Shown piece by piece: positions 1 through 64,000 of a DNA stretch of 64,000 nucleotides (positions are counted from its first letter, which is position 1; every line of letters begins with the position of its first letter). The position numbers and the translations under genes are program-made. Under the pieces are notes generated by a model, which saw only the letters and a program-made list of their open reading frames with translations, was not told where the DNA came from and searched no databases. The stretch comes from a phage. The stretch lies in assembly GCA_024614665.1 (NCBI GenBank), contig GCA_024614665.1_4861.1; one strand, 5' to 3'.

Positions 1-1934
1 TGATCTTCACCTTTGCCGCGCGCGGGGTAGACAACGAGGCGTTCCCGTTAACCGGGGATAATGCACTGTCTCTGCTTGGTCGCAATGTCTTTGACTTGCG
101 AGGCCCCTACGCGACGTTCAACACGCCCTATCAGGCGATGTTCAACGCCAACGCAAACGAGTGTATGTATCAGCGCTTGATCCCTGAAGATGCGAAGACC
201 GCAAGTGTTCGCGTATTCGCCGACGTACTCGAAACGAAAGTTCCGTCCTACGACCGCGACAGCAACGGGATCGTTCAGTACGACAACTCGGGCAAGCCCA
301 AGATCAAAGAACAAGTTGACGGTTTGGTAATCGTCTTCCGTTCTGTCGTAATCGACGAAACTACCCCGGCCATCGGCGCAGGTGTGGTTATCGACGGGAC
401 GATGACTGGCGAAGGCGGCACGAAATCGAAGCTGTATCCGTTGTTCGATATCGCAGGCCCGTATGCGGGTGCTGACGTCAACGGTTTCGGTTTCAAACTG
501 ATCCCACTCAGCGAGAAATCCAGCCCGGCTCTGACCTCCTCCTATCAAAATGAAGTCGGTGGTCGTGTTTACACCCTGCAATGGTTCGAAACCCTGGCAG
601 GTGTGACTTCTCCGGTAGTGTGGAAAACTCTCACTGGCATGAGTAGCATCAATTTTAGCTTTAAGCCCGATGCATACTATCAGCCGATGAGAACGCAACT
701 CGACTTCGAAGTTGTTGTTGCGGATGCATATCGTCAGACGATGCCTGACATTGGCGAGCTGCCAGATTATGGTCCTTTCGAGCAGTTCTATCTGTATCGC
801 GAGAACCTGGAAACTGTACTGGGATTGGCTCAGGCCGCTATCACGACTGAAGCGCCTACTGACCCGTATATGGTTGACATCTTTGGCGGCTACGATTTAC
901 TGGGCCAGCCTTACGATGGTCTTCAGGTAAACCCGGCTACTGAAACCGGTAAAGTTGTGTTCTCCTCATCCAACATCCACTACCTGCAAGGTGGTAGCGA
1001 TGGTACCATGAACAACGACGTTTACGACGAACTCGTTCGCCGTGAAATGTTGCTGTTCCCGGATGGCGGTAAAGTCCGTTACGACAACGAGCTGAAATAC
1101 TCGCTGGGTTGTTTCTGGGACTCCGGCTTTAGCTTCGATACTAAAGCTGCGCTCGTGAACTTCATCGGTCGTTCACGTAACACCTTCTTGACGCTGGCGA
1201 CTCACGTTTACAGCCAAGGCCGTAACGATGAGCAGGCAGAAGAAAGTGCAAAAATCGCCCTGATCGAATTGATCACAGCGGTACCGGAATCTGCCTATTA
1301 CGGCACTCCGGCTGCACGTGGTATGGTCACCGGCCAATCGGCGTTCATCAAGAACTCTTCCTACAAGAAGCCTGTTCCGATGAACTATTCCCTGGCGAAC
1401 TTCTTCTCGAAGTACCTGGGTGCTGCTGAAGGTCGTGCAAAACCGGCTTATCGTTTCAGCCGTGGCGAACTGACGATTATCGAAGATCTGACTGACCTGA
1501 GTATGCCGTGGAAAGGCAACGAAGTGTATGCATCTGACTGGGATGTGTCGCTGATCACTGCCCGTTCCTACGACTACTATCGCTTGTTCATTCCGGCGAT
1601 TCAGTCAATCTACAGCGAAGATCGTTCTGTACTGAACAACGCCCTGTTCAACTTCATGATGACCTACGTCTATCGTGTTTCCGACCGTGTATGGGCGGAC
1701 ATGTCTGGCGAAGCGGCCATGACGGATGATGAACGTGCGAAGATGATTGAGAACAAAATTATCGAACGTCTGGAAGGCCGTCTCGATAACGTTGCTGTCG
1801 TCACTCCGAAGGCGTACTTCACTGCAGACGATAAATCCAATGGTTACTCTGTGACGCTGGACCTGATCGCTGAAGGCGGTGTGCTGCTCACCCAGTTCAA
1901 CACCACTATCAAAGTTTACCGTCGGGAGAGCTAA
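1..1934 (+). CDS. virion structural protein, 5'-truncated at window edge (possible contractile tail sheath)
   Basis: Frame is open from nt 3 to the stop at 1932-1934 with no upstream stop, so the N-terminus lies outside the window (more than 640 aa). Followed 3 nt later by a 291-aa gene and a strong terminator. Sheath assignment is inference from the size pair and context. Confidence 0.45.
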   Translation, partial: IFTFAARGVDNEAFPLTGDNALSLLGRNVFDLRGPYATFNTPYQAMFNANANECMYQRLIPEDAKTASVRVFADVLETKVPSYDRDSNGIVQYDNSGKPKIKEQVDGLVIVFRSVVIDETTPAIGAGVVIDGTMTGEGGTKSKLYPLFDIAGPYAGADVNGFGFKLIPLSEKSSPALTSSYQNEVGGRVYTLQWFETLAGVTSPVVWKTLTGMSSINFSFKPDAYYQPMRTQLDFEVVVADAYRQTMPDIGELPDYGPFEQFYLYRENLETVLGLAQAAITTEAPTDPYMVDIFGGYDLLGQPYDGLQVNPATETGKVVFSSSNIHYLQGGSDGTMNNDVYDELVRREMLLFPDGGKVRYDNELKYSLGCFWDSGFSFDTKAALVNFIGRSRNTFLTLATHVYSQGRNDEQAEESAKIALIELITAVPESAYYGTPAARGMVTGQSAFIKNSSYKKPVPMNYSLANFFSKYLGAAEGRAKPAYRFSRGELTIIEDLTDLSMPWKGNEVYASDWDVSLITARSYDYYRLFIPAIQSIYSEDRSVLNNALFNFMMTYVYRVSDRVWADMSGEAAMTDDERAKMIENKIIERLEGRLDNVAVVTPKAYFTADDKSNGYSVTLDLIAEGGVLLTQFNTTIKVYRRES

Positions 1935-1937
1935 TAG

Positions 1938-2813
1938 ATGGCAATCAAAGATCGTCTCATTTTGCCTGATCAGGGTCTGCACGTCGACGGCGGCCAGTAC
2001 GATATGGTCAACGCGTTCTCCTCGGGCCAAAACGGCCCGGTTGGACAGGTTGGCAAGTTCGTTACTAACGCCTCTCGTCTGCGTCGTAACGTCATTGCGC
2101 GCGTCATGGAATTCCCTCGTTGGGTGGATTACATGCCGAACCCGCAGATGTGGCGTCAGGCTATCAAGTCCTTTATCGAGGTTCACTCCGAGATTACTGG
2201 CTTGGATAAAACCCTGAGCCATGCGGCTGTTGAAACTCAGCAGGGTCGTAACAACCGTACCCAGTATGAAGCTGGTCTGGTAACGGAAGCACTGTCCTCT
2301 GTTACCTTCACCACCCCGGATAAACTCGGGAAGGTGTACCAGAACATGCTGTGGGCGTGGCTGGTTTACGGTGTTTGCGATCCCCAGACTGGTCACCCAG
2401 GTCTGGCCGCAATCAACCCGAACGTTCCTGACCACCTGCCGGATATGTACAGCATGACCGTGCTGTTCATCGAACCGGATGCATATCAGCGTAAACCGCA
2501 GAATGCGTGGTGGTTAACGAACATGATTCCGGAAACCGCTGGCCAGGATATCGGTGAGCGTGAAACCAACACCGGTCCGCAGATTAACGAACTGTCAATC
2601 GCCTTTACCTCCCAGCAATGGACAGGTTGGGGTCCGATGCAGGCCGCTGCGAAAGAGCTGGATCGTATGAAGCTGTACGGTCTGCGTCCTTACGAACGCA
2701 AACTGTGGCTTACTCCGTCTCAGCAGACCGACGGTATCAACCCGGACGTCAACGCAACCCCAGGTGGTTACAACTCTGTCTCCGACGAGCAGATGGCCAA
2801 CCAGATGCGCTAA
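1938..2813 (+). CDS. virion structural protein (possible tail tube)
   Basis: ATG at 1938 preceded by GGGAGAG Shine-Dalgarno; 291 aa; intrinsic terminator immediately downstream. Confidence 0.45.
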   Translation: MAIKDRLILPDQGLHVDGGQYDMVNAFSSGQNGPVGQVGKFVTNASRLRRNVIARVMEFPRWVDYMPNPQMWRQAIKSFIEVHSEITGLDKTLSHAAVETQQGRNNRTQYEAGLVTEALSSVTFTTPDKLGKVYQNMLWAWLVYGVCDPQTGHPGLAAINPNVPDHLPDMYSMTVLFIEPDAYQRKPQNAWWLTNMIPETAGQDIGERETNTGPQINELSIAFTSQQWTGWGPMQAAAKELDRMKLYGLRPYERKLWLTPSQQTDGINPDVNATPGGYNSVSDEQMANQMR

Positions 2814-2832
2814 GACAAAAAAAACAAGCGTT

Positions 2833-2870
2833 ACCTCTCTCCATTTGGAGAGAGGTACGTTTTATTTTTT
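2833..2870. terminator. bidirectional intrinsic terminator
   Basis: Perfect 10-bp stem ACCTCTCTCC/GGAGAGAGGT with ATTT loop, then TTTTATTTTTT; an A-run on the other side serves the convergent minus gene. Confidence 0.7.
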
Positions 2871-3404
2871 CGGTTGGCCAGCATCGATCTCACGCTGCGC
2901 ATTGGCACGAATCAGCAAGTTCTTGATTTGCAGCAATAATAGATAGGTTACGAGCACATCGAATTCAGACGGCGGTTGAACATCGCCCAAGTCGGGGTGG
3001 GCAATCTTCCAGAGAGACATCCCGTCTTTATAACCTTGTCCTGATTCTGCCGCGAGAATGTCGTTGGCGGACATGCTAATGAGTTCGTGTTCCAGTTGAC
3101 GGAGTACATCGTCACCCAGCTCTACTTGCAACAGGCACTTAAAGCGGATGATAAAGCCCGCGATAATACGACCGCTACTACCTTTGGTGATCGTGTCGAG
3201 AAAACGTTGGTAGCCGTTGATGGTGTGCGGAATAATCTCAACCGGATATTCGGCAATGGTTTCGAAAGCATCTTCCAGTATAGCTTTCATGGACAATGTA
3301 AACACGTCACCGATCTGATTGATGTGGCGGATAATGTCTTCACGTTTCATATCAGATGGAATCGGTTTGATATCGTCCTGACCGAGAGTATTAAGTTGCT
3401 TCAT
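2862..3404 (-). CDS. hypothetical protein
   Basis: 180-aa ORF, GGAG upstream of ATG; stop lies within the terminator T-tract. Confidence 0.55.
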   Translation of the reverse strand: MKQLNTLGQDDIKPIPSDMKREDIIRHINQIGDVFTLSMKAILEDAFETIAEYPVEIIPHTINGYQRFLDTITKGSSGRIIAGFIIRFKCLLQVELGDDVLRQLEHELISMSANDILAAESGQGYKDGMSLWKIAHPDLGDVQPPSEFDVLVTYLLLLQIKNLLIRANAQREIDAGQPKK

Positions 3405-3418
3405 TGTAGCTCCAAAAT

Positions 3419-3452
3419 CAAAAAAAATAGGGCAGTCATAAGACCACCCTAT
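3419..3452 (-). terminator. putative intrinsic terminator
   Basis: Imperfect hairpin ATAGGG...CCCTAT followed on the minus strand by a T8 run, between genes 3509-3997 and 2862-3404. Confidence 0.4.
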
Positions 3453-3508
3453 TGTTTACTGCTTCCGACCGAGTAGCTCAGCGAGTTACTTTGGGCTGGA
3501 CGGAATCA

Positions 3509-3997
3509 TTATTCGTCGTCTTCGTCTTCTTCATCAGTTGCCATCATGGACTTGGCAAACTCTTTACGCAGCTTGCCTTCCAACGCTTTAGACTTCGGAG
3601 AACCGAAACCGTAAGAGATGGACGCTGCCCATTCTTTCTGAGTTGGGTTTTCAGTAACCGGGCGAGAGAACACGGTAGAGAATGCTGCGTTACCGATATC
3701 GAGCGTTAAGTCCAGTGCACCGATTTCGCTATCCGCTTTTGCACGGTCGGCAATCAGACCACCGGCAACGCCACCGAACAGTTCAGTGAAGTTTGCGTCG
3801 TGCTGTCGCAGAGCGTCAGCGTCTTCCAGTGTGAAGCGATAGTCCACATCCCCAACTTTCGTTACCGGGAGCGTGGAAGTATATAGCTCGACGAGCGGCT
3901 CAGCGTTCAGCGCCAGGTCTTCGGACAGGGTTGCTGCCGGCGTGTCCAGTTCAGCGATCAGTTTGTGCAGTGCTTTCATTGAAGTTACTTCAGCCAT
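3509..3997 (-). CDS. hypothetical protein with acidic C-terminal tail
   Basis: 162-aa ORF ending EEDEDDE; AAGGAA SD upstream. Confidence 0.55.
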   Translation of the reverse strand: MAEVTSMKALHKLIAELDTPAATLSEDLALNAEPLVELYTSTLPVTKVGDVDYRFTLEDADALRQHDANFTELFGGVAGGLIADRAKADSEIGALDLTLDIGNAAFSTVFSRPVTENPTQKEWAASISYGFGSPKSKALEGKLRKEFAKSMMATDEEDEDDE

Positions 3998-4017
3998 CTT
4001 AATATTCCTTAAGGTCA

Positions 4018-4034
4018 GTGTGATTAATCGTGTG
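4018..4034 (-). promoter_or_regulatory. variant of the TTAATCGACTAT upstream element
   Basis: Minus-strand CACACGATTAATCACAC overlapping the stop of the upstream gene, then TTAAGGAATATTAAG ATG. Confidence 0.3.
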
Positions 4035-4695
4035 AAAGACGAGCTTCGAGGTCGTCGATAATGGTATCTGTGAAATAGCTAATATCTAGCTGCTCCACGA
4101 AATCCCTGCGTTCCAGAATGCGCTCTGCGAAGAGCGTACCGTACCAACTAGGGACATTACTAACGCCGTTGCGTCCGAACTTCTGCTGGACATGACCAAC
4201 GGCATGGAATTTTGCATCACCTTTGCTTTTACCCTGTTCACGGGCAAACAGATAAGAACGGTGCATGTAATTGCTCACGTCATCTACAGACGGTATACCA
4301 CGGTCAGCTGCGGCAACTATCTCAGAGACAATCCCGTTGTAGTTCCCTTTGTGAGAACTGCGGTGTTCTAAGACTGCATGGGCAATCGTCAAACATTCAT
4401 CATCGGTAAGTTTATACTTACGTTTGAGCACTGGCTTGTTATCCAGTATCCAGCTATACCCTTTGATGTGGTGCGACGCACGGTCTTCTTTGGTAGAGAA
4501 GATGTCGTGAGCTGCCACCGCAATCAGTATCAGCTTCAGGTGTTCGGTTTGCCCAAGCATATACGCGATACGAATCGCATTTGATTTAACTGAGTTGATG
4601 TGATCCATGCGATGCGCACTATCGGTATAACGATAGAAGTCGCGGAATTGACGAACCAGTTTTTCCCAAAGTTTGTTGAGTTCAGTGCCCTGCAT
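4024..4695 (-). CDS. HD-domain phosphohydrolase
   Basis: 223 aa; H...HD metal-binding signature (HRMDH ... AVAAHDIF) typical of the HD superfamily. Confidence 0.55.
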   Translation of the reverse strand: MQGTELNKLWEKLVRQFRDFYRYTDSAHRMDHINSVKSNAIRIAYMLGQTEHLKLILIAVAAHDIFSTKEDRASHHIKGYSWILDNKPVLKRKYKLTDDECLTIAHAVLEHRSSHKGNYNGIVSEIVAAADRGIPSVDDVSNYMHRSYLFAREQGKSKGDAKFHAVGHVQQKFGRNGVSNVPSWYGTLFAERILERRDFVEQLDISYFTDTIIDDLEARLSHD

Positions 4696-4710
4696 GTAAA
4701 TATTCCTTAC

Positions 4711-4730
4711 GGTAATGGTCGATTAACTAC
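4711..4730 (-). promoter_or_regulatory. TTAATCGACCATTACC element upstream of SD
   Basis: Minus-strand TAG TAGTTAATCGACCATTACC GTAAGGAATATTTAC ATG; fills the 34-nt gap between two genes. Confidence 0.45.
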
Positions 4731-5119
4731 TACGAGAATGTGTGATAACAACGTGTCAGTGTAACTTTCACGTTATCAGAATGGTCTTCGTTGGTATACA
4801 CCACCGGCCAGATAATGTTATCAGACGAAAGCGTCTTTGATAACCCTTCAATCAATTCCTTCATTGAGGTTCCCTTCAGCCGATGGGTCGTACGCCACCT
4901 GTGTGACGTCATACGGCTATAAACCACCATATCTGGTGTAAGGGTACTACTTTCCTCTTTAATCTCCTCTAAACGCTTCTCCTCGCTTTCTACGAAGCTT
5001 AGTAAAGCATCTGGATTTCGAACAAACTCACCGAAACGATCGTCTCGGCGCAAGCCACAAAGAACCCATAGCGTAAATGGATCTCTGCACGCATCTACCA
5101 ACCCCTCTGCGATTTTCAT
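4730..5119 (-). CDS. hypothetical protein (paralog of 5174-5572?)
   Basis: 129-aa ORF; N-terminal DPF...LC motif shared with the adjacent gene. Confidence 0.5.
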   Translation of the reverse strand: MKIAEGLVDACRDPFTLWVLCGLRRDDRFGEFVRNPDALLSFVESEEKRLEEIKEESSTLTPDMVVYSRMTSHRWRTTHRLKGTSMKELIEGLSKTLSSDNIIWPVVYTNEDHSDNVKVTLTRCYHTFS

Positions 5120-5173
5120 TTTATTCCTTCCTACACAGTCAAAGGATTTGTACGATTCGTTATTTTTGAGAGA

Positions 5174-5572
5174 TCAGATCAGCTGCTCGGCGCGCAAACG
5201 TCTCAAAGTGTTCGTTGCTGTAATAAGAACATCTTGCAGCTCTTGTATTGCTTCGCCATCAAAGTACGCTTTAAGATGCAGGTCGCTGGTGATGAGTCCG
5301 CCGTATTTGTAAGGCAGGTCTGTAATATCACAGACGATGGGATTTTCTGCTCGCCACTTTTCATCAGCAATGAGAATAAGAAACTTCCAGGCGTTTTGAT
5401 TGTCGAGCGCTTCGCCGGTTTCTGGCTTGTAGAGTTCTTTTAAACGTTTATCGCGCTCAGCGATAAGGTATTCGTCATCAGTCAACAGACGAATTAAATC
5501 GGCTTCGTTGCTCTCGGCTTTAGCACAAAGCATCATGGCAACAAAGGGGTCTTGGCGTAGTTGGTTAGTCAT
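5174..5572 (-). CDS. hypothetical protein
   Basis: 132-aa ORF; AAGGAG SD 8 nt upstream of ATG; preceded by promoter-like elements. Confidence 0.55.
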   Translation of the reverse strand: MTNQLRQDPFVAMMLCAKAESNEADLIRLLTDDEYLIAERDKRLKELYKPETGEALDNQNAWKFLILIADEKWRAENPIVCDITDLPYKYGGLITSDLHLKAYFDGEAIQELQDVLITATNTLRRLRAEQLI

Positions 5573-5590
5573 TGTAAATACTCCTTCTGG

Positions 5591-5606
5591 GTAATAGTCG
5601 ATTAAA
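5591..5606 (-). promoter_or_regulatory. TTTAATCGACTATTACC element upstream of SD
   Basis: Minus-strand TTTAATCGACTATTACC CAGAAGGAG TATTTACA ATG. Confidence 0.45.
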
Positions 5607-5631
5607 GCGTTAACGTGTAACGCTCACCTAA

Positions 5632-5647
5632 GTAATATATATCTCAG
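5632..5647 (-). promoter_or_regulatory. AT-rich promoter-like element (TATATTAC type)
   Basis: Minus-strand CTGAGATATATATTACTTAGGTGAG, repeated near-identically at 63690-63706; contains TATATTAC, which I recall as the early-promoter consensus of phiKZ-like phages. Confidence 0.5.
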
Positions 5648-5664
5648 TTCTTTTTGAATGCAAT

Positions 5665-5709
5665 TAATAAAATAAAAAGGCTCACCCGTATCCGAAGATA
5701 GGATGAGCC
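5665..5709 (-). terminator. intrinsic terminator
   Basis: Hairpin GGCTCA.../...TGAGCC followed on the minus strand by TTTTTATTTTATT, just after the stop of gene 5719-6267. Confidence 0.55.
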
Positions 5710-5718
5710 TAGTGGAGC

Positions 5719-6267
5719 TTAGACTTGCAGTAGTGTCCCCGAGTGAGTAATCGGGTCATTGTAGAACGCTTCACACTGGAGGCAAATGCCATCAATGTTC
5801 GGTTCTTCAGTTCGCGACCATATTGCCGCGCCACCTTGCAAAATCCATTCTCGACAGTTACGACCATAATCGTCGACAAGCAAATTACCTCGCGAGGCGT
5901 AAGCTTTCTTCTGCCCTGAACTTTCGGTGACGATGACTTTGTCAGCTGGTACCCCAAAGTGCTTCATGAACCACCGTTGTTTTGAATCCACAACCAATTG
6001 GTGGTCGTAGTGATCTTCTGACCCAGAGGTGAGTATTGCCCAACTGTCGCAAAGTCTATCTACCGTTTCCAGGATTCGCTCTACACCCTCAATTGGTTCG
6101 AGTTTGTAAAACAGGTCAGGATCGTTCTGATACATCGAACGAACCAAACTACGACGGCGGAGTTCAGGTAATGCGTTAAACTCTTTAATCGTCATTCCGG
6201 GAAAATGTGTGGATAAAACGTATTTACGCCAGCGTGCAAAAACGCCATCGCTATCCAGATAAAACAT
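5719..6267 (-). CDS. HAD-superfamily hydrolase, possible 5'(3')-deoxyribonucleotidase
   Basis: Start chosen at the internal ATG (MFYLDSDGVF) with AAGGA SD; the ORF track's longer TTG start at 6306 has no SD. DxDG motif at the N-terminus is the HAD motif I. Confidence 0.4.
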   Translation of the reverse strand: MFYLDSDGVFARWRKYVLSTHFPGMTIKEFNALPELRRRSLVRSMYQNDPDLFYKLEPIEGVERILETVDRLCDSWAILTSGSEDHYDHQLVVDSKQRWFMKHFGVPADKVIVTESSGQKKAYASRGNLLVDDYGRNCREWILQGGAAIWSRTEEPNIDGICLQCEAFYNDPITHSGTLLQV

Positions 6268-6320
6268 TTTCTTGTCCTTATTTTGTTCCCCAACACATGA
6301 AACCAACGTCGTGTAAAAAA

Positions 6321-6620
6321 CTACATTTGCTTTATTGCCATATTCGAACGATACGGCTCAGTGAGTAGAAAGTAAGTACGGCGATAGTCGATTGTCACTC
6401 CAGCCTCTTTAATGTCGCAATAGAGTGCCATGATATCTAGCGACGCGATTCCGGAGATAATGTTATTAACCTTGCGTTTTGTATCAAAACGTTCCGATAA
6501 GATTTCGGCAAGCACTTCCTTACCAGCCTTTCCTTGGATGGCGTAGATCGCTAACGCTTTCAGTTCTTCCGGCGTCAAACAACGAAGGGTCGGAGGTATT
6601 GCGATGTTAACGACCTTCAT
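6321..6620 (-). CDS. hypothetical protein
   Basis: ORF; start placed at ATG 6620 (MKVVNIAI) with GGGGGA SD. Confidence 0.5.
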   Translation of the reverse strand: MKVVNIAIPPTLRCLTPEELKALAIYAIQGKAGKEVLAEILSERFDTKRKVNNIISGIASLDIMALYCDIKEAGVTIDYRRTYFLLTEPYRSNMAIKQM

Positions 6621-6675
6621 GCGTCCCCCTACTGTAGTGGTTTTTAGTTGTGATTTGCAGACCACGAACTAGGCA

Positions 6676-7305
6676 CTACGGTGTAACGACGTATTCGTTC
6701 AGTGCGTTATCAAAAGCAGTACGCGCAGTGGCGACCGCCTCCGAGACCTTAACTTCACCGCGCTCCCAGTTGACGCTGATAATCAGTCGATAAAATTCGC
6801 CGGCTTTCAGCAGTTGACTGGTAGACAGGCGCACATCTTGTCCGAAACTTAAGTGATAGACAAAAACGTGGCCGCCGTTGCGAAGTTCTGACAACCGCAT
6901 CTCGCCCAGGTAAATCGGTTTGATATCCCAGTTCGACATGCGGTGCGGTACAATCCATACTTCACCCGCCCGATTCGGTTCCTGCGTCAGGTTGACCGAA
7001 GGCTGCGCTACATCACGTTCATCAAAACCGTAAAGATACAATCGTGTGGGTATTTCGATTGCAGAGAAGTTGTGACGTGCACCCTTAATCGCTCGCTCTA
7101 AATCTACCGAGCAGCAAATCCTGGGCACGGTCTTGTCTTCATCTGGCGCGCACGAAAGTGGGATACGCGGCGAAAACGTCGGTATCTTACACTTGCTTAA
7201 ATGCAGCGGCTGTTCAGTCAGTTTACGCAACGTCAACTTTTTGGCGACGTGCGGCATCTGGCGTTCACACCACCGCTCTAATGACGGGTCGATATGTTCT
7301 GCCAT
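6676..7305 (-). CDS. hypothetical protein
   Basis: 209-aa ORF with AGGAG SD 10 nt upstream. Confidence 0.55.
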   Translation of the reverse strand: MAEHIDPSLERWCERQMPHVAKKLTLRKLTEQPLHLSKCKIPTFSPRIPLSCAPDEDKTVPRICCSVDLERAIKGARHNFSAIEIPTRLYLYGFDERDVAQPSVNLTQEPNRAGEVWIVPHRMSNWDIKPIYLGEMRLSELRNGGHVFVYHLSFGQDVRLSTSQLLKAGEFYRLIISVNWERGEVKVSEAVATARTAFDNALNEYVVTP

Positions 7306-7308
7306 TTT

Positions 7309-8112
7309 TTACCAGCTCCTTACACCCATGCCCATTACCCGCAGATTGGACACTTTCGGAGCCAGCTGCAGGTATTCCTGCGCGAGTTGCTGGAGAGCAC
7401 CACGACGGGACTCAGTGGCAACAGCGCTGGTCGTTGTCGGATTGTACAGAATGTCTTCCAACACTTGACGACTGATAGGGCGGTCGACGTAAGTGCGAGT
7501 AGATTCCTGTGCCACTTTACTACCGCGTTGAATCGCAGAGTATTTGTTACAGATTTGCAGGCCATCTTCAATAACCCAGTCAAAGGTGACCAGTTTATCG
7601 ATACGGCGTACGATAGTCGTACCCAGACGACCTTCACGAACGATAGCACGCAGTGAGAAACACACGTTCTGATGTGGGTTCTCTAGTGCTTCCGCCAGAA
7701 GCGGACCACGTTCACGGTTAGGTTTAATCCAACCCCAGATTTCCATTACCGGCAGACCGTTACACATCTGGTCGGTCGGCTTCACTTCTACTTCGCGAAT
7801 GTGCATACACACGTTACGCGTTTCGATCCATTCGTTACGTTCGATCCACTGGGCTTCGCTCATGCCTTGTTCGTATTGCGGATGGTCTTCTTCACCGAAG
7901 AGATTCCCCGCCAAAACTTTACGCATGAAAACGTTAGAGCGCTCGAAGACATGTTTTGACTCGTTATAGGCGTAGTAAATATTCTCAGAGTTGAAAATAT
8001 TCAGTGCACCTAACAGGACGTAGTAATACCCGTCCGCATCTTTCTTTAGCGTTGCCCCTTTATTGACCCCAGCGAGTGCCACGCAGTTATAACGTAGTGA
8101 CAAGTTTTCCAT
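7309..8112 (-). CDS. hypothetical protein
   Basis: 267-aa ORF tightly packed in the array downstream of the RNAP genes. Confidence 0.55.
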   Translation of the reverse strand: MENLSLRYNCVALAGVNKGATLKKDADGYYYVLLGALNIFNSENIYYAYNESKHVFERSNVFMRKVLAGNLFGEEDHPQYEQGMSEAQWIERNEWIETRNVCMHIREVEVKPTDQMCNGLPVMEIWGWIKPNRERGPLLAEALENPHQNVCFSLRAIVREGRLGTTIVRRIDKLVTFDWVIEDGLQICNKYSAIQRGSKVAQESTRTYVDRPISRQVLEDILYNPTTTSAVATESRRGALQQLAQEYLQLAPKVSNLRVMGMGVRSW

Positions 8113-8174
8113 TGGTTTCCCCAGTTGTTATTACCGAGGCGGGTTATTGGGGACGTACAATAACCCTACCTCAG

Positions 8175-8903
8175 TTACCTCATATACAAATCCTCGAGTG
8201 GCTCTGCACGTACCGGATCGACCTGGAGTGCAGAACGGATACCCTGTTTCAGCTCCACATCTGCAATCTTGGCCAACCTGGAAGTTTTGTTCAATGAACC
8301 TGAACGCAGCGGAATAAACTGCACCCGATTCATCAAATCGCTGTCTTTTTTCAGGGTGTAGCGGAAATACGTCCGCGGGTCGCCAACCTTACGCTGTGTG
8401 TGGGCAGCATAACAGTCAGCGGTGATCTGGTCGTTAAAGACCGTAAAGCCGTTCCACGTCTTAGTGTCAGACAATAGCTCAGCGTCATCTACTGCGGTAT
8501 ACCAGAAAGGCCGGTTGCCGAAGTCGTAGATGTACGAAGCGATGTTGTAGACTGGCGAGGATAGCACTTGCAGCATTCGGTTGGGGAACACCACCGTGCC
8601 GGGGTCAAAACGGAACTCGTAATACGGCACACCCTGAACATCAATTTCCTCAAACGCCGACGGGGTAATTTCAATGAACGTCGTGACGTTCGATACCCCG
8701 TAGGTTTTGCGGTCAGTGGAGATAGCGAAAATACCGACGATTTCTACTTGCGAAGAAATTACCGCCAGCTCTTTAGCCACGAAGCCAACAGGGATGTAAA
8801 TGTAACATCCCCCTTTGGTGATGGTGGCCGTGCCTTGGTCCACTAAATCTGCATGAATTTTCGTCGCGTCACGACGTGCTGTTTCAATGGCGCTCACGAC
8901 CAC
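8175..8903 (-). CDS. hypothetical protein
   Basis: 242-aa ORF, GTG start with AGAGAGG SD. Confidence 0.5.
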   Translation of the reverse strand: MVVSAIETARRDATKIHADLVDQGTATITKGGCYIYIPVGFVAKELAVISSQVEIVGIFAISTDRKTYGVSNVTTFIEITPSAFEEIDVQGVPYYEFRFDPGTVVFPNRMLQVLSSPVYNIASYIYDFGNRPFWYTAVDDAELLSDTKTWNGFTVFNDQITADCYAAHTQRKVGDPRTYFRYTLKKDSDLMNRVQFIPLRSGSLNKTSRLAKIADVELKQGIRSALQVDPVRAEPLEDLYMR

Positions 8904-8912
8904 CTCTCTTTA

Positions 8913-10388
8913 TTAAACTTTGCTCGGTACAGAAATAACCACACCGCCACAAATCCAATCCAGAACGTAGTTAATCATCCAGTCGGTCGCTACCTCGTCA
9001 GGTTGACGGTTAGCAATCATACCACGATGAATATCCAGCATCAGCTTGGACAGCTCGTACTCACCAAAGACTTCGGTTGCTGAGACTTTGATAACGAACT
9101 CTGTGATGTCGGTGGTGTCGGTGGTGAAGAACTCGTCGATGAAGCTCGCCGTCGAACGCTTAATGAGTTCTGGCGTTGCTACCTGACCGTCTTCTCCACG
9201 CCAGAACAGTTCAGGATCGGTTGCATCGATGGCCACGTTAAACGCTTGTTTCAGTGACTGGCGATTGCGTGTTACCCAATTGCTATCGAGCTTAGCACGC
9301 TGAATCGCGGAACGGTGGCTCCAGGCAGCGATGTAGTCTTTCTGTTTTTCCAACAGTGAAGCTACACGCGTGGAGACATTGGTGTCACCTTCGTCCAGTT
9401 GGTAAATAGCGCCCAGTAACGCTTCAACGCTACCGCCTTTTTCCAGATAGTCATCCATAACTTCCTGGCAGATATACACTTTCTTCTCAACGTTGTCGTA
9501 TCCGAAGACAATGTTACCGGTCTTGATGCGGGTAACGATGTTCTGGGTGTAGGCGTAAACCCAGCCGATATAGCTGTAATGCAATGGCAGCATCTGTGCT
9601 TTCCACTGCCCGCTATTCAGACCAGAGTCTTTCCACGGCATTTCCAGGTAGTAGCCAGAAAGCAGCATAAACAGAATGTTGCGTTTCAGGTTGTGTGGTG
9701 CCTGGTCGCTTACCGGAGAGAGCATGTTCCCTTCGAGCATGGTGCGAACGGCTTCGTTGATGCTCCAACCCAGAGCATTCAGCAGTTCTTTAACCAGATC
9801 GTCGTAAGCTTTGCTGCCGGTTTCTGGCAGTTCGATATCAGCAGGGACGTTAGCTTTAACCGCGGGATGTGTGGTACCGTTACCCAGCGGGTTCTCTACC
9901 GAATCAATTAATGCTTGTACCACCGGGGAGTTCAACGCCGGGTCCATACCTGCCGGTACGAGTGCCCACTCTTCGCTAACTGCCTGGTTTTCAATACCCT
10001 GGTTGTTTTGGATGACCAGCTGAACAAACGGCTGAATAACGTTACGGGCAAAGTCAAGCATACCCTGACAACGCTGGATGGCCATGCGCTTCAGTTCAAA
10101 CAGCGTTGGTTCGTGGTCTTCGACGTTCAGCGTTTCTGGACCCGCTGCCGTATCCGCGATTACAGACGCTTCGCCCGTGCCAGCTTGCGGCGTTTTCAGT
10201 GCAGTGATATCCGGCAGAGACTGGAAGAACTCTTCGTCAGTTATCTGCGTATCGAAAACGCTCTGCTGCGTAGTCGCTTTTGTCAGTAGACCAACAGGAC
10301 TGTCAACGTCAGCTTCCAAACGAATCTGGTGTTGTTTCGCCAGTTTCATTGCGTTGGTGACAGCATTAAGTGAATATAAGTTGATCAT
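8913..10388 (-). CDS. hypothetical protein (possibly virion-associated)
   Basis: 491-aa ORF; overlaps the upstream gene stop by 4 nt (coupled). Confidence 0.55.
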   Translation of the reverse strand: MINLYSLNAVTNAMKLAKQHQIRLEADVDSPVGLLTKATTQQSVFDTQITDEEFFQSLPDITALKTPQAGTGEASVIADTAAGPETLNVEDHEPTLFELKRMAIQRCQGMLDFARNVIQPFVQLVIQNNQGIENQAVSEEWALVPAGMDPALNSPVVQALIDSVENPLGNGTTHPAVKANVPADIELPETGSKAYDDLVKELLNALGWSINEAVRTMLEGNMLSPVSDQAPHNLKRNILFMLLSGYYLEMPWKDSGLNSGQWKAQMLPLHYSYIGWVYAYTQNIVTRIKTGNIVFGYDNVEKKVYICQEVMDDYLEKGGSVEALLGAIYQLDEGDTNVSTRVASLLEKQKDYIAAWSHRSAIQRAKLDSNWVTRNRQSLKQAFNVAIDATDPELFWRGEDGQVATPELIKRSTASFIDEFFTTDTTDITEFVIKVSATEVFGEYELSKLMLDIHRGMIANRQPDEVATDWMINYVLDWICGGVVISVPSKV

Positions 10389-10678
10389 GCCTGACCCCCG
10401 TTTTTGGTGCTGATGGAATCCTGGATGCGACCAGTAATGCGCGCACCCACCATATCAGCGATGTCTCGTTTCAGCAAACGCTGATCGCCCATGCGGTCAG
10501 ACAGGCCATTGCTGCCCTTCAGCAGTCCGTGAATAATTTCGGTGGCCAATTCAACCGCATTGCCCAGAACAACAAAGTTCATGCGTTGCTGTGGGGAATA
10601 ACCTTCCGTTTCCGGATTCGTGCTATTACGACCCACCGGAATCCCATGCTGCTGCTTGAGCGTATCTAAAATTCCCAT
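10385..10678 (-). CDS. hypothetical protein
   Basis: 97-aa ORF with GGAG SD; preceded by a GC-rich hairpin. Confidence 0.5.
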   Translation of the reverse strand: MGILDTLKQQHGIPVGRNSTNPETEGYSPQQRMNFVVLGNAVELATEIIHGLLKGSNGLSDRMGDQRLLKRDIADMVGARITGRIQDSISTKNGGQA

Positions 10679-10725
10679 TATTAACTCCGGAGTTTATTTA
10701 CCGGGCGGGAGCGACCCGCCCTACA

Positions 10726-13700
10726 TTAGTTGATTTTAGCCGGCAAGGCTGGGACGTCTTCACCATCTAAGATGCGTCCGATGTTCTCCCCACCACGATA
10801 CCCGACAGCGTTGGTGGTTCCGATGCGCATGATAGAACCTACGATACGTGCGTCGACGGAATCACGACCAAAGATAATGTCGAGTTCCTGCCCGTCTTCC
10901 GTTTTGTTGGTTCCATACATCACTTCCTGAACCGTCGTTTTCAGCTGGTTAGCAATAACCATCTTATCCGCTGCTGCCATCTCTACCCGGTGTGTGATGT
11001 AGAATCGGACACACAGGCTATTGTACGCTAACGGCACCCCCTCAACACGAAAATCACCGTTGACTCGACCGTCCTTCGGCTCGTCACGTTTGAGAGCCAG
11101 CGCAGTCTTCCGACGTATACGGTCGTATTTACGAACCATCTCCGCCAAAGACGGGGTCATATCTTCCAACTCGCCGTGGTAAACCACTTCGATTTTGTCG
11201 ATAAACCCACGAACACCAGAGCGTGGTGCAAAGGAGCTTAACTCACGCAGCGTCTCCGCTGCTTCTTTACTGAACCCGCTCATATCGCCAGTCAGGTTGT
11301 CGGTGAAGGTGCATAGAATTGAATCCACGTCTACGTGGTCCCCTTCTTTTACCATCTCCAACAGGTTCTGGGTGAATGTCATTGTGACTTCTTTGAGTTT
11401 GGTAACATCGGCTTCGGCCTTAGCAGCGAACCGCTCACTAATGGCGTTGGAGTCCTCAATTACTTCTTCCCCTTCAATCAAAGCGACAGTTGCCAGTATC
11501 CCGTTTTTAAAACTGACCTGCGTTGGATCATAGATGTCTGGTTCAAAGTGTTGTTCGTTGTACGTGATAACGGCACCGGCAGGGAGTTTATCTCCGCGCT
11601 TCCATTTCGTTACCAGGGTGTGTGGGTAGTAAGTCCCTTCGTGCGGACCGAACCAACGACCCAGTGGGAAAGCTTCTTCCTCCCCGTCGTCGTATTTGAT
11701 TTTAACGTGGTCGTTAAGAACCTCCACAATCTTGCCAGGTTTATCGATTACGCGTGCGTGCTTCACAGAAGTACGGTGTGCCACGAACTTTTCTTGCTCG
11801 GTACGATACGGTGTGGTGGTTGCGCCAACACAACTGGTCGCAGAACCGAATTGAATCCCAACGAAGTTCTGACGCTTAGCATCGTCCATCAGGGTATCCG
11901 GCACCAAGCCATCAATAAACGACAGCGCCTCACCCGGCTTCAGTTTATCGAGGTCCTTTTTAAAGGTCGTGCCGTCCACGGTATCGTAGCGCGGGTTGTT
12001 TGTTGCAAAGGCGGTGATACCTACGTCGCCGTTATCGACCGTGTTACCGGAGACAATCCCCAGGTCGCTCGGTTGGAATTCACGGGTACTGTAGACCATG
12101 GTTTTGCGGTTACGACCGCCTGTACCGCCCATGGTAACGACATCCTTTTCTTTGATGTTCTGTACCGGGTTTGCGCCAGGTGCCAGCAAAACAGACGGGT
12201 CGGAGTTAATTGCACCCCACACCATGTCCTGTGTCAGCTCAAACTTACGATTCGAGTTAGGCGCGTTGTTGTAGTTACGCATCGCCCGCACCATCGCGGT
12301 GTAGATGTGATACGAAATACGTTGGTTCCCGATGAACATCATTTCGTCACCGTTAATTTCCGGTAACGTGTGGTCCGTCTGCAGCAGTTCGTTAGAACGC
12401 TCCAGTAAGCCGATAAAGGTTTCCGGCTCGCCCATTTTCCTGAGGATACGCGCGTGCATGTCGTCAACAAATGCGGTCCGCATCAGCTTCAGCTCTTTGA
12501 TGTAGCGTGGTGTTAGCCCATCTGCATCGCGTAACAGGTTCAGGTAAATGTCTTCCCGGTCAACTTCCGACTCGGTATACGTGGTAAAGTGTTTAATGTA
12601 ACGGTCTAAGCCGTTGACAATCATCCTCTGTTGATCGTTCTCGCAGACAATTGCAATTTTCGCATCCTGGAGACGAATAATGGAGTCGAACTGACCTTTA
12701 TCGATACGTTGTCCGACAGAGAGAACCTCGTAACTGATACCGAAGTGTTTCAACATCCCGGTTAATCCGAGATAGTACGCAAACACAAAGCCCAGCGAGA
12801 TTGATTTACCCATCAGTGACAATTCAGTCATTTCACGTGGAGCCTTAGCGGTGTCCACGCCAAAGACTTCGGCGAGTGTACCCAGTGGTTCGGTCTTATC
12901 CTTATCCACTCGATAGAGCTGGGAGTTTTTATCCATACCGACGATGACATGACTCCGCGGTTTCTTCGCCACAGGTACCAGCTCGACACGGTCCGCATCT
13001 GCCAGTTGCCCTTCGTTAAAGAATACCGCTTTCTGTTTAATGTCAAAGTTCCATTGGTACCCAATTGCGTTGAACGTTGCTACACGACGCGCTACTTCGG
13101 TATATTGGCGCGGCAGTTTAGACAGCGGATCGAACACATTCGCCAGTTTTGCATCAGTGATTTCGGTGTTCTTTGGATCGACTGCACGAGTAATAATCGC
13201 GTTAGTGAGCCAACGTCCGTAATCATTGACGACTTTATCGCTGCGACGGACAAAGTTCTTCCCGTAGGCAGTGGTTAACGCTACAGTATCGTGGGACACT
13301 TTACGGATAGGAACATCGACGCGCTGACGACGCATTGTATATTCCACACCATTTGCAACCCAAGTACCGTCTTCGGTTAATGCAGGAATTGAGAAACGTA
13401 CCGTGGTTGGTTCTCCGCCAATCGGCTGAATACGCAACGTGTGGTGTTCGATATTCCCGGTAACGGAAATCTCTTTCTCAACAGTGTGATTGTGAATCGC
13501 CAAACCGAGACGCTGAGATGACGCCACTGCACCCAGAACATCTTTCGGGAAGATTTCCTGGTTGTACTGACGAATGATTTGGTCGGTGGTATTTTCCGCC
13601 CAGGCTTCATCCGTAACTAAGCGTTCAATCTTCTTAGGCTCGGCTTTAACTTCGAGTTTCTTCGGATCAATGGTCAGACCTTCGCCGTACGTCTCTTTAG

Positions 13701-14931
13701 GATTGTACGGGTTGGGTAAGTTTACGAAACGTTTAGAAGATTCGTTCAGGAACTGATACGCTTTGGCGGTGACGCGGCCCGCTTCTGCCAGACGCTCAAC
13801 TTCCTGTTTAATCACAGCATCGTGTGGGATGGTGCGTTCTACGACGATGGTGGTTGGTTTGACATCTTCTTTCGGCGCTTCGATGACCAGATCTTCTTTC
13901 TCATCGAACTCATGATCGTTCAATGTGTCGTCGGCGTTGTCGCTTTGTGTTGCTTCATCGTCGACGATATCGAGGGTTTCTTCCGGTTTACTGGCAACGG
14001 TATCAACAGCATCGTCGTCCTCACCCAGATGTACGCGTTCGTCCCCTTCCGGTGTAACGAACTCGTCATCTTCGTAGTCGGTAGACGGCGGTGTGGTCAT
14101 CACAGTAGTCAGTGTACGGTAGAACATTCTGCCCATCTGCACGTCAGTCAAACGACCACCGGCAGACTTACGCATTCTTTCAATTACACCCATGTTCATG
14201 GATGTAAAACCACCGTTGTGCGTGAAGATAAAGTTCACACGTGACAGCTGGTTCATGTCCATACCGTCAAACAGGGTTGCTTGCTGATCGCCGTAAGCCC
14301 AACCGAACAGTTCCAGTAACCACAGGAGATTAAAGTCCTTAAAGCGCTCCAGTTTGGTTTTAACACGATCGTTATACGTCGTTTTAAAACGATCGAAAGA
14401 AGGCAGTACGTTACCCAGTTCGATGATGTAGTAGTTCTGACGCATGTACTCACGTGAGTCAGTTTTCATCTGGTTAGTTATCAGCAGCTGAATGTTGTGC
14501 AGACGTTCGTACCAGGACATCAGAGTATCAGGGTAGAAATAATGCGGCAGCATCGGGGTGTAGTTTTCGATGAGCAGCACTTTTGGATCGGAACGTACCA
14601 CGCCGTCTTCAATCATGCGACGAATACGACGGTTGTTACGATGGTACTGGAAGATTTGACGTTCTTGGCCAACAACCGGTTTCTTACGCGGATGGCCGAT
14701 AATGCCGTCTTCAGGCAGCTGGAAGTGGTGGCGAATCATCGCCGGTTTTTCCAGCTGGCCAAAACACGGTGTAGTTAACGGCGGCGCTAAAACCACCTGG
14801 TCTAAATCGATGGTGTGGTAGATAGAACCACGTGGGAGCTGGAGCTTCTCCAGCGGGATAATACGCGGGCGACCGAACTCATCGGTCTTGCGCACGGTAA
14901 AGCGCTGGTTAAACTGTTTCAGAAAAATCAT
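10726..14931 (-). CDS. large subunit of a phage multisubunit RNA polymerase (beta or beta'-like, divergent)
   Basis: 1401 aa directly downstream of, and co-oriented with, the beta'-like N-terminal subunit gene. Contains VDDMHAR and a later GDEMMF segment loosely resembling bacterial beta C-terminal motifs, plus a long acidic insertion. Assignment is mainly contextual. Confidence 0.45.
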   Translation of the reverse strand: MIFLKQFNQRFTVRKTDEFGRPRIIPLEKLQLPRGSIYHTIDLDQVVLAPPLTTPCFGQLEKPAMIRHHFQLPEDGIIGHPRKKPVVGQERQIFQYHRNNRRIRRMIEDGVVRSDPKVLLIENYTPMLPHYFYPDTLMSWYERLHNIQLLITNQMKTDSREYMRQNYYIIELGNVLPSFDRFKTTYNDRVKTKLERFKDFNLLWLLELFGWAYGDQQATLFDGMDMNQLSRVNFIFTHNGGFTSMNMGVIERMRKSAGGRLTDVQMGRMFYRTLTTVMTTPPSTDYEDDEFVTPEGDERVHLGEDDDAVDTVASKPEETLDIVDDEATQSDNADDTLNDHEFDEKEDLVIEAPKEDVKPTTIVVERTIPHDAVIKQEVERLAEAGRVTAKAYQFLNESSKRFVNLPNPYNPKETYGEGLTIDPKKLEVKAEPKKIERLVTDEAWAENTTDQIIRQYNQEIFPKDVLGAVASSQRLGLAIHNHTVEKEISVTGNIEHHTLRIQPIGGEPTTVRFSIPALTEDGTWVANGVEYTMRRQRVDVPIRKVSHDTVALTTAYGKNFVRRSDKVVNDYGRWLTNAIITRAVDPKNTEITDAKLANVFDPLSKLPRQYTEVARRVATFNAIGYQWNFDIKQKAVFFNEGQLADADRVELVPVAKKPRSHVIVGMDKNSQLYRVDKDKTEPLGTLAEVFGVDTAKAPREMTELSLMGKSISLGFVFAYYLGLTGMLKHFGISYEVLSVGQRIDKGQFDSIIRLQDAKIAIVCENDQQRMIVNGLDRYIKHFTTYTESEVDREDIYLNLLRDADGLTPRYIKELKLMRTAFVDDMHARILRKMGEPETFIGLLERSNELLQTDHTLPEINGDEMMFIGNQRISYHIYTAMVRAMRNYNNAPNSNRKFELTQDMVWGAINSDPSVLLAPGANPVQNIKEKDVVTMGGTGGRNRKTMVYSTREFQPSDLGIVSGNTVDNGDVGITAFATNNPRYDTVDGTTFKKDLDKLKPGEALSFIDGLVPDTLMDDAKRQNFVGIQFGSATSCVGATTTPYRTEQEKFVAHRTSVKHARVIDKPGKIVEVLNDHVKIKYDDGEEEAFPLGRWFGPHEGTYYPHTLVTKWKRGDKLPAGAVITYNEQHFEPDIYDPTQVSFKNGILATVALIEGEEVIEDSNAISERFAAKAEADVTKLKEVTMTFTQNLLEMVKEGDHVDVDSILCTFTDNLTGDMSGFSKEAAETLRELSSFAPRSGVRGFIDKIEVVYHGELEDMTPSLAEMVRKYDRIRRKTALALKRDEPKDGRVNGDFRVEGVPLAYNSLCVRFYITHRVEMAAADKMVIANQLKTTVQEVMYGTNKTEDGQELDIIFGRDSVDARIVGSIMRIGTTNAVGYRGGENIGRILDGEDVPALPAKIN

Positions 14932-14949
14932 ACATGTGCCTTATGGGTA

Positions 14950-16563
14950 TCATTTCAACAGCGCAGCAGTCGTTCTTTTAATCACGTTGTTAACCGGATT
15001 GATTTTGAAACTGCCGTCTGTTGCAAACCAGTAGTTTTTCGAACTGACCCACTTCCGATTTTCCTCGAGCGCTTCGGTTGACATCGGGCAGTTTGCTGAG
15101 CCGGTGTCACCATCGTAGTCACCACCCAATCCACCTAATCGGGATGGATGTGGTGCCATGGATTCCACAAAGGTTTTCACGGTACGGTCAGGGAAGCTAA
15201 TTGCACCCTTCTCTTTTAACGTGACCCAATCGTCTTCCAGTTCATGCAAATAGAGGGAAGAGGTGGTGGTCTCCAATCTTATGGTCGAGGAGTAAGTCGA
15301 ACCGCGTCCCGTAACCGGATAACGCGTGATGAACGAGAAGTAGTCATTCCAAATATCGTAACCTGACAAATAGAGGAGTTCTGCTAAGCTCAGTCCGCGG
15401 ACAAGCTTACGGTCACGTCCTTCCGGCAGGTCTTCAATATCGTAAAAGATTTTGAAGCTGCGTTTGTCCTGGTAGATTAATGCCACGTAATGGTCCGGAT
15501 CAATCATCAGCGGTTTATGTCGAAGCTCGCGCGCTTCCATTCTGTTGATGAGTGTTTCGATGCCATCGTCGGTAGTGAAAAGGTCATACACCCGCCCGGA
15601 GACTTCCAGGAACTCACGCTTGAGTGTTTTGGTGTTAACGCCGTATAAGTTGCCGTCCCCTGCCCGGATGTTACTGAGGTAACGTTCACGGATGTGGTAT
15701 TGAGCCACAGGCAGTAATGCCTTCAGGGTTTGGTACAAACCGATACGGGTATCCGTTGGACGAATCGCATCTTCGCGACCCATGACCTTGGAACCGGTTG
15801 AGAATGAAGACAGTACGTTACGCGTACCGTTCATTAACTTACGTGACGTCACTTTACGACGTGCAAAACCACCTTTACCGTCTTGGATGTTGAAAAAGTA
15901 CATCCAGATGTCATTAAAGGTTTGTTGGAGCTTCCAGCGAACCGGGTCAGTCAGTTCCGTTCGCGTACTGCGGTCGGGGATTGCACGTGCCAGAGAAATC
16001 AGACGGCGGTAGAGTCCGCCAATCTCTTCTTCTTGGTCGCGGCCATCCTGACGAATGACCAAATCACGTAATCCCGCAGGCAGAACCAGCACATAGCGGC
16101 TGAGACTGACCGGACGGAACTTATTGAAGAAATCGACTGTCTCGTCGCGACGCATTGATTCGTTGCGTCCTGGCGTCAGTTGTTCGTAGTAGCGTAGGAA
16201 GAAGTTGAAGCCGGTGTCTGCACCTTTATCACTGGGCAGAGCCGGCTCGAAATCTTTTTCTTTCTCATTCCAGATAGCGAATCGCTTCCCGGAACAGATT
16301 TCTTCGTACAGCTGTTTCAGCTGGAACAGTGCCAAACAAACGGTCGGCGAAATGATATCCAGTTTGATATCAATGTACGAGAACGTTGAGTCTCGTGCCT
16401 CGCTCCCTGTGAGGCCAAATATTTCAGTTGAATACAGTCCTTCAGGGTGAAAGTTTTTCGTCAGTCCCTGAAAGGTGTCTGTTGTTGTAACTGGTTTTAA
16501 ATGCGACACCAGGGACTTGTTGACGTTTAACAGGTAAAAGTCAACCCAGTTTAGCTTTCTCAC
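14950..16563 (-). CDS. multisubunit RNA polymerase beta'-like subunit, N-terminal fragment type
   Basis: 537 aa. YVLVLPAGLRDLVIRQDG...LYRRLI parallels the bacterial beta' segment LPVLPPDLRPLVPLDGGRF...LYRRVI; MAPHPSRLGG followed by DYDGD parallels NRAPTLHRLG ... NADFDGD (catalytic Mg-binding aspartates). GTG start with AGGAG SD. Confidence 0.6.
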   Translation of the reverse strand: MRKLNWVDFYLLNVNKSLVSHLKPVTTTDTFQGLTKNFHPEGLYSTEIFGLTGSEARDSTFSYIDIKLDIISPTVCLALFQLKQLYEEICSGKRFAIWNEKEKDFEPALPSDKGADTGFNFFLRYYEQLTPGRNESMRRDETVDFFNKFRPVSLSRYVLVLPAGLRDLVIRQDGRDQEEEIGGLYRRLISLARAIPDRSTRTELTDPVRWKLQQTFNDIWMYFFNIQDGKGGFARRKVTSRKLMNGTRNVLSSFSTGSKVMGREDAIRPTDTRIGLYQTLKALLPVAQYHIRERYLSNIRAGDGNLYGVNTKTLKREFLEVSGRVYDLFTTDDGIETLINRMEARELRHKPLMIDPDHYVALIYQDKRSFKIFYDIEDLPEGRDRKLVRGLSLAELLYLSGYDIWNDYFSFITRYPVTGRGSTYSSTIRLETTTSSLYLHELEDDWVTLKEKGAISFPDRTVKTFVESMAPHPSRLGGLGGDYDGDTGSANCPMSTEALEENRKWVSSKNYWFATDGSFKINPVNNVIKRTTAALLK

Positions 16564-16592
16564 TTTTAAGCTCCTGAATTGGAAGAAACATT

Positions 16593-19500
16593 ATGGCAAA
16601 AAGAGGCAAAGACGGTTTCGATGATATCGACTTAGATAGACTCGATGACTGGGATGATTTCGGTGAACCACCCCGTCCCAAAGACGAGAAAAAACGAAGC
16701 CCGATACTTAGTACCCTGAATGTTGCCAGGAAGTCGGCGTTGTCAACTATCTGGCCAGAAGGGAAACGCGACCAAGTTATCCTCAAGGGGATGCCTAAGC
16801 CGGCAGCTGATGCATACGAGGGCTATCAGTCAGCGGCAGCTGCAGCAAAGGATATTTACGCCCATACGAAAGGGGAGCTTGAGAAGACCGAGCGCACGCT
16901 GAAGATGCAAGCGCGCCAACTCGGTCCGACGATGAAGAAATACTTGCCTGATGCGGTTACTAAGCGCATCGACAAGTGGTCAAAATCTGACCAGTTGGAT
17001 TACCAAAATTACGATCCTAATCAGGCGTTGATGGATCGTGAACTGGGCGACGTTTTCTCAGGTGTGCCAAAGGACGCCGAAGAACAACGTCAGCTGCAGG
17101 ACAGCATGGTAGAGGATAAGCTCCGCGACAGCATCAAAGAGATGCGTGCGGATGCAATGCACCAAACCATGATTGGGATGGCGAAAGACATTAACCTGCT
17201 AACCGGGTTAAGCCGCGGGGTATTCTTAAACATCGAGCGTAAGAAACTCGAACTGCAATACCGTACCCTGTTTGCCATCCAAGACATCGTGAAGATGAAG
17301 CAGTCGGAGTTCGATCGTAATACGCCTGCTTTAGAAGCCATCGTGAAGAACACGGCATTGCCGGATTACGCGAAGGAAGATTTCTCAGAAGTCCGTTGGG
17401 CGAACGTTAAACGCCAGGCTGCGGAATGGATGAACCCGTTGCGGTATGCTGACGGGTTTATGGACATGATTCGCGAAAATACCAAGAAGAAAATTTCTGG
17501 TATATTTGGCGAAGGTCGCGGTTTGTTAGAATCTGTTCTCGGCATGGGCGTTGAAGATGATTTCGGCATGAGCGACAGCTCTTCGTTGACTGCTGAACGT
17601 CGCAAAACAAATGCTCGCGATAAAGCAACTGCATGGGGTAGCGGATTCCTTGCGAAGAAACTACTCGGTCCACAAATCGAGAAACTCCAGAAATGGACTC
17701 GCGAGGAGATGGAGAAAAATCCAGAGGTCATGAAACGCCTGCAGAAGGGCGCGTTCACCTTTGGTAATCTTTCCTCCATCTCGAACTCAGCCATCGCAGG
17801 CGAAACGCAAGGACCGTTGGCGGATTTGTTCCGGGTGCTGAATGAACTCGGTATTGTCCAACCGTTAAACCGTGAGAAAGCCTTCCTTGACGAACGTAAT
17901 GGCGAAACGTTAAGCCGTTCGGCGAAATTTGACCGTAAAGCATATCTTAGCCTGGTTGAAGTTATTCCTGCCTGGCTGGCAGAGATTAACAAATCTGTTC
18001 GTCGGGGTTATGGCGAACATGCCGACCTGGAATACGACATCACTAGTCGTGGGTTCGTAGACCGTAAAGTGGTCGGTAACCGCGTACGCAAGGCGGTTGC
18101 AAACGATGAACAACGCCTGCGTCTCCAAAATTCCATTAACAGCACTGTGGATTTTGTTGACCGCGGCAAAACGCTCTCGCAGAAGGATCGACAGCATCTC
18201 GCCGACTATATCGAGTCGCGAGCCTCGCAGGGCCGCGCATTCGACGTAGAAGCGATTCTGAAAGACCCGATGCATCTTCATCGGTATATGCCAGGAAACT
18301 CCGCAGAACGCATTAAGGAAGCCTTACAGGGGCATTCTGATAGCCTAACCGGTGGTAGTAACGAATTAAGTAACGAACTGGCTCGTAAAATCTCCACAGT
18401 ACAATCGTCTATCACCCAGCGTCAGGCAGTTATTGACGAAGCGGTGAACATTTACGGCGAACGTGCGCTGCGTGATGCAGGTATATTCAACTACGACGCA
18501 AAGAGTGACACCTTCGGCGTAGATAAAGACCTCTCCGATCCCTACACCTTGTTTAATGACTTGGCGATGGGTAAGACACGCAGTGGTCGTGCACTGACTC
18601 GTGACCAGGAGATTCAACGTAAACTGCAAAACGGTTCAGCGTTAGGCGACTACTTGCGCCGGATGAACCAAGGGGCAAATGGTGGTGTCGATGACACGTC
18701 GTTGCCGCCGGCTTTACGTGGCGGTGGTAAAGGCCGCGGAATGTCGCCTCGGCAGTTAGCCGCAGTTCTCTACGGTGAAACCTCGACTAACTTTGTTGAA
18801 TTGTTGAGTCAACGTAACCGCGGCGAAGAAGCACCACGGAATAACTTTGACGGCATCATCGAAGCGATTCGGGGTAATAACAACAGTGACACCCTCCAGA
18901 AAATTCTGGAACACGTCAGAAGTATGGACGAAGAAGGGGTTCTCCTGGCTTCGTTAGCAGGGGGTGCTGGTTCTGGTGACGAAGAGATGGGACCACCTCG
19001 TCCTGGTGGTGGTAGCGGTGGCGGTAAACGCCGCCGTATTATCATCGGTGAGGATGGGCTTATTCGTCGTTGGGGCGGTGTGTTGTTCGACACTGCAGCA
19101 GGAATCGGTGGCTTTGCAAAACGTGGTGTTAAAGGTGCCTGGAATAAACTGAATCAGTTCGGTGGCTGGGCACGCGGTAAAATCGCAGGGATGGGCGGCG
19201 GAGAAGGTCCTGGTTTCTTAACCCGGATGCGTGGCCTTATCAGCGGTAGTGTCCGTGGGGGCTTTGAAGCGGTAAGTTCCTTCGGTAAAGGACTACTGGG
19301 TATCCGCGACATTTACGATGACCACGGTAATGTTGTTCTGCAAGGTGCACGTCTGGAAGCTGGAGAATACTACCAGGTCATTGATGGTAAAATGGTTCAG
19401 CTGAAAACGCTGGACGACATCAAACTGGGGAGTGATATTGTTGACTCCGCAGGTAATCTGGTATTAGCAGCCGCTGACTTAGCCGCTGCGGGTAAACTCC

Positions 19501-22500
19501 GCTACTATAAAGGCGGGAAAATCCAAGCACTGACCCAAGGTCTGGCCAGTAAGATTGGCTTAGGCTTTAATAAAGTGGCTAAGCTACCGAAACGGTTCCT
19601 GGATTTCCTGTCGCCAAAAGCGGGCAGCATCGTTGGTAAGATTAAGGACTGGCTGAACGAGATTCCGGAAGGCGAAGAAAAGACACGTCTCCAGAAAGCG
19701 TTCAACCGCGTAACGAGCTTACCGGGTAAAGTGCTCGGTTTTGCGAAACGTGGTGTCGACCGTCTGAAAGACATGATTACCGACAACCCACTGACGCGTT
19801 GGTGGAAAGGCCGTAAAGATGGTGGGGGAGGTGGTTTCAGTCTCTTCTCATCGACCGGCAAGAAAACCAACCACATTCTTATCCGTATCTACAAACTGTT
19901 GAACCAACGTTTACCGGGTGATCCGGAAGACGAAAGTTGGACAGAAGAAATGGAGAAGGGTGTCGGTGGCGGTGGTAGTACGATCGGCCGTGCAGTTCGC
20001 GGGGCGTATAATCGTGCGAAAGCGTCATTGTCTGAACGTTTTGGTGGACGTTGGTCAAGAACAAAAGCGTTCTTTGGTCGTGGACGTGACCGCCTGCGTG
20101 GTTGGTTCAGTGGTTTCCGAGGCCGGGCTGGGGATATGCTCGATGGATATCGTGGAGCACGACACGACATTGCTACACGTTACGAAGTTGAACGTCGGTT
20201 GGCTGGACGTGATGATGATGTTGCTGAGTTTTATCGCAGTCATTTGAACGCGAAAGGTGGCCTTTCTGGCCGTAAAGTCTACGGTGATGCGAAGGAAGAC
20301 CTTGAGACCGCCCGTGATGCAGCAGGGAGAGTTATTAACAAAGGGAAGAATGCTGCCAAGTCTGCAGGTGCAAGATTGTTTGAACGCTTGGACCGAATGA
20401 TTGGCTTGCAAGAGATGTCGTGGTTTAACACCATGCGCGAATCAGTATCCCGTGCAGGTGGTGACGATGGCATTATTCGTACCATGTTTGCGAAGTTCGG
20501 TAAACGTAACAAGCCGCCTGAAGGTGATGAAAAACGCGACTACTTTAACTTCTTCAAACGTTGGCGTGAGAAACGTAAGGAGAAGAAAGAGAAAGCGCAG
20601 GGCTCCAAAGGGAAATCTGGCGGTCTGTGGGATATGGTGAAAGGCTTACCTATCATCGGTCCCATCGTCAGTATCTTGGGAACTGTGGGTAATATACTCG
20701 GTTCTATCACGAAATGGGGTGTGTTAAAACCCGTAGGCCTTTTAGGGAAGGCTGCGTGGAATGTTGGTAAGTTCGCAGTAACCCGCTTGGCGGCACCCGC
20801 GGTGTCCGCTGTGGCAACTGCGGCATCTGCCGTCGTGACCGCGGTGGGTTGGCCGGCAATTCTCATCGGTGGTGCGATCGCCGCGGCAGGTTACGCCGCG
20901 TACAAAATCGCAACGACTACCTATACCCAGTACCTGGATAAGATGCGTTTAGCTCAGTACGGTTTCCGTGATTACGATAAGTGGTCGTCGGACGACGGGG
21001 CGAAAGCGCGTTACTTAGAAGACGCATTGCGTGAGTATGTGTCTTACGCGGAAGATGGCCAAGCCAGTCTCCGTGGGCTAAGTGGAAAAGACGTTCAGAA
21101 GTTAGCTGAAGGATTCGGTATCAACGTTGAGGAAAAAGGCGAGATGTTGGCCTTCCAAGCGTTTATGCTTCAGCGCTTCATTCCGATTTATCTCCGTTGG
21201 ATTACGGCACTGAAATCAATGCCGAACAGTATCCAGTTGGCTGACGTCGGCGATGCGAAGAAAGTATCGAAAGAGGACATGCAGACACTCTTCAACAAAA
21301 TGAAGATGACTAAGGATGCAAAAGCGTTCTCTTCGTTAACTGACCCACGCAAAGTCAACCAAGGTTTCTTCTCGAAAGCTTGGGACGTTGTAACCTTTAC
21401 ACCGAAGGAGTTTTTGAGCGGTGAAGAGGTTATGGAAGTGCAGAATGAAGTCGAGCGTGCGATCAAGTTCAGAATGGACGATAAGAAAGCACGTAAGTAC
21501 GGAATGGCACCGGCCGTGGAGGGGATTAAATCCGCTGGCGTTGATGAAGCTATCAACAAACTCGGACAGCTGGATAACGAACGTAACAAAAATCTGGCGA
21601 AGGTAGAAGGTTGGGAAGACGGAACAGAGCAGGTTCAGATTCAGGTAGACTGGAATGCGGTGCTCGACCAGAAAGACATGAATGCGATGGAGTCGGTACG
21701 TTGGAAGACTTATGGTTTTACCACCATCGATAACGCCACTCGCACCATGATCACGGTATTCGAGAAGAACGTCATTAAGGACATTGACGTGAAAACCGCA
21801 AGCTACAAAGGAGATTGGAAGAAAGCAATCGCCTCGATGGTTCCAGACGCTATCGGTACACCGAAAGAAGATCGTTTGAAACGGTGGTTCTTTGACCGTT
21901 TCTTACCGGTATTCATGACGTATTTGGTTGGGGTGAAGCGTTACCTGCCAACAGCCGATCCGCTGAACTTGAAACTGACCGGCGGCTACCTGTACGAAAT
22001 CAGTCTGATGATGTCAACAGCCTACAGCTTGAAAGGCGGTATAAGACAGTCGGTGTGGGAAGTGAATATCAACCCATTAGGGGGTGAGGCTAACACGAAC
22101 CCATCGTCCATCAAAGCCGAACTGGAAACGCTGAAGCTGCTGTCAAAAGAAGCTGACCTTGCCGTGCGTAACATGATCAAAGCCATTAAAAATAATGGCA
22201 AGCGTGCACGCTGGAAGGATCGTAACAAGAACCGCAGTTCTCTGGAAGTCACCGGTGAAGATGATGAAGACTCGAACATCAGTTCGGGAGATTCTTTGTC
22301 ATCCGACGGTGCTCGCGCCTCAGGTTATATCCCAACGGGTACAAGCGGTGGCGTACCGGGTAACTTAGGCCAAGTCGTCGATGCGGTTGGTGGTGTGCGG
22401 AACTACGCTGCAATGACCACGGGTTCGTCTTCGATTAACCTGAGTGATGTGAAAGACGGTGATTATAAGTCACTGGCTGAAAAATACCCGATAGAAATGT

Positions 22501-23714
22501 TGGGTAGAAAGGGTGCGTTGAACGTTCCAAATATCAAAGCACTGATTACCGATGCAGCGAACATGATGGGCGTGCCACCTGCAGTGGCGTTAGCAATGGC
22601 TAAGGCGGAGTCTGGATTTAACTACACCGCTAAAAACCCGTATGCTTCGGCGTCTGGGTTGTTCCAGTTTGTTAACGGTACGTGGGACGGGATGATGAAG
22701 GGGTATTCGCGGAAGTTCGGTATTCCGCGTGTTAACCAGATGGACCCGTGGGCGAATGCTATATTGGGTGTACAGTTCATTCGTGACAACATCCAACAAG
22801 CACAACGTGACCTGGGTGGTAAAGCACCACCTCCAGCCGTGGCTTATTTGTATCACTTCCTGGGTGCAGGCGGCGGTAAGAAATTCCTGGAAGCATGGAA
22901 GCGTAATCCGAATATGGCGGCATCAAGTGCTCCTGGGATTACATCTGCAATACTGAGAGGGAATGCCAACGTCTTCTACAGCAACGGTCGTATACGTAGC
23001 GTAGACGGGGTTATTCAGGAACTGAACCGCCGCATGGGCGCAATTTCCGCCAACGAAGTCGCTGCCGATCCGAGTAAGACGAAGGATATGGTTGCAGGCT
23101 TGTCGCCTAATTCACCAACCAACCCGGCAGCAGCAATGGGTGCACCGGCCGCTAATGATCCGAGTCTGTCGCCAGCAGATAACCTGCCGGCAGATAATGC
23201 TAATCGTCGTGATGACGCATTGACGCAGAAAGGGGCCATGGCGGCACAAGATGCAATGGCTACCGCCGCAGGTAATGTAGGACCAGCAGCACCTACACCA
23301 ACTACAGGTGGTTCCGGAACATCCGATGCCTCAACAACAGCCGAAACCGTAGCGTCGCAAGCTGCAGCAGAAGGATTGTCTGCAACGGATGTTGCTAAAG
23401 TGAAAGCAGGCGCGGAAGCGCAGGTTAACGCAGCAGCTCGTCCAGTTGCCGCTCCAACTTCTGATGCTACAGCATCGACGCCAACGCTGAATGGTGACCC
23501 GATAGATGTTCAGCAGCTCAAGGTACTGATTCAGTCTCGCGATTACTTGAAAGAGATTCGTGATATTTTGAAATCAAATCCGAGAGCAGCAAACGACACG
23601 CGTGGTGGTAGTATCCAGCAAGCGGCAAATGTGGCTCCTCCGGGCTCAGCTGCACGCAGGCAGGAAATAACCCAACCGACACCGTCGTTAAACGTAAGTC
23701 GGAAAGCAAGCTAA
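16593..23714 (+). CDS. giant virion protein with C-terminal lytic transglycosylase (SLT) domain, tape-measure or cell-puncturing type
   Basis: 2373-aa ORF. SLT signature AKAESGFNY...SASGLFQF...GTWDG near aa 2000; hydrophobic transmembrane-like segment near aa 1350-1440; Gly/Arg-rich repeats (GFAKRGV twice); Ala/Pro/Thr-rich C-terminal region. Confidence 0.75.
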   Translation: MAKRGKDGFDDIDLDRLDDWDDFGEPPRPKDEKKRSPILSTLNVARKSALSTIWPEGKRDQVILKGMPKPAADAYEGYQSAAAAAKDIYAHTKGELEKTERTLKMQARQLGPTMKKYLPDAVTKRIDKWSKSDQLDYQNYDPNQALMDRELGDVFSGVPKDAEEQRQLQDSMVEDKLRDSIKEMRADAMHQTMIGMAKDINLLTGLSRGVFLNIERKKLELQYRTLFAIQDIVKMKQSEFDRNTPALEAIVKNTALPDYAKEDFSEVRWANVKRQAAEWMNPLRYADGFMDMIRENTKKKISGIFGEGRGLLESVLGMGVEDDFGMSDSSSLTAERRKTNARDKATAWGSGFLAKKLLGPQIEKLQKWTREEMEKNPEVMKRLQKGAFTFGNLSSISNSAIAGETQGPLADLFRVLNELGIVQPLNREKAFLDERNGETLSRSAKFDRKAYLSLVEVIPAWLAEINKSVRRGYGEHADLEYDITSRGFVDRKVVGNRVRKAVANDEQRLRLQNSINSTVDFVDRGKTLSQKDRQHLADYIESRASQGRAFDVEAILKDPMHLHRYMPGNSAERIKEALQGHSDSLTGGSNELSNELARKISTVQSSITQRQAVIDEAVNIYGERALRDAGIFNYDAKSDTFGVDKDLSDPYTLFNDLAMGKTRSGRALTRDQEIQRKLQNGSALGDYLRRMNQGANGGVDDTSLPPALRGGGKGRGMSPRQLAAVLYGETSTNFVELLSQRNRGEEAPRNNFDGIIEAIRGNNNSDTLQKILEHVRSMDEEGVLLASLAGGAGSGDEEMGPPRPGGGSGGGKRRRIIIGEDGLIRRWGGVLFDTAAGIGGFAKRGVKGAWNKLNQFGGWARGKIAGMGGGEGPGFLTRMRGLISGSVRGGFEAVSSFGKGLLGIRDIYDDHGNVVLQGARLEAGEYYQVIDGKMVQLKTLDDIKLGSDIVDSAGNLVLAAADLAAAGKLRYYKGGKIQALTQGLASKIGLGFNKVAKLPKRFLDFLSPKAGSIVGKIKDWLNEIPEGEEKTRLQKAFNRVTSLPGKVLGFAKRGVDRLKDMITDNPLTRWWKGRKDGGGGGFSLFSSTGKKTNHILIRIYKLLNQRLPGDPEDESWTEEMEKGVGGGGSTIGRAVRGAYNRAKASLSERFGGRWSRTKAFFGRGRDRLRGWFSGFRGRAGDMLDGYRGARHDIATRYEVERRLAGRDDDVAEFYRSHLNAKGGLSGRKVYGDAKEDLETARDAAGRVINKGKNAAKSAGARLFERLDRMIGLQEMSWFNTMRESVSRAGGDDGIIRTMFAKFGKRNKPPEGDEKRDYFNFFKRWREKRKEKKEKAQGSKGKSGGLWDMVKGLPIIGPIVSILGTVGNILGSITKWGVLKPVGLLGKAAWNVGKFAVTRLAAPAVSAVATAASAVVTAVGWPAILIGGAIAAAGYAAYKIATTTYTQYLDKMRLAQYGFRDYDKWSSDDGAKARYLEDALREYVSYAEDGQASLRGLSGKDVQKLAEGFGINVEEKGEMLAFQAFMLQRFIPIYLRWITALKSMPNSIQLADVGDAKKVSKEDMQTLFNKMKMTKDAKAFSSLTDPRKVNQGFFSKAWDVVTFTPKEFLSGEEVMEVQNEVERAIKFRMDDKKARKYGMAPAVEGIKSAGVDEAINKLGQLDNERNKNLAKVEGWEDGTEQVQIQVDWNAVLDQKDMNAMESVRWKTYGFTTIDNATRTMITVFEKNVIKDIDVKTASYKGDWKKAIASMVPDAIGTPKEDRLKRWFFDRFLPVFMTYLVGVKRYLPTADPLNLKLTGGYLYEISLMMSTAYSLKGGIRQSVWEVNINPLGGEANTNPSSIKAELETLKLLSKEADLAVRNMIKAIKNNGKRARWKDRNKNRSSLEVTGEDDEDSNISSGDSLSSDGARASGYIPTGTSGGVPGNLGQVVDAVGGVRNYAAMTTGSSSINLSDVKDGDYKSLAEKYPIEMLGRKGALNVPNIKALITDAANMMGVPPAVALAMAKAESGFNYTAKNPYASASGLFQFVNGTWDGMMKGYSRKFGIPRVNQMDPWANAILGVQFIRDNIQQAQRDLGGKAPPPAVAYLYHFLGAGGGKKFLEAWKRNPNMAASSAPGITSAILRGNANVFYSNGRIRSVDGVIQELNRRMGAISANEVAADPSKTKDMVAGLSPNSPTNPAAAMGAPAANDPSLSPADNLPADNANRRDDALTQKGAMAAQDAMATAAGNVGPAAPTPTTGGSGTSDASTTAETVASQAAAEGLSATDVAKVKAGAEAQVNAAARPVAAPTSDATASTPTLNGDPIDVQQLKVLIQSRDYLKEIRDILKSNPRAANDTRGGSIQQAANVAPPGSAARRQEITQPTPSLNVSRKAS

Positions 23715-23723
23715 TCGTAGGGG

Positions 23724-25985
23724 GTGGCAACACCCCCTAATCATCTTACAGAGAGGTTTTACGTGGAAGCAAGACAACTAAAAGATTCAGGATGGGTAAC
23801 CGGCCTGTTTGGCGGTACAACCGCACAACGCGATGAGCGTTTCCTGGGTTTGCGTCGTTACTCTAACGCGATGCTCTCGTTTGAAGATACCACGATGGGT
23901 GGTTCGCAAGCGTTAAATGCGCCGCCGCAGTTTACGATGTTTGCTGATCCGAGTTCAACAGGTGCCTTTGCACAACCTGATGCAGGTCGTGGTTCGTACT
24001 CAAAGTACGTTAAAGGTCAAGACCAACGTGGTTCCTATCGTCTAGGGACTTTCTATTACGAAGCTATTAACCAAAACAGTTTTTATCTTCATTGTCGTTT
24101 CGGTAAACCTCGATATATCGGGGTCGCTGCATTCTTCGCGAATATGTACGATTCCAACCTAGCGTATCTGGCACGCACAGGTGATTACCCAGGTATGTTA
24201 CGTGCGATGGGGACGTATGTTGCCGCCGCAGCAATATGGGCCGCAGTAGGTACGGTTGCCTTTGCGGTTATTCTGATTACGCCACGTATGTTGAAGATGG
24301 TGCTGAACAAGCAGACTTCTCGCTACTACTACGTGAAACCGACAATGCACTTGTATCTGCGCGCTGTGCAGAATATGGTCAACACCCAGTTAGTTTATCG
24401 TCGATTAGTACCAACGGGTGTGTTAGGGACTTTCCAGCTTGCTAATGCTGTAGATGGGTCTGAGAAAGGCGGTACTGCTAATAAGTACAACGGCGACCGT
24501 AAAGAGTGGTACTCCATGCTGCCAGAAATCTGGACAGCTGATGGTGAGTTCGATATCTATCGAATGATTAACCGCTACCAAACTTTGGCCAACTACCAGG
24601 CGAAAACCATCGATAAGATTCGTAAAGAGTCGAGTAACGAAGAGGACATGGCTCGCCGTTTGCGAAACTTCTATCTGGAAGCGACGTACTCAACAACCCA
24701 TTTGGAAAAAGCTGCGCAGTACGAGGTTTCTTTACGTAACCTTGAATACGTAGCCAAAGCTGGTAAAGGGTACGATGCTGGTTTTGAAAACGTCGACAAC
24801 AAAGAAGACGAACTGGTAGCAGGGATGAATGGAAGCATTCAGGATGCTCAGTCACAAGGAGGTAAAGCTGAAAACTTCGAAAACGAAGGTGACGTGCAAC
24901 GTAAAGAGCTTGCCGATCGCATGGCGCAGGTTGAAAAGAACCAGGCTCAGGTTGCTAAAAGTCAGACTGAAGCAAACTCGATGGATGAGAACAATCTCGA
25001 CATTGGGAAAATTGAAAACTGGATGGACCAAGGTCAGAAAGAATCTGTCGGTAGCGTCTTTAAAGACTATATCGATATTTTAGATGGCGCTATGGATGGC
25101 CTAACTTCGAACATCGCTTCGGAGATACGTAACGGTTCGCAATGGATTACTTGGCGTGTTGATGGGCGCGATACCGTAGGGCGTTCGTTCTCCAACACCA
25201 CCAAAGAACCTGAAATCTCTGGCACGGTTAACTCCGCCACGCAGAAAGCACGTTCTTTGGAAGTAAACCTCTCCGGTGGTAAGACTGGTTTCGACGCAGT
25301 CGATGGTCTCATTACTGGGCTGAAGTCCGCCTTTACAGGCGCACTCGATTTCTTACATTTATCAGGGATTATGTCACTGTACAACTCGTCGGTGATTGAC
25401 TTCCCGGAAGTGTGGGACTCCTCAGACACCTCAGGTGACGATATCTCGCTAAGTATTCCCCTTCGCTGTTGGTCGGGTAATGACTTAGATGTGTTTCAGG
25501 ATCTGATTGTCCCGTTGTCGTTCTGGTTAGCGGCAGTTTGTCCGTTAGCAACCGGTAAACAATCGTTTACACACCCGTTCTATCTGGAGTGCTATTCTCG
25601 CGGTCGTTATTCCATGCGTAATGCCATGGTAACTAACCTGAGTCTCCAGTTCGGTACAGGTGGTTTAGGTTGGCGTGCTGACGGTCTGCCGTTGTCGTGT
25701 GATATACAGGTAACTATTCGTGACCTGTCGCGTGTTATGTACATGCCGATTGTAACTGATATTGGTGTGTTTGATGATGATAACAAGTTCAGTGAATTTA
25801 TGTCTGTGTTGGGCGCTGCCACACTTTACGAGCGTACCAACGGCATCGCGCAGGCTAAAATCAATGCGTCTATCTGGGCGCAGAACTGGGCAAGTGCTTG
25901 GTCGCAGGGTAGCATCGTCAACGCCGCCTTAGATATCATACCAGCCCGACAAATCGCGAACATTTTCCTACCACAAGCGCGTTAA
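23724..25985 (+). CDS. virion structural protein (hypothetical)
   Basis: Long ORF directly after the giant gene; more likely start is GTG 23763 with GAGAGG SD. Contains one hydrophobic helix. Confidence 0.5.
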   Translation: MATPPNHLTERFYVEARQLKDSGWVTGLFGGTTAQRDERFLGLRRYSNAMLSFEDTTMGGSQALNAPPQFTMFADPSSTGAFAQPDAGRGSYSKYVKGQDQRGSYRLGTFYYEAINQNSFYLHCRFGKPRYIGVAAFFANMYDSNLAYLARTGDYPGMLRAMGTYVAAAAIWAAVGTVAFAVILITPRMLKMVLNKQTSRYYYVKPTMHLYLRAVQNMVNTQLVYRRLVPTGVLGTFQLANAVDGSEKGGTANKYNGDRKEWYSMLPEIWTADGEFDIYRMINRYQTLANYQAKTIDKIRKESSNEEDMARRLRNFYLEATYSTTHLEKAAQYEVSLRNLEYVAKAGKGYDAGFENVDNKEDELVAGMNGSIQDAQSQGGKAENFENEGDVQRKELADRMAQVEKNQAQVAKSQTEANSMDENNLDIGKIENWMDQGQKESVGSVFKDYIDILDGAMDGLTSNIASEIRNGSQWITWRVDGRDTVGRSFSNTTKEPEISGTVNSATQKARSLEVNLSGGKTGFDAVDGLITGLKSAFTGALDFLHLSGIMSLYNSSVIDFPEVWDSSDTSGDDISLSIPLRCWSGNDLDVFQDLIVPLSFWLAAVCPLATGKQSFTHPFYLECYSRGRYSMRNAMVTNLSLQFGTGGLGWRADGLPLSCDIQVTIRDLSRVMYMPIVTDIGVFDDDNKFSEFMSVLGAATLYERTNGIAQAKINASIWAQNWASAWSQGSIVNAALDIIPARQIANIFLPQAR

Positions 25986-26007
25986 TATACCATAGAGGTA
26001 GTGCGTT

Positions 26008-26559
26008 ATGAGTTTATTTGGAAAGACCGCAAAAGAGCTGGTTTACGATCTCATCGTGTCTCAGAATCCTGGACTGACTGGTAAGGGCGTGACCATCGAT
26101 AAATTGTCGTTCGGTAACCCGGCACACATCACCGCAGCCGATCCTGACCCAGAGCAATACACCAGACTGAACACCAACCTTGATGTTTCTGGTATCATTG
26201 AGAAGGGTACGTTCGGTAAGATGGGTCTTACTTATCGACGATTGGACGTAGCACATTTGTTTGAGAACGTCGTGTTGTCTGTCGATGGCACCGGCGTGTC
26301 GACCGCTGCCGATCTTGTTCCCTTGCTGCGAACCAAATACAATTGGTTAATCGACGCAACCGAGATTTACGCGACAGAATCAATGACTTCCCCCACGAAA
26401 CACAATCTGCGTTTCAATGGAAAGTCGCTGGCGTGGACAGGTACGGTTGAGGTTTATTTGACCGAAGTTCCGAGCGATGGTGTCGATATCAGTAAACTGA
26501 TTACCGTTACTGAGTTGAACGGTTTGGTTTATGACGTTTCCGACATGGCTCAAGCGTAA
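26008..26559 (+). CDS. hypothetical protein (possible small structural protein)
   Basis: 183-aa ORF; last gene of the plus-strand operon before a strong terminator. Confidence 0.5.
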   Translation: MSLFGKTAKELVYDLIVSQNPGLTGKGVTIDKLSFGNPAHITAADPDPEQYTRLNTNLDVSGIIEKGTFGKMGLTYRRLDVAHLFENVVLSVDGTGVSTAADLVPLLRTKYNWLIDATEIYATESMTSPTKHNLRFNGKSLAWTGTVEVYLTEVPSDGVDISKLITVTELNGLVYDVSDMAQA

Positions 26560-26577
26560 CAAAAAAATAAGTAATGC

Positions 26578-26615
26578 GAGTACCCCTAACGGGGTACTCG
26601 TTTGCTTTTATTTTT
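26578..26615. terminator. bidirectional intrinsic terminator
   Basis: Hairpin GAGTACCCC TAAC GGGGTACTC then GTTTGCTTTTATTTTT; A7 run on the other side serves the convergent minus gene. Confidence 0.7.
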
Positions 26616-27036
26616 AGCGTTCGATAATCACTTTTACGATATCTTCTACCGGAGGGTAATACCACAACACCACACTGTTTCGTCCCAAGTCTTTTGGAAA
26701 CGTTTGGCAATATGCAATGTCGGTGCCGAAGCGCTCAGAGAGCTTTAAAACGTTCTCTGGGAACTGACAACCACCACGCCAGTCGTGCGTATAGAGTACC
26801 TGCTGTAATAATTTCACATTAGCATCGAAGAAGTACAGATTTTCTACCGGCGCAATGTGAGGTACCGGAATTGGTGTGTCGGTGAGTACGAACTCCAAAC
26901 CACCGCATTGTTCTGAACGCTCCGCTAGGAATTTCAGATGCCATGGCATTAGACCGTGGTCTTCCCAGACGATATTGTTGACCAGTAAACGATCAACGTA
27001 TTCGTCGTAATCAACCGTGAACAGTTTCTTCGCCAT
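26614..27036 (-). CDS. hypothetical protein
   Basis: ORF; start placed at ATG 27036 (MAKKLF) with GAGG SD. Confidence 0.5.
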   Translation of the reverse strand: MAKKLFTVDYDEYVDRLLVNNIVWEDHGLMPWHLKFLAERSEQCGGLEFVLTDTPIPVPHIAPVENLYFFDANVKLLQQVLYTHDWRGGCQFPENVLKLSERFGTDIAYCQTFPKDLGRNSVVLWYYPPVEDIVKVIIER

Positions 27037-27952
27037 CGGTAAACGCCTCATCTTTTACAGTAAGGGAACCGTTTACTTCGATTTCAGCAGCAGTCATGTC
27101 TGCTTCTTTAACGAAGATACCGTCCGCGTTCAGGAAACCCTTACGGTCTTTGATTTCATCCCACGCCAAGGAGAAGCACTGTTCCAGAGTCATATCGTAC
27201 GCAATAGCCAGCGCATTGGCGTATTCGACCATCTGAGCGAAGTGACATTCGATCATTACCGCGTCGCTGTTCTCGAAGTGTTTATATTCGAGTTGCTTAG
27301 CTGAGTCGATGCCTGCCTGATCCCAGATATAATCAACCGCACAAGTAAGATGGAAACGCATTTTGTGGAACAGGTAATGACTGTTCCCGGCGTGTGGTTT
27401 CTTTGAACGTGCGTCGTTGACGTATGTGCTGATATCGGTTGAGTCAAACTTAATGAGTTCCATCAAGTTAACCAACACGACCAGAGCATCACCGATACCG
27501 TCCATGATGTAACGACGTTTGTTTTTACTGATACCGGTTGCCGCTTCACCGTCTTCTTCGTAGAGTTTGGTGGCTTGGCTATACCAGACGCCGTTATCCA
27601 GAATACCACGCGCTTTAGACCAACCCATAACGTTAGTAATACATTGTGGGATGGTGTACAAAGGTACGTAACGCGGACGATCAACCGTACCACGATACTC
27701 GACACCTTCCAACGTCCACGGCATTTCGAAATCATTTATTTCCAAACTCTGGTCGCCTGTGAATACTTTACCTTCGACGTAAGTGTGACCGGTTTCACTG
27801 TTCACGCACAGGGTGTACAGTTTCTCAAAGGACCACGGTTCAACAAACTGACGTTGGCAGAATCCAGCCAGAAGCTCATTAATCTGTGCCAGGTACTGGT
27901 TAGGTTCAACAATAACGTTATACGGAATCTGGATAATGAAACGGTCGCCCAT
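27011..27952 (-). CDS. hypothetical protein (weak resemblance to all-alpha MazG-like NTP pyrophosphohydrolases)
   Basis: 313-aa ORF with AAGGAG SD; spaced acidic residues in an apparently helical region; function not established. Confidence 0.5.
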   Translation of the reverse strand: MGDRFIIQIPYNVIVEPNQYLAQINELLAGFCQRQFVEPWSFEKLYTLCVNSETGHTYVEGKVFTGDQSLEINDFEMPWTLEGVEYRGTVDRPRYVPLYTIPQCITNVMGWSKARGILDNGVWYSQATKLYEEDGEAATGISKNKRRYIMDGIGDALVVLVNLMELIKFDSTDISTYVNDARSKKPHAGNSHYLFHKMRFHLTCAVDYIWDQAGIDSAKQLEYKHFENSDAVMIECHFAQMVEYANALAIAYDMTLEQCFSLAWDEIKDRKGFLNADGIFVKEADMTAAEIEVNGSLTVKDEAFTDGEETVHG

Positions 27953-27968
27953 TTTGATAGCTCCTTAA

Positions 27969-28004
27969 ACAAAAAAATAAGTAGGGTGTCCATATGGACA
28001 CCCT
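27969..28004 (-). terminator. intrinsic terminator
   Basis: Perfect hairpin AGGGTGTCC ATAT GGACACCCT followed on the minus strand by ACTTATTTTTTTGTT; the same flanking sequence as at 26560-26580. Confidence 0.65.
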
Positions 28005-28014
28005 AATACGTATT

Positions 28015-28203
28015 TTAAATCTTGCACGCACCACCGGTGCAGTTGTCGTCGTCTTTCGACGGGTCAACGCCACCTTCCACACCTGCGTCAGGGTCAAGTC
28101 CAGGGATAACCATCTCGTCATCCGGAGACATGTTTACATCCGCACCTAACCCATCACGATACATGAACGTTGTGGCTTGCCCACGACCGAGTTCTCCAGC
28201 CAT
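28015..28203 (-). CDS. small acidic Cys-containing protein
   Basis: 62 aa, own GAGGAA SD, immediately followed by a terminator. Confidence 0.4.
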   Translation of the reverse strand: MAGELGRGQATTFMYRDGLGADVNMSPDDEMVIPGLDPDAGVEGGVDPSKDDDNCTGGACKI

Positions 28204-28215
28204 ATTTTCCTCTAC

Positions 28216-28695
28216 TTAATTAATCAGGTGTATCACAACGTCTGGCGTTACTACGTCGACCAGACTGCGATAGATTTTATCGTAACTGAACTTGTTGAAG
28301 AAGAAACCCGCTTCATCGACAATAACCAAGCCGAATTTCTCGTAGCCGGATATACCAGCACCCGTCGCGCGTTTCCAACCCTCAGGCAAGTAGTTACAGT
28401 GCACGGTCAGCCAACCGTTCCCAGCGGCTTTTTCATGGAATTTCTCCACCACTTCGCTCCGTAACGCTTCATTGTGAACCAGATACAGAACGCTGCCGTG
28501 GAACTTTGCTGACATATCAACAGCGTGTGTTGTAACGCCTTTCTGACGACCAGCGCCATAGCGGATAGTGCGGAACTCGCTCAGTGCAATATGCGGTAAA
28601 AAGCCACAGCTACGGGCTTCATCGGAGTCCAGTTCGATAAGACCTTTGGACAGTTCTTTTACTACGGCGCGATAATCGATCCGAGTTATAGACAT
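28216..28695 (-). CDS. hypothetical protein
   Basis: 159-aa ORF; LVIVDEAGFF resembles a Walker B box but no Walker A was seen. Confidence 0.5.
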   Translation of the reverse strand: MSITRIDYRAVVKELSKGLIELDSDEARSCGFLPHIALSEFRTIRYGAGRQKGVTTHAVDMSAKFHGSVLYLVHNEALRSEVVEKFHEKAAGNGWLTVHCNYLPEGWKRATGAGISGYEKFGLVIVDEAGFFFNKFSYDKIYRSLVDVVTPDVVIHLIN

Positions 28696-28706
28696 CTGTT
28701 TTCACC

Positions 28707-29504
28707 TTATTTGTAGTTAACCATATACGGCGCGCCCTGCTTAGTAAAGCCAACCGTCAGCTTGCTCGCCTCTTCTTTTACCCATGCGGGTAATTCTTCA
28801 CGGAATGCCGGGTTCAGGAACCAAATCTGCTCATAGCGCCCGTCAATCTTTTCAACAACACGTTCCCAACCTTCGACGTACGTCAACGAGAACCATTTAA
28901 AACGCGCATGGCGTGCCCAGTAGTGGTATTCGATGGTTCGACCGACGTGAGTCAATACATCAATCAGAACTTGGTAGAAGCTCGGCTTTCCGATGACATG
29001 GGTATACTCGAAGATAACAGACTCTTCGCCAGGGACGAAGTTATCTTCAAAATTCTTCTCCCCTGTTAAAGGTACCATTATCGTGTCGTTGTTGATACAC
29101 AGCAACCAGTGCTTATTCGAAAATATCGGCGTGTCGCCTGAGAAACGAGCCCAGCGATAATTTTCAATCGCGACGCCAATCTGTGGCCGTAATGTATCGA
29201 CCACCTTCGCTATCGCTGCAGGGTCTATCGGCTCATAGACCAGACAAATCGCTTGCACTTGCTCTCTTTCCTGCTCAGGTTCCGCAGGTCGTGGTCGCCG
29301 CCCCAGCATCAAAATCCCACTAAGATTAGTTTCCCCAATCTCAATGATTTCTATTTCGCTAGTAGGAAGCTGCCGTTTAGCGTCCTCCATGTCGACGGCT
29401 CCTAATAACCCGTATTCGTAGTCGTCGAATTCCACCGTGTAGAATTCATCGGAGAACGCAAAGAGTTTCATCATCTTATTTCTCCATTGTTTTAAAGAGA
29501 ACAT
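28707..29504 (-). CDS. hypothetical protein
   Basis: 265-aa ORF in the array. Confidence 0.5.
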   Translation of the reverse strand: MFSLKQWRNKMMKLFAFSDEFYTVEFDDYEYGLLGAVDMEDAKRQLPTSEIEIIEIGETNLSGILMLGRRPRPAEPEQEREQVQAICLVYEPIDPAAIAKVVDTLRPQIGVAIENYRWARFSGDTPIFSNKHWLLCINNDTIMVPLTGEKNFEDNFVPGEESVIFEYTHVIGKPSFYQVLIDVLTHVGRTIEYHYWARHARFKWFSLTYVEGWERVVEKIDGRYEQIWFLNPAFREELPAWVKEEASKLTVGFTKQGAPYMVNYK

Positions 29505-29739
29505 CTACGCTATTACGGAGCATATTCAGTTCTTCTTCTTTCTTACGCAGCAGCATTTCAGGAGCGTTCTTTGCAAACTCTTTCAGTGCCATTTGGACGA
29601 CATGCGAATCGGTTTCGTCCGGGAACAGAGCTTTTAATGCGACCCATTCTTCCGCGGTGAATACGTCGCCCTTGCGGACATTACGCTGTTGTGGCAGTCG
29701 AATTGTTTTACTGAGACGGTCTGTCATAACTCCACCCAA
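29476..29739 (-). CDS. hypothetical protein
   Basis: 87-aa ORF overlapping both neighbours slightly. Confidence 0.4.
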   Translation of the reverse strand: MGGVMTDRLSKTIRLPQQRNVRKGDVFTAEEWVALKALFPDETDSHVVQMALKEFAKNAPEMLLRKKEEELNMLRNSVDVLFKTMEK

Positions 29740-30260
29740 ATCAGTTTAAAGGTATTACCTTCTAAGCCAGTAGGATGGATAATCATCGCTTCGGTATAGA
29801 TAGGCTCTTCTTCCGCAATACGGTGCTCAGCTGCTAAGCCTGAAAGGTGCATGTAGAGGTCTTCATCCATATCCCCGTTAAAAGACGAAGTCAGGATAAA
29901 GGGTGTGGACTCAGCGATTTGCAAAAGCGTTTCTTTGCTAATCTGTATTTCCATTGTCCGACGCCGTTCCATCCAGCTACCTTGCTCGTGGATATATGGG
30001 TCGGTATTAATGCGAACGACAGGTTCCGTAGACACACCCAGACCACGCGACATCATCTGGATAGCCAGAAGCGTCCACCATTCTTGTTCGGATATCGGGA
30101 AACCGATAGCCTTCATTGTACCGTCCGGTTGTGGAACGTGTAATTGTCCACGATGTTCGTCTGGAAGCTCGATGATCTTCTGTCCGTTGATAGGAATAAA
30201 CGGCGATTCGTCCGTAGCAACCGCCGCTTTAGGCTTGAAGGGAACGATGTTGTCAACCAT
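29724..30260 (-). CDS. hypothetical protein
   Basis: 178-aa ORF directly downstream of thyA; no DHFR motifs. Confidence 0.5.
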   Translation of the reverse strand: MVDNIVPFKPKAAVATDESPFIPINGQKIIELPDEHRGQLHVPQPDGTMKAIGFPISEQEWWTLLAIQMMSRGLGVSTEPVVRINTDPYIHEQGSWMERRRTMEIQISKETLLQIAESTPFILTSSFNGDMDEDLYMHLSGLAAEHRIAEEEPIYTEAMIIHPTGLEGNTFKLIWVEL

Positions 30261-30272
30261 AAACGCTCCTAA

Positions 30273-31310
30273 TTAGATAGCGACTGGTGCTTTAATTGGG
30301 TCGTGTGATACATAATCCCGGATCTCAAAATCTTCGAACTTATAATCGAAGATAGATTCCGGTTTACGCTTGATGACCAGTTTCGGTAAAGGTAAATGTT
30401 CGCGCGTCAGCTGCAGCTTGGCCTGCTCCAGATGGTTGGAGTACAGATGCACATCGCCGCCACTCCAAACGAAATCGCCCGGCACCATGTTAACTTGCTG
30501 TGCTACCATGTGTACGAGTAATGCGTAAGACGCGATGTTGAACGGTGTTCCCAGGAAGAAGTCTTGGGAACGTGCGTACAGTTGACATGAAAGAACGCGG
30601 CGAGGTATTTCAAGTGCGTCCATCTCAACGTGGAACACTGTGTCATCTGCTACAGCTTCATTACTAAAGCGGGAATCGTTAAATTGATCTGGAAGGTTCT
30701 TTTCAAACCAATCAAGACGCTCGTCGATAGACAGCTCACGAGTGTAGAACTGAAAGAACGCATGACACGGAGCTAACGCCATTTGATCCAACTCACCCAC
30801 GTTCCATGCGCTGACAATAATACGGCGACTGTCAGGATCGTTACGCAGCTGGTCAATCACCTTAGAGATCTGGTCGTGCTCTTTCAGAAGTACACGCGCA
30901 TCGAACATTTGTGAACCGTCGTCCGCGTCGCCATAATCCGCGTATCCAGCAGCTTGCAGTTTCTCGAGTAAAGCTGCATTTTTCTTAGGCACCAGTTTCA
31001 CATCTTTCCAACGTCTCCATTGTGCACCATACAGGGGTCCAAGGTTCCCATTCTCATCTTGCCACTCCCGCCAAATGGTAACGCCGTTATCTTCCAGATA
31101 TTTGGTGTTGGTATCACCACTAAGGAACCACAGCAATTCATGGATAATAGAACGCAGGTGGAGTTTCTTAGTCGTGACTAACGGGAAACCTTTACGCAAA
31201 TCAAAACGCATCTGGCGACCAAAGACAGAAAGCGTCCCCGTTCCAGTACGATCGCCTTTAACATGACCCTCGTCCAGAATGTTCTGCATCATCTCAAGAT
31301 ATTGTTTCAC
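30273..31310 (-). CDS. thyA: thymidylate synthase (ThyA family) with two insertions
   Basis: Near-collinear match to E. coli ThyA as I remember it ([63 protein letters not shown]-terminal KAPVAI). Start placed at GTG 31310 with AAGGAAA SD. Confidence 0.85.
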
Positions 31311-31312
31311 AA

Positions 31313-32251
31313 TTATTTTCCTTTCAATAAATTCAAAATGTCTCTTAAATCGTCGTTCGCACAAATGTTTACAGCGTTACCATCGAACTTAACATCAACA
31401 CGAGGGTTACGATTGAACAACATTTGTTTTCTTACTATCCACGGTTCAAAGTGCGCCTTGAGAAGCTCTTGCAGCTTTTCGTTCATAATGTCCTCCATCC
31501 GCAGCAATAGCTGCGGCATGGCGACTTCACCGTTATGTTTGGTTTGTAAATCATTCGATGTGGCCAAAAGGCAATTTACAATAATGTCGTGAACTGACTC
31601 GTTGGTTTTGTACACCGCCTGATAGGTTTGTTTCGCCAAATCGTTGTCGGGTAACGGCAACGTTGCTTTAAGCAGTTCGCCGAGCGTGCTTAATGTTTCG
31701 GGAGTCTTAACGAGCTTACGATGACCGTTAAAAACAACGCGGTCAAACTCCAGCCCGCAGCGACACGCTAACAATTGATACTGCCTCATCAACTTACGAA
31801 GCAGCGCGCTGTAACTCTTAGGGTCGTGTTCTGGTTCTCGCAAAACAACACTAACGGCCTCGACCGCAATTAACATGAGTTGCTGCAGCTGCCCTTCTTT
31901 CGTTCCAGTTGTAGTACGAACGGATAGCGCGTCACTCAGCGGAACGATAATATCGCCGAAGTTAGAATGTGGACCGAGGTGTAGCAGCGCGGCAAATGTC
32001 CAAATCGATTCGCCGATACCGGCAGCCACCTTTAGGTTATCCAGTTCATCGACACCTGCTGAGATCCTGCCGAGTGTGACGTAATACTTTACCAACTGAC
32101 GCTCAGTCGCTTTCTGTTGGTAGATATCCGTCTTGCGAAACCACTCTTCGACTGCCTGAACTTGCTGAATGATGCTAGGCACAGACTTCTTCCTCCCGAT
32201 ACGCGTAGCAGATTGCAAAGTTAAGCTGGCCGGTTGCGCGAGAAACCACAA
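31313..32251 (-). CDS. hypothetical protein
   Basis: 312-aa ORF; start uncertain because it overlaps the next ORF. Confidence 0.5.
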
Positions 32252-32597
32252 CGGCGATAGTCTGGTCTTCTACACCCGACATCGGTGTGCCCTGGTTAAC
32301 CATCTGGCCAGCGGCTTTACTTACCGGACCCAACAAACGCCAGCTGTACAGACGACTACGTAACGCCGCGTTTTGTAAGAAAGCGGAACCGCAATCATAG
32401 TCGACGTTAAACGCTGCAAACATTGGACCACAGTCCGCCATCGTGCCGTTAAACGGCAGCTCGCTCGTTACCACAATCTTCACAGGCTTGTCTTTGAGAC
32501 GTTGCGCTAACGCTTCCCAGTTAGCGTTATTAGTGCCAGCGACGATGGTGTTGTTCAGAAGTAACCCAACGCCTTTTTCAAACGCGATATTGTTCAT
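32175..32597 (-). CDS. hypothetical protein
   Basis: 140-aa ORF. Confidence 0.45.
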   Translation of the reverse strand: MNNIAFEKGVGLLLNNTIVAGTNNANWEALAQRLKDKPVKIVVTSELPFNGTMADCGPMFAAFNVDYDCGSAFLQNAALRSRLYSWRLLGPVSKAAGQMVNQGTPMSGVEDQTIAVVVSRATGQLNFAICYAYREEEVCA

Positions 32598-32645
32598 TAT
32601 AGTTCTCCTTGAGGTCTTTTACATACGTACAGCCGTGGCCGTAAA

Positions 32646-33008
32646 TTATCGAAGAATAAGAATTTGGCTACTGTCGTGCACATTGTACGTATTCATCCTG
32701 GGCTTGCTAGGCGGATTGAATCCCATCAATAATTCGCTCAATACACGACCAGGCTGCCCACTGAAGATAACCAGGTGTGTGGTGTCTTCGCCGTCTCCAA
32801 GTCGGGAGAAAGCCACGCGTGGCGACGCAGCTTGCGTGTAGAGTTGCAATAGTTGAAACTTACCTTCTGCGAAGGGAGCAAGTTTCTCTTTCCACTCGAC
32901 CATAGATGATTCGTCGAGTTCTAACGTGCGTACACGTCTCCCGTCGCTATCCGCAACCCCACAAACAAACACGATTCCGTGACGATTAAAGAAAAAACCG
33001 ATTTGCAT
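32646..33008 (-). CDS. hypothetical protein
   Basis: 120-aa ORF with AAGGAG SD; preceded by a terminator. Confidence 0.5.
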   Translation of the reverse strand: MQIGFFFNRHGIVFVCGVADSDGRRVRTLELDESSMVEWKEKLAPFAEGKFQLLQLYTQAASPRVAFSRLGDGEDTTHLVIFSGQPGRVLSELLMGFNPPSKPRMNTYNVHDSSQILILR

Positions 33009-33023
33009 TTACATACTCCTTAA

Positions 33024-33062
33024 GATAAAAAATGAAGATACCCTCCCCCGAAGGAGAGGGTA
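33024..33062 (-). terminator. intrinsic terminator
   Basis: Hairpin TACCCTC...GAGGGTA followed on the minus strand by TCTTCATTTTTTATC. Confidence 0.6.
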
Positions 33063-33066
33063 CGAC

Positions 33067-33729
33067 TTAGATGCGGGTTTCATTATCCCAGTAGTCCCGA
33101 ATGACTTCTTGGTCATCGGGGTTAGAAGGATTGCCTGGAATAGCGTCTTCTACTGCAAACGGCAATACGTCCTTGATAGACGTCAGCTCAAATCGCTCAA
33201 CTTCCAGTTCGACTTTTACCCACTCGCCGAATGTAGTGGAGTCGCGCAGTTCGTTGACAAGGTCTTCAAACCCCGCTTGCGATTCGATAACCGGATGACC
33301 TGCCAGTTTAAAGAACAGGTCGATATCCCAATGTTTCGCACCTTGCTCTGCCAGCTCGCCTGGCTCGAGTTTGATACGACGCACGAGATGCGCAAGATTG
33401 CCATCTTCGTAGAAGGTCAGACCGGAAGCAAACCCGATATCCGAGTTCTCTTCGATACGACCATCAGATGCTTGCCTTTTTAACGTCAGTACCGCGGTTT
33501 TATCGGTGGACAACCGCACCCGGCGTTTGCCGTTAACGACCGGCATAATCACATCCAGGAAGGTTTCGCCTGTCTGACCAAACAGCCATTGCCAACCTTC
33601 TTCAGTGGGCTTAACCCACATGCAATACTCACGTTCCTTCTCCGTAGAGATAGACTCACGCGCAACAGTAATGACTTCTTTTTCCTGCTGCTCGTCTAAG
33701 TTTTTGAGAATATCAAATAGTCCCATCAT
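33067..33729 (-). CDS. hypothetical protein
   Basis: 220-aa ORF. Confidence 0.5.
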   Translation of the reverse strand: MMGLFDILKNLDEQQEKEVITVARESISTEKEREYCMWVKPTEEGWQWLFGQTGETFLDVIMPVVNGKRRVRLSTDKTAVLTLKRQASDGRIEENSDIGFASGLTFYEDGNLAHLVRRIKLEPGELAEQGAKHWDIDLFFKLAGHPVIESQAGFEDLVNELRDSTTFGEWVKVELEVERFELTSIKDVLPFAVEDAIPGNPSNPDDQEVIRDYWDNETRI

Positions 33730-34564
33730 CGATTCCTAGTTTCTTCAAAAGTTCGGTTCGATCAAACGTACTGTCCTCAGGATCGATATGTTCAGCTATC
33801 ATCTCAATCAGATTTGGTAGCCAGTCCCAGTGTGCTGGGAATATCTTACGCCCTTGCATCATGTAATAATGCTTAAGCGGGATACGTGCTCGCAGAATCT
33901 CTGCAAATACATTACCTAACGATGTCCCGTCGACCGACAGTATAAAGAGTTTATTTACCAGCGCATGGATAAAACGGCTTTCTGTAACCGGGGTAAATGA
34001 ACCGGGCTTATAACTGGTTCCTCCGTAGATTTCCGCTTTCAGATTACGACCTAGCCGGATACAGTCGGTGCCATCTAGTGCACGCAACTTCTCAATATCA
34101 GGCCAGGTGTTCACTGCCTGTCGCATGATATCAAATTCCATCACCAGAGTGCGGTCATCAATCTCACGCATCAGGTAATCCAGAATACGCAGATAGTGGT
34201 AATAACCCTCGAGCGTTCGGAAAGGCCCGTGGGGGGTAACAAAATACTCACCAGGGCGAGCATAGAAGTTACTCGCCATCCGACCTATCTCAGTTCGACC
34301 CTGCGAATAGATGTTGAAGTGATTCAGACCGTCTGTAGACGGCGTGATATCCACCAAGGTACTCTGGTAACCCATACGCAGTAAATAGCGTACAAAGGCT
34401 TCCTTTTCTTCTGGTGGGAGGATGGGACGTAAAACAGGATATGTGGCTTCTACCGAGGCGGGCAACGTAAACCCAAAAGCAGCCGCCAAAGCATCCACCG
34501 ATGCACCATCGACACGTAGACGTTCCAACGCACTACGCAAAAACTTACCTTCATCTTTCGACAT
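33713..34564 (-). CDS. hypothetical protein
   Basis: 283-aa ORF. Confidence 0.5.
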   Translation of the reverse strand: MSKDEGKFLRSALERLRVDGASVDALAAAFGFTLPASVEATYPVLRPILPPEEKEAFVRYLLRMGYQSTLVDITPSTDGLNHFNIYSQGRTEIGRMASNFYARPGEYFVTPHGPFRTLEGYYHYLRILDYLMREIDDRTLVMEFDIMRQAVNTWPDIEKLRALDGTDCIRLGRNLKAEIYGGTSYKPGSFTPVTESRFIHALVNKLFILSVDGTSLGNVFAEILRARIPLKHYYMMQGRKIFPAHWDWLPNLIEMIAEHIDPEDSTFDRTELLKKLGIDDGTI

Positions 34565-34573
34565 AGAGGTACC

Positions 34574-35848
34574 TTACAAGGCGAAATAGCTCTGCACCAG
34601 CGTACTGGCAGACTGATATTGGACACTACCACCGGCGATAACGTACGGACGTTTCTCGGTGGTCAGGAGTGCTTGAATCGCATTACTGTTGGCGTACGTG
34701 TAAAGCTTAAGCTCAACCATTCCAGGATTCGTTTTAGAGATATCCCAGTTCGGATTAAGCGCTTTAAACAACGTCAACAGTCGTTGGCCGTAGGTGCTGT
34801 AACCCACACCCGGCTCAACGTTAAGGTTCATCAGAAGATTCTGAATAACAGTATCTGCAATCTCAGCACCTTGACCTGGCTGTAGTTTAGGCAAGTAATA
34901 CTCAACAGAATTGAGATTGCCCGAAGCCGCAGCCTGTATCATCAGTTCGCCGTACAACGCTTGTTGTGCAACAGGATCGGTGATAGCCTGAATCATCGGA
35001 TCGATGCGATTCGGCAGACCGTATTGATTGAGCTTCGTGGACATACCGTATATCAACGCAGACGAGGTGTTGATATCCAGCGAGGAGAAATTCCCACTCC
35101 CGCCCGTAAAGCTATCAATGATCCCGTCGATAGACAAGAAGTCGTCCAGGTCCTTAAAGCTATCGAACGTGTGTGTAACATCGTCAATCAGTGCAGTGAC
35201 TTGCCATTTGGCGCTATTGGCCATGTCGACGTAGTTACCGATTTCACGTTGCACCTCACCAGGCAGTTTGGCAAGCTGTCCCGCGATGTTCATCGTGGAC
35301 TCCAGGCGAGCTTTCACCGACGCATAATCTGTCCCGACCGCGCTTAAAGCGCTATCGCGAAGATCAGTCAGCGTATCCCATCCCTTACTTAACAGGCTAC
35401 CTGCGCCACCCGGTGAGAGATAGCTCAGTGCAGTTTTCCCTTCCTGGTTTACCTTCTGAAAGGGTTCGGACACATCGCGCTTCTGCGGATCGATAACCGG
35501 CAGCGCTTCTTTCGTGTTGGAAGCAAAAGTAGGCACACGTTGTGGCGGCGATACTCCGGAAGCCGCTGAACCTGCTGCCTTTTTACCGCCTACCGTGACT
35601 TGGTCACCACCACCGAACACGTTACCAAATTTCTCACTTATCGTGTTGCCAATGTTGGAGATCTTGTCGAACGTCTCTCCGGCTTTAGCAGTTGCGTTAT
35701 TGTACAAATTTTGAGCACTTTCAATACCGCGCTCGGCATTACCAATCGTTGACTGGACACGGTTTTGAACATCGTTAACTTTGTTCTCTATTGCGCCCGT
35801 TGTGCTGCTTATCTGGTTGGTAATCCCATCAAGGTTGTTCAGTTTCAT
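34574..35848 (-). CDS. hypothetical protein (Gly/Ser/Asn-rich, possibly structural)
   Basis: 424-aa ORF. Confidence 0.5.
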   Translation of the reverse strand: MKLNNLDGITNQISSTTGAIENKVNDVQNRVQSTIGNAERGIESAQNLYNNATAKAGETFDKISNIGNTISEKFGNVFGGGDQVTVGGKKAAGSAASGVSPPQRVPTFASNTKEALPVIDPQKRDVSEPFQKVNQEGKTALSYLSPGGAGSLLSKGWDTLTDLRDSALSAVGTDYASVKARLESTMNIAGQLAKLPGEVQREIGNYVDMANSAKWQVTALIDDVTHTFDSFKDLDDFLSIDGIIDSFTGGSGNFSSLDINTSSALIYGMSTKLNQYGLPNRIDPMIQAITDPVAQQALYGELMIQAAASGNLNSVEYYLPKLQPGQGAEIADTVIQNLLMNLNVEPGVGYSTYGQRLLTLFKALNPNWDISKTNPGMVELKLYTYANSNAIQALLTTEKRPYVIAGGSVQYQSASTLVQSYFAL

Positions 35849-36707
35849 TGGAACTCCAGAATCTATACGTCGCTAACGGAACGTTGTCGCTGACCTCATA
35901 TTCTCTACCACTGCGATGGCGAACTTTGAAAGTGATTTCGAACTCACGTACGTCCAGCGCTTGTAAGATTATTAGAAACCAACGCCAGGTGATTGCCTCG
36001 GTGTGACGCATCGCCTGTTTCATGTTGTTTCGTCTGTCCCCACGTTTGGATGATGTGCCTGGGCACAACTTAGGGTTGTTGACGTAGTTCGTCGTCCACC
36101 GTTCCAGTTTATCGCCATCGATTTTATACCCACGAATAACTTTGTAGATTAGACGCAGGAGAATATGCTTCATCACATGTTCGATGGTGTGGTCGATGTT
36201 CGCAACATACTCGTTAACGTCGTGAGATGCAGGATGCTCGAAACGCTCTTTACGTTTCTTCCTGTTCTCATTACGTAAGTTCTTAATGAAGTCCTCACGC
36301 ACAAACGTACTGTCGAATACAAAACACTTCGTGTCAAAGCTTCCCCGCTTAGTCAGCAGGGTGACTGTTAGCGTTTGCATCTCCAGGATAACTAATCCCT
36401 CGATGAAACGTTTCCACGTAAAATCGACTGTCAGGTTACGTACTGAACCACCCGTAAGTGAGGTGTTCAGCCGGTTAACGCGGTCGGTCATCGTGGTCAG
36501 TTTGCTGTCGCGAAACTGTTTCAGATACTCCGGGTCGTTGACATGTTGACGGATAAGGTTTTTCCATATCCCGTCGCTAATACCCATCAACTTAACCAGA
36601 TTCCAATAAGCTTTCCTTAACGGGTAGCTGGAATCTGACGCCGGTGGCGTACCGTGCCAAATTTGCTCGCGTGTGCTATTCAGCGGCGGCTTTTTCTCAT
36701 CATCCAT
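35829..36707 (-). CDS. hypothetical protein
   Basis: 292-aa ORF; AAGGTG SD and a variant upstream element. Confidence 0.5.
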   Translation of the reverse strand: MDDEKKPPLNSTREQIWHGTPPASDSSYPLRKAYWNLVKLMGISDGIWKNLIRQHVNDPEYLKQFRDSKLTTMTDRVNRLNTSLTGGSVRNLTVDFTWKRFIEGLVILEMQTLTVTLLTKRGSFDTKCFVFDSTFVREDFIKNLRNENRKKRKERFEHPASHDVNEYVANIDHTIEHVMKHILLRLIYKVIRGYKIDGDKLERWTTNYVNNPKLCPGTSSKRGDRRNNMKQAMRHTEAITWRWFLIILQALDVREFEITFKVRHRSGREYEVSDNVPLATYRFWSSNETEQP

Positions 36708-36724
36708 ACATCACCTTGTTACAA

Positions 36725-36740
36725 GGGAATAGATTAAAAG
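36725..36740 (-). promoter_or_regulatory. variant of the TTAATCGACTAT upstream element
   Basis: Minus-strand CTTTTAATCTATTCCC then AAGGTG SD and ATG; preceded by hairpin GATAGTG/CACTATC. Confidence 0.3.
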
Positions 36741-37271
36741 TTAGAGATAGTGTTCCACTATCACTTCTAACTCGCGGAAGATATGTGCGGTTTGATTAAA
36801 CAGCGTATCCTGTTCGGGTGTTTGTTTATCAAATGCACGCTGATACTGTTCTAACATAGCGAAGACCGTGCGCAGTTTTTCGCGCGCGACTTCAGGATCG
36901 GATGCACCGAAATAGTGATCAAGCCATCGTGGTTCTGAACTCTCTCCTTTTCTATCGATTGCCTCAGGCAACTCTAACCAACGTTGATTGGGAATGTTGC
37001 TACTGGATACACGGTTATACTCAGAAATGAAGAATTCCAATCGCTCCACCAACGTGTCAAAATCTCGAATACGTAATTCGAGTTGTCCACGCAATGAAAA
37101 AGGAAGGTATTCTTTCCCATTATATTCCAGAGGCTCTGTAATGAGTTCTAAGCCCACCATCACTCTGTGCAGGGTGTTATGGGTATTCTTATGAAACTCA
37201 GCCTCCAAAGAGCGTCTGCGAGCTTCTACAGCCTTACGACGCAGGAGTGTTGAAAGCCATTTAAAAAGCAT
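36741..37271 (-). CDS. hypothetical protein
   Basis: 176-aa ORF. Confidence 0.5.
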   Translation of the reverse strand: MLFKWLSTLLRRKAVEARRRSLEAEFHKNTHNTLHRVMVGLELITEPLEYNGKEYLPFSLRGQLELRIRDFDTLVERLEFFISEYNRVSSSNIPNQRWLELPEAIDRKGESSEPRWLDHYFGASDPEVAREKLRTVFAMLEQYQRAFDKQTPEQDTLFNQTAHIFRELEVIVEHYL

Positions 37272-37302
37272 AGGTGTTATCCTATTATGAGATGTTGTCT
37301 CG

Positions 37303-37323
37303 GATAGATAATATCTGTCTGAG
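37303..37323 (-). promoter_or_regulatory. AT-rich promoter-like element in divergent intergenic region
   Basis: Minus-strand CTCAGACAGATATTATCTATCCGAG between divergent genes 36741-37271 and 37348-37818. Confidence 0.4.
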
Positions 37324-37347
37324 TTCTTTTTGAGATGAGGTTATCCC

Positions 37348-37818
37348 ATGAGCGAAGAAGTGAAATACCAAGCGTTCGACGGAGATGTGGACAACGAAGA
37401 TTCGCTTCTCCGCCAAACACAACAGCTACGCGTTAAGCTCGTCACAGATATGGTTAACGACGGTGAAGTACACAAAGACTTAAAAGCCGTCGACCGAATC
37501 GAGCGCCTAATCAACGGCATCGACAAACAGGTCATGACGAAGCGGAAAATTAAAGCTGCTGAGAAAGGCGCTGAGGCGACTCAAGATTTGGCCAACAGTT
37601 TAAACGGCTTCTTAATGACCCGTGCAGGCGTTGGTATCAAACGTCACGACGATGAAGAAGATTTAAATAACGGATACCAACCCACCGTCCCACAGATTGC
37701 CGCAGTACGGCCTCCGAAAGAAGGTGAGTTGGCACCAGTAGGCGAAAAGATTGACGTTGACCAGATCATGGCATCTGCGTTTGCGAGTCGTCGTCCTGCT
37801 GATGACGACGAAGACTAA
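37348..37818 (+). CDS. hypothetical acidic protein
   Basis: 156-aa ORF with GAGG SD; C-terminus ADDDED. Confidence 0.5.
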   Translation: MSEEVKYQAFDGDVDNEDSLLRQTQQLRVKLVTDMVNDGEVHKDLKAVDRIERLINGIDKQVMTKRKIKAAEKGAEATQDLANSLNGFLMTRAGVGIKRHDDEEDLNNGYQPTVPQIAAVRPPKEGELAPVGEKIDVDQIMASAFASRRPADDDED

Positions 37819-38494
37819 ACAGCGCAGTGTCCTTTACGTCAGTACCGACGTATTGGGCAAGAAAACGGGTGGACTCCTTAAAGGGGTTCACCTTATCTCT
37901 TTTTATTTGCGCGATTGCTTCTTCCGTTAATTCGCTGGTCAGCATACTCGGTCGGGTAATCGTAAAATCCGGAATCGGTTTCTGGAAATGGCTCGCGTGT
38001 TGTTCTATCCACGGATACCAATCGTACATTATCCAACCATCCCATGCAGAAGCAAGTCGTCCTGGTGTAAGATCGCTGTGAGGAATAACAACGACGTCTA
38101 CTTGCACTTCGTTGTAGTAGTAGCGCAGTTCTTCCAAAAACGCATGACGTTCTTCATCATCGAGATCGGCGTATGGCCACAGGTTAAACGTTAAGACAGG
38201 TCGCTCGATAGGAGCGTGCATCTGTATCGTCATTAACATTGCCTGTACTTCGTTCTTTAGCGTAAGCAACATTTCTGTTGGCTGCGCGTTCTGCAACGCG
38301 CGTTTATCACGCTCCGCGAACTTTTTATTCCAGTCCTGAATTCCTACCACTTCGGCCCACGCATCCGTGAACCGCATCCGATACACTTCTAAATCAAGCT
38401 TCTCTAATACATCAGGCTGCAACACTTTCGCCCAACCAATTCGTGTATCGAAGATTGTGTCGATATCGACTAAGAAACGGCGTCCTAATCTCAT
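37766..38494 (-). CDS. hypothetical protein
   Basis: 242-aa ORF; 3' end overlaps the convergent plus gene by about 50 nt. Confidence 0.45.
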   Translation of the reverse strand: MRLGRRFLVDIDTIFDTRIGWAKVLQPDVLEKLDLEVYRMRFTDAWAEVVGIQDWNKKFAERDKRALQNAQPTEMLLTLKNEVQAMLMTIQMHAPIERPVLTFNLWPYADLDDEERHAFLEELRYYYNEVQVDVVVIPHSDLTPGRLASAWDGWIMYDWYPWIEQHASHFQKPIPDFTITRPSMLTSELTEEAIAQIKRDKVNPFKESTRFLAQYVGTDVKDTALFSLRRHQQDDDSQTQMP

Positions 38495-39159
38495 TCCGGG
38501 CGTCCTAAGTTGTTACCGATGTGCATTGCTTTAAAGTACGAAGACCATGTACGCGGTGCTTTTGAACTGGTCCGCTCAGCCCCTTCCAGGTTGATGCGAC
38601 CTTTACCGGTTTGCCGTAGCGATTGATAGAACGCACGTTGTAACGTATCGTTACCACCACGCGCCCACAGGAACTCCTGGAGCGTTGAGTCGTGTCCATC
38701 CGAGTACATGATGTACGCTTCTGGAAACGAAACACCTGAAGCTTTGGAAGGCCCTACTACCTGACCTGAGAGTTTATCGCGGACTTTATCGTTCTTCGCC
38801 ACCGCCATTTTCTTCTCTTGCATCTGCGTCTGGCGACGTGCAGGTAAACGGAAGACTAAATGGGGGTAACGGGTACGCTGCAGGATACCGGTTTTCGGTT
38901 CCGTGAGCCACAGGCGCTGACACAAGTTCAGTCCCATCGCTTCGCAAATTTTAATATTGCGCATATGGTCAATTTTGACCTTGCCACCAGTTGGGTTGTA
39001 AACAGGCAACCCTTCGCGCAGACGATTGAACTCTTCGTCAGACATTCGCGAGAAAGCGCGCTTGGCAGCTTCCGCGTTAATCCCGGTCGGGTCAACTAAG
39101 TTCAGTAACTGTAAAGCATAAGCTTCTGCTTTTTTTCGCCGTGCCGGGTCTAATCTCAT
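38491..39159 (-). CDS. hypothetical protein
   Basis: 222-aa ORF. Confidence 0.5.
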   Translation of the reverse strand: MRLDPARRKKAEAYALQLLNLVDPTGINAEAAKRAFSRMSDEEFNRLREGLPVYNPTGGKVKIDHMRNIKICEAMGLNLCQRLWLTEPKTGILQRTRYPHLVFRLPARRQTQMQEKKMAVAKNDKVRDKLSGQVVGPSKASGVSFPEAYIMYSDGHDSTLQEFLWARGGNDTLQRAFYQSLRQTGKGRINLEGAERTSSKAPRTWSSYFKAMHIGNNLGRPE

Positions 39160-39431
39160 TTTTTCATCCTCTCACGGAGCACTGGAAGAACCACACGTTC
39201 CAGGTCTTCAATCCAGTACGGGATATCTTCATTGTGTTCAGGCACACCGACCGCATCAACCTTCGGTTTATCATTAATCAGGTTGCCGTAGTGGGCATTT
39301 ACCTGATGACTAAATTCAGACAGTGCATGTCGCGGTGCTGAGAACTCGTTATGGAACGCAGTGCTAAGCTCCTGGCTAATGCCAGCGAGGCCCAGACAGA
39401 GACGCTCTACAATATCTTTCTGATAACGCAT
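39156..39431 (-). CDS. hypothetical protein
   Basis: 91-aa ORF overlapping the downstream start by 4 nt. Confidence 0.45.
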   Translation of the reverse strand: MRYQKDIVERLCLGLAGISQELSTAFHNEFSAPRHALSEFSHQVNAHYGNLINDKPKVDAVGVPEHNEDIPYWIEDLERVVLPVLRERMKK

Positions 39432-39474
39432 CGCTAATCCTCAGGGGAAAACAGGCGGGTTGCCCCGCCCATGC

Positions 39475-40968
39475 TTATTTCTTCTTAGTCAAGAACTTCG
39501 GTTCCAGACCATCCACGGCCATCGCTAGTAATGACATTGCTGTTAAACAACGCTTACCACCTTTGACTTCCTGATCCTTGAACATCCAGTATTCCACCGT
39601 ATTGTCCAGAATTTCATTCCAGTCCCACTTTTCGTCGATAACCTTATAAAGCTCCGCCGGTGAGAGATGATATTTCATTTCCAGTCGGTGGTAGTTGTTC
39701 TGCATATACGCTAACGCAGCAGTGATTTCCAATGCCCTACGTAAACGCGGATTGCTGTCACACATGTCGCGAATCGTGGTACGCATGAAAGATGTACCAG
39801 GTAACAAATCGAGGGTATAATTAGCACCACTACGTTTGTAGCCCCATTCATCTTTCAGTGTGTCGCTCAGGTAATGCCACAGAGAGAGGTGATAAAGCAG
39901 ACCCATCTCCTGTGAGAAGACCATTTTGAACTTAACGCCTGTGTGACCACCTTTCGCACGGTACTGCGTGAAGACGATTTCTTTCAGGTCGTTTACCGAA
40001 GCATTCATCGCTTTTGAACGCGCAGTCGGGTATTTCTCTTCGTTTACACCGGTCTTCGCGTTGTAAGTCTGATCCTGCTTCAACTCACCAGACTTGGTTG
40101 CAACCAGCAGGGAGTTAGTTAAGAACGACAACTGACGACGCGGAATACCCGCAAACTTCAAATCATCGCCAGCATCGTCTAGCAGTTTACCGTTCGCTTT
40201 CGGTCCACCGCGACCGCCGGCAGCCATCGCCTTACCAGCATCGTCGGCCAGTTGAGCAACAAAGCCCATGTAGAAACCGCCACGCGCGAATGCAGATGGC
40301 CAACGACTCATCATGTTAGACTTTTGCAGCGCGTCGTGGGCGTTCAGGATGTTCTGTTCGGAGTCACCGACTTCTGATTTGGCATGTTTCTCTTCCAGAG
40401 AAGAGGTGTGCCATTCAGACAGGGAGTCAATCGAGTACAACCACGGGTCGAGAATCTTTTTCGCAGAGCGGCGAATTGGGTCCGGGAACGGCGTTTCGCG
40501 CGCTTTACCAGCCATATACTCTTTGAAACGTTTTTCGACTTCATCACGAATATAGGCAGAGTAATATTCTTCACCTGCCATGATATCCGAGCCAACCATG
40601 TTGTAACGACCTTCGTGGATCAGGTCCAGCACGCCGCCTGTTGGTGATACTTCTAATCCGTTTGCTTTCGCAGCGGAGATGTACCCCGTTTCCAGACGAC
40701 TTAATGCTGCCGTAACTTCGGTATCGTATTTCGATCCCCAGGCTGCATTATAACGTTGCAGAATCATGAAAATGCAGAAGTCTAATAAGGTAGACTTAAA
40801 AGTGTTCCCACGACCTGCGAAGCCCATGATGTGGGCAAAACCACCGTTGAGGTAGTACAAACCATCTTCCCCGCGCTCGTAGTTACCGAGAGCGTGGTCC
40901 ATGATGGTATATACGTTAAAACGAGGGCGAATTACTTCACCCATGACTTGTTTAGCTGGACCTGCCAT
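39475..40968 (-). CDS. RecA-fold ATPase, UvsX/RecA-like recombinase candidate
   Basis: 497 aa; atypical Walker A GRGNTFKST (compare T4 UvsX GPSKSFKS as I recall it) and Walker B-like LYSIDSLSE (compare UvsX VVFIDSLGN); spacing between the motifs is longer than in RecA. Confidence 0.35.
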   Translation of the reverse strand: MAGPAKQVMGEVIRPRFNVYTIMDHALGNYERGEDGLYYLNGGFAHIMGFAGRGNTFKSTLLDFCIFMILQRYNAAWGSKYDTEVTAALSRLETGYISAAKANGLEVSPTGGVLDLIHEGRYNMVGSDIMAGEEYYSAYIRDEVEKRFKEYMAGKARETPFPDPIRRSAKKILDPWLYSIDSLSEWHTSSLEEKHAKSEVGDSEQNILNAHDALQKSNMMSRWPSAFARGGFYMGFVAQLADDAGKAMAAGGRGGPKANGKLLDDAGDDLKFAGIPRRQLSFLTNSLLVATKSGELKQDQTYNAKTGVNEEKYPTARSKAMNASVNDLKEIVFTQYRAKGGHTGVKFKMVFSQEMGLLYHLSLWHYLSDTLKDEWGYKRSGANYTLDLLPGTSFMRTTIRDMCDSNPRLRRALEITAALAYMQNNYHRLEMKYHLSPAELYKVIDEKWDWNEILDNTVEYWMFKDQEVKGGKRCLTAMSLLAMAVDGLEPKFLTKKK

Positions 40969-40983
40969 TTAGCGCTCCGTCAA

Positions 40984-41283
40984 TTAGCGTTTTTTCAGTG
41001 GGAGTAACAGACGACGTTTATGCCAAACTTCGAAATGCATTTCTGCCCACTCGGTGACTTGATTGTCATCCTTAGGATTGATGTTAGAAATGCTTTTGAA
41101 GCGGTTACGGTTACGTTCGTCGATTTCGATTTCTAGAACGCGCTTACCATCAGCACGAGTGGTCACGTTCAGGATTTTACCAACCACGATAGGACTACCA
41201 TCGGCATTCTTCTTCGTCGGGGTGGTGTAAATCTCAGGTTCGATACGAGAGGTTAAAGCACGAGTCAGTAATTTGATTCTCAT
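40984..41283 (-). CDS. hypothetical basic protein
   Basis: 99-aa ORF. Confidence 0.45.
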   Translation of the reverse strand: MRIKLLTRALTSRIEPEIYTTPTKKNADGSPIVVGKILNVTTRADGKRVLEIEIDERNRNRFKSISNINPKDDNQVTEWAEMHFEVWHKRRLLLPLKKR

Positions 41284-41358
41284 CAGGTGTTACCTTTTTG
41301 CAGTTCTCGTACATAAGGTTTGGGTGATACGTAAAAGACTTACTATGTAGCCCAATCC

Positions 41359-41373
41359 CTTATATATTCGAGG
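41359..41373 (+). promoter_or_regulatory. AT-rich promoter-like element (plus strand)
   Basis: CTTATATATTCGAGG 9 nt upstream of ATG 41382, in a divergent intergenic region. Confidence 0.35.
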
Positions 41374-41381
41374 TTGATAGA

Positions 41382-42137
41382 ATGAATGTTAATCCACTTG
41401 CAGCGTTGTCGGGCTTTGTTGCCAAAGCATCCACGATTCTGCCTAAAGCCTTTAGCGGCTCTCAACAGGAACTCGCGCTGACCACCTATGACGACATGTC
41501 TGATGTGTCCAAGTGGATGCAGCAAGAGAAGTTTTTAAACTTTACCGGAATGCTTGTACCCGTACCTCCGGGCTTCAACACGTATGTGATGGACCACATA
41601 GAACGGTTGGAATCTGTATGGGCTGTGCTCCAGAAGATTCAGGAAGGGGTTTTAACACCCATCGATAAACGTTTCGGTGCGATGACCCATGACCTGGGCA
41701 TGTTAACTCTGCCGATTGGGTTTAAGTTCAAAGACCTGAACTACCCGCTGAAAAATATCAATCCAAAAGATCTGGTTGAGAAACTGGCGAAGTCGTATAC
41801 CAACAACGTCATTGACCAGCGTCCGATTGAAAAGACCTACCACAGCGCAGGCGAGATCGATGTTGCATTTAATCGTGCCAAAGCGCTGAACCTGGAAGTG
41901 ACTAAGAAACTTCAGAAAAGTATTGACCGTACAGTTGAAAGCATCAATGTCTCTGTGGATATTATCTCTAATTCACAAGTCCATCCTAATGTGGCGGCAG
42001 AGTTAGTGAAAATGGCTGACATGGGTGCTGACTGGGTTGAGCTGTTCGGACTTTTTATGAAACAGATTAACGAACTGACAGAATGTCTGAACGTAACTGG
42101 TGATCGCCTCAAGACCCTGAAAGCAAACAAAAAATAA
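41382..42137 (+). CDS. hypothetical protein
   Basis: 251-aa ORF followed by a strong terminator. Confidence 0.55.
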   Translation: MNVNPLAALSGFVAKASTILPKAFSGSQQELALTTYDDMSDVSKWMQQEKFLNFTGMLVPVPPGFNTYVMDHIERLESVWAVLQKIQEGVLTPIDKRFGAMTHDLGMLTLPIGFKFKDLNYPLKNINPKDLVEKLAKSYTNNVIDQRPIEKTYHSAGEIDVAFNRAKALNLEVTKKLQKSIDRTVESINVSVDIISNSQVHPNVAAELVKMADMGADWVELFGLFMKQINELTECLNVTGDRLKTLKANKK

Positions 42138-42146
42138 AACGTGATA

Positions 42147-42188
42147 CCTCCCACCTACCGTAACTGGTAGGTGGGAGGGTTTTATTTT
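42147..42188. terminator. bidirectional intrinsic terminator
   Basis: Long stem CCTCCCACCTACC / GGTAGGTGGGAGG then GTTTTATTTT; A-rich run on the other side. Confidence 0.7.
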
Positions 42189-43110
42189 AAACGGTAAGGA
42201 AACCACGAACGAGCGTTGGTGGAATCCATCTTACGACTTTCTGGCGTACGCCATCGCGCGGACCTTTCCAGAAAGTGTGCCAATGTGCACGCCGCATATG
42301 TGCTTTACGACCACCTTCTCTTAATCCGCTCGTGGTTGTTCCGTACTGATTGAGATAGCGTTCCTGTTCGTTTATGGTTGAAATAACAATTGGCTTAGAT
42401 CGTGGCTGGACATGATAATCCGGCATCGTTTTTCTTTTCTTCCTTTTTGGGTATACCGTAGGTTCGGGATAACGCGGGATGAGAGAACAGGTAAAGAGCA
42501 TTGCAGTGACTAGCCGATGGGGTGCCTCTGTCCATTCATCGAACACCCCACTAAGTTTAACAAAGCCGTTCCCCACATCTACGATTTCTGCGGCATCAAC
42601 CTGTACACAATCGACCGCGTTACGAAAAATACTTAGAATCAAACAGTCTTTTCCTTGAATCCACCGCCTGGAGATATAATAAACCAATTCCAGTTTTTCA
42701 CCAGTCTGCTGTATGATCTCTAGGGGGAATTCTACGGTCCATCCTGGGATTTTATCAAACCAGTCACGCGGCAATTCATCGAGAAGATCGGAGCCTATCA
42801 TCTGTTCAAACACAAAAGAGTCACCGATAAGTAACACACCACCATAACGGTAACCGTGTGCGATAGTGGCGTAAAGATTTTGAACTTCAAGGTTTTTCGG
42901 AGTAGACGATAAGAAATATTCCGGTGGAATGAACCGCTGACCTATGCACCCCTCGTGCTCAGACGCATATTTCTCAACCAAGTTGATGCCCCTGGAACGT
43001 TCATTTGCTTTACTCAACATGACAAGGAAATCACCATCGGTTTTCACTCTATCAGCATCAATACCCAGCAATTTTAATGCTACTTTATCACTTTCACTAA
43101 TGTTAAACAT
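42187..43110 (-). CDS. hypothetical protein with basic C-terminal region
   Basis: 307-aa ORF. Confidence 0.5.
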   Translation of the reverse strand: MFNISESDKVALKLLGIDADRVKTDGDFLVMLSKANERSRGINLVEKYASEHEGCIGQRFIPPEYFLSSTPKNLEVQNLYATIAHGYRYGGVLLIGDSFVFEQMIGSDLLDELPRDWFDKIPGWTVEFPLEIIQQTGEKLELVYYISRRWIQGKDCLILSIFRNAVDCVQVDAAEIVDVGNGFVKLSGVFDEWTEAPHRLVTAMLFTCSLIPRYPEPTVYPKRKKRKTMPDYHVQPRSKPIVISTINEQERYLNQYGTTTSGLREGGRKAHMRRAHWHTFWKGPRDGVRQKVVRWIPPTLVRGFLTV

Positions 43111-43126
43111 TTTAATACACCTTACG

Positions 43127-43144
43127 TAAATAGTCGATTAAAAA
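43127..43144 (-). promoter_or_regulatory. TTTTTAATCGACTATTTAC element upstream of SD
   Basis: Minus-strand order: terminator, TTTTTAATCGACTATTTAC, GTAAGGTG SD, ATG. Confidence 0.45.
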
Positions 43145-43175
43145 ATAAAACTGCGGACACCCCGAAGAGTGTCCG
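43141..43175 (-). terminator. intrinsic terminator
   Basis: Hairpin CGGACAC TCTTCGGG GTGTCCG followed on the minus strand by CAGTTTTATTTTT. Confidence 0.6.
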
Positions 43176-43180
43176 TTTAA

Positions 43181-43723
43181 TTAGAAGTTGCCAATAGCGA
43201 TAGGCTGCATTGGCTCGACCACAATCAGTATTTCTTTCAGACGCGAAACGATATGCTCCCAGACTTGTGCTTCGAGGTGACGTAACATGGTGGTGAACTC
43301 GCCCATGTACATCTCTTTAAACTCGTCGCGATTGAGATGTTCCCACGCTTCTTTCAATGGGCCTGCTTCTGGACCAGACATCTTGATCATCATTTCGATG
43401 TCTTTCATCTCATCAAACGCCTTGCCGACTTTATCAATAACCTCGTCGGTCTTGAGTTCGAGTGAGAAACGACCCATCTTAGACTGCAGGAAGCCATCTT
43501 CAATATCTTCGTCGTTGTATTCGAAACACGCAATACGTTGCGCGAGTTGATGAACTTCATTTACCGCGATGTTGACGTACGCCGCAGAAATAAGTCCAGC
43601 GAGGTGCTGACGATCGATATTCTTTGGTATCAGATAGTCTTCACACTTACGCTTAAACTCGAACAACGCCGCTGGAAATATTTCACGAAATTCGTCATCG
43701 AGTAAATCAATGAATATTTTCAT
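43181..43723 (-). CDS. hypothetical protein (paralog pair with 43720-44259?)
   Basis: 180-aa ORF; similar N-terminus and shared DKVG segment with the neighbouring gene. Confidence 0.5.
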   Translation of the reverse strand: MKIFIDLLDDEFREIFPAALFEFKRKCEDYLIPKNIDRQHLAGLISAAYVNIAVNEVHQLAQRIACFEYNDEDIEDGFLQSKMGRFSLELKTDEVIDKVGKAFDEMKDIEMMIKMSGPEAGPLKEAWEHLNRDEFKEMYMGEFTTMLRHLEAQVWEHIVSRLKEILIVVEPMQPIAIGNF

Positions 43724-44259
43724 TCAACAGGTTTCCCATATTTCTCGCCGAGATACAGCAGTTCACGACGACAGATAGCCAGCACTTTCATTTCCGCTTC
43801 ACGATACAGCTTGGTGATTTTGTCAATGATTGGCTGGTCAACGATATCAGACCAAGTTACCGTATCCGTAACGTTCGATGATTGCCCGTTAATGACCACA
43901 GCAACGTATGTCTCGCCCAGGTTCTCTTGATGTAACCCCGCCAGAGATTCACCAACCTTATCAAAGGCTTCACTCAATAAGTCGGTGATTTGGTCCGTCC
44001 CTTCTACCAGTTCAAAACGATGGGGATAGTTCAGAATGTTACGCAGCCGCGTGAACATGCGTTCAATAAGCTGATTTACCATATCCTCAGTGTCACAGAT
44101 AGCCACATCTACGCCCGAACCTATTTCGTCAGACAAACGATTTTCGTGGACGACCAACGCGTCGTGAAGTTCAAATTCCACGTCTCGTTTTAATCCTAAC
44201 AGAATTTCATCTAGCTGACGTCTCGACTCCGACAGAGCGAAGTCTATTACGATTTGCAT
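43720..44259 (-). CDS. hypothetical protein
   Basis: 179-aa ORF. Confidence 0.5.
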   Translation of the reverse strand: MQIVIDFALSESRRQLDEILLGLKRDVEFELHDALVVHENRLSDEIGSGVDVAICDTEDMVNQLIERMFTRLRNILNYPHRFELVEGTDQITDLLSEAFDKVGESLAGLHQENLGETYVAVVINGQSSNVTDTVTWSDIVDQPIIDKITKLYREAEMKVLAICRRELLYLGEKYGKPVE

Positions 44260-44269
44260 CTAATACTCC

Positions 44270-44677
44270 TTAGAAGTTACTTACCTCGGGCTGCGTATAC
44301 CAGTATCTACACGCTACGAGATCCACAACGTTATATTTCAGTTGTCCGCCGTGCTGTGACGTATCTGCTAGTTCATGTGCAAGCTTGTACGCCAAATCTT
44401 CACGGTTGTCGAGGATAAGCAACACAACACGCTGCACCTCATTGAAGATATCTGGTTCACGTAAACAACTGTAGCGGTCGCCAAGATGCTTAATAACGCC
44501 TTTATAAACATCTCCTGGTACAGCAGTGCCATTTTCTGCCGCGTGGAATGAAACAAGCACGATTTTAATTAAAATCTCGACAACCATGGAGTATATCATT
44601 CCACGGTTGCCGTTAATTTCCACGTGCTTTAGATACTCTTGCAAATCCATCAGTGACTCGCTATACACCTTTAACAT
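44270..44677 (-). CDS. hypothetical protein
   Basis: 135-aa ORF. Confidence 0.5.
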   Translation of the reverse strand: MLKVYSESLMDLQEYLKHVEINGNRGMIYSMVVEILIKIVLVSFHAAENGTAVPGDVYKGVIKHLGDRYSCLREPDIFNEVQRVVLLILDNREDLAYKLAHELADTSQHGGQLKYNVVDLVACRYWYTQPEVSNF

Positions 44678-44687
44678 AGCGACCTCG

Positions 44688-45059
44688 CTATTTGTTCGCT
44701 GGCCATACCCCCGGTGAAGGTATTGCCGTTAATCCTCGCCACTTCTTGACGGTTATTTGATCCTGTCCAGCCACGCCGAATATGTCGAACCCCACAGTTG
44801 CCACCACATCGACTTCACGGTCAAGTGACGATTCGCTAAAGGGAGAGATATGCACAAACGACACCAGTTTGCCGCCGTTGATGGCCGTGTCGCGAACAAG
44901 ACGTGCCATCTTACGCAACTCTACGGTCACATCGCCGCGGATAGCCGTGCTTGCGGTAGTGGGATTTAACCATTGTTCATGGCCAGGTGCCACAATATAC
45001 AGAATAGCACCTTCTTTGTAATACTGTTTTACCATTGTTTCAAATTCATCTTGCGTCAT
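44688..45059 (-). CDS. hypothetical protein
   Basis: 123-aa ORF. Confidence 0.5.
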   Translation of the reverse strand: MTQDEFETMVKQYYKEGAILYIVAPGHEQWLNPTTASTAIRGDVTVELRKMARLVRDTAINGGKLVSFVHISPFSESSLDREVDVVATVGFDIFGVAGQDQITVKKWRGLTAIPSPGVWPANK

Positions 45060-45072
45060 GTTAAATACTCCT

Positions 45073-45807
45073 TCAGTAGTTTAGCTTCTCAGAGACTTCT
45101 TTACGGATGCGACACATCACCACCATCGCACCATTCGGAATTTGGCTCACGCAGTTATCCGTGTAAAACTTACCTTCACACAGATAAAAGTCCAGACACA
45201 TGGCATCGGTCAGCTCGTGCCACAGGGTGCCGAAACCATACTGCCAAGGGCCGGAATGAACGACATCGTAATCGCCATCAGTTATGCCAAATGCGGCAGT
45301 AGCGGAAGACCACAGTGTTGAGGAGGTGGTATAAGTGTCATACCAGTAACCGAGCAGTCGATGGTTACGACGTATCTCAGCTAACCGCTCGTACATTGGG
45401 ATGAATACGTCCTCCACTTGCGTGACAAAATCAGCCAGCATCAACTTTTCCGTGAACCACTCGATCCACGCAAAGATTTGTTCTTCAACGTCTTGCTGGC
45501 TTAACCCCGTGGCAGTAATGCCTTCTTCGTAGGAGTAACCTTCGTAGACGTCAACAACATTAATCTCTACATGTTCTAGCGTGAACAACCGTTCGGTGTT
45601 GATGCAGTCGTACATCTCTTGTAACCACGCAGTGAAGACTTCTATACAGACGTTGATGGCTGTATACTTGAACTCGTCACGCAGAGGATACCACTGTGGG
45701 TTATCCTTTAGTTCGTTCTTCGCGAACGCGGGCCAATGCTTTTCGAACAACGCTTCAAAGAACTGGGGCGTGAGGTTTAAAAGCACTGGCACTTCGACTT
45801 TAAGCAT
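45073..45807 (-). CDS. hypothetical protein
   Basis: 244-aa ORF with AAGGAG SD. Confidence 0.5.
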   Translation of the reverse strand: MLKVEVPVLLNLTPQFFEALFEKHWPAFAKNELKDNPQWYPLRDEFKYTAINVCIEVFTAWLQEMYDCINTERLFTLEHVEINVVDVYEGYSYEEGITATGLSQQDVEEQIFAWIEWFTEKLMLADFVTQVEDVFIPMYERLAEIRRNHRLLGYWYDTYTTSSTLWSSATAAFGITDGDYDVVHSGPWQYGFGTLWHELTDAMCLDFYLCEGKFYTDNCVSQIPNGAMVVMCRIRKEVSEKLNY

Positions 45808-45840
45808 CGTGAATAAATTCTCCTTAAGGTTACGTCCCTG

Positions 45841-45859
45841 TAGATAATATCTATCTCAG
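45841..45859 (-). promoter_or_regulatory. AT-rich promoter-like element
   Basis: Minus-strand CTGAGATAGATATTATCTACAGG overlapping the stop of the upstream gene, about 35 nt before ATG 45807. Confidence 0.4.
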
Positions 45860-45860
45860 A

Positions 45861-46601
45861 TTACTTTAAGAGATGCAAGAAGCGTGCTGCCTGTTCTGTA
45901 AAGTGAAAATACTCGATGGTATCAGGTTCGTCCGAGTGAATGTCATCCGGGTCCAGCAGGTAGCCCGAGATATCATCCGTTAAAACCCAAGCGTCCCCTT
46001 GCAGGAAAATACCCATCGGTTTTTCTACCACGGGCATCACTAAGTCCGAATAAGAGTTACCTTCTGCTACCCTTACAATGTCTACACACGGGTCAACAAT
46101 ATACAGGTTGCAGAGACTGCGATCTTTAAGACTGCGATGAAACATCGCTCGATCGTACCAAATAACCTGAGAACAATTATCTTCGTCACCCGCCACATCG
46201 ACCAACTCTGTCCAGAAACGATGTAAGAACCAGTTCAACGCACCGGTTATTAGCTCGTTCGGTTTCAGCATTCTAACGTGTTCGTCGTACAACTCTTCCA
46301 TTGTCCAGATTCGACACTGCTCACGATCGATTGTCGGTAGGGGAGGTATTTGCGGCGGGACTTGTTTAGGCATCGGTTCATCACATCTTGCATTGTAACG
46401 CGCAATTGTTTCGGTAACCAGCTCTGCCACAACATCACAAGCCGCTTCAAATCCCCACTTGTACAACACGTCGTAATCTTCCATGGGCGCAGCACCGAAC
46501 TCACGGTTCGTTGCCATCCACGACATCCATCCGTATTGCTCCACACAGTTAATCAGACTTTGTGTGTGGAGCGTGAGCGATTCACTCACGACTCGCAACA
46601 T
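45861..46601 (-). CDS. hypothetical protein
   Basis: ORF; start placed at the ATG (MLRVVSESL) to avoid overlap with the RNase H gene. Confidence 0.5.
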   Translation of the reverse strand: MLRVVSESLTLHTQSLINCVEQYGWMSWMATNREFGAAPMEDYDVLYKWGFEAACDVVAELVTETIARYNARCDEPMPKQVPPQIPPLPTIDREQCRIWTMEELYDEHVRMLKPNELITGALNWFLHRFWTELVDVAGDEDNCSQVIWYDRAMFHRSLKDRSLCNLYIVDPCVDIVRVAEGNSYSDLVMPVVEKPMGIFLQGDAWVLTDDISGYLLDPDDIHSDEPDTIEYFHFTEQAARFLHLLK

Positions 46602-46602
46602 G

Positions 46603-48117
46603 TTACACCTCTTCTTCTCGCAGTATGCGACGGTTTGCGTAATACGCACACCACAACCCATGATACTCTTTACCGATATAGATTAAGAAGTAACGGATGT
46701 AGTATTTTTCAGGACGACACACCGCGATGTAATAACGGCCTTCCGGTTCTTTAATACGGTTGATTTCCGTACGCGATGGAATATCGATGCCGCGAGTCAA
46801 AATAACCGAGACAGGTCGTTTACCCATCGGAAAGTCAATCTTTAACGTTATTGACTTATCGACGCTACGGTAGTATTCCTTGACAGGTTTACCTTTGTCG
46901 TCGAATAGCAAGTCGGTAATGTCGTTTAAGACATAACCCTTTTCCTGATGCAGAACATCTCGCAACGTTGTAGCGAGTTCGTCACGAATATCCAGCGCAC
47001 GGTACGACAATAAGGGCGGGCGAAGCATTCTGGAGATGGCCAGGTCTTCAAAGAACCAGACATTGGAATCTTCTCCACTGAAATGCATCTTGTCTGCCGG
47101 TAATCCATCACCTGCCACATCAACGAACTTCTTACGTTTAACGAACTCATTGTTAACAACACCGATTGGATCATACTGCCGCATCTTCGGTGTATCTTTC
47201 CATGCCAGGGCGGCGTGGGTGTTTACAATCGTGTAGATGTTATCCCACGGTTGTTTAGTGAACATTACGGAAAAGTGTGCATCAGGAATCATTTTCCCAA
47301 TAAACACCAAGTCGTCCTTGTTCTTTGCATGGTTACCACCAAACATGTAATAGAAAGTTTCATCTTTCACTTTTACAGTAGGATGGTCCTCGTTCACCAA
47401 CGGATAGCAATATTTAACCGTACAAATCGGCGGATATGCCGCAAGGTTCATCCCAGCGGCGATGGGCTCGGGTTCCGCGGATGCAGGCAACTCATCTTTC
47501 GACCAGTACGGCTGATATGGAACGCCGTCGTTGGTCGCAGTGATAGCTGAACCTTTTCTAGCCAATTCGTCCGCCCGGTCGTTACCGTAGTGGCCGGAGT
47601 GTCCTTTGATTTTGATAACCTTAACACCCCGTCCTTCTTTTTTCATCTGCTGTTTGATTTCCCAGATACGAACAATAAGTTCTTTGTTCGCCAGCGGAGT
47701 ACCGTCAGCACGAACCCAACCACGTTTATGCCAGCCGTCTATCCACTCGTTAAAAGTGTTTACAACGTAACTGGCATCCACGTAGATGATATAGTTCTTC
47801 GCGCGGAAGGGTGCGTTCTCAAACAACGTGATGAAGGCGATTAACTCGCCCACATCTGAGTAGAACTCTTTCGGAACGGGAATAACGGCGTCGACAAATT
47901 GAACGGTGTCCGGCAACTCCGGACACTTCACATCCTGCGGCACTTTTTTGTATCCAACAGTGGTAATCCGTTCTGAAACACCCGGATGGCTATAAGCCTG
48001 ACTGTCTTCCAAATCTCCGTTGTTGAATAAATAACCATGAATACCAGCCCCCGAACCTTTCGGGGACTCAGTATGACTACCATCGGTATAAATAACCGCT
48101 ACGTCGACGTCTTTCAT
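46603..48117 (-). CDS. RNase HI-domain protein fused to a C-terminal domain of unknown function
   Basis: N-terminal 200 aa align to E. coli RNase HI as I remember it (VAVIYTDGS, YVDASYVVNTFNEWIDGWHKRGW, KGHSGHYGNDRADELA); about 300 additional C-terminal residues have no recognisable motif. Confidence 0.65.
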   Translation of the reverse strand: MKDVDVAVIYTDGSHTESPKGSGAGIHGYLFNNGDLEDSQAYSHPGVSERITTVGYKKVPQDVKCPELPDTVQFVDAVIPVPKEFYSDVGELIAFITLFENAPFRAKNYIIYVDASYVVNTFNEWIDGWHKRGWVRADGTPLANKELIVRIWEIKQQMKKEGRGVKVIKIKGHSGHYGNDRADELARKGSAITATNDGVPYQPYWSKDELPASAEPEPIAAGMNLAAYPPICTVKYCYPLVNEDHPTVKVKDETFYYMFGGNHAKNKDDLVFIGKMIPDAHFSVMFTKQPWDNIYTIVNTHAALAWKDTPKMRQYDPIGVVNNEFVKRKKFVDVAGDGLPADKMHFSGEDSNVWFFEDLAISRMLRPPLLSYRALDIRDELATTLRDVLHQEKGYVLNDITDLLFDDKGKPVKEYYRSVDKSITLKIDFPMGKRPVSVILTRGIDIPSRTEINRIKEPEGRYYIAVCRPEKYYIRYFLIYIGKEYHGLWCAYYANRRILREEEV

Positions 48118-48836
48118 TATTCTCCTCGCAACTGCGGTGGAATGTATTCACCTGTGCACATTTCGCGGTGGGCTTCTAACATGCGCTCGAAGCCGTACGT
48201 ACGCGCGACCAGGGCCAAATGATAGATGCGTGCCGTAGAATACGCTTCCTTCGCAGCATCAAAGCTAGCGTTATGCTCGTACGCTTCTTTGCCACGGGTC
48301 CAATGGTGCGCTTCTGCGTGCCAGTTAGGTTCCAGGCCAAACGCATATGCAATACGCTCTGCAGTCCGGTCAGAGTCCAATATAGAAAACTTGCGGTACT
48401 TGCCCGGCGGGATATCGCACTGCGCGAACGCGTTCATCAGAATTGGAGCATCGAAATCGGGACCGCGCATGGTGATAACCATTTTCACGTTGCCCAGATC
48501 ATCCAACCATTTTTTGGCCGCCCACAGTGCTTCTGGCAGTGGCGTGGTCCCAGAAAACGCTTCAACACGTGCTTTCTCGCTCGGTGCGTATTCGGGGTCG
48601 CCTTTACCTTCCCAATAGCCGACCGTTTGTGGATCGATGTAGAAGATTTCTTTTGCTTTTGCATCGTTAGGGTCGATTTTGTGGTAACACGAACCGATCA
48701 TTTTCATTGTCGGAACATCGAATGCCACGTTTGCCAACGTTAAGATGTAGGCATCTGGACGTAAAGCCAGGGTCTCTAAGTCTGTACCAACAACCACGGT
48801 TGGTGTTAAAACAGGCAGAATTTTAGGATAGGTCAT
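48117..48836 (-). CDS. DnaQ-like (DEDDh) 3'-5' exonuclease
   Basis: 239 aa; GTDLET (Exo I D-x-E), PDFDAPIL (Exo II) and HNASFD (Exo III H-x4-D) in the expected order. Confidence 0.6.
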   Translation of the reverse strand: MTYPKILPVLTPTVVVGTDLETLALRPDAYILTLANVAFDVPTMKMIGSCYHKIDPNDAKAKEIFYIDPQTVGYWEGKGDPEYAPSEKARVEAFSGTTPLPEALWAAKKWLDDLGNVKMVITMRGPDFDAPILMNAFAQCDIPPGKYRKFSILDSDRTAERIAYAFGLEPNWHAEAHHWTRGKEAYEHNASFDAAKEAYSTARIYHLALVARTYGFERMLEAHREMCTGEYIPPQLRGE

Positions 48837-48851
48837 TTCAACTCTCCACGA

Positions 48852-48864
48852 GATTATATATCAC
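48852..48864 (-). promoter_or_regulatory. AT-rich promoter-like element
   Basis: Minus-strand TTAATAGTTAATAGTGTGATATATAATCTCGTGGAGAG directly upstream of ATG 48836; contains a tandem TTAATAG repeat. Confidence 0.4.
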
Positions 48865-48881
48865 ACTATTAACTATTAACG

Positions 48882-48918
48882 TAAAAAAGGAAATCCCTCT
48901 TACCCGAAGGTAAGAGGG
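48882..48918 (-). terminator. intrinsic terminator
   Basis: Hairpin CCCTCTTAC CTTCGG GTAAGAGGG followed on the minus strand by ATTTCCTTTTTTAC. Confidence 0.6.
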
Positions 48919-48924
48919 GAATTT

Positions 48925-49404
48925 TCATTGCACAAGGCAACTACTTCTGTGCCGTTCGTAGGCACGATTAAAAGACACTCTGTCTTCGCGATAGCCGCGA
49001 ATGAGAGACTTAATCTGTCGTGACAAATCACGACTAATGTCTTGAGGGCTACGAGAACCAGGGTCGAGATATATCCCAGTGGGTATATCATGAAGAGTGG
49101 GGCGAATAAACTCTTCACAAAGCGGTGCGGCCATCGGGGTGCGCCACCCCTTAGCTTCTGCGTAATTGTTCAACGACTTAGCGTACAGATAAACGTAATA
49201 AGCATAAGCGTTCACATCCGCAACAAACATTTTCCCTGCCAGCTTTTTCGCCTCAGGACTGTTCCCACCGACATAAACTGGTGGGTGTTCTAAAGGACGA
49301 AAAGGCCAATCTCCGGTTGAGGAGTAATCTGGGTCTACGTGACGGATGACCCCAGGGCATCCTGTCAACAATAGCACCAATATCGCCGCCAAAAATAACT
49401 TCAT
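48925..49404 (-). CDS. lipoprotein (o-spanin-like candidate)
   Basis: 159 aa; N-terminal signal with lipobox LLTGC. Confidence 0.5.
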   Translation of the reverse strand: MKLFLAAILVLLLTGCPGVIRHVDPDYSSTGDWPFRPLEHPPVYVGGNSPEAKKLAGKMFVADVNAYAYYVYLYAKSLNNYAEAKGWRTPMAAPLCEEFIRPTLHDIPTGIYLDPGSRSPQDISRDLSRQIKSLIRGYREDRVSFNRAYERHRSSCLVQ

Positions 49405-49413
49405 GTATGCTCC

Positions 49414-49923
49414 TCATGGATTATTAAGCGTACTGATAATCTCCTGTCGGAAATCATTTGCCTCCTGCGACCCTACCGGGCGAGAAGCGGCCTGGTGTTT
49501 CTTGGCAGGTGGGCTAGACGGATTTAACGGTGCCGGCGGTGTTACCGGCTTGGGTTCTACAGGCGGAACCGCGGCCCCAGTGCCTGTTCCTGTTGGAGAT
49601 TTGGTACCATCATATGGCGGTCGAGAACCCAGGCACGTGAAGAGACGATCGTACAACTTATTGTTCTCCACTTCGCCGTGATCGGACTTCTCTTTTAGCT
49701 CCTTATAGGATATCTCCAGATACTGAGTACGCGATTGAACGCTAACCAGTGTGTGGTATTGAACAATATAGGCATATGAGACAAATGCAGAGAACGCGAT
49801 CAGTGCCACTATCACTAGTGTCACTATTTTCCCGGCTCGTGTTACTTTCTCCCCCTCGCCCGGTTTAAATGCTTCCCACAGTATCTGTAAGAATGGAAGC
49901 AGTTTGAAAACTGATGCTATCAT
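49414..49923 (-). CDS. membrane protein with N-terminal TM helix and Pro-rich C-terminus (i-spanin-like candidate)
   Basis: About 169 aa from ATG 49923; TM segment IVTLVIVALIAFSAFVSYAYIV, then a charged, apparently helical stretch and a Pro/Thr-rich tail; immediately upstream of the lipoprotein gene. Confidence 0.45.
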   Translation of the reverse strand: MIASVFKLLPFLQILWEAFKPGEGEKVTRAGKIVTLVIVALIAFSAFVSYAYIVQYHTLVSVQSRTQYLEISYKELKEKSDHGEVENNKLYDRLFTCLGSRPPYDGTKSPTGTGTGAAVPPVEPKPVTPPAPLNPSSPPAKKHQAASRPVGSQEANDFRQEIISTLNNP

Positions 49924-49947
49924 GCTCACCTCGGAGAGTTTTTAATT

Positions 49948-51327
49948 ATGTATGATTTACAAGGCTTTATTCAAATAGCGGCTCTGATTGATAATGGCCC
50001 TGGCAACACCGCTCCGGTAGGTGAGTTGTCTGAGCTGTCATATTCGTTCGCTAAAAGCAAGCAGTATTTTACTAAAGAAAATCTGCAGGTGGAACTGGTT
50101 GCTTTTACTTCTAAACGTGACGAGTTGCCTATTAAGACCCCGGCCGTCTTTAGCGACCACGTTCTTACTGTTTCCCAATGGATCTACCAACAGTCTATCC
50201 TTGGCAACTTAAGAAACGACGAAGTTGAATTCCAGCGTTTGCTGTTGGGGCAATTTAATAGTGTCATCAGCGGTGTTCAGTCTGGCGCGATGATTCAGAC
50301 TAACAGTAACTGGTTCCCACGTTGGGTCAGTTGGAAACTTGAAACCACAGCAGATAAAGTCGAAGACCCATCTGATGTGAATAACCAGATTATTCTCTGG
50401 TTTGCTGATGAAGATTTCAATCAGGACTATACCGGATTTGAAATTGAAGTCCAAATGCCGATATTACCGGTTGATACTTTCTTGGCTGTGAAATCTGTAG
50501 TCGAAAAGGCAATGGAAGGGTTCAACCTTCCGGATCACCATAATAAGATTAACGAATTAGCTGACGGTTATCCGTACACTAGCCTGATTACTAACATCTA
50601 TACTTGGCACGACCAGGAAGACTTTGATTCCACCCTACCGATACCGATGTCGGCTATCATCTACGGACGCGCGGGTCGTAACCCGAGCAGAATTAAACAA
50701 GCGTTACGTGATTACATTTTGGCAAACTCCAGTTTTACTGTGGCGTTGGGTGTCAAGGTGTTCCCAGAAATCTTTACGACCACCAAGTTCACAATTGTTC
50801 CCGGTTGGTCAATTCGTGGGATTCCAAATGAGGAAGATGTTGCGGCATTATACTCGCCGATTCTCCCATATGATTTCTGGGTCAAAGCAATCTCCCGATT
50901 TGGGGAGTGGACTGTTCAAACCATTACGGAAAAAAATAGTGGAGCAATCTCAACTCCAACTACCGATGTAACGGATTTACCGTCCATCTATAAATCACTA
51001 AACGCTGTAGTTATCGCAGGCCCTGAAAACGATTCACGCAAAACGACCCTGCACGATACGATTCCCGACTACGCATTAATCGGCACTAACAATGCAGATA
51101 TTGCGAGAATGTCGAAGAAAACCACCGAGTGGCTGGACCTGTTCTTCCAGGCGTTAATCGCAGCGGAAGAGTATCACCCACATTCCACCCCGCTGGATAT
51201 CGTGAAGCTCGTAGACGACGTTGATCCTAATGTTTACTTCTACGTCTTCGAATTCGATAACGTGGAGTATCGTGTCTTGGCCCGCAAAGCTGTTTGGGAT
51301 GTCCCTGCGGTAGAGCCAGAAGCCTAA
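49948..51327 (+). CDS. hypothetical protein
   Basis: 459-aa ORF with GGAGAG SD; divergent from the minus gene only 24 nt away. Confidence 0.55.
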   Translation: MYDLQGFIQIAALIDNGPGNTAPVGELSELSYSFAKSKQYFTKENLQVELVAFTSKRDELPIKTPAVFSDHVLTVSQWIYQQSILGNLRNDEVEFQRLLLGQFNSVISGVQSGAMIQTNSNWFPRWVSWKLETTADKVEDPSDVNNQIILWFADEDFNQDYTGFEIEVQMPILPVDTFLAVKSVVEKAMEGFNLPDHHNKINELADGYPYTSLITNIYTWHDQEDFDSTLPIPMSAIIYGRAGRNPSRIKQALRDYILANSSFTVALGVKVFPEIFTTTKFTIVPGWSIRGIPNEEDVAALYSPILPYDFWVKAISRFGEWTVQTITEKNSGAISTPTTDVTDLPSIYKSLNAVVIAGPENDSRKTTLHDTIPDYALIGTNNADIARMSKKTTEWLDLFFQALIAAEEYHPHSTPLDIVKLVDDVDPNVYFYVFEFDNVEYRVLARKAVWDVPAVEPEA

Positions 51328-51337
51328 GGAGGGTTAA

Positions 51338-51961
51338 ATGGCACAACTGTTGCCTAATACGCCTCAGGTTAACCTTGAGGGGTTGTTCAAGGTTAAGGCA
51401 CCTTATACGTTGCCAGATAAAGTGATTTACCGTGTTGACGCGGTACAGAACTTTCCGAAGCTCCAACGTAATAATATTGACGTTTATAGCAAGTATTATA
51501 AACCCGTCGGCCTAACTCGTGACGACTATATCAGCGACGCTAATGTCGAAGCTTCGATTGTAACATTAAAGTCGAGGGACGGTCAAGTCTACGAGTTGCC
51601 TGATACGTACATTGAGACGTATCCCGGACTGAACGGGTTAAATTATAGACGCAATGTTGTGGTTATTGACCTGGCATTAATACCCGAATACGTCGACGTC
51701 ACACTGCTAACGAACGACCTGAAAAGCATTTTAGAACGCGGTTTAGGAATCGATGCACGTGTGGACATCACATCGATGGATTACGAAGGGACGGTGACGG
51801 AAGAAGAACACTTGCAAATGGAAGCGGTGCGTAAAGCCAAAATCCGTGAGCAGGTTCCTCTGACAGAACAAGTTGCAACACTCACTAAGCAGAATCAAGA
51901 ACTGCAGGCGTTGAATGATGCGATGTTGAAAATCCTGAAAGATAACGGGTTAACAAATTAA
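51338..51961 (+). CDS. hypothetical protein
   Basis: 207-aa ORF with AGGAGGG SD; followed by a terminator. Confidence 0.55.
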   Translation: MAQLLPNTPQVNLEGLFKVKAPYTLPDKVIYRVDAVQNFPKLQRNNIDVYSKYYKPVGLTRDDYISDANVEASIVTLKSRDGQVYELPDTYIETYPGLNGLNYRRNVVVIDLALIPEYVDVTLLTNDLKSILERGLGIDARVDITSMDYEGTVTEEEHLQMEAVRKAKIREQVPLTEQVATLTKQNQELQALNDAMLKILKDNGLTN

Positions 51962-51973
51962 AGAAAAAAAGAA

Positions 51974-52013
51974 CTACCTACTCCCTTGGGAGTAGGTAGG
52001 CTTTTATTTTTTA
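51974..52013. terminator. bidirectional intrinsic terminator
   Basis: Hairpin CTACCTACTCCC TT GGGAGTAGGTAG then GCTTTTATTTTTT; A-run upstream for the opposite strand. Confidence 0.7.
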
Positions 52014-52018
52014 TCGCA

Positions 52019-53152
52019 TTATTTACCGACGATGTCGCGGACCATTGCTTTGATTGTGGCAGCAGTACGTTTCTTTTTCGGCAGCTTGCGGATTTCCGCG
52101 TACAGTTTATCCAGGTTCAGAGTTTTCTGTACCTGAGCAACAATCTGCATTTGCTCTTCGTCGATTTTCACTTCGACGGTCTGCTCCTGCATTTTGCCCA
52201 GTTCCTGAATCACACTGGCAACCGACACCGGATAAGCTGTTGATTTTGGACGTTCGATACCGAGGGTAACAAAGATTTCGTCGTCAATAAACACATTTTC
52301 GATATCAGCCAAGTTTTCCAGAATGATTTCATCGTGGTCTTCATCTTCTGACGCATTCGGATATGGACGTTTGTAGGTGTAATCCCACACGTCATAGCCG
52401 AGTTTATCTGCGAGTTGTACGAAACCTTCCCAGGTTACTTCGCCGGGGTTGATAGTCTGACCACGGAAACCAGGGTTGGCCGTAAAGACTTTCACCCAGT
52501 CGATGTTTGCGATGCTGCGACACTCTTCCAGCGGCGCGTAACGATCTCCCACTTCGTCATTGTCAGACTCTTCAACATGCTCTGCTTCACAACGCTCGAA
52601 AGTAACTGAGTGTGGTTTACCGTCACCGAAGATAACGGAGGCAGAACGCCAGTCTTCGATAGTCCACTGGACATGAGTCAAATCAATGTAACAATGCCCA
52701 ACTTTAACACGACCTCGTGGGGCACTTACTGGTTTAATCAGTTCACCTGGTTCGAAGAAGAATTCGTCAGAATGTGCAATGGCATACCAGACACCATCAA
52801 CACCTTCAACGAGAATAGACCAGTTATACGGCGCATGGCAACTTTGGAAAGCTACGCCCAGCATACTTCCCCAACGGTCATCTGGCGAATATTTCAGCGG
52901 CGGTAGGTTATCAAACTGAAGAGTTTGAGAAGAAAGGCACAACTTATTACGCAGGTGCGGCAGCGGCAGATAAGCCTCCACATTGTTATCGAACAGCGCA
53001 TTGTAAAGATCCGGGTTGATAACACCGGTGCCAGTGACGTGTTGTGCAATCAGAGCTTCGGAATATGCACGAAAACCTTCGTAGCTAAGCACATACGCAC
53101 GGTTACGTACTACACGAGCCATATCTTCGATTACGGAAATTGGAAATTGCAT
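52019..53152 (-). CDS. hypothetical protein
   Basis: ORF; start placed at ATG 53152 (MQFPIS) with AAGGA SD. Confidence 0.5.
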   Translation of the reverse strand: MQFPISVIEDMARVVRNRAYVLSYEGFRAYSEALIAQHVTGTGVINPDLYNALFDNNVEAYLPLPHLRNKLCLSSQTLQFDNLPPLKYSPDDRWGSMLGVAFQSCHAPYNWSILVEGVDGVWYAIAHSDEFFFEPGELIKPVSAPRGRVKVGHCYIDLTHVQWTIEDWRSASVIFGDGKPHSVTFERCEAEHVEESDNDEVGDRYAPLEECRSIANIDWVKVFTANPGFRGQTINPGEVTWEGFVQLADKLGYDVWDYTYKRPYPNASEDEDHDEIILENLADIENVFIDDEIFVTLGIERPKSTAYPVSVASVIQELGKMQEQTVEVKIDEEQMQIVAQVQKTLNLDKLYAEIRKLPKKKRTAATIKAMVRDIVGK

Positions 53153-53211
53153 GTTAATAGTCCTTATAAAAGTCAATGGTATTTTCAGATGATTAGTTAC
53201 TGCTGTAAAAA

Positions 53212-53478
53212 CTAGTTACGGTCGGAATTAAAGACGTGCCAGGTACTACGCCAGCGAAAGAATCGGGTCATGAAACCACGCACGTGGTAGCCTGAGAACA
53301 ACATCCAGATCGTGAGAAAAAGCTGCGCCCATGGAGTGGTGAGTTCCATCAAATGTGCGACTATCGCACCAACTATCAACATTACCGTGGAGAATAACAA
53401 ACCATACATCATCGGAATGTTGTGGCTATAGTGTTTCTCCATCCAGTAGAGAAAATTTATTAAACGTTTCACGAACAC
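53212..53478 (-). CDS. small membrane protein (holin-like candidate)
   Basis: About 75-88 aa; two hydrophobic helices and a basic C-terminus; two genes downstream of the endolysin. Start codon uncertain. Confidence 0.4.
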   Translation of the reverse strand: MFVKRLINFLYWMEKHYSHNIPMMYGLLFSTVMLIVGAIVAHLMELTTPWAQLFLTIWMLFSGYHVRGFMTRFFRWRSTWHVFNSDRN

Positions 53479-53490
53479 ACATCCAAGAAT

Positions 53491-53524
53491 TAAATAAAAG
53501 GTGGTCAGACCCGAAGGTCTGACC
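53491..53524 (-). terminator. putative intrinsic terminator
   Basis: Hairpin GGTCAGACC TTCGG GTCTGACC with a weak T-tract (ACCTTTTATTT) on the minus strand. Confidence 0.4.
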
Positions 53525-53529
53525 GTTAA

Positions 53530-54123
53530 TTACGCATCGGCCTCAAAGAACGGCTGGTTTGGTACCACTGCGTATTCGAGCACGAACAGATGTTCTGGGG
53601 CATCTTCTGCTCGCCACAGTTTGTGACACGTTGCCAGTTTTTCCAGGATGGTCAGCCAGCTGAGTTGGCAAAACGCACGATCGCCGAAGAACAGTTTCTG
53701 CAGTGCAATTGACACATCCATATACGCCTGTTTGAAGTCGAGCCCTTTATCGTAACCTGCCGACTGTCGCCAGGTCAGCACGAAACCTGCTTCGGTTTCG
53801 TTAATTGCTGGACGTAAACCACAAATCCACATCAGTGCCAGATTAACGTTCCAGTCGAATTCGATACCTTCGTCTTCGTCATCACCAAACGCCGCGTTTA
53901 ACGCGTCGTAGAAACCGTGGTTCTCTGCGAACCATTCGCCGTACTCAACGTAGACCGGTGCTTCGACAGCCTCCCCATCGACTTCACCGATAGGGCGCTC
54001 TACATAGTTCGGGTTGGTTTGAACGTGTTCCGCACCCGCGCGAATCAGTTCGTAGACATCTTTGGCGGTGATTTGTGCGGCTGTTTTAAGACCTGGATAC
54101 CAGGGGCGTGTTACGAGTGTCAA
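53530..54123 (-). CDS. hypothetical protein
   Basis: 197-aa ORF overlapping the endolysin stop by 4 nt. Confidence 0.5.
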   Translation of the reverse strand: MTLVTRPWYPGLKTAAQITAKDVYELIRAGAEHVQTNPNYVERPIGEVDGEAVEAPVYVEYGEWFAENHGFYDALNAAFGDDEDEGIEFDWNVNLALMWICGLRPAINETEAGFVLTWRQSAGYDKGLDFKQAYMDVSIALQKLFFGDRAFCQLSWLTILEKLATCHKLWRAEDAPEHLFVLEYAVVPNQPFFEADA

Positions 54124-54842
54124 AGCAGTGCTCCTTTCATGATGGTGTTATTTGCCAGTAATGTACCGGCCGCAGGTGATATTTTGGTGTACAGCGTATC
54201 CCAGATTTTCTGAAGTTCAGCGACGCGTTGGTCGTGGTCTTCCTTCGCAAAAGCAAGCTGACGTGTTTCAGCTTTCGGTGGCGTCATTTTCGCACCGTAG
54301 AATGCTGCGTCTTTTCGGTAACTGGCCATCCAGCGTTTCCCGACCGGTGATTTCTTTTTAATCATCGCAACAGCAGCACTCTCACCGAAGCGGTAGCCTA
54401 ATGCGATTTCGGCTGTGCTCGGCTTGCGTTTGAGTTGTTTCGTCAGATGATCCTCGATGTGTTTCATGTAAACAGCAGCAAGCTGTACAGCATATTTCGG
54501 TTTATTAAGGTCTGCGTTCTTTGGGATGTTAAGTTGTTTCCCATACAGACGTATCATGGAGCGTTTAGTGCCTGTCGTCATTTGGACAACACTACTAGCA
54601 CTGCTCGATTTATTCTTACCCACGTTTTTATTAAAACGGGATTCACGGTAAATAGTGGTCGCAAGCATCCCGGCGTGTACACCTTGCTTTTGAGATGCGG
54701 AGACGATGAGAGGTTTAATCTCATTGAACTGGTCCTGGATAAGGACAAATTCTTTTTGATGTTTGTTACTGGTGGACTGGTAAGAAGCGTTGCTGTTGAA
54801 TGTGGTCACTGCTACCAGAAGAAATAAAATGGTGCGAAACAT
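54120..54842 (-). CDS. lytic transglycosylase-type endolysin with N-terminal signal peptide or SAR domain
   Basis: Start placed at ATG 54842 (MFRTILFLLVAVTTFNSNA, signal-like) with GGAG SD; SLT-type catalytic region YRESRFN ... SSASSVVQM. Confidence 0.55.
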   Translation of the reverse strand: MFRTILFLLVAVTTFNSNASYQSTSNKHQKEFVLIQDQFNEIKPLIVSASQKQGVHAGMLATTIYRESRFNKNVGKNKSSSASSVVQMTTGTKRSMIRLYGKQLNIPKNADLNKPKYAVQLAAVYMKHIEDHLTKQLKRKPSTAEIALGYRFGESAAVAMIKKKSPVGKRWMASYRKDAAFYGAKMTPPKAETRQLAFAKEDHDQRVAELQKIWDTLYTKISPAAGTLLANNTIMKGALL

Positions 54843-54861
54843 GGATGTTCTCCAAATGGAT

Positions 54862-54906
54862 TTATACTTTTCCGTTCCCAATCCGGGAAGACGGCGCGGA
54901 CGGCAT
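54862..54906 (-). CDS. possible 14-codon upstream ORF (leader peptide) before the endolysin gene
   Basis: AAGGAG then ATG CCG TCC GCG CCG TCT TCC CGG ATT GGG AAC GGA AAA GTA TAA, ending 19 nt before the endolysin ATG. Confidence 0.2.
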   Translation of the reverse strand: MPSAPSSRIGNGKV

Positions 54907-54929
54907 TGTGCTCCTTTGTAATGTGCCCT

Positions 54930-54947
54930 GATAATAATATCTATTTG
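54930..54947 (-). promoter_or_regulatory. AT-rich promoter-like element
   Basis: Minus-strand CAAATAGATATTATTATCAGGG overlapping the 3' end of the macrodomain gene, upstream of the endolysin region. Confidence 0.35.
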
Positions 54948-55441
54948 AAACTTTTTGGGATGATTTTCTCTGCTTCCCTCAGCAGGGTGTCTGGTAAATA
55001 GAATCGATAAGTCTGCTCCGTGTGCTGTAGTCGTTTCTGTAAGTGTATAAAGATTTCCAATCGCTCATGGTAACGTAACCAACCGTTAGCCATCCCTAGG
55101 GGCGGTATCGCAATCCCTCCTTCTAAGTCTTCCCCTAGTCGCGCCAGCGCATCAATGCCGGACGTGACATAGTAAATCTGCGATTTATAGCGAAAATGGG
55201 TTTTAGTAGGAAGGAGTATTACCCCTTCCTCAGGATAACAATAGACCTCACCGATAACGATTTGCTCTTTACGACATTTCTGGCGATAGTCGTTATAAAG
55301 CGATGGGAAGCGTTCTCGGCACGCCAAGGCAATGCCCCTTCCCATCGCACCAACACAGTTAACTGTAACGACCTTGAAGCGCTCAGGCGCGTTAAACAGG
55401 TCGTGGGAGATAATAGCCTCGTCGATCAGTTCGAGTGACAT
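54941..55441 (-). CDS. macrodomain protein, TARG1/DarG-like ADP-ribosyl hydrolase candidate
   Basis: 166 aa; DLFNAPERFKVVTVNCVGAMGRGIALACRERFP and IAIPPLGMANGWLRYHERL parallel human TARG1 segments [34 protein letters not shown] and LSMPRIGCGLDRLQWENV (from memory). Confidence 0.55.
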   Translation of the reverse strand: MSLELIDEAIISHDLFNAPERFKVVTVNCVGAMGRGIALACRERFPSLYNDYRQKCRKEQIVIGEVYCYPEEGVILLPTKTHFRYKSQIYYVTSGIDALARLGEDLEGGIAIPPLGMANGWLRYHERLEIFIHLQKRLQHTEQTYRFYLPDTLLREAEKIIPKSFK

Positions 55442-55640
55442 CTATTGCCATACCCCATTGTGAAATAACCGGAGACTGAAGCAGCGATTCCAGCTCAGTA
55501 AGAACTCTGGCTTTTGCTTCTTCGCGCAACTTACGGACTTCCGGATCAGGTTTGCCTGCGCCCAAATATTGGGGTTCTGTCTGCGGGGTAGGGAAACCAC
55601 AGAAAGAACTAACCATTATTCCGATGATTGTTTTTTGCAT
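55392..55640 (-). CDS. hypothetical small protein with hydrophobic N-terminus
   Basis: 82-aa ORF; overlaps the macrodomain gene start by 50 nt, so one of the two start calls may be wrong. Confidence 0.3.
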   Translation of the reverse strand: MQKTIIGIMVSSFCGFPTPQTEPQYLGAGKPDPEVRKLREEAKARVLTELESLLQSPVISQWGMAIDVTRTDRRGYYLPRPV

Positions 55641-56063
55641 TTAGCTATTCCTTTTCGCCCAGGCATGTACCGCTGACTCGAAACCTTCGTGTTCGATACC
55701 GAGCCGTTTCATTGCCAACATAGTGTTGAGGCTATTCGTAATTTCTTCACGGTAGCGATGGTCATCCATCTTACGCCAACACTTCTCCGGGTCAACGCCT
55801 AAACGCTGGAGTAGATACGCCTCACGCACCATACCAGGCCGCCAGAATTTAGGGCGGGTAATCGCGATTTCAATCATGGGCGTCATGTCCAACGTGTGGG
55901 CGAGAATACTAACCGGCGTTTCCCCAACTTTATCACGTAGCGCTAAACGTAACCACCACTGAACATTTGCTTTGGTTTCAGGTAACAGGTCGTAGAATAA
56001 GGCTGTTTCTTCTTCTGATAAATGATCGTATAGTGATTTTGTTTCGCGAATAGCGGTAACCAT
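55641..56063 (-). CDS. hypothetical protein
   Basis: 140-aa ORF. Confidence 0.5.
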   Translation of the reverse strand: MVTAIRETKSLYDHLSEEETALFYDLLPETKANVQWWLRLALRDKVGETPVSILAHTLDMTPMIEIAITRPKFWRPGMVREAYLLQRLGVDPEKCWRKMDDHRYREEITNSLNTMLAMKRLGIEHEGFESAVHAWAKRNS

Positions 56064-56074
56064 TTTAATGCTCC

Positions 56075-56338
56075 TTAGGGTAAAGTTGCCTCCCAGTCGT
56101 AACGGTGAGGCTCAGGCAGCGTACCAAGCGCTGCTTTAATACACGTACTCAGCGGAGTATCATCGAACGCAACACGCCCGATAGTACCCACGTTGATGTG
56201 TTTTGGATTTACGGGTAAGAACTCCTTCACCCGCTCGTACTCAGCCCAACAGATATCGGTGTTTAAAGCTGAAAACCCAGGACGGTGAAACATAAATAGC
56301 ACTCCTCGCGTAAAAATACCCCACTCATAGTGAGGCAT
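56075..56338 (-). CDS. hypothetical protein
   Basis: 87-aa ORF. Confidence 0.45.
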   Translation of the reverse strand: MPHYEWGIFTRGVLFMFHRPGFSALNTDICWAEYERVKEFLPVNPKHINVGTIGRVAFDDTPLSTCIKAALGTLPEPHRYDWEATLP

Positions 56339-56363
56339 AATCGTAAGGAGTGCTAAAACAGGA

Positions 56364-56852
56364 CTATGCTACCGCAGTCCTTAAAGGTTCATCTGCTTCC
56401 GCAGGAACCTGCTTCGTAAATTCAAGCCATTGTCCGTCTGTAGAGACGGTCTTGCCAAAGCCGCGAGCGGTAAAGAACGCAATACCAGCTTCCTGGCAAG
56501 CGTATATTCCCCCATGCGCACTGGTGAACCGTTCATTCACATCAAGCGCATCAAAAATCTGCGTCATCGTTTTGCGACGGCGTGCCATTTCGGACACGAA
56601 CATCGTACGAATCTTCAGAACCCCGGCGATTACGCGATAGAGACAGTAACCAATAGGGGTGCCCCCTTCCAGAGCAACGCAAGCACGGTTCCCCGCCAAC
56701 AGTTTCTCCAGAGTGAGGTTCGGAATCTCACCTTTTTCGATATGGAGTATGGTACGTTGGTGGTTCAGAAATTTATAATGCAGCCCCAACAGCTGTTTAT
56801 TTTGTGCTTCCGTTAAATCTGAGGATGAGGTAAGAATGACAATTTCGGCCAT
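56364..56852 (-). CDS. hypothetical protein (possible acyltransferase-like fold, unverified)
   Basis: ORF; start placed at ATG 56852 (MAEIVIL) with AGGA SD. Confidence 0.45.
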   Translation of the reverse strand: MAEIVILTSSSDLTEAQNKQLLGLHYKFLNHQRTILHIEKGEIPNLTLEKLLAGNRACVALEGGTPIGYCLYRVIAGVLKIRTMFVSEMARRRKTMTQIFDALDVNERFTSAHGGIYACQEAGIAFFTARGFGKTVSTDGQWLEFTKQVPAEADEPLRTAVA

Positions 56853-57013
56853 GAGCTGAATTCCTAAGTGAGCTTTCACCTGCAATGAAAGCGTGTGACG
56901 AAGAATTGCGTTTGTGTTTTCTTAAGTTTACCGGTAAAGCTTAGCGGTGTATACCGCCACAGATGAAGACCAGTTCTCTATCGGAACTATGTCTTTAATC
57001 AGCAACGACGTTT

Positions 57014-57277
57014 TCAACGTCGTGATGCTGAGGTAACCTTCCGTCGCCACATTCGCTCATGGCGCTTCTGATTACCACGCCAGTCTTCCCCGACTGTACG
57101 TGAAACTGCAAAATCATCCGGCCCGCAGACTTCCGCGATGTCTGCTAAAAGGTTCTTTGAAGACCCTATAGCCATCCCCACGCTAGAAAGAACGATACGC
57201 CGGGTTGGCTCGGCCGCCCCTAAACCCACGACCACGGGATCAGAGACTGTTTCACTGCTACATGTTGTTTCTCCCAC
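57014..57277 (-). CDS. hypothetical protein
   Basis: 87-aa ORF, GTG start with strong AGGAGGG SD; its stop lies inside a long hairpin. Confidence 0.5.
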   Translation of the reverse strand: MGETTCSSETVSDPVVVGLGAAEPTRRIVLSSVGMAIGSSKNLLADIAEVCGPDDFAVSRTVGEDWRGNQKRHERMWRRKVTSASRR

Positions 57278-57295
57278 TTCGTAATTACCCTCCTG

Positions 57296-57391
57296 TTAAA
57301 ACCAACCTTGCGTCAATGCAAGGATTGCGCCTAGGGCGTATGCGCCTGCTCCTAGTATCAGGCTACAGACGATACACCCAATCCATTTCAC
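57296..57391 (-). CDS. mini membrane peptide (31 aa), cassette member e
   Basis: GTG start overlapping the stop of the upstream peptide (TAGTG); sequence KWIGCIVCSLILGAGAYALGAILALTQGWF is one hydrophobic helix. Below the ORF-track size cutoff; found by manual translation. Confidence 0.3.
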   Translation of the reverse strand: MKWIGCIVCSLILGAGAYALGAILALTQGWF

Positions 57392-57522
57392 TAAAATAGC
57401 CACGTTACTACAAACGCTCCGATTGCGCAAACGATAAACGTGATACCAACATCTGTCCAGGTGGCACCGTCATACGCACCCGTTGCAATCATCGCCGCGT
57501 TGACACTATTCACGACTGTCAT
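57391..57522 (-). CDS. mini membrane peptide (43 aa), cassette member d
   Basis: ATG with AAGGGA SD; MTVVNSVNAAMIATGAYDGATWTDVGITFIVCAIGAFVVTWLF; start overlaps the upstream gene end. Confidence 0.35.
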   Translation of the reverse strand: MTVVNSVNAAMIATGAYDGATWTDVGITFIVCAIGAFVVTWLF

Positions 57523-57709
57523 AAGCCGGGTCCCTTAAACGTGGGGGCTTGCTCCACAGATTACCGAAGTAAACCCCTTCTAAGAACACCAAAACAACTA
57601 ATCCCCAAAAGGCAGGCGTGGCACGAGACAAGAAAATACCCAGCAGCACCGCAGTGTGCATTACCACAACTGCCCAAAACTTTAAACGTCGCGGTTTACG
57701 TGTTGCCAT
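57506..57709 (-). CDS. small membrane protein (67 aa, two TM helices), cassette member c
   Basis: Start placed at ATG 57709 (MATRKPRRLKFWAVVVMHTAVLLGIF...) with AAAGGA SD; overlaps neighbours on both sides. Confidence 0.4.
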   Translation of the reverse strand: MATRKPRRLKFWAVVVMHTAVLLGIFLSRATPAFWGLVVLVFLEGVYFGNLWSKPPRLRDPAYDSRE

Positions 57710-57800
57710 GGAATGCCCATCCTTTCGTGCGGATAATCCAATCCCAGGCACCACGAATTAACCACAGCGCAATACCGGTTAGTACAATACCTTCGATCAT
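57696..57800 (-). CDS. mini membrane peptide (34 aa), cassette member b
   Basis: ATG overlaps the TGA of the upstream gene (ATGA); MIEGIVLTGIALWLIRGAWDWIIRTKGWAFHGNT. Confidence 0.3.
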   Translation of the reverse strand: MIEGIVLTGIALWLIRGAWDWIIRTKGWAFHGNT

Positions 57801-57988
57801 GACCGTTCCCCTACATCTCGCCACTCACAACGTGTGTCGAACAGACGTTCTTTAAGAGCAGCAGCTAAATAAACAACCGCAGCGATAACCACTACGGTTG
57901 CACAAAAGGAGAGGTACAGTACCATCACAACAAACTGAAGGAACTGAAAACCCCACCAAGCCCATAAGCGCCAACCTTTATGATGCAT
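57797..57988 (-). CDS. small membrane protein (63 aa, two TM helices), cassette member a
   Basis: ATG lies within the last codons of the SbcC-like gene (11-nt overlap); hydrophobic WWGFQFLQFVVMVLYLSFCATVVVIAAVVYLAAAL. Confidence 0.4.
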   Translation of the reverse strand: MHHKGWRLWAWWGFQFLQFVVMVLYLSFCATVVVIAAVVYLAAALKERLFDTRCEWRDVGERS

Positions 57989-60488
57989 ATTTGATTATTA
58001 CCCCTTCGTTATAAACCGGTGGAAGCGTTACACCTTCTGGCTCGACGACACAGTAGGTGGCTTCGTTAAGTTTAGAATGAACTTCCGCTTCATGCGAAAC
58101 GACCAGTAATTGAGAAAACTCTCCCGACAACGCCAACGATTTAATGAAGTTAACTAATCGGTTTTTGTGTTCTTCATCCATGCCTTCAGATGGTTCATCC
58201 AATAACAAAGGATAGTTTTGTAAACCAAGCGCTTTATACGCCGTTAAACGAAACATCATGTTAAAGATAATACGCTGTGCTTTTGAACCTTTCTTCACAT
58301 CCGGTACCAGTTCTACATGGTCTTTTAATCGCACAGGGAACGTGTAGTCCAGATCCCCGTCGGTTAGATCGCACGGAATAACCTGCATCGGATATGCCCA
58401 CACCATTTCGATATACCGATTCATTAAATCCATGATGCGGGTAATCGCAGCGTAGAAGTAACGTCTCAGTAAACCTTTTTCAGGAGAAACCGCATTAATA
58501 ATCAGTCTGGCATGGTGGTGTTCTTTGAGCAACTCAGCTTGCTCTTTTTCCAGTTCCGCTAAACGTGCAATAGCCCCTTCCATTTGACGAAACCGTTCAC
58601 GAGCTGAAGTATACGCATCGAGCTTCGCTTCGCGGCGGTTTAACAACTCACGAACTACGACGTTGTTAACGGAGATGTTCATTTCCGATACCAGATGTTC
58701 GTAGCCCTTTTGGAAACGTTCGATTGCTTCTTTGGTTTGTTGCAGTTGGGTGGTTTCGCGTTCCAGCTCATTGGCTTGTCTGCGGTATTCTATCAGTCGA
58801 CGGTTAGCCCCGTCTAGTTGTGAACGGATATGTTCAATTTTCTGGCTCAGAGCACCATCAACATTACCTACTGCGGCAACAGCCTCTTGCCATTCCCGTT
58901 CCGCTGTTGCAAGCTTCGCTGATTGACGCAGATACATCATGGCCGAATCTAACTCTTCGGTAAAGGCACGTGCAATGGCACCATATCGATCCCGCGCCGT
59001 GGTGAAGATATCCAGCTCCTGTAGTTTACGGAAAAACAAACCGACAACGGGATGATTGGAATACGACATGACAATTTCGCGAATCGTACGTAGGCTACGG
59101 ACGTCCTCTTCAATCTCTTTGCGGTCACGCAAAAGACTATCCATTTCGTCTTTCAGCTGTTTTTTCCAACCTTCATTATCGTTGATGGCCTTTTCAATTT
59201 CAGGTAACGACTTACGAATCCCAGGACGGAAACGGTGGTTACACTGTGGACAATCAACTTCTGCAGTTTCTAAGAAGTGTTGACGGTCGTGGTATAAACC
59301 GTGTAGCACATTCTCACAACGTTGCAACTTTTCAGATAGACCCGCAGAGGTTAAATCCATACCCTGTAAACGCTTCTCTAACGCTCCTAGGCGCTCTGTT
59401 GTCTTTAACTGGTCCAGATGCATGGACAACGGTAAATTCCAGTTACAGGCGTCGTTTAACGCGTTCTGAATGCTATCCACGTCGATGCGGGTACCTTCAA
59501 ACAGAGCCGGGAACATCCAGTTCTGTTGGAACGTTGCCAGTTCCTGTTTTAAGCTGTCGATTGTTTGTTTTAGACCGGTATGGTTACGCATCAGATACGC
59601 TTGACGCGACTCCTCATCCAGTAGCTGTGACAACTCTTTATTGTACATGTTGCATTCAGTTTCAGCGGAGGCAGCTTGCTCACGCCAGGCAACCACACGA
59701 CTTTGAAACTCGTTAATCAGTTCGTCAGAAGGCAGAACGCCATAACGTTCCATAATGAGTTTTACAGCCGGTTGCAACGAAGCAATGCGTTTCCGGATAC
59801 TGTCAACCGAAACAGCGTTATCTAAACCGGGCCTTGCTTCAATTGTGCGGTTTAATTCTTGAAGCTCAGCATCGAGTTCTTTCAAACGAACTTCTAAACG
59901 TGCACGATCTTCTTCATCGTCAACGACGCGCATTTTTGCTTCGCCGATTTTTCGTCCGGTGTGTTCGATGGCCCCGCTTAAACTGGAAGCGAGTTTACGC
60001 AAACGTCGATAGCAGCCAACAACGTACGTCAGATCAGATTCTGACATTAACGTAAACCATTTACGACGAACTTCGGTAGTGGCGTCAGTTAATAAGGTCT
60101 CACCATTAATTAACTCTTTGATTTCTTTGGTGATTCCGGTTAATTGCTCCACCATGGAGTTGTAAACTTTGGCGTTTACCGAGTCCACAATGGGGACGCC
60201 TTTGGTGATATTGAAAATACTACAAGACAAAGAAGACCCACGTCGCAGGACTTCAAACTTAAGACGGTCGTCCCCGACTAACGCGTAGTTAGTGTAAGAA
60301 CCACCTTCACGGAATTCAGATTTTGCTGGAGCTAAGGGGAGAAAAACAGATAGGAGGCTTGTTTTACCGCAACCATTCCCACCAAGGATAATGGTAACGG
60401 TTGATTTAAGGGTGAAATCAAACGTTTCGATTTCATGTAACCCCATGCCGGTAAATCCTTTCAAAATGATACGTTCGACCTTGAGCAT
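57978..60488 (-). CDS. Rad50/SbcC-like SMC-family ATPase
   Basis: 836 aa; N-terminal Walker A GGNGCGKTSLL, long central coiled-coil-like region with CPQC zinc-hook-like motif, C-terminal Walker B LLLDEPSEGMD and H-loop-like VVSHE. Confidence 0.6.
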   Translation of the reverse strand: MLKVERIILKGFTGMGLHEIETFDFTLKSTVTIILGGNGCGKTSLLSVFLPLAPAKSEFREGGSYTNYALVGDDRLKFEVLRRGSSLSCSIFNITKGVPIVDSVNAKVYNSMVEQLTGITKEIKELINGETLLTDATTEVRRKWFTLMSESDLTYVVGCYRRLRKLASSLSGAIEHTGRKIGEAKMRVVDDEEDRARLEVRLKELDAELQELNRTIEARPGLDNAVSVDSIRKRIASLQPAVKLIMERYGVLPSDELINEFQSRVVAWREQAASAETECNMYNKELSQLLDEESRQAYLMRNHTGLKQTIDSLKQELATFQQNWMFPALFEGTRIDVDSIQNALNDACNWNLPLSMHLDQLKTTERLGALEKRLQGMDLTSAGLSEKLQRCENVLHGLYHDRQHFLETAEVDCPQCNHRFRPGIRKSLPEIEKAINDNEGWKKQLKDEMDSLLRDRKEIEEDVRSLRTIREIVMSYSNHPVVGLFFRKLQELDIFTTARDRYGAIARAFTEELDSAMMYLRQSAKLATAEREWQEAVAAVGNVDGALSQKIEHIRSQLDGANRRLIEYRRQANELERETTQLQQTKEAIERFQKGYEHLVSEMNISVNNVVVRELLNRREAKLDAYTSARERFRQMEGAIARLAELEKEQAELLKEHHHARLIINAVSPEKGLLRRYFYAAITRIMDLMNRYIEMVWAYPMQVIPCDLTDGDLDYTFPVRLKDHVELVPDVKKGSKAQRIIFNMMFRLTAYKALGLQNYPLLLDEPSEGMDEEHKNRLVNFIKSLALSGEFSQLLVVSHEAEVHSKLNEATYCVVEPEGVTLPPVYNEGVIIKYAS

Positions 60489-60508
60489 GTTTGCCTTCTA
60501 ATGAGAAA

Positions 60509-60521
60509 GTATTAGTCGTTC
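60509..60521 (-). promoter_or_regulatory. variant of the TTAATCGACTAT upstream element
   Basis: Minus-strand order: terminator, GAACGACTAATAC, GAAGG SD, ATG of the SbcC-like gene. Confidence 0.35.
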
Positions 60522-60540
60522 ATATCCAAAAGGTCATGCG

Positions 60541-60573
60541 TAAAAAAGAAGAAATGGAACCCCGAAGGGTTCC
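60541..60573 (-). terminator. intrinsic terminator
   Basis: Hairpin GGAACCC TTCG GGGTTCC followed on the minus strand by ATTTCTTCTTTTTTAC. Confidence 0.6.
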
Positions 60574-60584
60574 AGAGAGGAGAG

Positions 60585-61211
60585 TTATTGCGGAATAAAC
60601 TTACGGTGTCCGAGTGATTCCCAAAAACTATCGGTGCGCTCTTTGGTTAATTCATACCACGCACGCCCGGCATCAGAATCGACAACCTTTAACGTTTCAG
60701 TAAGCAGGAATTTGAACAGTTCAGCGCTACGACCGGGTGCTACACCGTCGAGATATATCGGAATTAAATAACCGGTTTTGATTTCTTCGTACGGTTGCGA
60801 TTGGTGCTGACCAACAACCCAGGCGTCAGCCGCGCTACCGACCAAAGTGGTGTTTACAGTTAACTCATCAGAAATCCAGTTAACGGTATCAGCCATTATT
60901 GAATCGCCATTGACGTAGAAGAAAACTAAACGTTTAGGTTGCTCCACCGAACCGGCCAAATCTAATGCAGTAGTTCCGGTGAAGATCGTATTATTGGGAT
61001 TACGTTCTGCAATAGGTAGAGCAAACCACGCTTCGAGCTGTTCCCAGCTACGCGGCAGTGCTTCTTTAAACCACTTCACCAATCGCGGGTATTCCAGAAA
61101 CCCTTCTACCTCTTCTTCCATCAGATTGATACGCAGTTTGGTATCCTGACGATTCGCTTTCTGACATGTCACCATGTCATCGATGAAACGAATCAGGGTA
61201 ATTTCGTTCAT
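60585..61211 (-). CDS. hypothetical protein
   Basis: 208-aa ORF; no Mre11/SbcD phosphoesterase motifs. Confidence 0.5.
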   Translation of the reverse strand: MNEITLIRFIDDMVTCQKANRQDTKLRINLMEEEVEGFLEYPRLVKWFKEALPRSWEQLEAWFALPIAERNPNNTIFTGTTALDLAGSVEQPKRLVFFYVNGDSIMADTVNWISDELTVNTTLVGSAADAWVVGQHQSQPYEEIKTGYLIPIYLDGVAPGRSAELFKFLLTETLKVVDSDAGRAWYELTKERTDSFWESLGHRKFIPQ

Positions 61212-61265
61212 GTTTAATCCTTCTTCAACAAAAAAAGAAGGTAGCCCGTAGGCTACCTCTCGTAT

Positions 61266-61766
61266 TTACAGCCCCATATGCATAAGGGAAATGATAGGGA
61301 CTTTTCGGCCACGTATCATTGCATACGGTTCGTACATTTGTGCGTTAGTTTCGAATAACTCACAGGCCGGAATACGATCGCCGGTAGAGAGTTGTAAGAC
61401 TTCGATTTGGTCGCCCCAGAAGTTATTCACTAATACGTGGTCGACAGTGTTGTCTTCACGACCTTCAGGGGTTTTGCAATAAGTGGCGGCATCGTACCAA
61501 CCTTTGCGGTATACTTCATAACCCGCGTGAAGCATCCGGTAGTACGGACGCAGTTGTGGGGCATTCAACGCAGCATCTAGCCACTCGCTGTGAATGCTGT
61601 TAATCAACACGGTCGCTTCTTCTGGCCACTCGCTGCGGTTTAGGGTTAACTCGCCTAACAGCTTTAACTTCCAGCCAGTGGAAAGAATAGCGCGGGTACG
61701 TTCTGGATTGACGTTCATCTGAGTAAAGAAAGTAGAACGAGTATCGTCAAGAATGTTCATGTTCAT
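61266..61766 (-). CDS. hypothetical protein
   Basis: Start placed at ATG 61766 (MNMNILDD) with TAAGGA SD; the longer ORF-track start would run through the regulatory element and terminator. Confidence 0.5.
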   Translation of the reverse strand: MNMNILDDTRSTFFTQMNVNPERTRAILSTGWKLKLLGELTLNRSEWPEEATVLINSIHSEWLDAALNAPQLRPYYRMLHAGYEVYRKGWYDAATYCKTPEGREDNTVDHVLVNNFWGDQIEVLQLSTGDRIPACELFETNAQMYEPYAMIRGRKVPIISLMHMGL

Positions 61767-61782
61767 TTGCTTAGTCCTTACG

Positions 61783-61802
61783 AGTAATAGTCGATTAAAA
61801 AG
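61783..61802 (-). promoter_or_regulatory. TTTTTAATCGACTATTACTC element upstream of SD
   Basis: Minus-strand order: terminator T-run, TTTTTAATCGACTATTACTC, GTAAGGA SD, ATG. Confidence 0.45.
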
Positions 61803-61804
61803 GA

Positions 61805-61866
61805 CCCTGCGGCTATGTGTTGGGGATATCACCGCAGGGCCAAAGTGAGATGGGTCGTCATCTCAC
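61805..61866 (-). terminator. tandem hairpins, putative terminator
   Basis: Hairpin GTGAGATG/CATCTCAC (61845-61866) and hairpin CCCTGCGG/CCGCAGGG with a large loop (61805-61839) followed on the minus strand by TCCTTTTTAAT. Confidence 0.4.
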
Positions 61867-61883
61867 GTTATAACATCTGTCTG
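61867..61883 (-). promoter_or_regulatory. AT-rich promoter-like element (weaker variant)
   Basis: Minus-strand CAGACAGATGTTATAAC just after the stop of gene 61896-62279; resembles the element at 37303-37323. Confidence 0.3.
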
Positions 61884-61895
61884 AAAACTTTTCGG

Positions 61896-62279
61896 TTACT
61901 GGTCGAGCGCTACTGAACCACGCACCACTCCTTGCTGTTCAATAACCAGGAGGCGTTGTTTGGTTTTCGTATTGTAAGCGAGCGACGCGCGAAGCGTCGG
62001 GTCGCACGTTATTGTCTCTACTGGCACAATCTCTTGTGCCTTTGAGTTCAACAAAAAGTAGTAACCTGCCGGACAAGTTTCCTCGCCCTTTGCGTGGACC
62101 AGGATGTACTCGTCGTGCCGGCTGACTTCTTCACATCTACCATCATCCCCAGTACAGACTTCGAACGAAGGCGGGTTGTACTGATACGGTGTGCCTGGTA
62201 GTAAATCTTCTACGCTAGTTGTAGCTGAAGCAGAAGCGGTAAAGAACACCGCCACGATAATACCCATAAATCCACGCAT
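61896..62279 (-). CDS. secreted protein (signal peptide)
   Basis: 127 aa; N-terminal MRGFMGIIVAVFFTASASA signal-like segment; AAGGAA SD. Confidence 0.5.
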   Translation of the reverse strand: MRGFMGIIVAVFFTASASATTSVEDLLPGTPYQYNPPSFEVCTGDDGRCEEVSRHDEYILVHAKGEETCPAGYYFLLNSKAQEIVPVETITCDPTLRASLAYNTKTKQRLLVIEQQGVVRGSVALDQ

Positions 62280-62292
62280 GTTGTTTCCTTAC

Positions 62293-62703
62293 TTAAAAGT
62301 CGAGTTTATTGATGCCTACGTTTTTCTTAATCGTAGGGTCATACATGATAACCGTCAGGGCATTATCACCTGGGTCGCGAGTAAACTCAGCAACGGCTTC
62401 ACCACTGCAGGCCTGGTTATCATTATAGTTCATGGTTTCGGCTTGCCCGGTTGCCATGTTAATAACCCCGTATTCCGGGTCGCCACATGCGACGCCGCCC
62501 ATCGTTTTCACTAACAGGTAACGGTTGTTATCGGACATCGCAACGATCTGGCAGCTACCGCCTTGTACGTCAGAGTTCTGGCACCAGAACTGGCCGCCGT
62601 ATTCGTGATCGTTAACAACTTTTGGTAACTCGATACTTCCAGCACGAGCGAAGAAGCTAATGGCCAGAGTAGCAAGTAAAACTGGTAATAAAAAATGTTT
62701 CAT
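62293..62703 (-). CDS. secreted protein (signal peptide)
   Basis: 136 aa; N-terminal MKHFLLPVLLATLAISFFARA signal; GAGGTG SD. Confidence 0.5.
   Translation of the reverse strand: MKHFLLPVLLATLAISFFARAGSIELPKVVNDHEYGGQFWCQNSDVQGGSCQIVAMSDNNRYLLVKTMGGVACGDPEYGVINMATGQAETMNYNDNQACSGEAVAEFTRDPGDNALTVIMYDPTIKKNVGINKLDF
62296..62308 (-). promoter_or_regulatory. variant of the TTAATCGACTAT upstream element
   Basis: Minus-strand AAACTCGACTTTT AAGTAAGGAAACAAC ATG. Confidence 0.3.
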
Positions 62704-62725
62704 AATAGCACCTCAATTTTTTGAG

Positions 62726-63217
62726 TTATTCTGAATAGTCGATTGTTTTGATAGTTTCCATACCGTAGTACATAGCGATGGAGGCCAGAGTTTTGGTATC
62801 CGGTCGCTGTACAAAACCGGCCCTGAAATCTTTGCTGCAAATTTTCTCCACTGATAGTTCATCACGATTAGGGATAAGCCATAACGCGTCACCGTTGTGA
62901 CGGTCGACTGCACCCCACCAACCACCTGGGCAATCTTTATCGCCCGGACGGTGTACGATAGCGACACGTCCGTTGAAGGATATGTCAACTACACGACACT
63001 GTTTCTTAAGCAGCTTACGCGCATTGCACCAGAACGGCTTATCATTAAGATTGATGGTGCGGGTATATGCTGGAATGCTGCCGTTAATACTGCCCTGGAA
63101 CCCGCTGAATTCGTCAGCGCGTGCCTTAGAAATCCGTAGCCCAACAACAAGTGCCATCAACAGCACAGTAAAAAGCACCACTTTGGCCAAGTGGCGATTA
63201 ACGTTATTGCATTTCAT
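62726..63217 (-). CDS. secreted protein (signal peptide)
   Basis: Start placed at ATG 63217 (MKCNNVNRHLAKVVLFTVLLMALVVGLRISKARA) with GGAG SD. Confidence 0.5.
   Translation of the reverse strand: MKCNNVNRHLAKVVLFTVLLMALVVGLRISKARADEFSGFQGSINGSIPAYTRTINLNDKPFWCNARKLLKKQCRVVDISFNGRVAIVHRPGDKDCPGGWWGAVDRHNGDALWLIPNRDELSVEKICSKDFRAGFVQRPDTKTLASIAMYYGMETIKTIDYSE
62733..62745 (-). promoter_or_regulatory. AATCGACTATTC element
   Basis: Minus-strand CAATCGACTATTCAGAATAA overlapping the last codons of the upstream gene, about 35 nt before ATG 62703. Confidence 0.4.
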
Positions 63218-63605
63218 TTTTAATATCTCCACGATTAAGGGTGATGCGACCGACGAGCACATCGTTGTGATAAAAACTCACAGCAACCAGATCTGGCAAT
63301 TCCAACGGCGATACACTGACCGAGGTGACTTTTGGTTGATTGCACGATATGTCGATTAATCGCTGATACATTTTCAATTTCTTATCAGCGATAACCAGCC
63401 CTGTGCAGTTCTTACCGTCCGTCAGTCTGTAGATTTGTAACTGTTCGACCTCACGCATCAGTTCCGGTTTTTCATTCGGTGCAATGGCATAATCCGAATC
63501 AGCTGATGTGTATTCAGTCACGTCTGGCTTATCGAAAGCATAAGTTGCTGCAATACCACATGCGGCCAGAACTACTACTGCTTGTAAGAACTTCTTGATA
63601 GTCAT
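63204..63605 (-). CDS. lipoprotein
   Basis: 133 aa; signal peptide with lipobox VLAACG. Confidence 0.5.
   Translation of the reverse strand: MTIKKFLQAVVVLAACGIAATYAFDKPDVTEYTSADSDYAIAPNEKPELMREVEQLQIYRLTDGKNCTGLVIADKKLKMYQRLIDISCNQPKVTSVSVSPLELPDLVAVSFYHNDVLVGRITLNRGDIKNEMQ
63227..63240 (-). promoter_or_regulatory. variant of the TTAATCGACTAT upstream element
   Basis: Minus-strand CCTTAATCGTGGAGATATTAAAA ATG. Confidence 0.3.
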
Positions 63606-63614
63606 GTTTTGCTC

Positions 63615-63627
63615 TATAGTCGATTGG
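63615..63627 (-). promoter_or_regulatory. AATCGACTATAG element
   Basis: Minus-strand order: terminator, AACCAATCGACTATAGAGCAAAAC, ATG. Confidence 0.4.
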
Positions 63628-63630
63628 TTT

Positions 63631-63659
63631 AAAAAAGAATAGGCTACCCGAGGGTAGCC
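63631..63659 (-). terminator. intrinsic terminator
   Basis: Hairpin GGCTACCC TC GGGTAGCC followed on the minus strand by TATTCTTTTTT. Confidence 0.6.
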
Positions 63660-63689
63660 AGTTGAGTTAATCTCTTAACTCTCACCTAG

Positions 63690-63706
63690 GTAATATATAT
63701 CTGAGA
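63690..63706 (-). promoter_or_regulatory. AT-rich promoter-like element (TATATTAC type)
   Basis: Minus-strand CTCAGATATATATTACCTAGGTGAG, near-identical to the element at 5632-5647. Confidence 0.5.
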
Positions 63707-63710
63707 TATT

Positions 63711-63971
63711 TTACAATGTGAAGGTTGTGTTAAGAATACGAAAACCCAATGCTCGCTTAGCGATTTGCATATTTGCAGGCGTGAAGTCCACCAGTTTGAT
63801 TTGAACGATCGATAAATCGTAAAGCTTGTGAAGCACTTCGATTTTGTGCCGCCAATCTGTTTTTTGGTGCAGCTCTATCGTCGTTGGTATCTCGCCTAGT
63901 CTCGGCAACTGTGCCCCAAGTAAACGATGATGGACTTTACCGTTTATAGTTGGGGTACCTTCCGTAACCAT
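63711..63971 (-). CDS. hypothetical protein
   Basis: 86-aa ORF close to the window edge; upstream region not fully visible. Confidence 0.4.
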   Translation of the reverse strand: MVTEGTPTINGKVHHRLLGAQLPRLGEIPTTIELHQKTDWRHKIEVLHKLYDLSIVQIKLVDFTPANMQIAKRALGFRILNTTFTL

Positions 63972-64000
63972 CAGTCGTGCATCGATGTAGTTATTTCGCT

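What the first reader, a model, noticed from the sequence alone, without database searches (positions are those of the whole stretch)
5632..5647. Recurrent AT-rich promoter-like element of the TATATTAC type
Near-identical copies CT(G/C)AGATATATATTAC(T/C)TAGGTGAG occur on the minus strand at 5632-5647 and 63690-63706. Related variants (GATAGATATTATC, CAGATATTATC, GATATATAATC) occur at 37303-37323, 45841-45859, 54930-54947, 48852-48864, 61867-61883 and on the plus strand at 41359-41373, always in intergenic or gene-end positions facing a downstream gene. The core matches what I recall as the early-promoter consensus of phiKZ-like phages, which would imply host-independent early transcription.
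Basis: partly seen in the sequence, partly recalled or inferred. Interest (0 to 1): 0.55.

Follow-up and report, generated by a model that had tools for sequence, protein, structure and literature searches.

The report
Giant-phage early promoters (phiKZ type)
The repeated AT-rich element is real and is almost certainly the start signal that a Salmonella giant phage (SPN3US-like) uses, with the RNA polymerase it carries inside its own particle, to switch on its first genes; signals of this kind are already known from the related phages phiKZ and AR9, so the finding is correct but ordinary.

Summary
The window is the reverse complement of about 64 kb of an SPN3US-like Salmonella jumbo phage (Seoulvirus, phiKZ-related). 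The other two sites (48852, 41359) do not match.

In the whole SPN3US genome the motif occurs 24 times on the main coding strand, 23 of them intergenic, and once on the other strand. It sits upstream of the chimallin gene and of a non-virion RNA polymerase gene, and never directly upstream of a virion-annotated gene.

A matrix built only from phiKZ's TATATTAC sites ranks 11 of these SPN3US sites as its top 11 hits. The layout TATTAY-N6-G is the published AR9 consensus with G as +1, and the published phiKZ/phiR1-37 start spacing. The sites fail a sigma-70 scan, and the motif is invariant across four phage genera.

Best reading: early promoters of the virion-packaged RNA polymerase. This is a known kind, and no transcript data exist for this phage. 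Side finding: TATATTAC-type copies carry a covarying stem-loop at the predicted 5' end, and two leaders contain terminator-like hairpins.

The parts
5623..5665 (-). Early promoter, TATATTAC type (class A). The core ATATATTAC is at 5640-5632 and the predicted +1 G is at 5625. It drives gene 5174-5572 and the genes after it (the next three called ORFs reach 3509-3997, including the HD-domain gene).
   Evidence: 44.8 bits. Rank 1 of the phiKZ-derived matrix over the SPN3US genome. Sequence. Not called by the sigma-70 scan.
5669..5709 (-). Terminator-like hairpin (GGCTCATCC...GGGTGAGCC) followed by TTTTTATTTT. It closes the upstream transcription unit just before the promoter.
   Evidence: Read from the sequence. 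The stem is imperfect and the scan did not call it.
5605..5625 (-). Stem-loop that starts at the predicted +1: GAGCGTTA-cacgt-TAACGCTT.
   Evidence: RNAfold gives 8 pairs and -10.2 kcal/mol for the leader. Anchored stems with compensatory changes recur across 36 class A leaders.
5592..5603 (-). Leader box AATCGACTATTA, immediately 5' of the Shine-Dalgarno sequence.
   Evidence: The box lies 28-30 nt upstream of the ATG in 7 of 8 intergenic copies genome-wide.
37299..37341 (-). Early promoter, AGATATTATC type (class B). The core is at 37316-37308 and the predicted +1 G is at 37301. It drives gene 36741-37271 and the long minus-strand gene run after it (thymidylate synthase, MazG).
   Evidence: 39.9 bits. 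The motif is invariant in orthologous intergenic DNA of four genera while the flanks vary (alignment A1).
37281..37323 (+). Reverse reading of the same near-palindromic site (AGATAATAT-N6-G), facing the divergent gene 37348-37818. Whether it acts as a second, divergent promoter is unknown.
   Evidence: 29.0 bits. The same stretch is also reported as an 11-pair inverted repeat.
45835..45877 (-). Early promoter, class B. The core is at 45852-45844 and the predicted +1 G is at 45837. It drives genes 45073-45807 through 43181-43723, ending at the terminator-like site 43175-43154.
   Evidence: 37.7 bits. Terminator-like site.
54925..54967 (-). Early promoter, a weaker class B copy (CAAATAGATATTATT). 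The core is at 54942-54934 and the predicted +1 G is at 54927. It lies upstream of the SLT-transglycosylase gene (54120-54881; the start codon is uncertain).
   Evidence: 30.0 bits. Pfam SLT domain.
61861..61903 (-). Early promoter, the weakest copy (AGATGTTAT). The core is at 61878-61870. The spacing to the conserved G is 5 nt instead of 6, so the predicted +1 is 61864. It drives the gene ending at 61266, whose likely ATG is at 61766.
   Evidence: 22.9 bits. Sequence.
61845..61866 (-). Stem-loop at the predicted 5' end: GTGAGATG-acgacc-CATCTCAC.
61797..61841 (-). Terminator-like GC-rich hairpin inside the leader (GGCCCTGCGG...CCGCAGGGTCC) followed by TTTTT. The box AATCGACTATTA follows at 61796-61785.
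   Evidence: Read from the sequence. The loop is too long for the scan, so this is by inspection only.
63681..63723 (-). Early promoter, class A. The core is at 63698-63690 and the predicted +1 G is at 63683. It drives gene 63204-63605.
   Evidence: 47.9 bits. Rank 3 of the phiKZ-derived matrix. Not called by the sigma-70 scan.
63664..63681 (-). Stem-loop at the predicted 5' end: GAGTTAA-gaga-TTAACTC.
   Evidence: RNAfold.
63632..63659 (-). Terminator-like hairpin GGCTACCCTCGGGTAGCC plus TATTCTTTTT, lying inside the leader between the promoter and the start codon. The box AATCGACT follows at 63625-63618.
   Evidence: Called by the terminator scan. Sequence.
10726..16563 (-). Genes for virion RNAP subunits gp241 (beta-N, 10726-14931) and gp240 (beta'-N, 14950-16563), the presumed reader of these promoters. 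Neither has the motif upstream.
   Evidence: RefSeq annotation of the matching SPN3US genes. Virion mass spectrometry and subunit assignment in PMC5105663.
38491..39159 (-). Gene for virion RNAP subunit gp218 (beta-C, 222 aa).
8175..8903 (-). Gene for virion RNAP subunit gp244 (beta'-C, about 240 aa).
48852..48864 (-). Its function is unknown.
   Evidence: Best matrix score -3.5 bits. Not called as a sigma-70 promoter either.
41359..41373 (+).
   Evidence: Best matrix score -12.6 bits.

Best explanation
These are early promoters of an SPN3US-like jumbo phage, homologous to the early promoters of phiKZ and AR9.

The likely mechanism is as follows. The multisubunit virion RNA polymerase (gp241, gp240, gp218, gp42, gp244) is packaged in the head and injected with the DNA. 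It binds duplex DNA at an about 40-bp element. With the predicted start as +1, that element comprises an A-tract near -30, TTT at -23 to -21, CAGAT at -20 to -16, and an extended -10-like core A(G/T)ATATTA(T/C) at -15 to -7. Transcription starts at the conserved G six nucleotides after the core (GT-G-AG). No host sigma factor or host polymerase is involved.

The transcripts cover early operons. These include the nuclear-shell protein and non-virion RNAP subunits elsewhere in the genome. In this window they cover nucleotide-metabolism, nuclease and small unknown genes. The non-virion RNAP then takes over later transcription.

What is shown here: the motif, its orientation, its intergenic placement, its gene context, its conservation, and its homology to the phiKZ element. 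What is inferred: the enzyme, the start point, and the early timing.
For: (1) Placement and orientation. In the whole SPN3US genome the matrix finds 24 sites on the main coding strand and 1 on the other. Of the 24, 23 lie in the 6.4% of the genome that is non-coding (binomial 7e-27). The plain pattern A[GT]ATATTA[TC] gives 19 hits against 1 by strand, 17 of them intergenic.

(2) Independent cross-species test. A matrix built from 9 phiKZ sites ranks SPN3US motif members as hits 1-11 out of about 480,000 positions. The consensus sequences align column by column: ATTT-N6-TATATTAC-N5-TGA.

(3) Start-site spacing. The G six nt after TATTAY is present in 23 of 24 sites, by inspection. The same rule is the published AR9 consensus with G as +1, and 6 nt is the published phiKZ/phiR1-37 start spacing. 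The T-rich element upstream of -19 matches the dRNA-seq description for phiKZ.

(4) Gene context. Two copies precede the SPN3US chimallin gene, RefSeq gp244, which is followed by the homologue of the phiKZ nvRNAP gene gp55. This is the same layout as phiKZ gp54/gp55. One copy directly precedes another gene annotated as RNA polymerase beta subunit (29014-31251), which is outside the virion RNAP set. None of the 22 first downstream genes is virion-annotated (hypergeometric 0.008). The virion RNAP genes themselves lack the motif.

(5) Conservation. The motif is invariant at one orthologous locus in Seoulvirus, Erskinevirus, Machinavirus and Wellingtonvirus while the flanks diverge. The exact 21-mer of class A occurs 39 times in IMG/VR. 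Apart from one 7.4-kb fragment, all copies lie in contigs of about 107-246 kb, several of which match the genome lengths of known SPN3US relatives.

(6) Not sigma-70. None of the six window sites is called by the sigma-70 scan, and sigma-70-like sites are not enriched (29 against 25.1; 3 against 4.8; 2 against 3.2).

(7) Literature. A conserved AT-rich motif centred near -10 is said to be locatable upstream of early operons in every RNAP-encoding jumbo phage (PMC7598289).
Against: There are no transcript 5' ends, timing data or rifampicin data for SPN3US or its close relatives in anything I could read. The virion RNAP of this phage group had not been purified as of the 2017 paper, and I found no report of in vitro promoter recognition by it. 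The enzyme assignment therefore rests on analogy.

The matrix statistics are partly circular, which is why I also ran the plain pattern and the phiKZ matrix. According to the AR9 paper, a single deviation can kill an early promoter. The weak copies at 54934 and 61870, the latter with 5-nt spacing, may therefore be inactive.

One genome copy (25230) lies inside a coding region. The near-palindromic core of class B (AGATA-T-TATCT) is not explained by a simple promoter model.
Confidence: 0.85

Rival explanations
1. They are host sigma-70 promoters used for early transcription, as in T4. The TATTAT/TATTAC part would serve as a -10 hexamer read by the Salmonella RNA polymerase.
For: The core contains a near-consensus -10 hexamer (TATTAT). 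The sites lie upstream of genes and often just after terminators.
Against: There is no -35 element at 16-18 nt and no TGn extension. None of the six sites is called by the sigma-70 scan, and such sites are not enriched in these regions. The conserved positions (CAGAT at -20 to -16, G at +1, GT at -2/-1) are not sigma-70 determinants. The same architecture in phiKZ and AR9 is described as independent of the host polymerase.
Confidence: 0.04
2. They are promoters of the non-virion RNA polymerase (middle class) rather than of the injected virion enzyme.
For: The enzyme has not been identified experimentally for this phage. Both polymerases are phage-encoded, so sequence analysis alone cannot separate them. 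Some downstream genes (SLT transglycosylase, nucleases) need not be immediate-early.
Against: The sites precede genes for non-virion RNAP subunits and for chimallin, which must be made before that enzyme and the phage nucleus exist. In phiKZ the published middle motif (TACT near -22, A-rich) and late motif (TATG at the start) are different. The TATATTAC motif is the early one there.
Confidence: 0.06
3. The near-palindromic core of class B (AGATA-T-TATCT, extendable to about 21 bp) is an operator for a dimeric phage DNA-binding protein. Such a protein could shut early transcription off. This could hold instead of, or in addition to, promoter function.
For: There is dyad symmetry: the site at 37299-37323 is reported as an 11-pair inverted repeat. 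The reverse reading still scores 29 bits. One of the TATATTAC-type promoters (genome 94243) precedes a gene annotated as an HTH DNA-binding protein.
Against: Class A copies lack the symmetry but share every other feature. The flanks are strongly asymmetric and oriented towards genes, 24 to 1 by strand. No candidate binding protein was tested. Symmetry in a short AT-rich core can be fortuitous.
Confidence: 0.1
4. The repeats are mainly recombination substrates: mobile promoter-plus-stem-loop cassettes like the PeSL elements of T4-type phages. These would shuffle small genes between genomes.
For: Class A copies share a long cassette (promoter, stem-loop, AATCGAC box, ribosome-binding site) placed in front of small genes of unknown function. 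The cassette recurs in many related genomes.
Against: None of the four indels or divergent blocks between this window and SPN3US is bounded by a motif copy. The cassettes differ in their stem sequences by compensatory changes, which points to selection on structure rather than to recent copying.
Confidence: 0.05

Closest known systems
phiKZ early promoters (virion RNAP; TATATTAC-type AT-rich consensus)
   Same: The architecture matches column by column: A/T-rich upstream part, ATTT, six bases, TATATTAC, and a conserved G six bases later. The placement also matches, upstream of the nuclear-shell gene that is followed by an nvRNAP subunit gene. A phiKZ-only matrix retrieves the SPN3US sites as its top 11 hits.
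   Different: Most SPN3US copies (17 of 24) have AGATATTATC instead of TATATTAC. All carry CAGAT at -20 to -16, where phiKZ has AAACAG/AAGAT, and GTGAG around the start. No TSS mapping exists for SPN3US.
AR9 (Bacillus) early promoters, AAATATATATTAT-(6N)-G+1
   Same: The core ATATTAT, the six-base spacer and the initiating G are identical (PMC5312081).
   Different: AR9 has uracil-containing DNA and a longer pure A/T run. The SPN3US element has G/C positions (CAG, GTGAG) flanking the core.
Sigma-70 extended -10 promoters of enterobacteria
   Same: A TATAAT-like hexamer lies at about -12 to -7.
   Different: There is no -35 and no TG extension. The extra conserved positions are unrelated to sigma-70 contacts, and the sites fail the consensus scan.
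Promoter-early stem-loop (PeSL) cassettes of T4-type phages (recalled from memory: Arbiol, Comeau and Krisch, 2010; not checked here)
   Same: A repeated intergenic module combines an early promoter with a stem-loop, in front of small genes of unknown function.
   Different: PeSLs carry sigma-70 promoters and mark recombination boundaries. Here the promoter is of the phiKZ type, the stem-loop starts at the predicted +1, and no indel boundary coincides with a copy.
N4 virion RNAP promoters (DNA hairpin promoters; recalled from memory, with general background in PMC4496689, listed but not read)
   Same: Early genes are read by an injected, virion-carried polymerase.
   Different: N4 uses a single-subunit enzyme that recognises a small DNA hairpin upstream of the start. 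Here the conserved element is a linear AT-rich sequence, and the hairpin lies downstream of the start.
phiKZ promoter-proximal terminators that give short 5'-UTR RNAs (P112/T102, about 71 nt; PMC10914365)
   Same: Two leaders in this window (63683 to about 63632, and 61864 to about 61797) have a terminator-like hairpin with a T-run between the promoter and the start codon.
   Different: They are only predicted here. No read-through or short-RNA data exist.

Membership tests
vRNAP early promoters of phiKZ-related jumbo phages | A highly conserved AT-rich element of about 10 nt (TATATTAY-like) centred near -10 | tested here: met
   The core A(G/T)ATATTA(T/C) is present in all six window sites and in 24 genome sites. 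It is identical to the phiKZ TATATTAC in class A.
vRNAP early promoters of phiKZ-related jumbo phages | A conserved start nucleotide (G) 6 nt downstream of the consensus element | tested here: met
   TATTAY-N6-G holds in 23 of 24 genome sites and in 5 of 6 window sites; 61870 has N5. This tests the sequence feature only. The actual start is not mapped.
vRNAP early promoters of phiKZ-related jumbo phages | A T-rich/A-rich upstream element (upstream of about -19) | tested here: met
   TTT lies at -23 to -21 and an A-tract near -30 in the matrix consensus. It aligns with phiKZ AAAnAnATTT and is described for phiKZ in PMC8244752.
vRNAP early promoters of phiKZ-related jumbo phages | Recognised by a matrix derived from experimentally studied members | tested here: met
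   The top 11 hits of the phiKZ 9-site matrix on SPN3US are all motif members.
vRNAP early promoters of phiKZ-related jumbo phages | Located upstream of early operons (nvRNAP, nuclear shell) and not upstream of virion genes | tested here: met
   Copies precede the chimallin gene (followed by an nvRNAP gene) and another RNAP-subunit gene. 0 of 22 first downstream genes are virion-annotated, p=0.008. Temporal classes are inferred from gene function, not measured.
vRNAP early promoters of phiKZ-related jumbo phages | The genome encodes a virion-packaged multisubunit RNAP | tested here: met
   The genes for gp241, gp240, gp218 and gp244 lie in the window. The proteins were found in virions by mass spectrometry (PMC5105663).
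vRNAP early promoters of phiKZ-related jumbo phages | Transcription starts within minutes of infection and is independent of host RNAP and of new protein synthesis | not testable with these tools
   No transcriptome or inhibitor data for SPN3US-like phages were found. Weintraub 2019 was not readable.
Sigma-70 promoters | -35 and -10 hexamers with a 16-18 nt spacer (at least 9 of 12 matches) | tested here: not met
   None of the six sites was called on its own strand.
PeSL-type mobile regulatory cassettes | Copies mark the boundaries of gene insertions or deletions between related genomes | tested here: not met
   The indels against SPN3US at window 56076-56115, 44747-44986, 42142-43202 and about 3470 are not flanked by motif copies. 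Only one genome pair was compared.
N4-type hairpin promoters | A DNA hairpin (5-7 bp stem, 3-nt loop) upstream of the start as the recognition element | tested here: not met
   The core palindrome AGATA-T-TATCT leaves a 1-nt loop. The real stem-loops lie downstream of the predicted +1.
Rfam RNA families (for the leader) | A match at the gathering threshold | tested here: not met
   There were no matches in the whole window. The only sub-threshold hit, at E=0.89, is far below its cut-off.

The most novel reading that the evidence does not exclude
The TATATTAC-type copies may be more than promoters. They may form a conserved regulatory module shared by SPN3US-, phiEaH2- and Caitlin-like phages and uncultured relatives. 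The module runs: promoter, a stem-loop beginning at the first transcribed base, in some copies a terminator, the box AATCGACYATTA at a fixed 28-30 nt from the ATG, then the ribosome-binding site. On this reading the stem-loop and the box act on the RNA. They could protect the 5' end from RNase E/RppH-dependent decay. They could instead serve as a handle for a phage or ribosome-associated factor that favours the very first phage messages made in the early infection vesicle. The stem-loop is supported by covariation. Its function and that of the box are speculation.
Probability: 0.3. Interest if true: 0.45.

Novelty: new member of a known kind. Interest (0 to 1): 0.3.

Why it matters
The result gives a site-level map of the probable early promoters of an SPN3US-like phage: six in this window and 24 in the reference genome, each with a predicted start nucleotide. 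SPN3US is the genetic model for nucleus-forming Salmonella jumbo phages.

The map tells experimenters where to look for the first transcripts made by the injected polymerase. It also identifies which genes are likely immediate-early, and which about 40-bp element to use for early expression in engineered phages. A phiKZ consensus early promoter has been used that way (PMC12676376).

The near-identity of TATTAY-N6-G across Pseudomonas, Bacillus and Salmonella phages shows that promoter recognition by this unusual sigma-less polymerase is ancient and tightly constrained. It does not change the current picture, because the class of element is already described.

Tried and rejected
Literature that could not be read:
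- Lavysh 2016, which may already show the SPN3US motif.
- Ceyssens 2014.
- Weintraub 2019, the proteome time course.
- Supplementary TSS tables of the two phiKZ transcriptome papers.

Other dead ends:
- A full-text search for TATATTAC returned only irrelevant papers.
- The SPN3US chimallin could not be tied to phiKZ gp54 by tblastn, BLASTP, PDB sequence search, Pfam or PHROGs. I used the published assignment and synteny instead.
- MAFFT plus RNAalifold on the class A leaders gave no structure, because variable loop lengths put the 3' arms out of register. I replaced it with an anchored-stem count against shuffled and genomic controls.
- The Rfam search found nothing.

Ideas tested and rejected:
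- The two extra reader sites, 48852 and 41359, were rejected by score.
- The cassettes do not mark indel boundaries against SPN3US.
- The 16-nt class B pattern scanned against IMG/VR gave many single, probably chance, hits in unrelated contigs. Only the multi-copy contigs, which are jumbo phages, are informative.

Full report
WHAT THE WINDOW IS. A 4-kb sample of the window matches Salmonella phage SEGD1 at 99.8% and SPN3US at 99.6%, on the opposite strand. The whole window aligns to SPN3US positions 165,389-229,073 at 96-99% identity with four indels or divergent blocks. SPN3US (Seoulvirus, 240,413 bp) is a phiKZ-related, nucleus-forming jumbo phage with two multisubunit RNA polymerases. I fetched its whole RefSeq record with its 264 coding sequences so that the motif could be tested genome-wide.

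THE OBSERVATION. The two long copies exist as described. They share a pattern of the form AAAAAG...TCAGA(T/C)AGATATTAT. A 43-nt matrix built from SPN3US sites gives the six window sites 22.9-47.9 bits. Apart from the reverse reading of the 37308 site (29 bits), nothing else in the window reaches even 3 bits. Shuffled windows give 0.01 hits at 12 bits or more. That matrix is fitted to the sites, so I also used a plain pattern. AGAYAKATRTTAY has five matches, all on the minus strand, against 0.00 expected. The 8-mer TATATTAC alone is not significant in the window, with 3 hits against 1.2 expected.

GENOME-WIDE BEHAVIOUR. Only 6.4% of SPN3US is non-coding. A[GT]ATATTA[TC] occurs 19 times on the main coding strand, 17 of them intergenic, and once on the other strand. 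The matrix finds 24 sites on the coding strand and one on the other strand, all at 22.9 bits or more, with no coding-strand site between 6 and 22 bits. Of the 24, 23 are intergenic (binomial 7e-27). The core lies 41-276 nt upstream of the next start codon, with a median near 68. An unbiased count of 8-mers in upstream non-coding DNA recovers three signal classes: terminator T-runs and CTTCGG loops, Shine-Dalgarno sequences, and this motif.

ANATOMY. The consensus is actnnnAnTcnAAaaaaTTTCAGATAGATATTATCTanGTGAg. There are two subclasses.
- Class A reads TTTCAGATATATATTACYTAGGTGAG. It has seven genome copies, and the window copies are at 5632 and 63690.
- Class B reads TTTCAGATAGATATTATCT..GTGA. 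It has 17 copies, and the window copies are at 37308, 45844, 54934 and 61870.
The class B core AGATA-T-TATCT is a palindrome around one central base. This is why the 37308 site also scores in reverse and is reported as an 11-pair inverted repeat.

COMPARISON WITH KNOWN PROMOTERS. I derived the phiKZ element from phiKZ's own sequence rather than from memory. In its first 50 kb, TATATTAC occurs 7 times on the coding strand and never on the other. The copies lie upstream of gp5, gp6, gp10.1, gp31, gp36, gp41.3 and gp54. Iteration gives 9 sites with consensus aTaTATTcAAAaAaATTTAAaaagTATATTACaAAnTTGaa.

PHIKZ054 is reported to have the early promoter motif at a mapped primary TSS. The phiKZ early motif is described as an extended -10 box plus a T-rich element upstream of -19 (PMC8244752). 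The phiKZ-only matrix, scanned over both strands of SPN3US, places members of the SPN3US set at ranks 1-11. This test is not circular.

The AR9 early consensus is AAATATATATTAT-(6N)-G+1, and phiKZ and phiR1-37 start 6 nt downstream of their consensus elements (PMC5312081). SPN3US sites have TATTAY-N6-G in 23 of 24 cases, by inspection. I therefore predict the start at the second G of GTGAG. In the window these are 5625, 37301, 45837, 54927, 63683 and, with 5-nt spacing, 61864. These start points are inferred, not measured.

GENE CONTEXT. Two copies (15618, 15711) precede the 617-aa gene that Laughlin et al. call the diverged SPN3US chimallin, gp244 (PMC9365700). It corresponds by locus tag and synteny to RefSeq ACQ60_gp244. 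The next gene is the homologue of the phiKZ nvRNAP subunit gp55. This is the same arrangement as phiKZ gp54/gp55, with its TATATTAC at 45568. One copy (28973) sits 41 nt upstream of another RNA polymerase subunit gene outside the virion set. None of the 22 first downstream genes is annotated as a virion, packaging or lysis protein, although 43 of 231 plus-strand genes are (hypergeometric p=0.008).

In the window the predicted units cover small unknown genes, an HD-domain protein, thymidylate synthase, MazG, an SLT transglycosylase and the SMC-like protein, and possibly the ribonuclease genes if the 54934 unit reads through the intervening terminator-like sites. Four of the five virion RNAP subunit genes (gp241, gp240, gp218, gp244) lie in this window. 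The proteins are in the virion by mass spectrometry (PMC5105663). None of these genes has the motif upstream.

CONSERVATION. At the 37308 locus the stretch AAAAAGAACTCAGACAGATATTATCT...GAGA is essentially invariant in STsAS, pEa_SNUABM_29, Asesino, phiEaH2 and Machina. It is recognisable in Wellington. The flanking intergenic bases change, and overall DNA identity is 68-79%. The exact 21-mer of class A occurs 39 times in IMG/VR. Apart from one 7.4-kb fragment, all copies lie in contigs of 107-246 kb, several per contig and always on one strand. Several contig lengths equal those of SPN3US, phiEaH2, ChrisDB, Caitlin and Phobos as listed.

RIVALS.
- Sigma-70 promoters. The consensus scan calls none of the six sites, and sigma-70-like sites are not enriched. 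There is no -35.
- Non-virion RNAP promoters. This is unlikely, because the sites precede that enzyme's own genes and the shell gene, and because the phiKZ middle and late motifs are different.
- An operator for a dimeric regulator. This is possible as a second function of the palindromic class B core, but class A lacks the symmetry.
- PeSL-like recombination cassettes. The indels between this window and SPN3US are not bounded by copies.

LEADER FEATURES SEEN ON THE WAY. Class A copies continue into a conserved leader. In 36 distinct class A leaders from IMG/VR, 61% have an ungapped stem of 6 bp or more anchored at the predicted +1 (GAG...). The figure is 7% for shuffles and 7.9% for all 2,512 genomic GAG positions (p=7.5e-16). 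There are 14 distinct arm pairs. Stem positions +4, +5, +7 and +8 each show two or three different Watson-Crick pairs. The copies are related by descent, so the p-value overstates independence. The compensatory changes are nevertheless plain, for example GAGAGTTA/TAACTCTT, GAGCGTTA/TAACGCTT, GAGCATTGA/TCAATGCTT and GAGGAT/ATCCTC.

A box AATCGACYATTA lies 28-30 nt upstream of the ATG in 7 of its 8 intergenic copies, and 7 of the 8 lie within 110 nt downstream of a promoter copy. Two window leaders contain a terminator-like hairpin with a T-run between promoter and box: 63659-63642 and 61841-61802. This resembles the promoter-proximal terminators that give short RNAs in phiKZ (PMC10914365). No Rfam family matches. 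A 5'-terminal stem-loop is an established way to slow RNase E-dependent decay in enterobacteria (general knowledge). Whether it does so here is untested.

WHAT IS KNOWN AND WHAT IS NEW. [quoted passage not shown] It adds that these motifs are AT-rich, about 10 nt, and centred near -10 (PMC7598289, citing Lavysh 2016, which I could not read). The element is therefore a member of a described class, and the SPN3US logo may already be in print. I found no paper that lists the sites or maps the transcripts of SPN3US-like phages. The site list, the predicted starts, the two subclasses and the covarying 5' stem-loop module may be new details, but they are modest ones.

LIMITS. Everything about timing, enzyme and start point is by homology and context. 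The weak copies at 54934 and 61870 may not fire, given the sensitivity to single deviations reported for AR9.

Noticed in passing
window 5625-5605, 63681-63664, 61866-61845 (minus strand); loci L014-L050: A stem-loop begins at the predicted first transcribed base of TATATTAC-type promoters. Across 36 distinct leaders from related phages the arms differ but stay complementary. 61% have an anchored stem of at least 6 bp against 7.9% of genomic controls, with 14 distinct arm pairs.
   Followed up: yes
window 5603-5592, 61796-61785, 63625-63618 (minus strand); SPN3US 224198, which corresponds to window about 4700: The box AATCGACYATTA lies just 5' of the Shine-Dalgarno sequence, 28-30 nt from the ATG in 7 of 8 intergenic copies (19 nt in the eighth). 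Seven of the eight lie downstream of an early-promoter copy, and one (upstream of the HD-domain gene) has no promoter. It is positioned relative to the start codon, not the promoter. It could be a translational or protein-binding leader element.
   Followed up: partly
window 63659-63632 and 61841-61797 (minus strand): Terminator-like hairpins with T-runs lie inside two 5' leaders, between promoter and start codon. They predict short RNAs of about 50 and about 68 nt, or attenuation, as reported for some phiKZ 5' UTRs.
   Followed up: partly
window 37281-37341: The class B core is a palindrome (AGATA-T-TATCT). At this divergent intergenic region the reverse reading also has AGATAATAT-N6-G and faces gene 37348-37818. 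A bidirectional promoter is possible but untested.
   Followed up: partly
window 42142-43202: The window has about 1 kb that SPN3US lacks. It contains ORF 42187-43110 (307 aa, minus strand), which has no Pfam match.
   Followed up: partly
window 56076-56115: The window lacks about 550 bp that are present in SPN3US (173,273-173,825, gene ACQ60_gp073).
   Followed up: no
window 44747-44986: This block of about 240 bp is too divergent from SPN3US to align by megablast, inside an otherwise 96-99% identical region.
   Followed up: no
window 54906-54862 (minus strand): A 14-codon mini-ORF (MPSAPSSRIGNGKV) with a strong Shine-Dalgarno sequence (AAAGGAG) lies in the leader between the 54934 promoter and the SLT-transglycosylase gene. 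The true start of that gene is uncertain: TTG at 54881 in the mechanical ORF list, and about 54842 by the RefSeq equivalent.
   Followed up: no
window 61266-61832 (minus strand): The mechanical ORF start (GTG 61832) is probably wrong. The start that follows the AATCGAC box and TAAGGA is ATG 61766, which corresponds to the RefSeq start in SPN3US.
   Followed up: partly
window 48820-48925: The rejected site GTGATATATAATC lies just downstream of a two-way terminator-like hairpin (48894-48919) and about 10 nt upstream of the start codon of the exoribonuclease gene (48117-48836). It contains a perfect TATAAT but no -35. It could be a different promoter class or nothing.
   Followed up: partly
SPN3US genome (L001-L006), upstream non-coding regions: Besides the promoter motif, the most over-represented intergenic 8-mers are terminator parts (TCTTTTTT, CCTTCGGG) and an extended ribosome-binding site (CTTAAGGAG, AAGGAGTATT). 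Terminator-like sites are enriched in the window (33 against 18.7 expected in 36.5-56 kb).
   Followed up: no

Follow-up and report, generated by a model that had tools for sequence, protein, structure and literature searches.

An SPN3US-like jumbo-phage locus that very probably encodes the N-terminal beta' and beta fragments of a virion-packaged RNA polymerase

The multisubunit RNA polymerase that Salmonella phage SPN3US packages in its virion (vRNAP) has been studied with amber mutants and virion mass spectrometry, through which its function and essentiality are already established (PMC5105663, PMC5694885). Five polypeptides, gp240, gp241, gp218, gp42 and gp244, are all detected in SPN3US virions; the genes are essential, and knocking out one subunit leaves particles from which all five are missing (PMC5105663; PMC5694885). 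For the related enzyme of phiKZ, gp178, gp80 and gp149 co-immunoprecipitate with mCherry-gp180, of which about 10 copies are packaged per virion (PMC10612078). The vRNAP genes described below are not new in this respect, as gp240 and gp241 have already been identified and genetically tested in SPN3US. No vRNAP structure was present in the copy of the PDB that we searched. To our knowledge, no homologs of alpha or omega have been found for the vRNAPs of the Chimalliviridae.

We analysed a 64,000-nucleotide stretch of phage DNA (the window), in which a 5.8-kb stretch shares 99.2% DNA identity over its whole length with SPN3US (Seoulvirus, Chimalliviridae). It carries two open reading frames (ORFs), both on the minus strand and 18 nt apart, whose coordinates and lengths agree exactly with those given in the initial annotation. 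A giant gene lies on the opposite strand, as follows:

10726 to 14931, minus strand: proposed vRNAP betaN gene, starting with ATG and encoding 1401 aa; orthologous to gp241 of SPN3US and gp178 of phiKZ
14950 to 16563, minus strand: proposed vRNAP beta'N gene, starting with GTG and encoding 537 aa; orthologous to gp240 of SPN3US and gp180 of phiKZ
16564 to 16592, no strand assigned: divergent intergenic junction of 29 bp between beta'N and the giant gene, holding both ribosome-binding sites
16593 to 23714, plus strand: gene for a giant tail protein of 2373 aa, orthologous to the tape measure gp239 in SPN3US and, in phiKZ, to the tail-associated endolysin gp181

The 537-aa and 1401-aa ORFs very probably encode two of the five vRNAP subunits of an SPN3US-type Chimalliviridae jumbo phage, a reading to which we assign a probability of roughly 96%. 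The comparison with SPN3US (Thomas et al. 2016, PMC5105663; Ali et al. 2017, PMC5694885) is close in every respect: gene content, order and strands are all equal, the 29-bp divergent junction is the same, and the neighbours gp242 to gp245 are also shared. The beta'N protein is identical (100%) to gp240, and betaN is 99.6% identical to gp241, with six of its 1401 residues substituted, all of them at residues 184-333 in the N-terminal extension and linker. The giant protein is one residue longer than its SPN3US counterpart (2373 versus 2372 aa). A further difference concerns gp240, listed at 519 aa (59.6 kDa) in Thomas 2016 (PMC5105663) against 537 aa here; we favour the 537-aa GTG start because of the position of the Shine-Dalgarno (SD) sequence and the conservation of residues 8-18.

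The split architecture is shared with phiKZ, in which gp180 and gp178 are annotated as structural head proteins. The phiKZ order runs from gp181, divergent from gp180, through gp178, gp177.1, gp177 and gp176 to the gp175 protease, and the synteny is exact, although in phiKZ a further gene, gp179 (1074 nt), separates the beta'N and betaN genes, which here are only 18 nt apart. Its gp180 is also shorter (490 aa, against 537 aa for beta'N), the two sharing 33.6% identity over 81% of the protein (E 4e-65). This neighbourhood, in which the pair is divergent from a giant SLT tape-measure gene and upstream of homologs of gp177, gp176 and the prohead protease, is conserved in phiKZ and in five further genera. 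The initial annotation had placed the genes with phiKZ-like vRNAPs next to a divergent giant transglycosylase gene, and both parts of that proposal hold. The 2373-aa ORF, 29 bp from beta'N on the opposite strand, has, at residues 1984-2072, a Pfam SLT lytic transglycosylase domain (PF01464) that exceeds the gathering score with E 2e-9, and matches phrog_3201 with E 0. This giant protein is no part of the polymerase; its SPN3US counterpart gp239 is called the tape measure and is absent from tailless particles (PMC5105663).

The assignment of the 537-aa product to beta' is supported by motifs, profiles and a predicted fold. Region C of beta' is recognizable at residues 160-189 (VLPAGLRD...LYRRLI), with VLPAGLRD starting at residue 160 within VLPAGLRDLVIRQDGRD and LYRRLI at residue 184, and APHPSRLG follows at residue 470. 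All the landmark motifs quoted in the initial annotation are present, but the spacing from DG to LYRR is nine residues rather than the three that it had given. The catalytic motif is encoded as follows:

15106 to 15120, minus strand: DYDGD codons (residues 482-486), corresponding to the aspartate triad of the universal catalytic motif NADFDGD

Across 27 homologs, residues D482, D484, G485 and D486 never vary, and DYDGD aligns to the DFDGD of plastid and AR9 beta'. The protein matches phrog_2986 over its full length (E 3e-238). A profile built from its family matched 78 PDB chains, those among the 60 listed being all beta' or gamma, with E-values of about 1e-9 to 1e-6 for cellular beta' chains. 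An AlphaFold2 model of beta'N (pLDDT 79.8) was likewise matched by Foldseek to beta' or gamma in every listed top match (best E 7.9e-15). With a single sequence, phmmer against the PDB gave at best a marginal match (E 0.39). The protein has only three Cys residues and the N-terminal CxC...CxxC zinc motif is absent. On this sequence and model evidence, the 537-aa product is an N-terminal beta' fragment bearing the catalytic Asp triad, as suspected from its motifs, and the proposal that the phage encodes its own multisubunit RNAP is borne out by profile, fold and invariant residues alike.

The best match to the beta'N family profile in the PDB is not a virion enzyme. It is the N-terminal beta' subunit of the non-virion RNAP (nvRNAP) of Bacillus phage AR9 (PDB 7S00/7S01 chain d; 7s01_d, profile E 3.4e-13, Foldseek E 7.9e-15), the nearest solved structure, which like beta'N is a split N-terminal fragment ending shortly past the DxDGD loop. 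Jumbo phages of this family possess a pair of split RNAPs that are paralogs, and the two genes could in principle belong to the second of these, an enzyme that transcribes late genes in the phage nucleus and is not packaged. AR9 is merely the nearest solved relative, though, at about 15% identity, and its enzyme is a paralog devoted to late transcription that recognizes uracil-DNA promoters through a fifth subunit. Both identity and synteny make the present genes orthologs of phiKZ gp180/gp178 and SPN3US gp240/gp241, which have been found in virion heads and not in the phage nucleus (PMC5105663, PMC5694885, PMC10612078). Moreover, they lie within a head and tail structural module, beside the prohead protease and tape measure genes. 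We consider it very improbable that they encode nvRNAP subunits and reject that explanation in favour of a packaged enzyme.

The initial annotation had left the 1401-aa product as either beta or beta'; the choice can now be made, and it is beta. The relevant parts of the gene are:

10939 to 10968, minus strand: DKMVIANQLK codons (residues 1322-1331), counterpart of the beta active-site GDKxxxRHGNKG
13642 to 14931, minus strand: betaN N-terminal extension, residues 1-430, with no homolog detected outside the phage family

All 40 PDB matches of the betaN family profile are RNAP beta (best E 1e-11), with four landmark segments colinear with that subunit, and the protein matches phrog_3148 over its full length (E 0). 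Single-sequence phmmer against the PDB returned only spurious low-complexity matches. An AlphaFold2 model covering residues 431-1401 (pLDDT 84.4, pTM 0.80) gave Foldseek matches that are all bacterial beta, the best being 8w8o_C (E 1.9e-26); 442 matches had E<=1e-3. Global TM-scores of the isolated models are modest, about 0.5 for betaN and about 0.3 for beta'N, as expected for multi-domain chains modelled without their partners. DKMVIANQLK aligns to Thermus beta 822-880, containing GDKLANRHGNKG, and no variation is seen at D1322, K1323, Q1329 or K1331 among 24 homologs. Sequence and model together support the view that residues ~431-1401 correspond to the part of RNAP beta that starts with the N-terminal lobes and runs on to include the beta double-psi barrel. 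The whole protein comprises the N-terminal ~80% of beta and a phage-specific extension of about 430 aa.

A Pfam-A scan and sequence and profile searches of the PDB gave no match for residues 1 to ~430. This region includes an acidic, probably disordered linker at about residues 285-355 (nt 13867-14079), within which residues 301-350 have a net charge of -18. The equivalent N-terminus in 201phi2-1 is cleaved at TFE-275, whereas that of SPN3US is uncleaved (PMC5694885). We infer that the extension may have a role in head targeting.

So large an extension of non-RNAP character raises the question of whether these proteins are RNAP-derived but catalytically dead, having been exapted as structural or ejection proteins for head assembly. 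It would fit with this that the five subunits all act as head 'ejection proteins' and that several cellular beta motif residues are replaced in betaN, among them the RH of GDKxxxRHGNKG. Set against this, homologs down to 22-37% identity show no change in the catalytic Asp triad or in either active-site lysine. It is also said, from work by Ceyssens in 2014, that phiKZ infection is independent of host RNAP, which again counts against loss of activity. The five subunits together cover all conserved RNAP regions (PMC5105663). Loss of catalysis is accordingly a highly unlikely explanation, which we reject as well, and a functional vRNAP remains our preferred reading.

The two-barrel catalytic core and the order of landmark motifs are shared with bacterial RpoB and RpoC or RpoC1 (12-14% identity, with Foldseek E-values of 1e-26 and 1e-12 for beta and beta', respectively). 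Both phage subunits differ from their bacterial counterparts in being split, at different sites, and the phage beta has the ~430-aa N-terminal extension added relative to RpoB. In cyanobacteria and plastids beta' is naturally split too. The phage fragment ends about 50 residues past the Asp triad, which is earlier than the cyanobacterial gamma/beta' split.

The Pfam RNA_pol_Rpb1 and Rpb2 models, proposed at the outset as a check, gave a different outcome from the structure predictions, which had been proposed alongside them and which returned beta' or gamma for beta'N and bacterial beta for betaN. No RNAP family was matched in Pfam-A at E<=1 by either protein; one distant homolog (P0117) has a precomputed PF04997 match. 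In view of the profile and fold matches, this failure reflects divergence rather than a lack of homology. Treating the lack of an RNAP profile match as a refutation is a false negative when the Pfam Rpb1/Rpb2 models are used. Recognizing jumbo-phage RNAPs takes family profiles or structure comparison, and the Pfam Rpb1/Rpb2 check fails completely for the two proteins here. The motif-based vRNAP call was right and can serve as a calibration point; it carries no weight as a discovery, the phage being 99% identical to the type strain.

Two further pieces of the enzyme were located in the window:

38491 to 39159, minus strand: vRNAP betaC gene (by orthology), 222 aa; ortholog of SPN3US gp218 (phrog_3233, E 9e-94)
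8175 to 8903, minus strand: beta'C candidate, a 242-aa ORF annotated at 240 aa and orthologous to gp244 of SPN3US and gp176 of phiKZ

A single-sequence PDB search with the gp218-like protein found no RNAP match. A profile from ten phages aligned to E. coli beta 1158-1310, with its top 10 PDB matches all RNAP beta at an E-value (0.095) that is not significant alone. In SPN3US, betaC is essential and its packaging is co-dependent with that of the other subunits (PMC5694885). There are 325 phage records with a beta'N homolog and 308 with a betaC homolog, and the host distribution is the same for both. The beta'C candidate is on the same strand as betaN, three genes further downstream, and matches phrog_2926 (E 1e-94), labelled 'virion structural protein'; a single-sequence PDB search gave no RNAP match, and its candidate assignment follows PMC5105663 and PMC5694885. 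The remaining subunit, beta'M, is gp42 in SPN3US, and its gene lies outside the present window. A family HMM search found no further beta or beta' paralogs in the window.

The beta'N fragment carries the beta' double-psi barrel loop, whose three catalytic DYDGD aspartates hold the active-site Mg2+, and betaN carries the fork and lobes of beta together with its double-psi barrel, in which the two active-site lysines are conserved. The missing parts would come from betaC, which would give the beta C-terminus absent from betaN, and from beta'M (gp42) and the beta'C candidate. By analogy with the SPN3US and phiKZ literature, the subunits would be made in mid or late infection, join in the cytoplasm as one complex and enter the prohead only if all are present. 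Virion location, essentiality and co-dependent packaging come from the published experiments on those two phages; for the present phage, the 99-100% protein identity to SPN3US suggests that the enzyme is likewise present in the virion head and ejected with the DNA. Once ejected it would transcribe early phage genes, and the same literature points to DNA-dependent RNA synthesis from early phage promoters that would require neither host RNAP nor sigma or alpha subunits.

The divergent junction itself has a conserved length, being 29 bp here and 23-32 bp in five other genera, in contrast to 75 bp in phiKZ. It holds AGGAG 7 nt before the beta'N GTG and GGAAG before the giant-gene ATG. Judged from these lengths, the 23-32 bp conserved in six genera would leave conventional promoters no room between the beta'N and tape-measure genes. 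We considered a phiKZ-style late promoter at the giant-gene start codon, based on TATG, which we take to be the phiKZ late-promoter motif, and rejected it, as Asesino and Wellington do not share the T. The high nucleotide conservation of the first 50 nt of beta'N raised the possibility of an embedded promoter, which was also rejected: the genera differ at third positions that are synonymous, consistent with ordinary constraint at the protein level.

At the other end of the pair lies a conserved hairpin:

10703 to 10721, minus strand: GC-rich hairpin GGGCGGG-TCGCT-CCCGCCC, starting 4 nt past the betaN stop codon

The hairpin lacks a U-tract and is followed by the invariant TCCGGAGT, which includes the SD of the next gene. 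On a five-genera alignment, RNAalifold gave nine pairs, four with compensatory changes, and the loop (TCGCT) is invariant. A second hairpin without a U-tract lies past the tape-measure stop codon. Scans for tRNAs and Rfam families found nothing, and a scan of positions 7000-26500 for sigma-70 promoters and intrinsic terminators gave counts at or below shuffle expectation, which is uninformative because the phage uses its own RNAPs. It is conceivable, if rather doubtful, that the junction and hairpins are dedicated recognition elements for phage RNAPs or RNA-processing factors, acting as bidirectional start signals and as termination or stabilisation signals and perhaps coordinating the injected polymerase with tape-measure expression. 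As far as we found, the conserved 23-32 bp divergent junction and the covarying hairpin past the betaN stop are undescribed; although minor, they provide small testable leads for mapping Chimalliviridae transcription units.

An ORF scan reproduced exactly the coordinates proposed in the initial annotation for three open reading frames:

14950-16563, minus strand: beta'N gene, 537 aa, GTG start
10726-14931, minus strand: betaN gene, 1401 aa, ATG start, 18 nt downstream of the beta'N gene
16593-23714, plus strand: giant gene, 2373 aa, ATG start

The beta' motifs quoted for the 537-aa product were also found in place, namely VLPAGLRDLVIRQDGRD (its VLPAGLRD begins at residue 160), LYRRLI at 184, APHPSRLG at 470 and DYDGD at 482-486. 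Megablast of 10726-16563 matched 63 phage records, with 99.2% identity and 100% query coverage to SEGD1, Proteus phage 7 and Salmonella phage SPN3US; Seoulvirus belongs to Chimalliviridae (NCBI taxonomy). The SPN3US locus tags are SPN3US_0240 for beta'N, SPN3US_0241 for betaN and SPN3US_0239 for the giant ORF. Our beta'N is identical to SPN3US gp240, while betaN has six substitutions relative to gp241, confined to positions 184-333 (13930-14382). These map to the N-terminal extension of betaN and its acidic linker, leaving the RNAP core and the entire beta'N unaltered, a pattern suggesting that the non-catalytic part of the protein is under relaxed constraint or is being diversified.

The Pfam check on Rpb1 and Rpb2 domains that had been proposed for both proteins came back negative: Pfam-A gave no RNAP family for beta'N or betaN, even at E<=1. 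The family-profile and structure-comparison results establish that this failure is due to divergence and not to absent homology. As a methodological point, standard Pfam screening misses these polymerases altogether. A single-sequence search of the PDB with beta'N was marginal (E 0.39, to a plastid beta'), and aligned at exactly the two motifs picked out in the initial annotation. A profile built from 27 beta'N homologs, down to 37% identity, matched 78 PDB chains, and all 60 of those listed were beta' or gamma; the best was the beta' of the AR9 non-virion RNAP (7S01_d, E 3.4e-13). Within this profile D482, D484 and D486 are invariant. An AF2 model of beta'N (pLDDT 79.8) gave 565 Foldseek matches at E<=1e-3, where the matches listed were beta'/gamma chains only, led again by 7S01_d (E 7.9e-15).

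The single-sequence PDB search with betaN was empty. A profile of 24 betaN homologs returned 40 PDB matches, every one of them RNAP beta, with Thermus beta the best (E 1e-11). The alignment to Thermus beta falls into four colinear segments:

profile 504-526, Thermus beta 117-139: landmark PLMTEDGSFIINGADRV
profile 905-971, Thermus beta 396-463: fork, GPGG
profile 980-1108, Thermus beta 530-654: DDANRALMGSN
profile 1294-1350, Thermus beta 822-880: GDKLANRHGNKG

The betaN counterpart of the last Thermus motif is DKMVIANQLK, and D1322, K1323, Q1329 and K1331 are invariant across the 24 homologs. An AF2 model of residues 431-1401 (pLDDT 84.4, pTM 0.80) matched bacterial beta chains only in Foldseek, the best being 8W8O_C (E 1.9e-26, TM ~0.5). 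The 1401-aa protein had originally been considered too divergent to assign to either large subunit; because the profile matches and the model both point to beta, we now assign it as such, and the wider interpretation of a multisubunit RNAP is supported. BetaN reaches approximately residue 910 of the 1119 in Thermus beta. Its ~430 N-terminal residues have no detected relative outside the phage family, and contain an acidic linker with a net charge of -18 over residues 301-350. Between them, beta'N and betaN carry both halves of the two-barrel active centre of an RNAP, and its catalytic residues are conserved.

Two further genes in the window bear on the remaining subunits:

38491-39159: betaC gene (gp218 ortholog), which would supply the beta C-terminus
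8175-8903: beta'C candidate (gp244 ortholog), three genes downstream of betaN and adjoining the prohead protease gene

A ten-phage betaC profile ranked only RNAP beta at the top of its PDB matches, at an E value of 0.095 that is not significant alone; the same match aligns to E. coli beta 1158-1310, directly past the end of betaN. RNAP homology was not recovered for the beta'C candidate by single-sequence search, and no further beta/beta' paralogs were found within the window. The giant protein carries an SLT transglycosylase domain at residues 1984-2072 (Pfam, E 2e-9). Gene order in phiKZ is alike, with gp181 (a tail-associated endolysin of 2237 aa) divergent from gp180, which is followed by gp179, gp178, gp177.1, gp177, gp176 and the gp175 protease, and the same order is seen in five further genera. 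The SLT domain and the phiKZ synteny agree with the proposal that split virion RNAP (vRNAP) genes sit beside a giant SLT protein here, as in phiKZ-like phages. In phiKZ, the extra 1074-nt gene gp179 (L003 13493-14566) lies between beta'N and betaN, whereas in the window it is absent and only 18 nt (14932-14949) separate the two. Mobile introns and homing endonucleases have been reported in jumbo-phage vRNAP genes; the vRNAP genes of the window are interrupted by neither.

This vRNAP gene pair is already known and experimentally characterised. The SPN3US virion head contains gp240, gp241, gp218, gp42 and gp244, and amber mutants in gp241, gp218 or gp244 are non-viable, producing particles that lack all five subunits (PMC5105663; PMC5694885). 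Based on this joint loss, assembly is thought to precede prohead incorporation; the assembled vRNAP would then be taken into the prohead and later ejected together with the DNA (PMC5105663; PMC5694885). Among the PDB structures searched, none is of the assembled five-subunit vRNAP. With the genes essential and the catalytic residues invariant, the suggestion that the proteins represent a 'dead enzyme' is disfavoured. In phiKZ, tagged gp180 co-precipitates gp178, gp80 and gp149, is cytoplasmic rather than nuclear, and is packaged at ~10 copies per virion (PMC10612078). Orthology, synteny and these virion data all count against the genes encoding subunits of the second, non-virion enzyme, and exclude that reading in favour of the vRNAP. 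The N-terminal extension of betaN may target the complex to the head, as hypothesised by Thomas 2016; cleavage of the extension is seen in 201phi2-1 and absent in SPN3US (PMC5694885). The neighbouring gp239, the tape-measure protein, is missing from tailless particles (PMC5105663).

Thomas 2016 (PMC5105663) gives gp240 as 519 aa and 59.6 kDa, which corresponds to an internal GTG at 16509 on the minus strand (discrepancy region 16507-16563). The GTG at 16563 (minus strand) is preceded by AGGAG at 7-nt spacing, and homologs with 34-40% identity conserve residues 8-18. This Shine-Dalgarno sequence and the conserved residues favour a gp240 of 537 aa (61.8 kDa) over the shorter version, a point that may be new.

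Only 29 bp (16564-16592) lie between the divergent starts, the GTG of beta'N and the ATG of the tape-measure gene. The junction spans 23-32 bp across six genera, compared with 75 bp in phiKZ, and 16564-16592 showed no conserved motif resembling a promoter. There is no space for conventional promoters in this junction, so the promoters of both units must either sit within the coding sequence of the opposite unit or be very compact. The short junction may also be a new observation.

Perfect hairpins occur at the far ends of both units and elsewhere in the window:

10703-10721, minus strand: GGGCGGG-TCGCT-CCCGCCC, starting 4 nt past the betaN stop, without a U-tract
23718-23739: TAGGGGGTG-GCAA-CACCCCCTA, 4 nt past the tape-measure stop, without a U-tract
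2832-2857, 26577-26600, 27982-28005, 42147-42178, 48895-48918, 51974-51999, 53503-53524 and others: further perfect GC-rich hairpins

The divergent gene pair thus has a hairpin at either end. An alignment of the first across five genera (SPN3US-like, Asesino, Wellington, Huxley and EarlPhillipIV) showed an invariant loop and covariation in four of nine stem pairs. Its core sequence occurs once within the window, and it is followed by an invariant TCCGGAGT with the Shine-Dalgarno sequence of the next gene. Possible roles for it are termination, processing or the binding of a protein of the phage transcription machinery, and the hairpin findings may be new. Altogether, 11 perfect GC-rich hairpins with a stem of at least 7 bp occur in the window, compared with 1-2 after shuffling. 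Most are flanked on both sides by T-rich runs, like bidirectional intrinsic terminators, and the CGAA loops in two of them are C(UUCG)G tetraloops read on the minus strand. For the gp238 homolog, the longest ORF (23724-25985, plus strand, 753 aa) begins at a GTG at 23724 and overlaps the 23718-23739 hairpin; the start in the SPN3US annotation, ~39 nt downstream of this GTG (740 aa), is more plausible.

Homologs of beta'N and betaC were present in 325 and 308 phage records respectively, with the same host spectrum. Assemblies of Salmonella enterica isolates also include the exact beta'N protein and near-identical betaN proteins. One example is the beta'N cluster, which bears the name 'hypothetical protein DEI58_00075 [serovar Enteritidis]' and has a longest contig of ~241.7 kb; a related cluster of betaN proteins comprises 717 sequences. 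It seems that entire jumbo-phage genomes are picked up when bacterial isolates are sequenced, with a carrier state or contamination as a possible cause. Among the SPFM Salmonella phage records (LR535911-LR535917), several match the genes described here only as 4-8 short pieces at 20-95% coverage, and their fragmentary annotated proteins suggest frameshift-rich assemblies rather than true gene disruption.

Follow-up and report, generated by a model that had tools for sequence, protein, structure and literature searches.

The window, a stretch of phage DNA of 64,000 nucleotides, codes on its plus strand for a giant protein of 2373 amino acids, located between a divergent RNA polymerase gene and genes for tail proteins. 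The start of the polymerase gene lies 29 bp from the open reading frame (ORF), the TAA stop codon of the ORF occupies positions 23712-23714, and the next two genes both encode tail proteins. A GAGAGG Shine-Dalgarno sequence precedes the downstream gene.

16593..23714, plus strand: CDS of 2373 aa, probable tail tape measure protein and predicted virion-associated lytic transglycosylase (ORF list, SPN3US and PHROG matches)
23763..25985, plus strand: downstream gene, orthologue of SPN3US gp238 and phiKZ gp182 (BLASTP to phiKZ gp182, E 1e-40; start as in the SPN3US annotation)

The single 7.1-kb ORF of the original prediction is real, and it is intact in 25 phage records at coverages of at least 80%. 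It shares 98.2% nucleotide identity with SPN3US ACQ60_gp027 across 100% of the gene, and the codon differences between the two comprise 110 synonymous and 11 non-synonymous changes plus one Gly codon, a synonymous excess which indicates purifying selection. Together with the detection of the SPN3US protein by mass spectrometry, these observations demonstrate that this is no chance ORF. The closest phages code for proteins with up to 99.5% identity to that of the window, and PHROG 3201 is matched over the full length of the protein with 2463 bits. BLASTP against phiKZ gp181 yields three collinear HSPs, the strongest of which covers aa 1383-2349 (E 3e-30), with the others at the N-terminus (E 1e-12) and in the middle (E 1e-4). 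Full-length, collinear similarity thus places the protein in the orthologous group PHROG 3201, and the gene is the orthologue of SPN3US gp239 (SPN3US_0239 / ACQ60_gp027) and of phiKZ gp181. The gene, its neighbours and its orientation are the same as in SPN3US, where the protein has 2372 aa; the version in the window carries 11 substitutions and has its GGG run at aa 805 lengthened by one Gly, and a functional difference is not expected. The phiKZ protein (2237 aa, described as a "tail-associated endolysin" or likely tape measure) is 136 aa shorter and only ~23% identical, yet it exhibits the same N-terminal helices with NTxxPD, the Gly/Ala-rich uncharged block, two RxxxYG modules, the SLT domain and the low-complexity tail. 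It is essential according to TnSeq.

The genomic neighbourhood of this group is also conserved. The order in the window is common to phiKZ, with a divergent vRNAP beta' gene upstream and the gp182 homologue downstream, and Goslar shows it as well (divergent virion RNA polymerase beta' genes upstream, the gp182/gp238 baseplate gene downstream), while ACQ60_gp027 of SPN3US is situated between virion RNA polymerase genes and gp238. The product of phiKZ gene 182 forms a baseplate "spacer" ring under the tube initiator, and SPN3US gp238 has been assigned to the tail by mass spectrometry (PMC10052503).

That the giant protein would be part of the virion had been predicted from the sequence, and published mass spectrometry of wild-type versus tailless particles confirms this for the SPN3US orthologue. 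The 259-kDa gp239 was found in virions and almost not at all in tailless heads, with 521, 595 and 594 PSMs in wild-type virions compared to 0, 4 and 4 in tailless heads (PMC10052503 Table S2). After normalisation, the PSMs of tailless heads amount to 0.0066 of those of the wild type, and the protein was assigned to "Tail" (PMC10052503). It is called the tail tape measure protein in the SPN3US literature. The gene and its giant tape measure identity are thus already described for SPN3US-like Salmonella jumbo phages; this identification is correct and not new.

The protein can be divided into the following segments, all of which lie on the plus strand:

16701..17852, plus strand: N-terminal long alpha-helices, aa 37-420, candidate ruler segment (AF2 model of aa 1-1200)
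17346..17375, plus strand: invariant motif K252-N-T-A-L-P-D-Y-A-K261 (alignment of 46 sequences)
17910..18662, plus strand: compact helical domain, aa 440-690 (pLDDT 78-92)
18690..20612, plus strand: Gly/Arg/Lys-rich segment of variable length, aa 700-1340 (composition, low alignment occupancy)
20625..20912, plus strand: hydrophobic Gly/Ala-rich membrane-type block, aa 1345-1440 (Kyte-Doolittle)
20922..21248, plus strand: copy 1 of a ~100-aa module, aa 1444-1552 (signature R1452...Y1456-G1457...E1476...R1528-F-x-P1531)
21675..21971, plus strand: copy 2 of the module, aa 1695-1793 (signature R1703...Y1707-G1708...E1724...R1769-F-x-P1772)
22506..23057, plus strand: predicted family-1 lytic transglycosylase domain (SLT/GH23-type), aa 1972-2155 (Pfam SLT PF01464, fold prediction)
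23058..23522, plus strand: Ala/Pro/Thr/Ser-rich linker, aa 2156-2310 (composition; poorly conserved, identity ~0.22)
23523..23711, plus strand: C-terminal segment, aa 2311-2373, with conserved L2319 and R2370 (conservation)

The N-terminal half is rich in alpha-helices, with helices modelled at aa 37-53, 69-117, 162-207, 214-253, 282-316 and 334-375, among others, and this region is collinear with aa 26-297 of phiKZ gp181 (E 1e-12). Within the KNTALPDYAK motif, residues K252, N253, L256, P257 and K261 are invariant in 46 sequences with identities down to 17%, and counterparts are found in phiKZ gp181 (NTGIPD at aa 283) and in the Goslar homologue (NTALPD at aa 291). P459 of the compact helical domain is likewise invariant in the 46-sequence set. 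The Gly/Arg/Lys-rich segment which follows shows low identity, an alignment occupancy of 0.58-0.87 and pLDDT values mostly below 50; its bin of aa 801-900 contains 30% Gly and 17% Arg plus Lys. GGGxG occurs at aa 710, 805, 868 and 1077, two hairpin-like motifs of the form D-I-x-D-x-x-G-N-x-V-L occur at aa 906 and 948, and exact GFAKRGV is present in two copies only, at aa 840 (nt 19110-19130) and aa 1049 (nt 19737-19757). The latter motif is lineage-specific, since its exact form is absent from every homologue with less than 99% identity. These motifs and the Gly/Arg richness had been interpreted as repeats, and their presence is confirmed, but the segment is of low complexity and does not form a true repeat array. 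The array was rejected because the protein compared with itself by BLASTP gave the self-hit alone, the top Smith-Waterman tile scores (58 and 54) compare with a shuffled-null maximum of 56, and TRF on the DNA reported a trivial 9-nt array only and no relevant repeat.

The membrane-type block contains Kyte-Doolittle windows of at least 1.5 at aa 1348-1373 and 1399-1440, including 39 consecutive uncharged residues (aa 1399-1437), and could form two to three membrane-spanning helices. The original prediction of a long hydrophobic stretch is therefore upheld in substance but not in position, as the block lies ~540 residues upstream of the transglycosylase domain and not directly before it. Most of 93 homologues carry a similar block at 55-62% of their length; in phiKZ gp181 its hydrophobicity is lower, none of the Kyte-Doolittle windows reaching 1.4. 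The block is followed by the two copies of the ~100-aa module, which match each other in hhalign with a probability of 98.6% (E 1.3e-15), and copy 1 is modelled with a pLDDT of ~90. Their signatures include residues that are invariant in the family alignment, and both copies are kept in the homologues, at aa 1370 and 1608 of phiKZ gp181 and at aa 1356 and 1600 of the Goslar protein. This conserved tandem duplication between the membrane block and the enzyme is a detail newly observed here.

The enzymatic domain was recovered by Pfam SLT PF01464 at aa 1984-2072 (E 2.1e-9, 37.4 bits versus a curated cut-off of 21.3). It contains ESGFN at aa 2006 and SASGLFQF at aa 2019, thus displaying the E-S motif followed by G-L-(M/F)-Q, and E2006-S2007 aligns with E115-S of phiKZ gp144. 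The codon of the catalytic Glu2006 occupies nt 22608-22610; among 86 homologues, E2006 is found in 95% and G2022 in 100%. Structure prediction and fold search both return a lysozyme-like fold, and the C-terminal SLT domain proposed at the outset is thus substantiated by the HMM match, the motif and the predicted structure. From these features, the domain is predicted to be a family-1 lytic transglycosylase with a goose-lysozyme-like fold. A fragment of phiKZ gp181 is reported to be muralytic, as cited in a review. The setting differs from that of phiKZ gp144 (PDB 3BKH), which at 260 aa serves as both endolysin and neck "wedge" protein and bears a peptidoglycan-binding domain at its N-terminus, whereas the domain of the window's protein lies close to the end of a chain of 2373 aa. 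In some relatives, Goslar included, the lysin domain is replaced by GH19 or accompanied by M23 or VanY, and such lysin exchange is typical of virion-associated lysin modules. The bins of aa 2101-2300 comprise 19-29% Ala, 6-10% Pro and 14-21% Ser plus Thr, in agreement with the Ala/Pro/Thr-rich tail that had been noted after the SLT domain. By analogy with tape measure proteins elsewhere, the C-terminal segment is a candidate docking end at the baseplate hub.

Tape measure proteins (TMPs) of T5 (Pb2), TP901-1, phiIPLA35, lambda (gpH) and T4 (gp29) are long helical proteins of the tail lumen with hydrophobic segments, and several of them have a C-terminal muralytic domain which acts on ejection. 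The protein of the window resembles them in what may be a shared logic, an analogy which does not extend to sequence, as no similarity to these TMPs was detected outside the enzyme. It differs from them also in being ~2-4 times longer, in having half the tail length per residue and in the lack of an adjacent frameshifted chaperone gene. Searches of Pfam and NCBIfam yielded SLT-type matches only and no tape-measure family, and upstream of the ORF there is a divergent RNA polymerase subunit instead of a tail-assembly-chaperone pair; little weight is attached to the missing family match and chaperone pair, since T4-type myophages are also without this arrangement. The full-length family profile matched only lysin domains in the PDB. 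The Goslar structure preprint and the phiKZ atlas make no mention of a tape measure, and the protein is without resolved density in either jumbo-phage virion structure.

The likely product of the gene, orthologous to SPN3US gp239 and phiKZ gp181, is the tail tape measure protein of a Salmonella jumbo myophage of the SPN3US-like (Seoulvirus) type. The SPN3US and phiKZ literature treats gp239 and gp181 as the tape measure, and the protein exhibits the long, mainly helical character and the position beside tail and baseplate genes that are expected of one. Its length is tightly conserved, with a median of 2296 aa (IQR 2228-2422, CV 8.5%) across 110 cluster representatives, though identity falls to ~25%. 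The classical proportionality of ~1.5 Å of tail per residue is, however, not observed: the values are ~0.73 Å for phiKZ (43 rings of 37.73 Å, 2237 aa) and 0.80 Å for Goslar (46 rings of 39.16 Å, 2252 aa), and ~0.75 Å is half the classical ratio. Between these two phages the tube differs by 11% and the protein length by less than 1%, and there is no proportionality either in total length or in the distance from the N-terminus to the module (1370 versus 1356 aa). At 1.5 Å per residue, 2373 aa would span 356 nm, about twice the reported tails of 160-200 nm, so that a simple ruler could consist of only part of the protein. A span of 202 nm would correspond to aa 1-1345, and the N-terminal helical part is the likeliest length-determining segment. 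No engineered length-change experiment was found in the literature for any phiKZ-like phage.

These measurements bear on an alternative whereby the protein, though located in the tail lumen and serving after ejection as lysin and membrane channel, would not be the ruler, tail length being set otherwise and the conserved protein length reflecting domain content. The halved ratio and the missing phiKZ-Goslar scaling argue for it, as do the large parts of the protein which are compact domains and not extended helix, and the lack of membership in tape-measure families. Yet these phages are not known to have another candidate ruler, the length varies little among very divergent relatives, the long helical N-terminal region has a ruler-like appearance, and the published treatment as tape measure is opposed to it; this alternative is unlikely but by no means negligible.

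Other functions proposed or annotated for the group fare considerably worse. A needle-like cell-puncturing device beneath the baseplate was the first proposal for phiKZ gp181, which is so listed, after Briers 2008 and Fokine 2008, in reviews, and T4 gp5 with its lysozyme offers a parallel to the lysin domain. In the phiKZ structural atlas, however, spike, tip and hub are given to gp164, gp163.1 and gp101 and gp181 is not placed there, the models contain no OB-fold or beta-helix, and 259 kDa is far above the size of a spike protein; the puncturing spike was thus rejected as very improbable. The original prediction, which offered either a tape measure or a cell-wall-attacking ejection protein, is supported by the SPN3US gp239 literature and the transglycosylase fold, with the spike itself formed by other proteins. 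"Tail fiber protein" is the annotation in SPN3US and many relatives, and most GenBank records and PHROG 3201 carry this label, but it has the appearance of a propagated annotation: helices predominate in the protein, which also carries a membrane-type block and a peptidoglycan-cleaving enzyme, no fibre-type domain is found, and the fibre/baseplate paralogues of SPN3US are other genes (gp168-170). A tail fibre was rejected on these grounds and seems scarcely credible. T7 gp16 exemplifies a further type, an ejection protein packaged inside the head, with an SLT domain and a role in a trans-envelope channel. This reading was likewise rejected: the similarity is confined to the ~170-aa enzyme domain, and the near absence of the SPN3US orthologue from tailless, DNA-filled heads (PMC10052503) contradicts a head location, to which we accord almost no probability.

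As the tape measure, the 259-kDa protein would be a component of the tail and not of the head, as shown for the SPN3US orthologue. Judging from the TMPs of other tailed phages, it would be present in few copies, probably as a trimer, with its C-terminal end anchored to the baseplate hub and to the spacer encoded by the next gene, and the tail tube would polymerise around it, leaving the protein inside the lumen. For a lumen with a length of 162 nm and a width of 4-6.8 nm, the share taken up by a trimer would be 16-46%. Upon sheath contraction, the spike would leave and the protein would be expelled C-terminus first. The transglycosylase domain may then cut the glycan strands of peptidoglycan locally by means of Glu2006, a step suggested by the fold and the Glu residue here and by the activity cited for the phiKZ gp181 fragment. 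The hydrophobic block and the duplicated module would insert in the inner membrane and help to form a conduit for the DNA and the ejected proteins. The block and module, found in this giant family only, could together turn the tape measure into the conduit by which phiKZ-like phages cross the inner membrane, and even into a shaper of the membrane-bound early-infection (EPI) vesicle which receives the phage DNA. This is a rather unlikely idea, and if true the protein would be a multifunctional injection machine and not a passive ruler.

The gene itself adds nothing new, being a near-identical copy of one whose protein is known from proteomics and genetics in SPN3US and phiKZ. In addition to the tandem duplication, the invariant KNTALPDYAK motif, the enzyme swap in relatives and the tight length conservation are new here. 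The domain map provides targets for mutagenesis in SPN3US genetics, namely KNTALPDYAK, the membrane block, the two RxxxYG...RFxP modules and the exchangeable lysin.

One further element lies directly 3' of the stop codon:

23718..23739, plus strand: perfect 9-bp hairpin with a GCAA loop (RNAfold, -18.1 kcal/mol)

The hairpin is not followed by a U-tract, and its sequence is identical in SPN3US. A scan of positions 16300-24000 for sigma-70 promoters and intrinsic terminators gave fewer matches than shuffled sequences and is therefore uninformative. SPN3US-like phages use their own RNA polymerases.

The open reading frame at 16593-23714 on the plus strand is uninterrupted, begins with an ATG preceded by the Shine-Dalgarno-like sequence GGAAGA, and encodes 2373 amino acids. 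By megablast, Salmonella phage SPN3US carries the entire gene at 98.2% identity, about 30 further Seoulvirus genomes carry it at 96-98%, and the nearest proteins are 99.0-99.5% identical to its product. It is thus almost identical to a gene whose protein is already known from the literature, namely ACQ60_gp027 (gp239 as numbered by the Thomas laboratory), and the gene order of the window is that of SPN3US, where the divergently oriented virion RNA polymerase beta' genes (gp240/241) lie on one side of gp239 and gp238/gp237 on the other. The codons of the two copies differ by 110 synonymous and 11 non-synonymous changes and by one additional Gly codon at aa 805 in the window, a ratio which indicates that the reading frame is under purifying selection. 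A few deposited Seoulvirus records show the gene divided or matched only in part: in SEGD1 (KU726251) two CDS lie beneath the match, and the tblastn matches in SPFM8 (LR535906) and SPFM20 (LR535917) are fragmentary; these cases probably reflect errors of assembly or annotation rather than biology.

The location of the protein in the tail is shown by published work on the orthologue. Wild-type SPN3US virions yielded 521, 595 and 594 peptide-spectrum matches to gp239, and tailless heads from an amber mutant in the tube yielded 0, 4 and 4; the ratio after normalisation was 0.0066 and the protein was assigned to the tail, as were gp238 and gp237, while gp240/241 are head proteins (PMC10052503, Table S2). 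The counterpart in Pseudomonas phage phiKZ, gp181 (2237 aa, annotated as a tail-associated endolysin), is aligned in three collinear BLASTP segments, at aa 12-267 (E 1e-12), from 438 onward (E 1e-4) and at 1383-2349 (E 3e-30), and is essential according to the literature. Passages in reviews citing Briers et al. 2008 credit gp181 with strong muralytic activity and an assumed place in a needle-like puncturing device. The gene downstream of the reading frame is the orthologue of phiKZ gp182 (E 1e-40), the baseplate spacer ring, which the 2026 phiKZ structural atlas places beneath the tube initiator; gp181 is absent from that model. Jumbo phage Goslar exhibits the same gene order, with a homologue of 2252 aa annotated as a chitinase.

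A search of 5.8 billion proteins returned 93 homologues of 22-99% identity. Protein length in the family varies strikingly little: 110 representatives with 2000 aa or more have a median length of 2296 aa, an interquartile range of 2228-2422 and a coefficient of variation of 8.5%. The enzymatic signatures ESGFN (aa 2006) and SASGLFQF (aa 2019) are present as originally described, within a Pfam SLT match at aa 1984-2072 (37.4 bits, cut-off 21.3). The sole phmmer match in the PDB is the lytic transglycosylase phiKZ gp144 (3BKH; chain S of 9XPS), at E 2e-15, strengthened to E 5.6e-59 with the family profile. Glu2006 is aligned with gp144 position 115, which is reported to be the catalytic Glu115 (Fokine et al. 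2008). AlphaFold2, given 46 sequences, models aa 1441-2160 with a mean pLDDT of 78.8, and of about 90 in the enzyme domain, and E2006, S2007, G2022, Q2025 and F2026 are kept in at least 95% of 86 aligned homologues. Model and sequence comparisons together show a lytic transglycosylase fold with its catalytic residue. The absence of such a fold was to count against the original prediction; since it is recovered by the Pfam match, the gp144 match, the model and the conservation, the prediction stands on this point.

The enzyme domain is exchangeable, as in some relatives GH19 (PF00182) takes the place of SLT, or M23 or VanY is added to it, the remaining architecture and total length being unchanged. 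Goslar carries a chitinase-type domain at the C-terminal enzyme position.

Homologues with a swapped or added enzyme domain: P0041, P0043, P0044, P0093, P0083 and P0086 (search matches); Goslar, L003 7824-14582

The other sequence features originally described are likewise all present, with two corrections. The long hydrophobic stretch exists, at aa 1345-1440, with 19-residue Kyte-Doolittle windows of at least 1.5 at aa 1348-1373 and 1399-1440 and 39 uncharged residues in a row; it does not adjoin the enzyme domain but precedes it by about 540 residues, and most of the 93 homologues have such a block 55-62% of the way along the protein. The GGGxG (aa 710, 805, 868 and 1077) and GFAKRGV (aa 840 and 1049) segments are likewise real, and Gly reaches 30% in the bin aa 801-900, but they do not form a repeat array: BLASTP of the protein with itself gave no internal repeats, Smith-Waterman tiling scored 58 and 54 where shuffled sequence reached up to 56, and TRF found no relevant DNA repeat. 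The exact heptad GFAKRGV is confined to the 99%-identity cluster. The Ala/Pro/Thr-rich tail corresponds to an Ala/Pro/Ser/Thr-rich stretch from about aa 2150 to 2310.

The family alignment reveals further conserved parts:

17346-17375 (aa 252-261), plus strand: KNTALPDYAK motif, from the family alignment
20922-21248 (aa 1444-1552), plus strand: tandem module copy 1, from alignment and hhalign
21675-21971 (aa 1695-1793), plus strand: tandem module copy 2, from alignment and hhalign

The motif, K252 to K261, is essentially invariant in homologues down to about 17% identity, within an otherwise divergent helical region, and could serve to contact the tube, the terminator or an assembly factor. 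The duplicated module directly follows the membrane block and precedes the enzyme. Both copies bear an R...YG...E...RFxP signature, their sub-alignments match each other in hhalign (probability 98.6%, E 1.3e-15), and both are modelled by AlphaFold2 at a pLDDT of about 90 with an identical order of helices and hairpin. A search with aa 1441-1900 alone gave 317 matches among 1.84 billion cluster representatives and limited the module to this giant protein family; it belongs to no Pfam family and no solved relative was detected. A KNTALPDYAK-type motif and both module copies are present in phiKZ gp181 and the Goslar homologue. The model of aa 1-1200 (mean pLDDT 60) predicts long helices at aa 37-420 and, with good confidence, a compact helical domain at aa 440-690; its confidence is low in the Gly/Arg-rich region. 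Two copies of a short strand-turn motif, D-I-x-D-x-x-G-N-x-V-L ... G-x-Y-Y, occur at 19299-19517 (aa 903-975); strict pattern matching finds zero to three per homologue, and the family majority consensus has additional copies missing from the window protein.

The original reading, a tape-measure or ejection-type virion protein with a C-terminal SLT domain, is essentially right, yet the ruler role is the weaker part of it. Classical tape measures span about 1.5 Å per residue, compared with 0.73 Å in phiKZ (2237 aa, with a tube of 43 rings at 37.73 Å each) and 0.80 Å in Goslar (2252 aa, with 46 rings at 39.16 Å each). Between these two phages tube length differs by 11% and protein length by less than 1%, and the N-terminal span preceding the first module does not follow tube length either. 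The protein matches no curated tape-measure family in Pfam or NCBIfam, and a chaperone gene pair is absent upstream. The main rival reading is therefore retained, whereby the protein is a lysin and channel protein located in the tail lumen and ejected, its ruler role being putative. Seoulvirus tails are reported to be 160-200 nm long, and 2373 aa as one helix would extend 356 nm; a simple ruler is possible for a part only, and the 202 nm of aa 1-1345 is a numerical coincidence, not evidence. Of the remaining labels, "tail fiber protein" (GenBank and PHROG) finds no support in the domain content, "puncturing needle" is superseded by the phiKZ atlas, in which gp164, gp163.1 and gp101 make up the spike, spike tip and hub, and the proteomics of tailless SPN3US particles contradicts a T7 gp16-like head protein.

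The proposed mechanism, following that of other tape measure proteins, is that a small oligomer would dock by its C-terminal end at the hub and spacer, and the tail tube would polymerise around it. Contraction may then expel it C-terminus first, which would bring the enzyme to the peptidoglycan early, whereupon the hydrophobic block might enter the inner membrane and help to form a DNA conduit. By volume, a lumen with a length of 162 nm and a width of 4-6.8 nm would be filled to 16-46% by a trimer and to 32-92% by six copies. The gain over prior literature is a finer domain map only, the ruler and membrane roles of the family being still putative.

Upstream, 29 bp separate the ATG at 16593 from the divergent GTG at 16563 of the virion RNA polymerase beta' gene on the minus strand, such that both promoters must overlap or sit inside coding sequence; a scan of 16300-24000 gave no sigma-70-like sites above chance. 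Downstream, 3 nt past the stop codon, lies a hairpin (23718-23739, -18.1 kcal/mol) with a perfect, GC-rich stem of 9 bp and a GCAA tetraloop. It lacks a following U-tract, its sequence is unchanged in SPN3US, and it may act, for the phage's own polymerase, as a 3'-end or stability element of the RNA. In the mechanical ORF list the downstream gene begins within this hairpin, at GTG 23724; the likelier start is GTG 23763, which is used in the SPN3US annotation and has a GAGAGG Shine-Dalgarno sequence.
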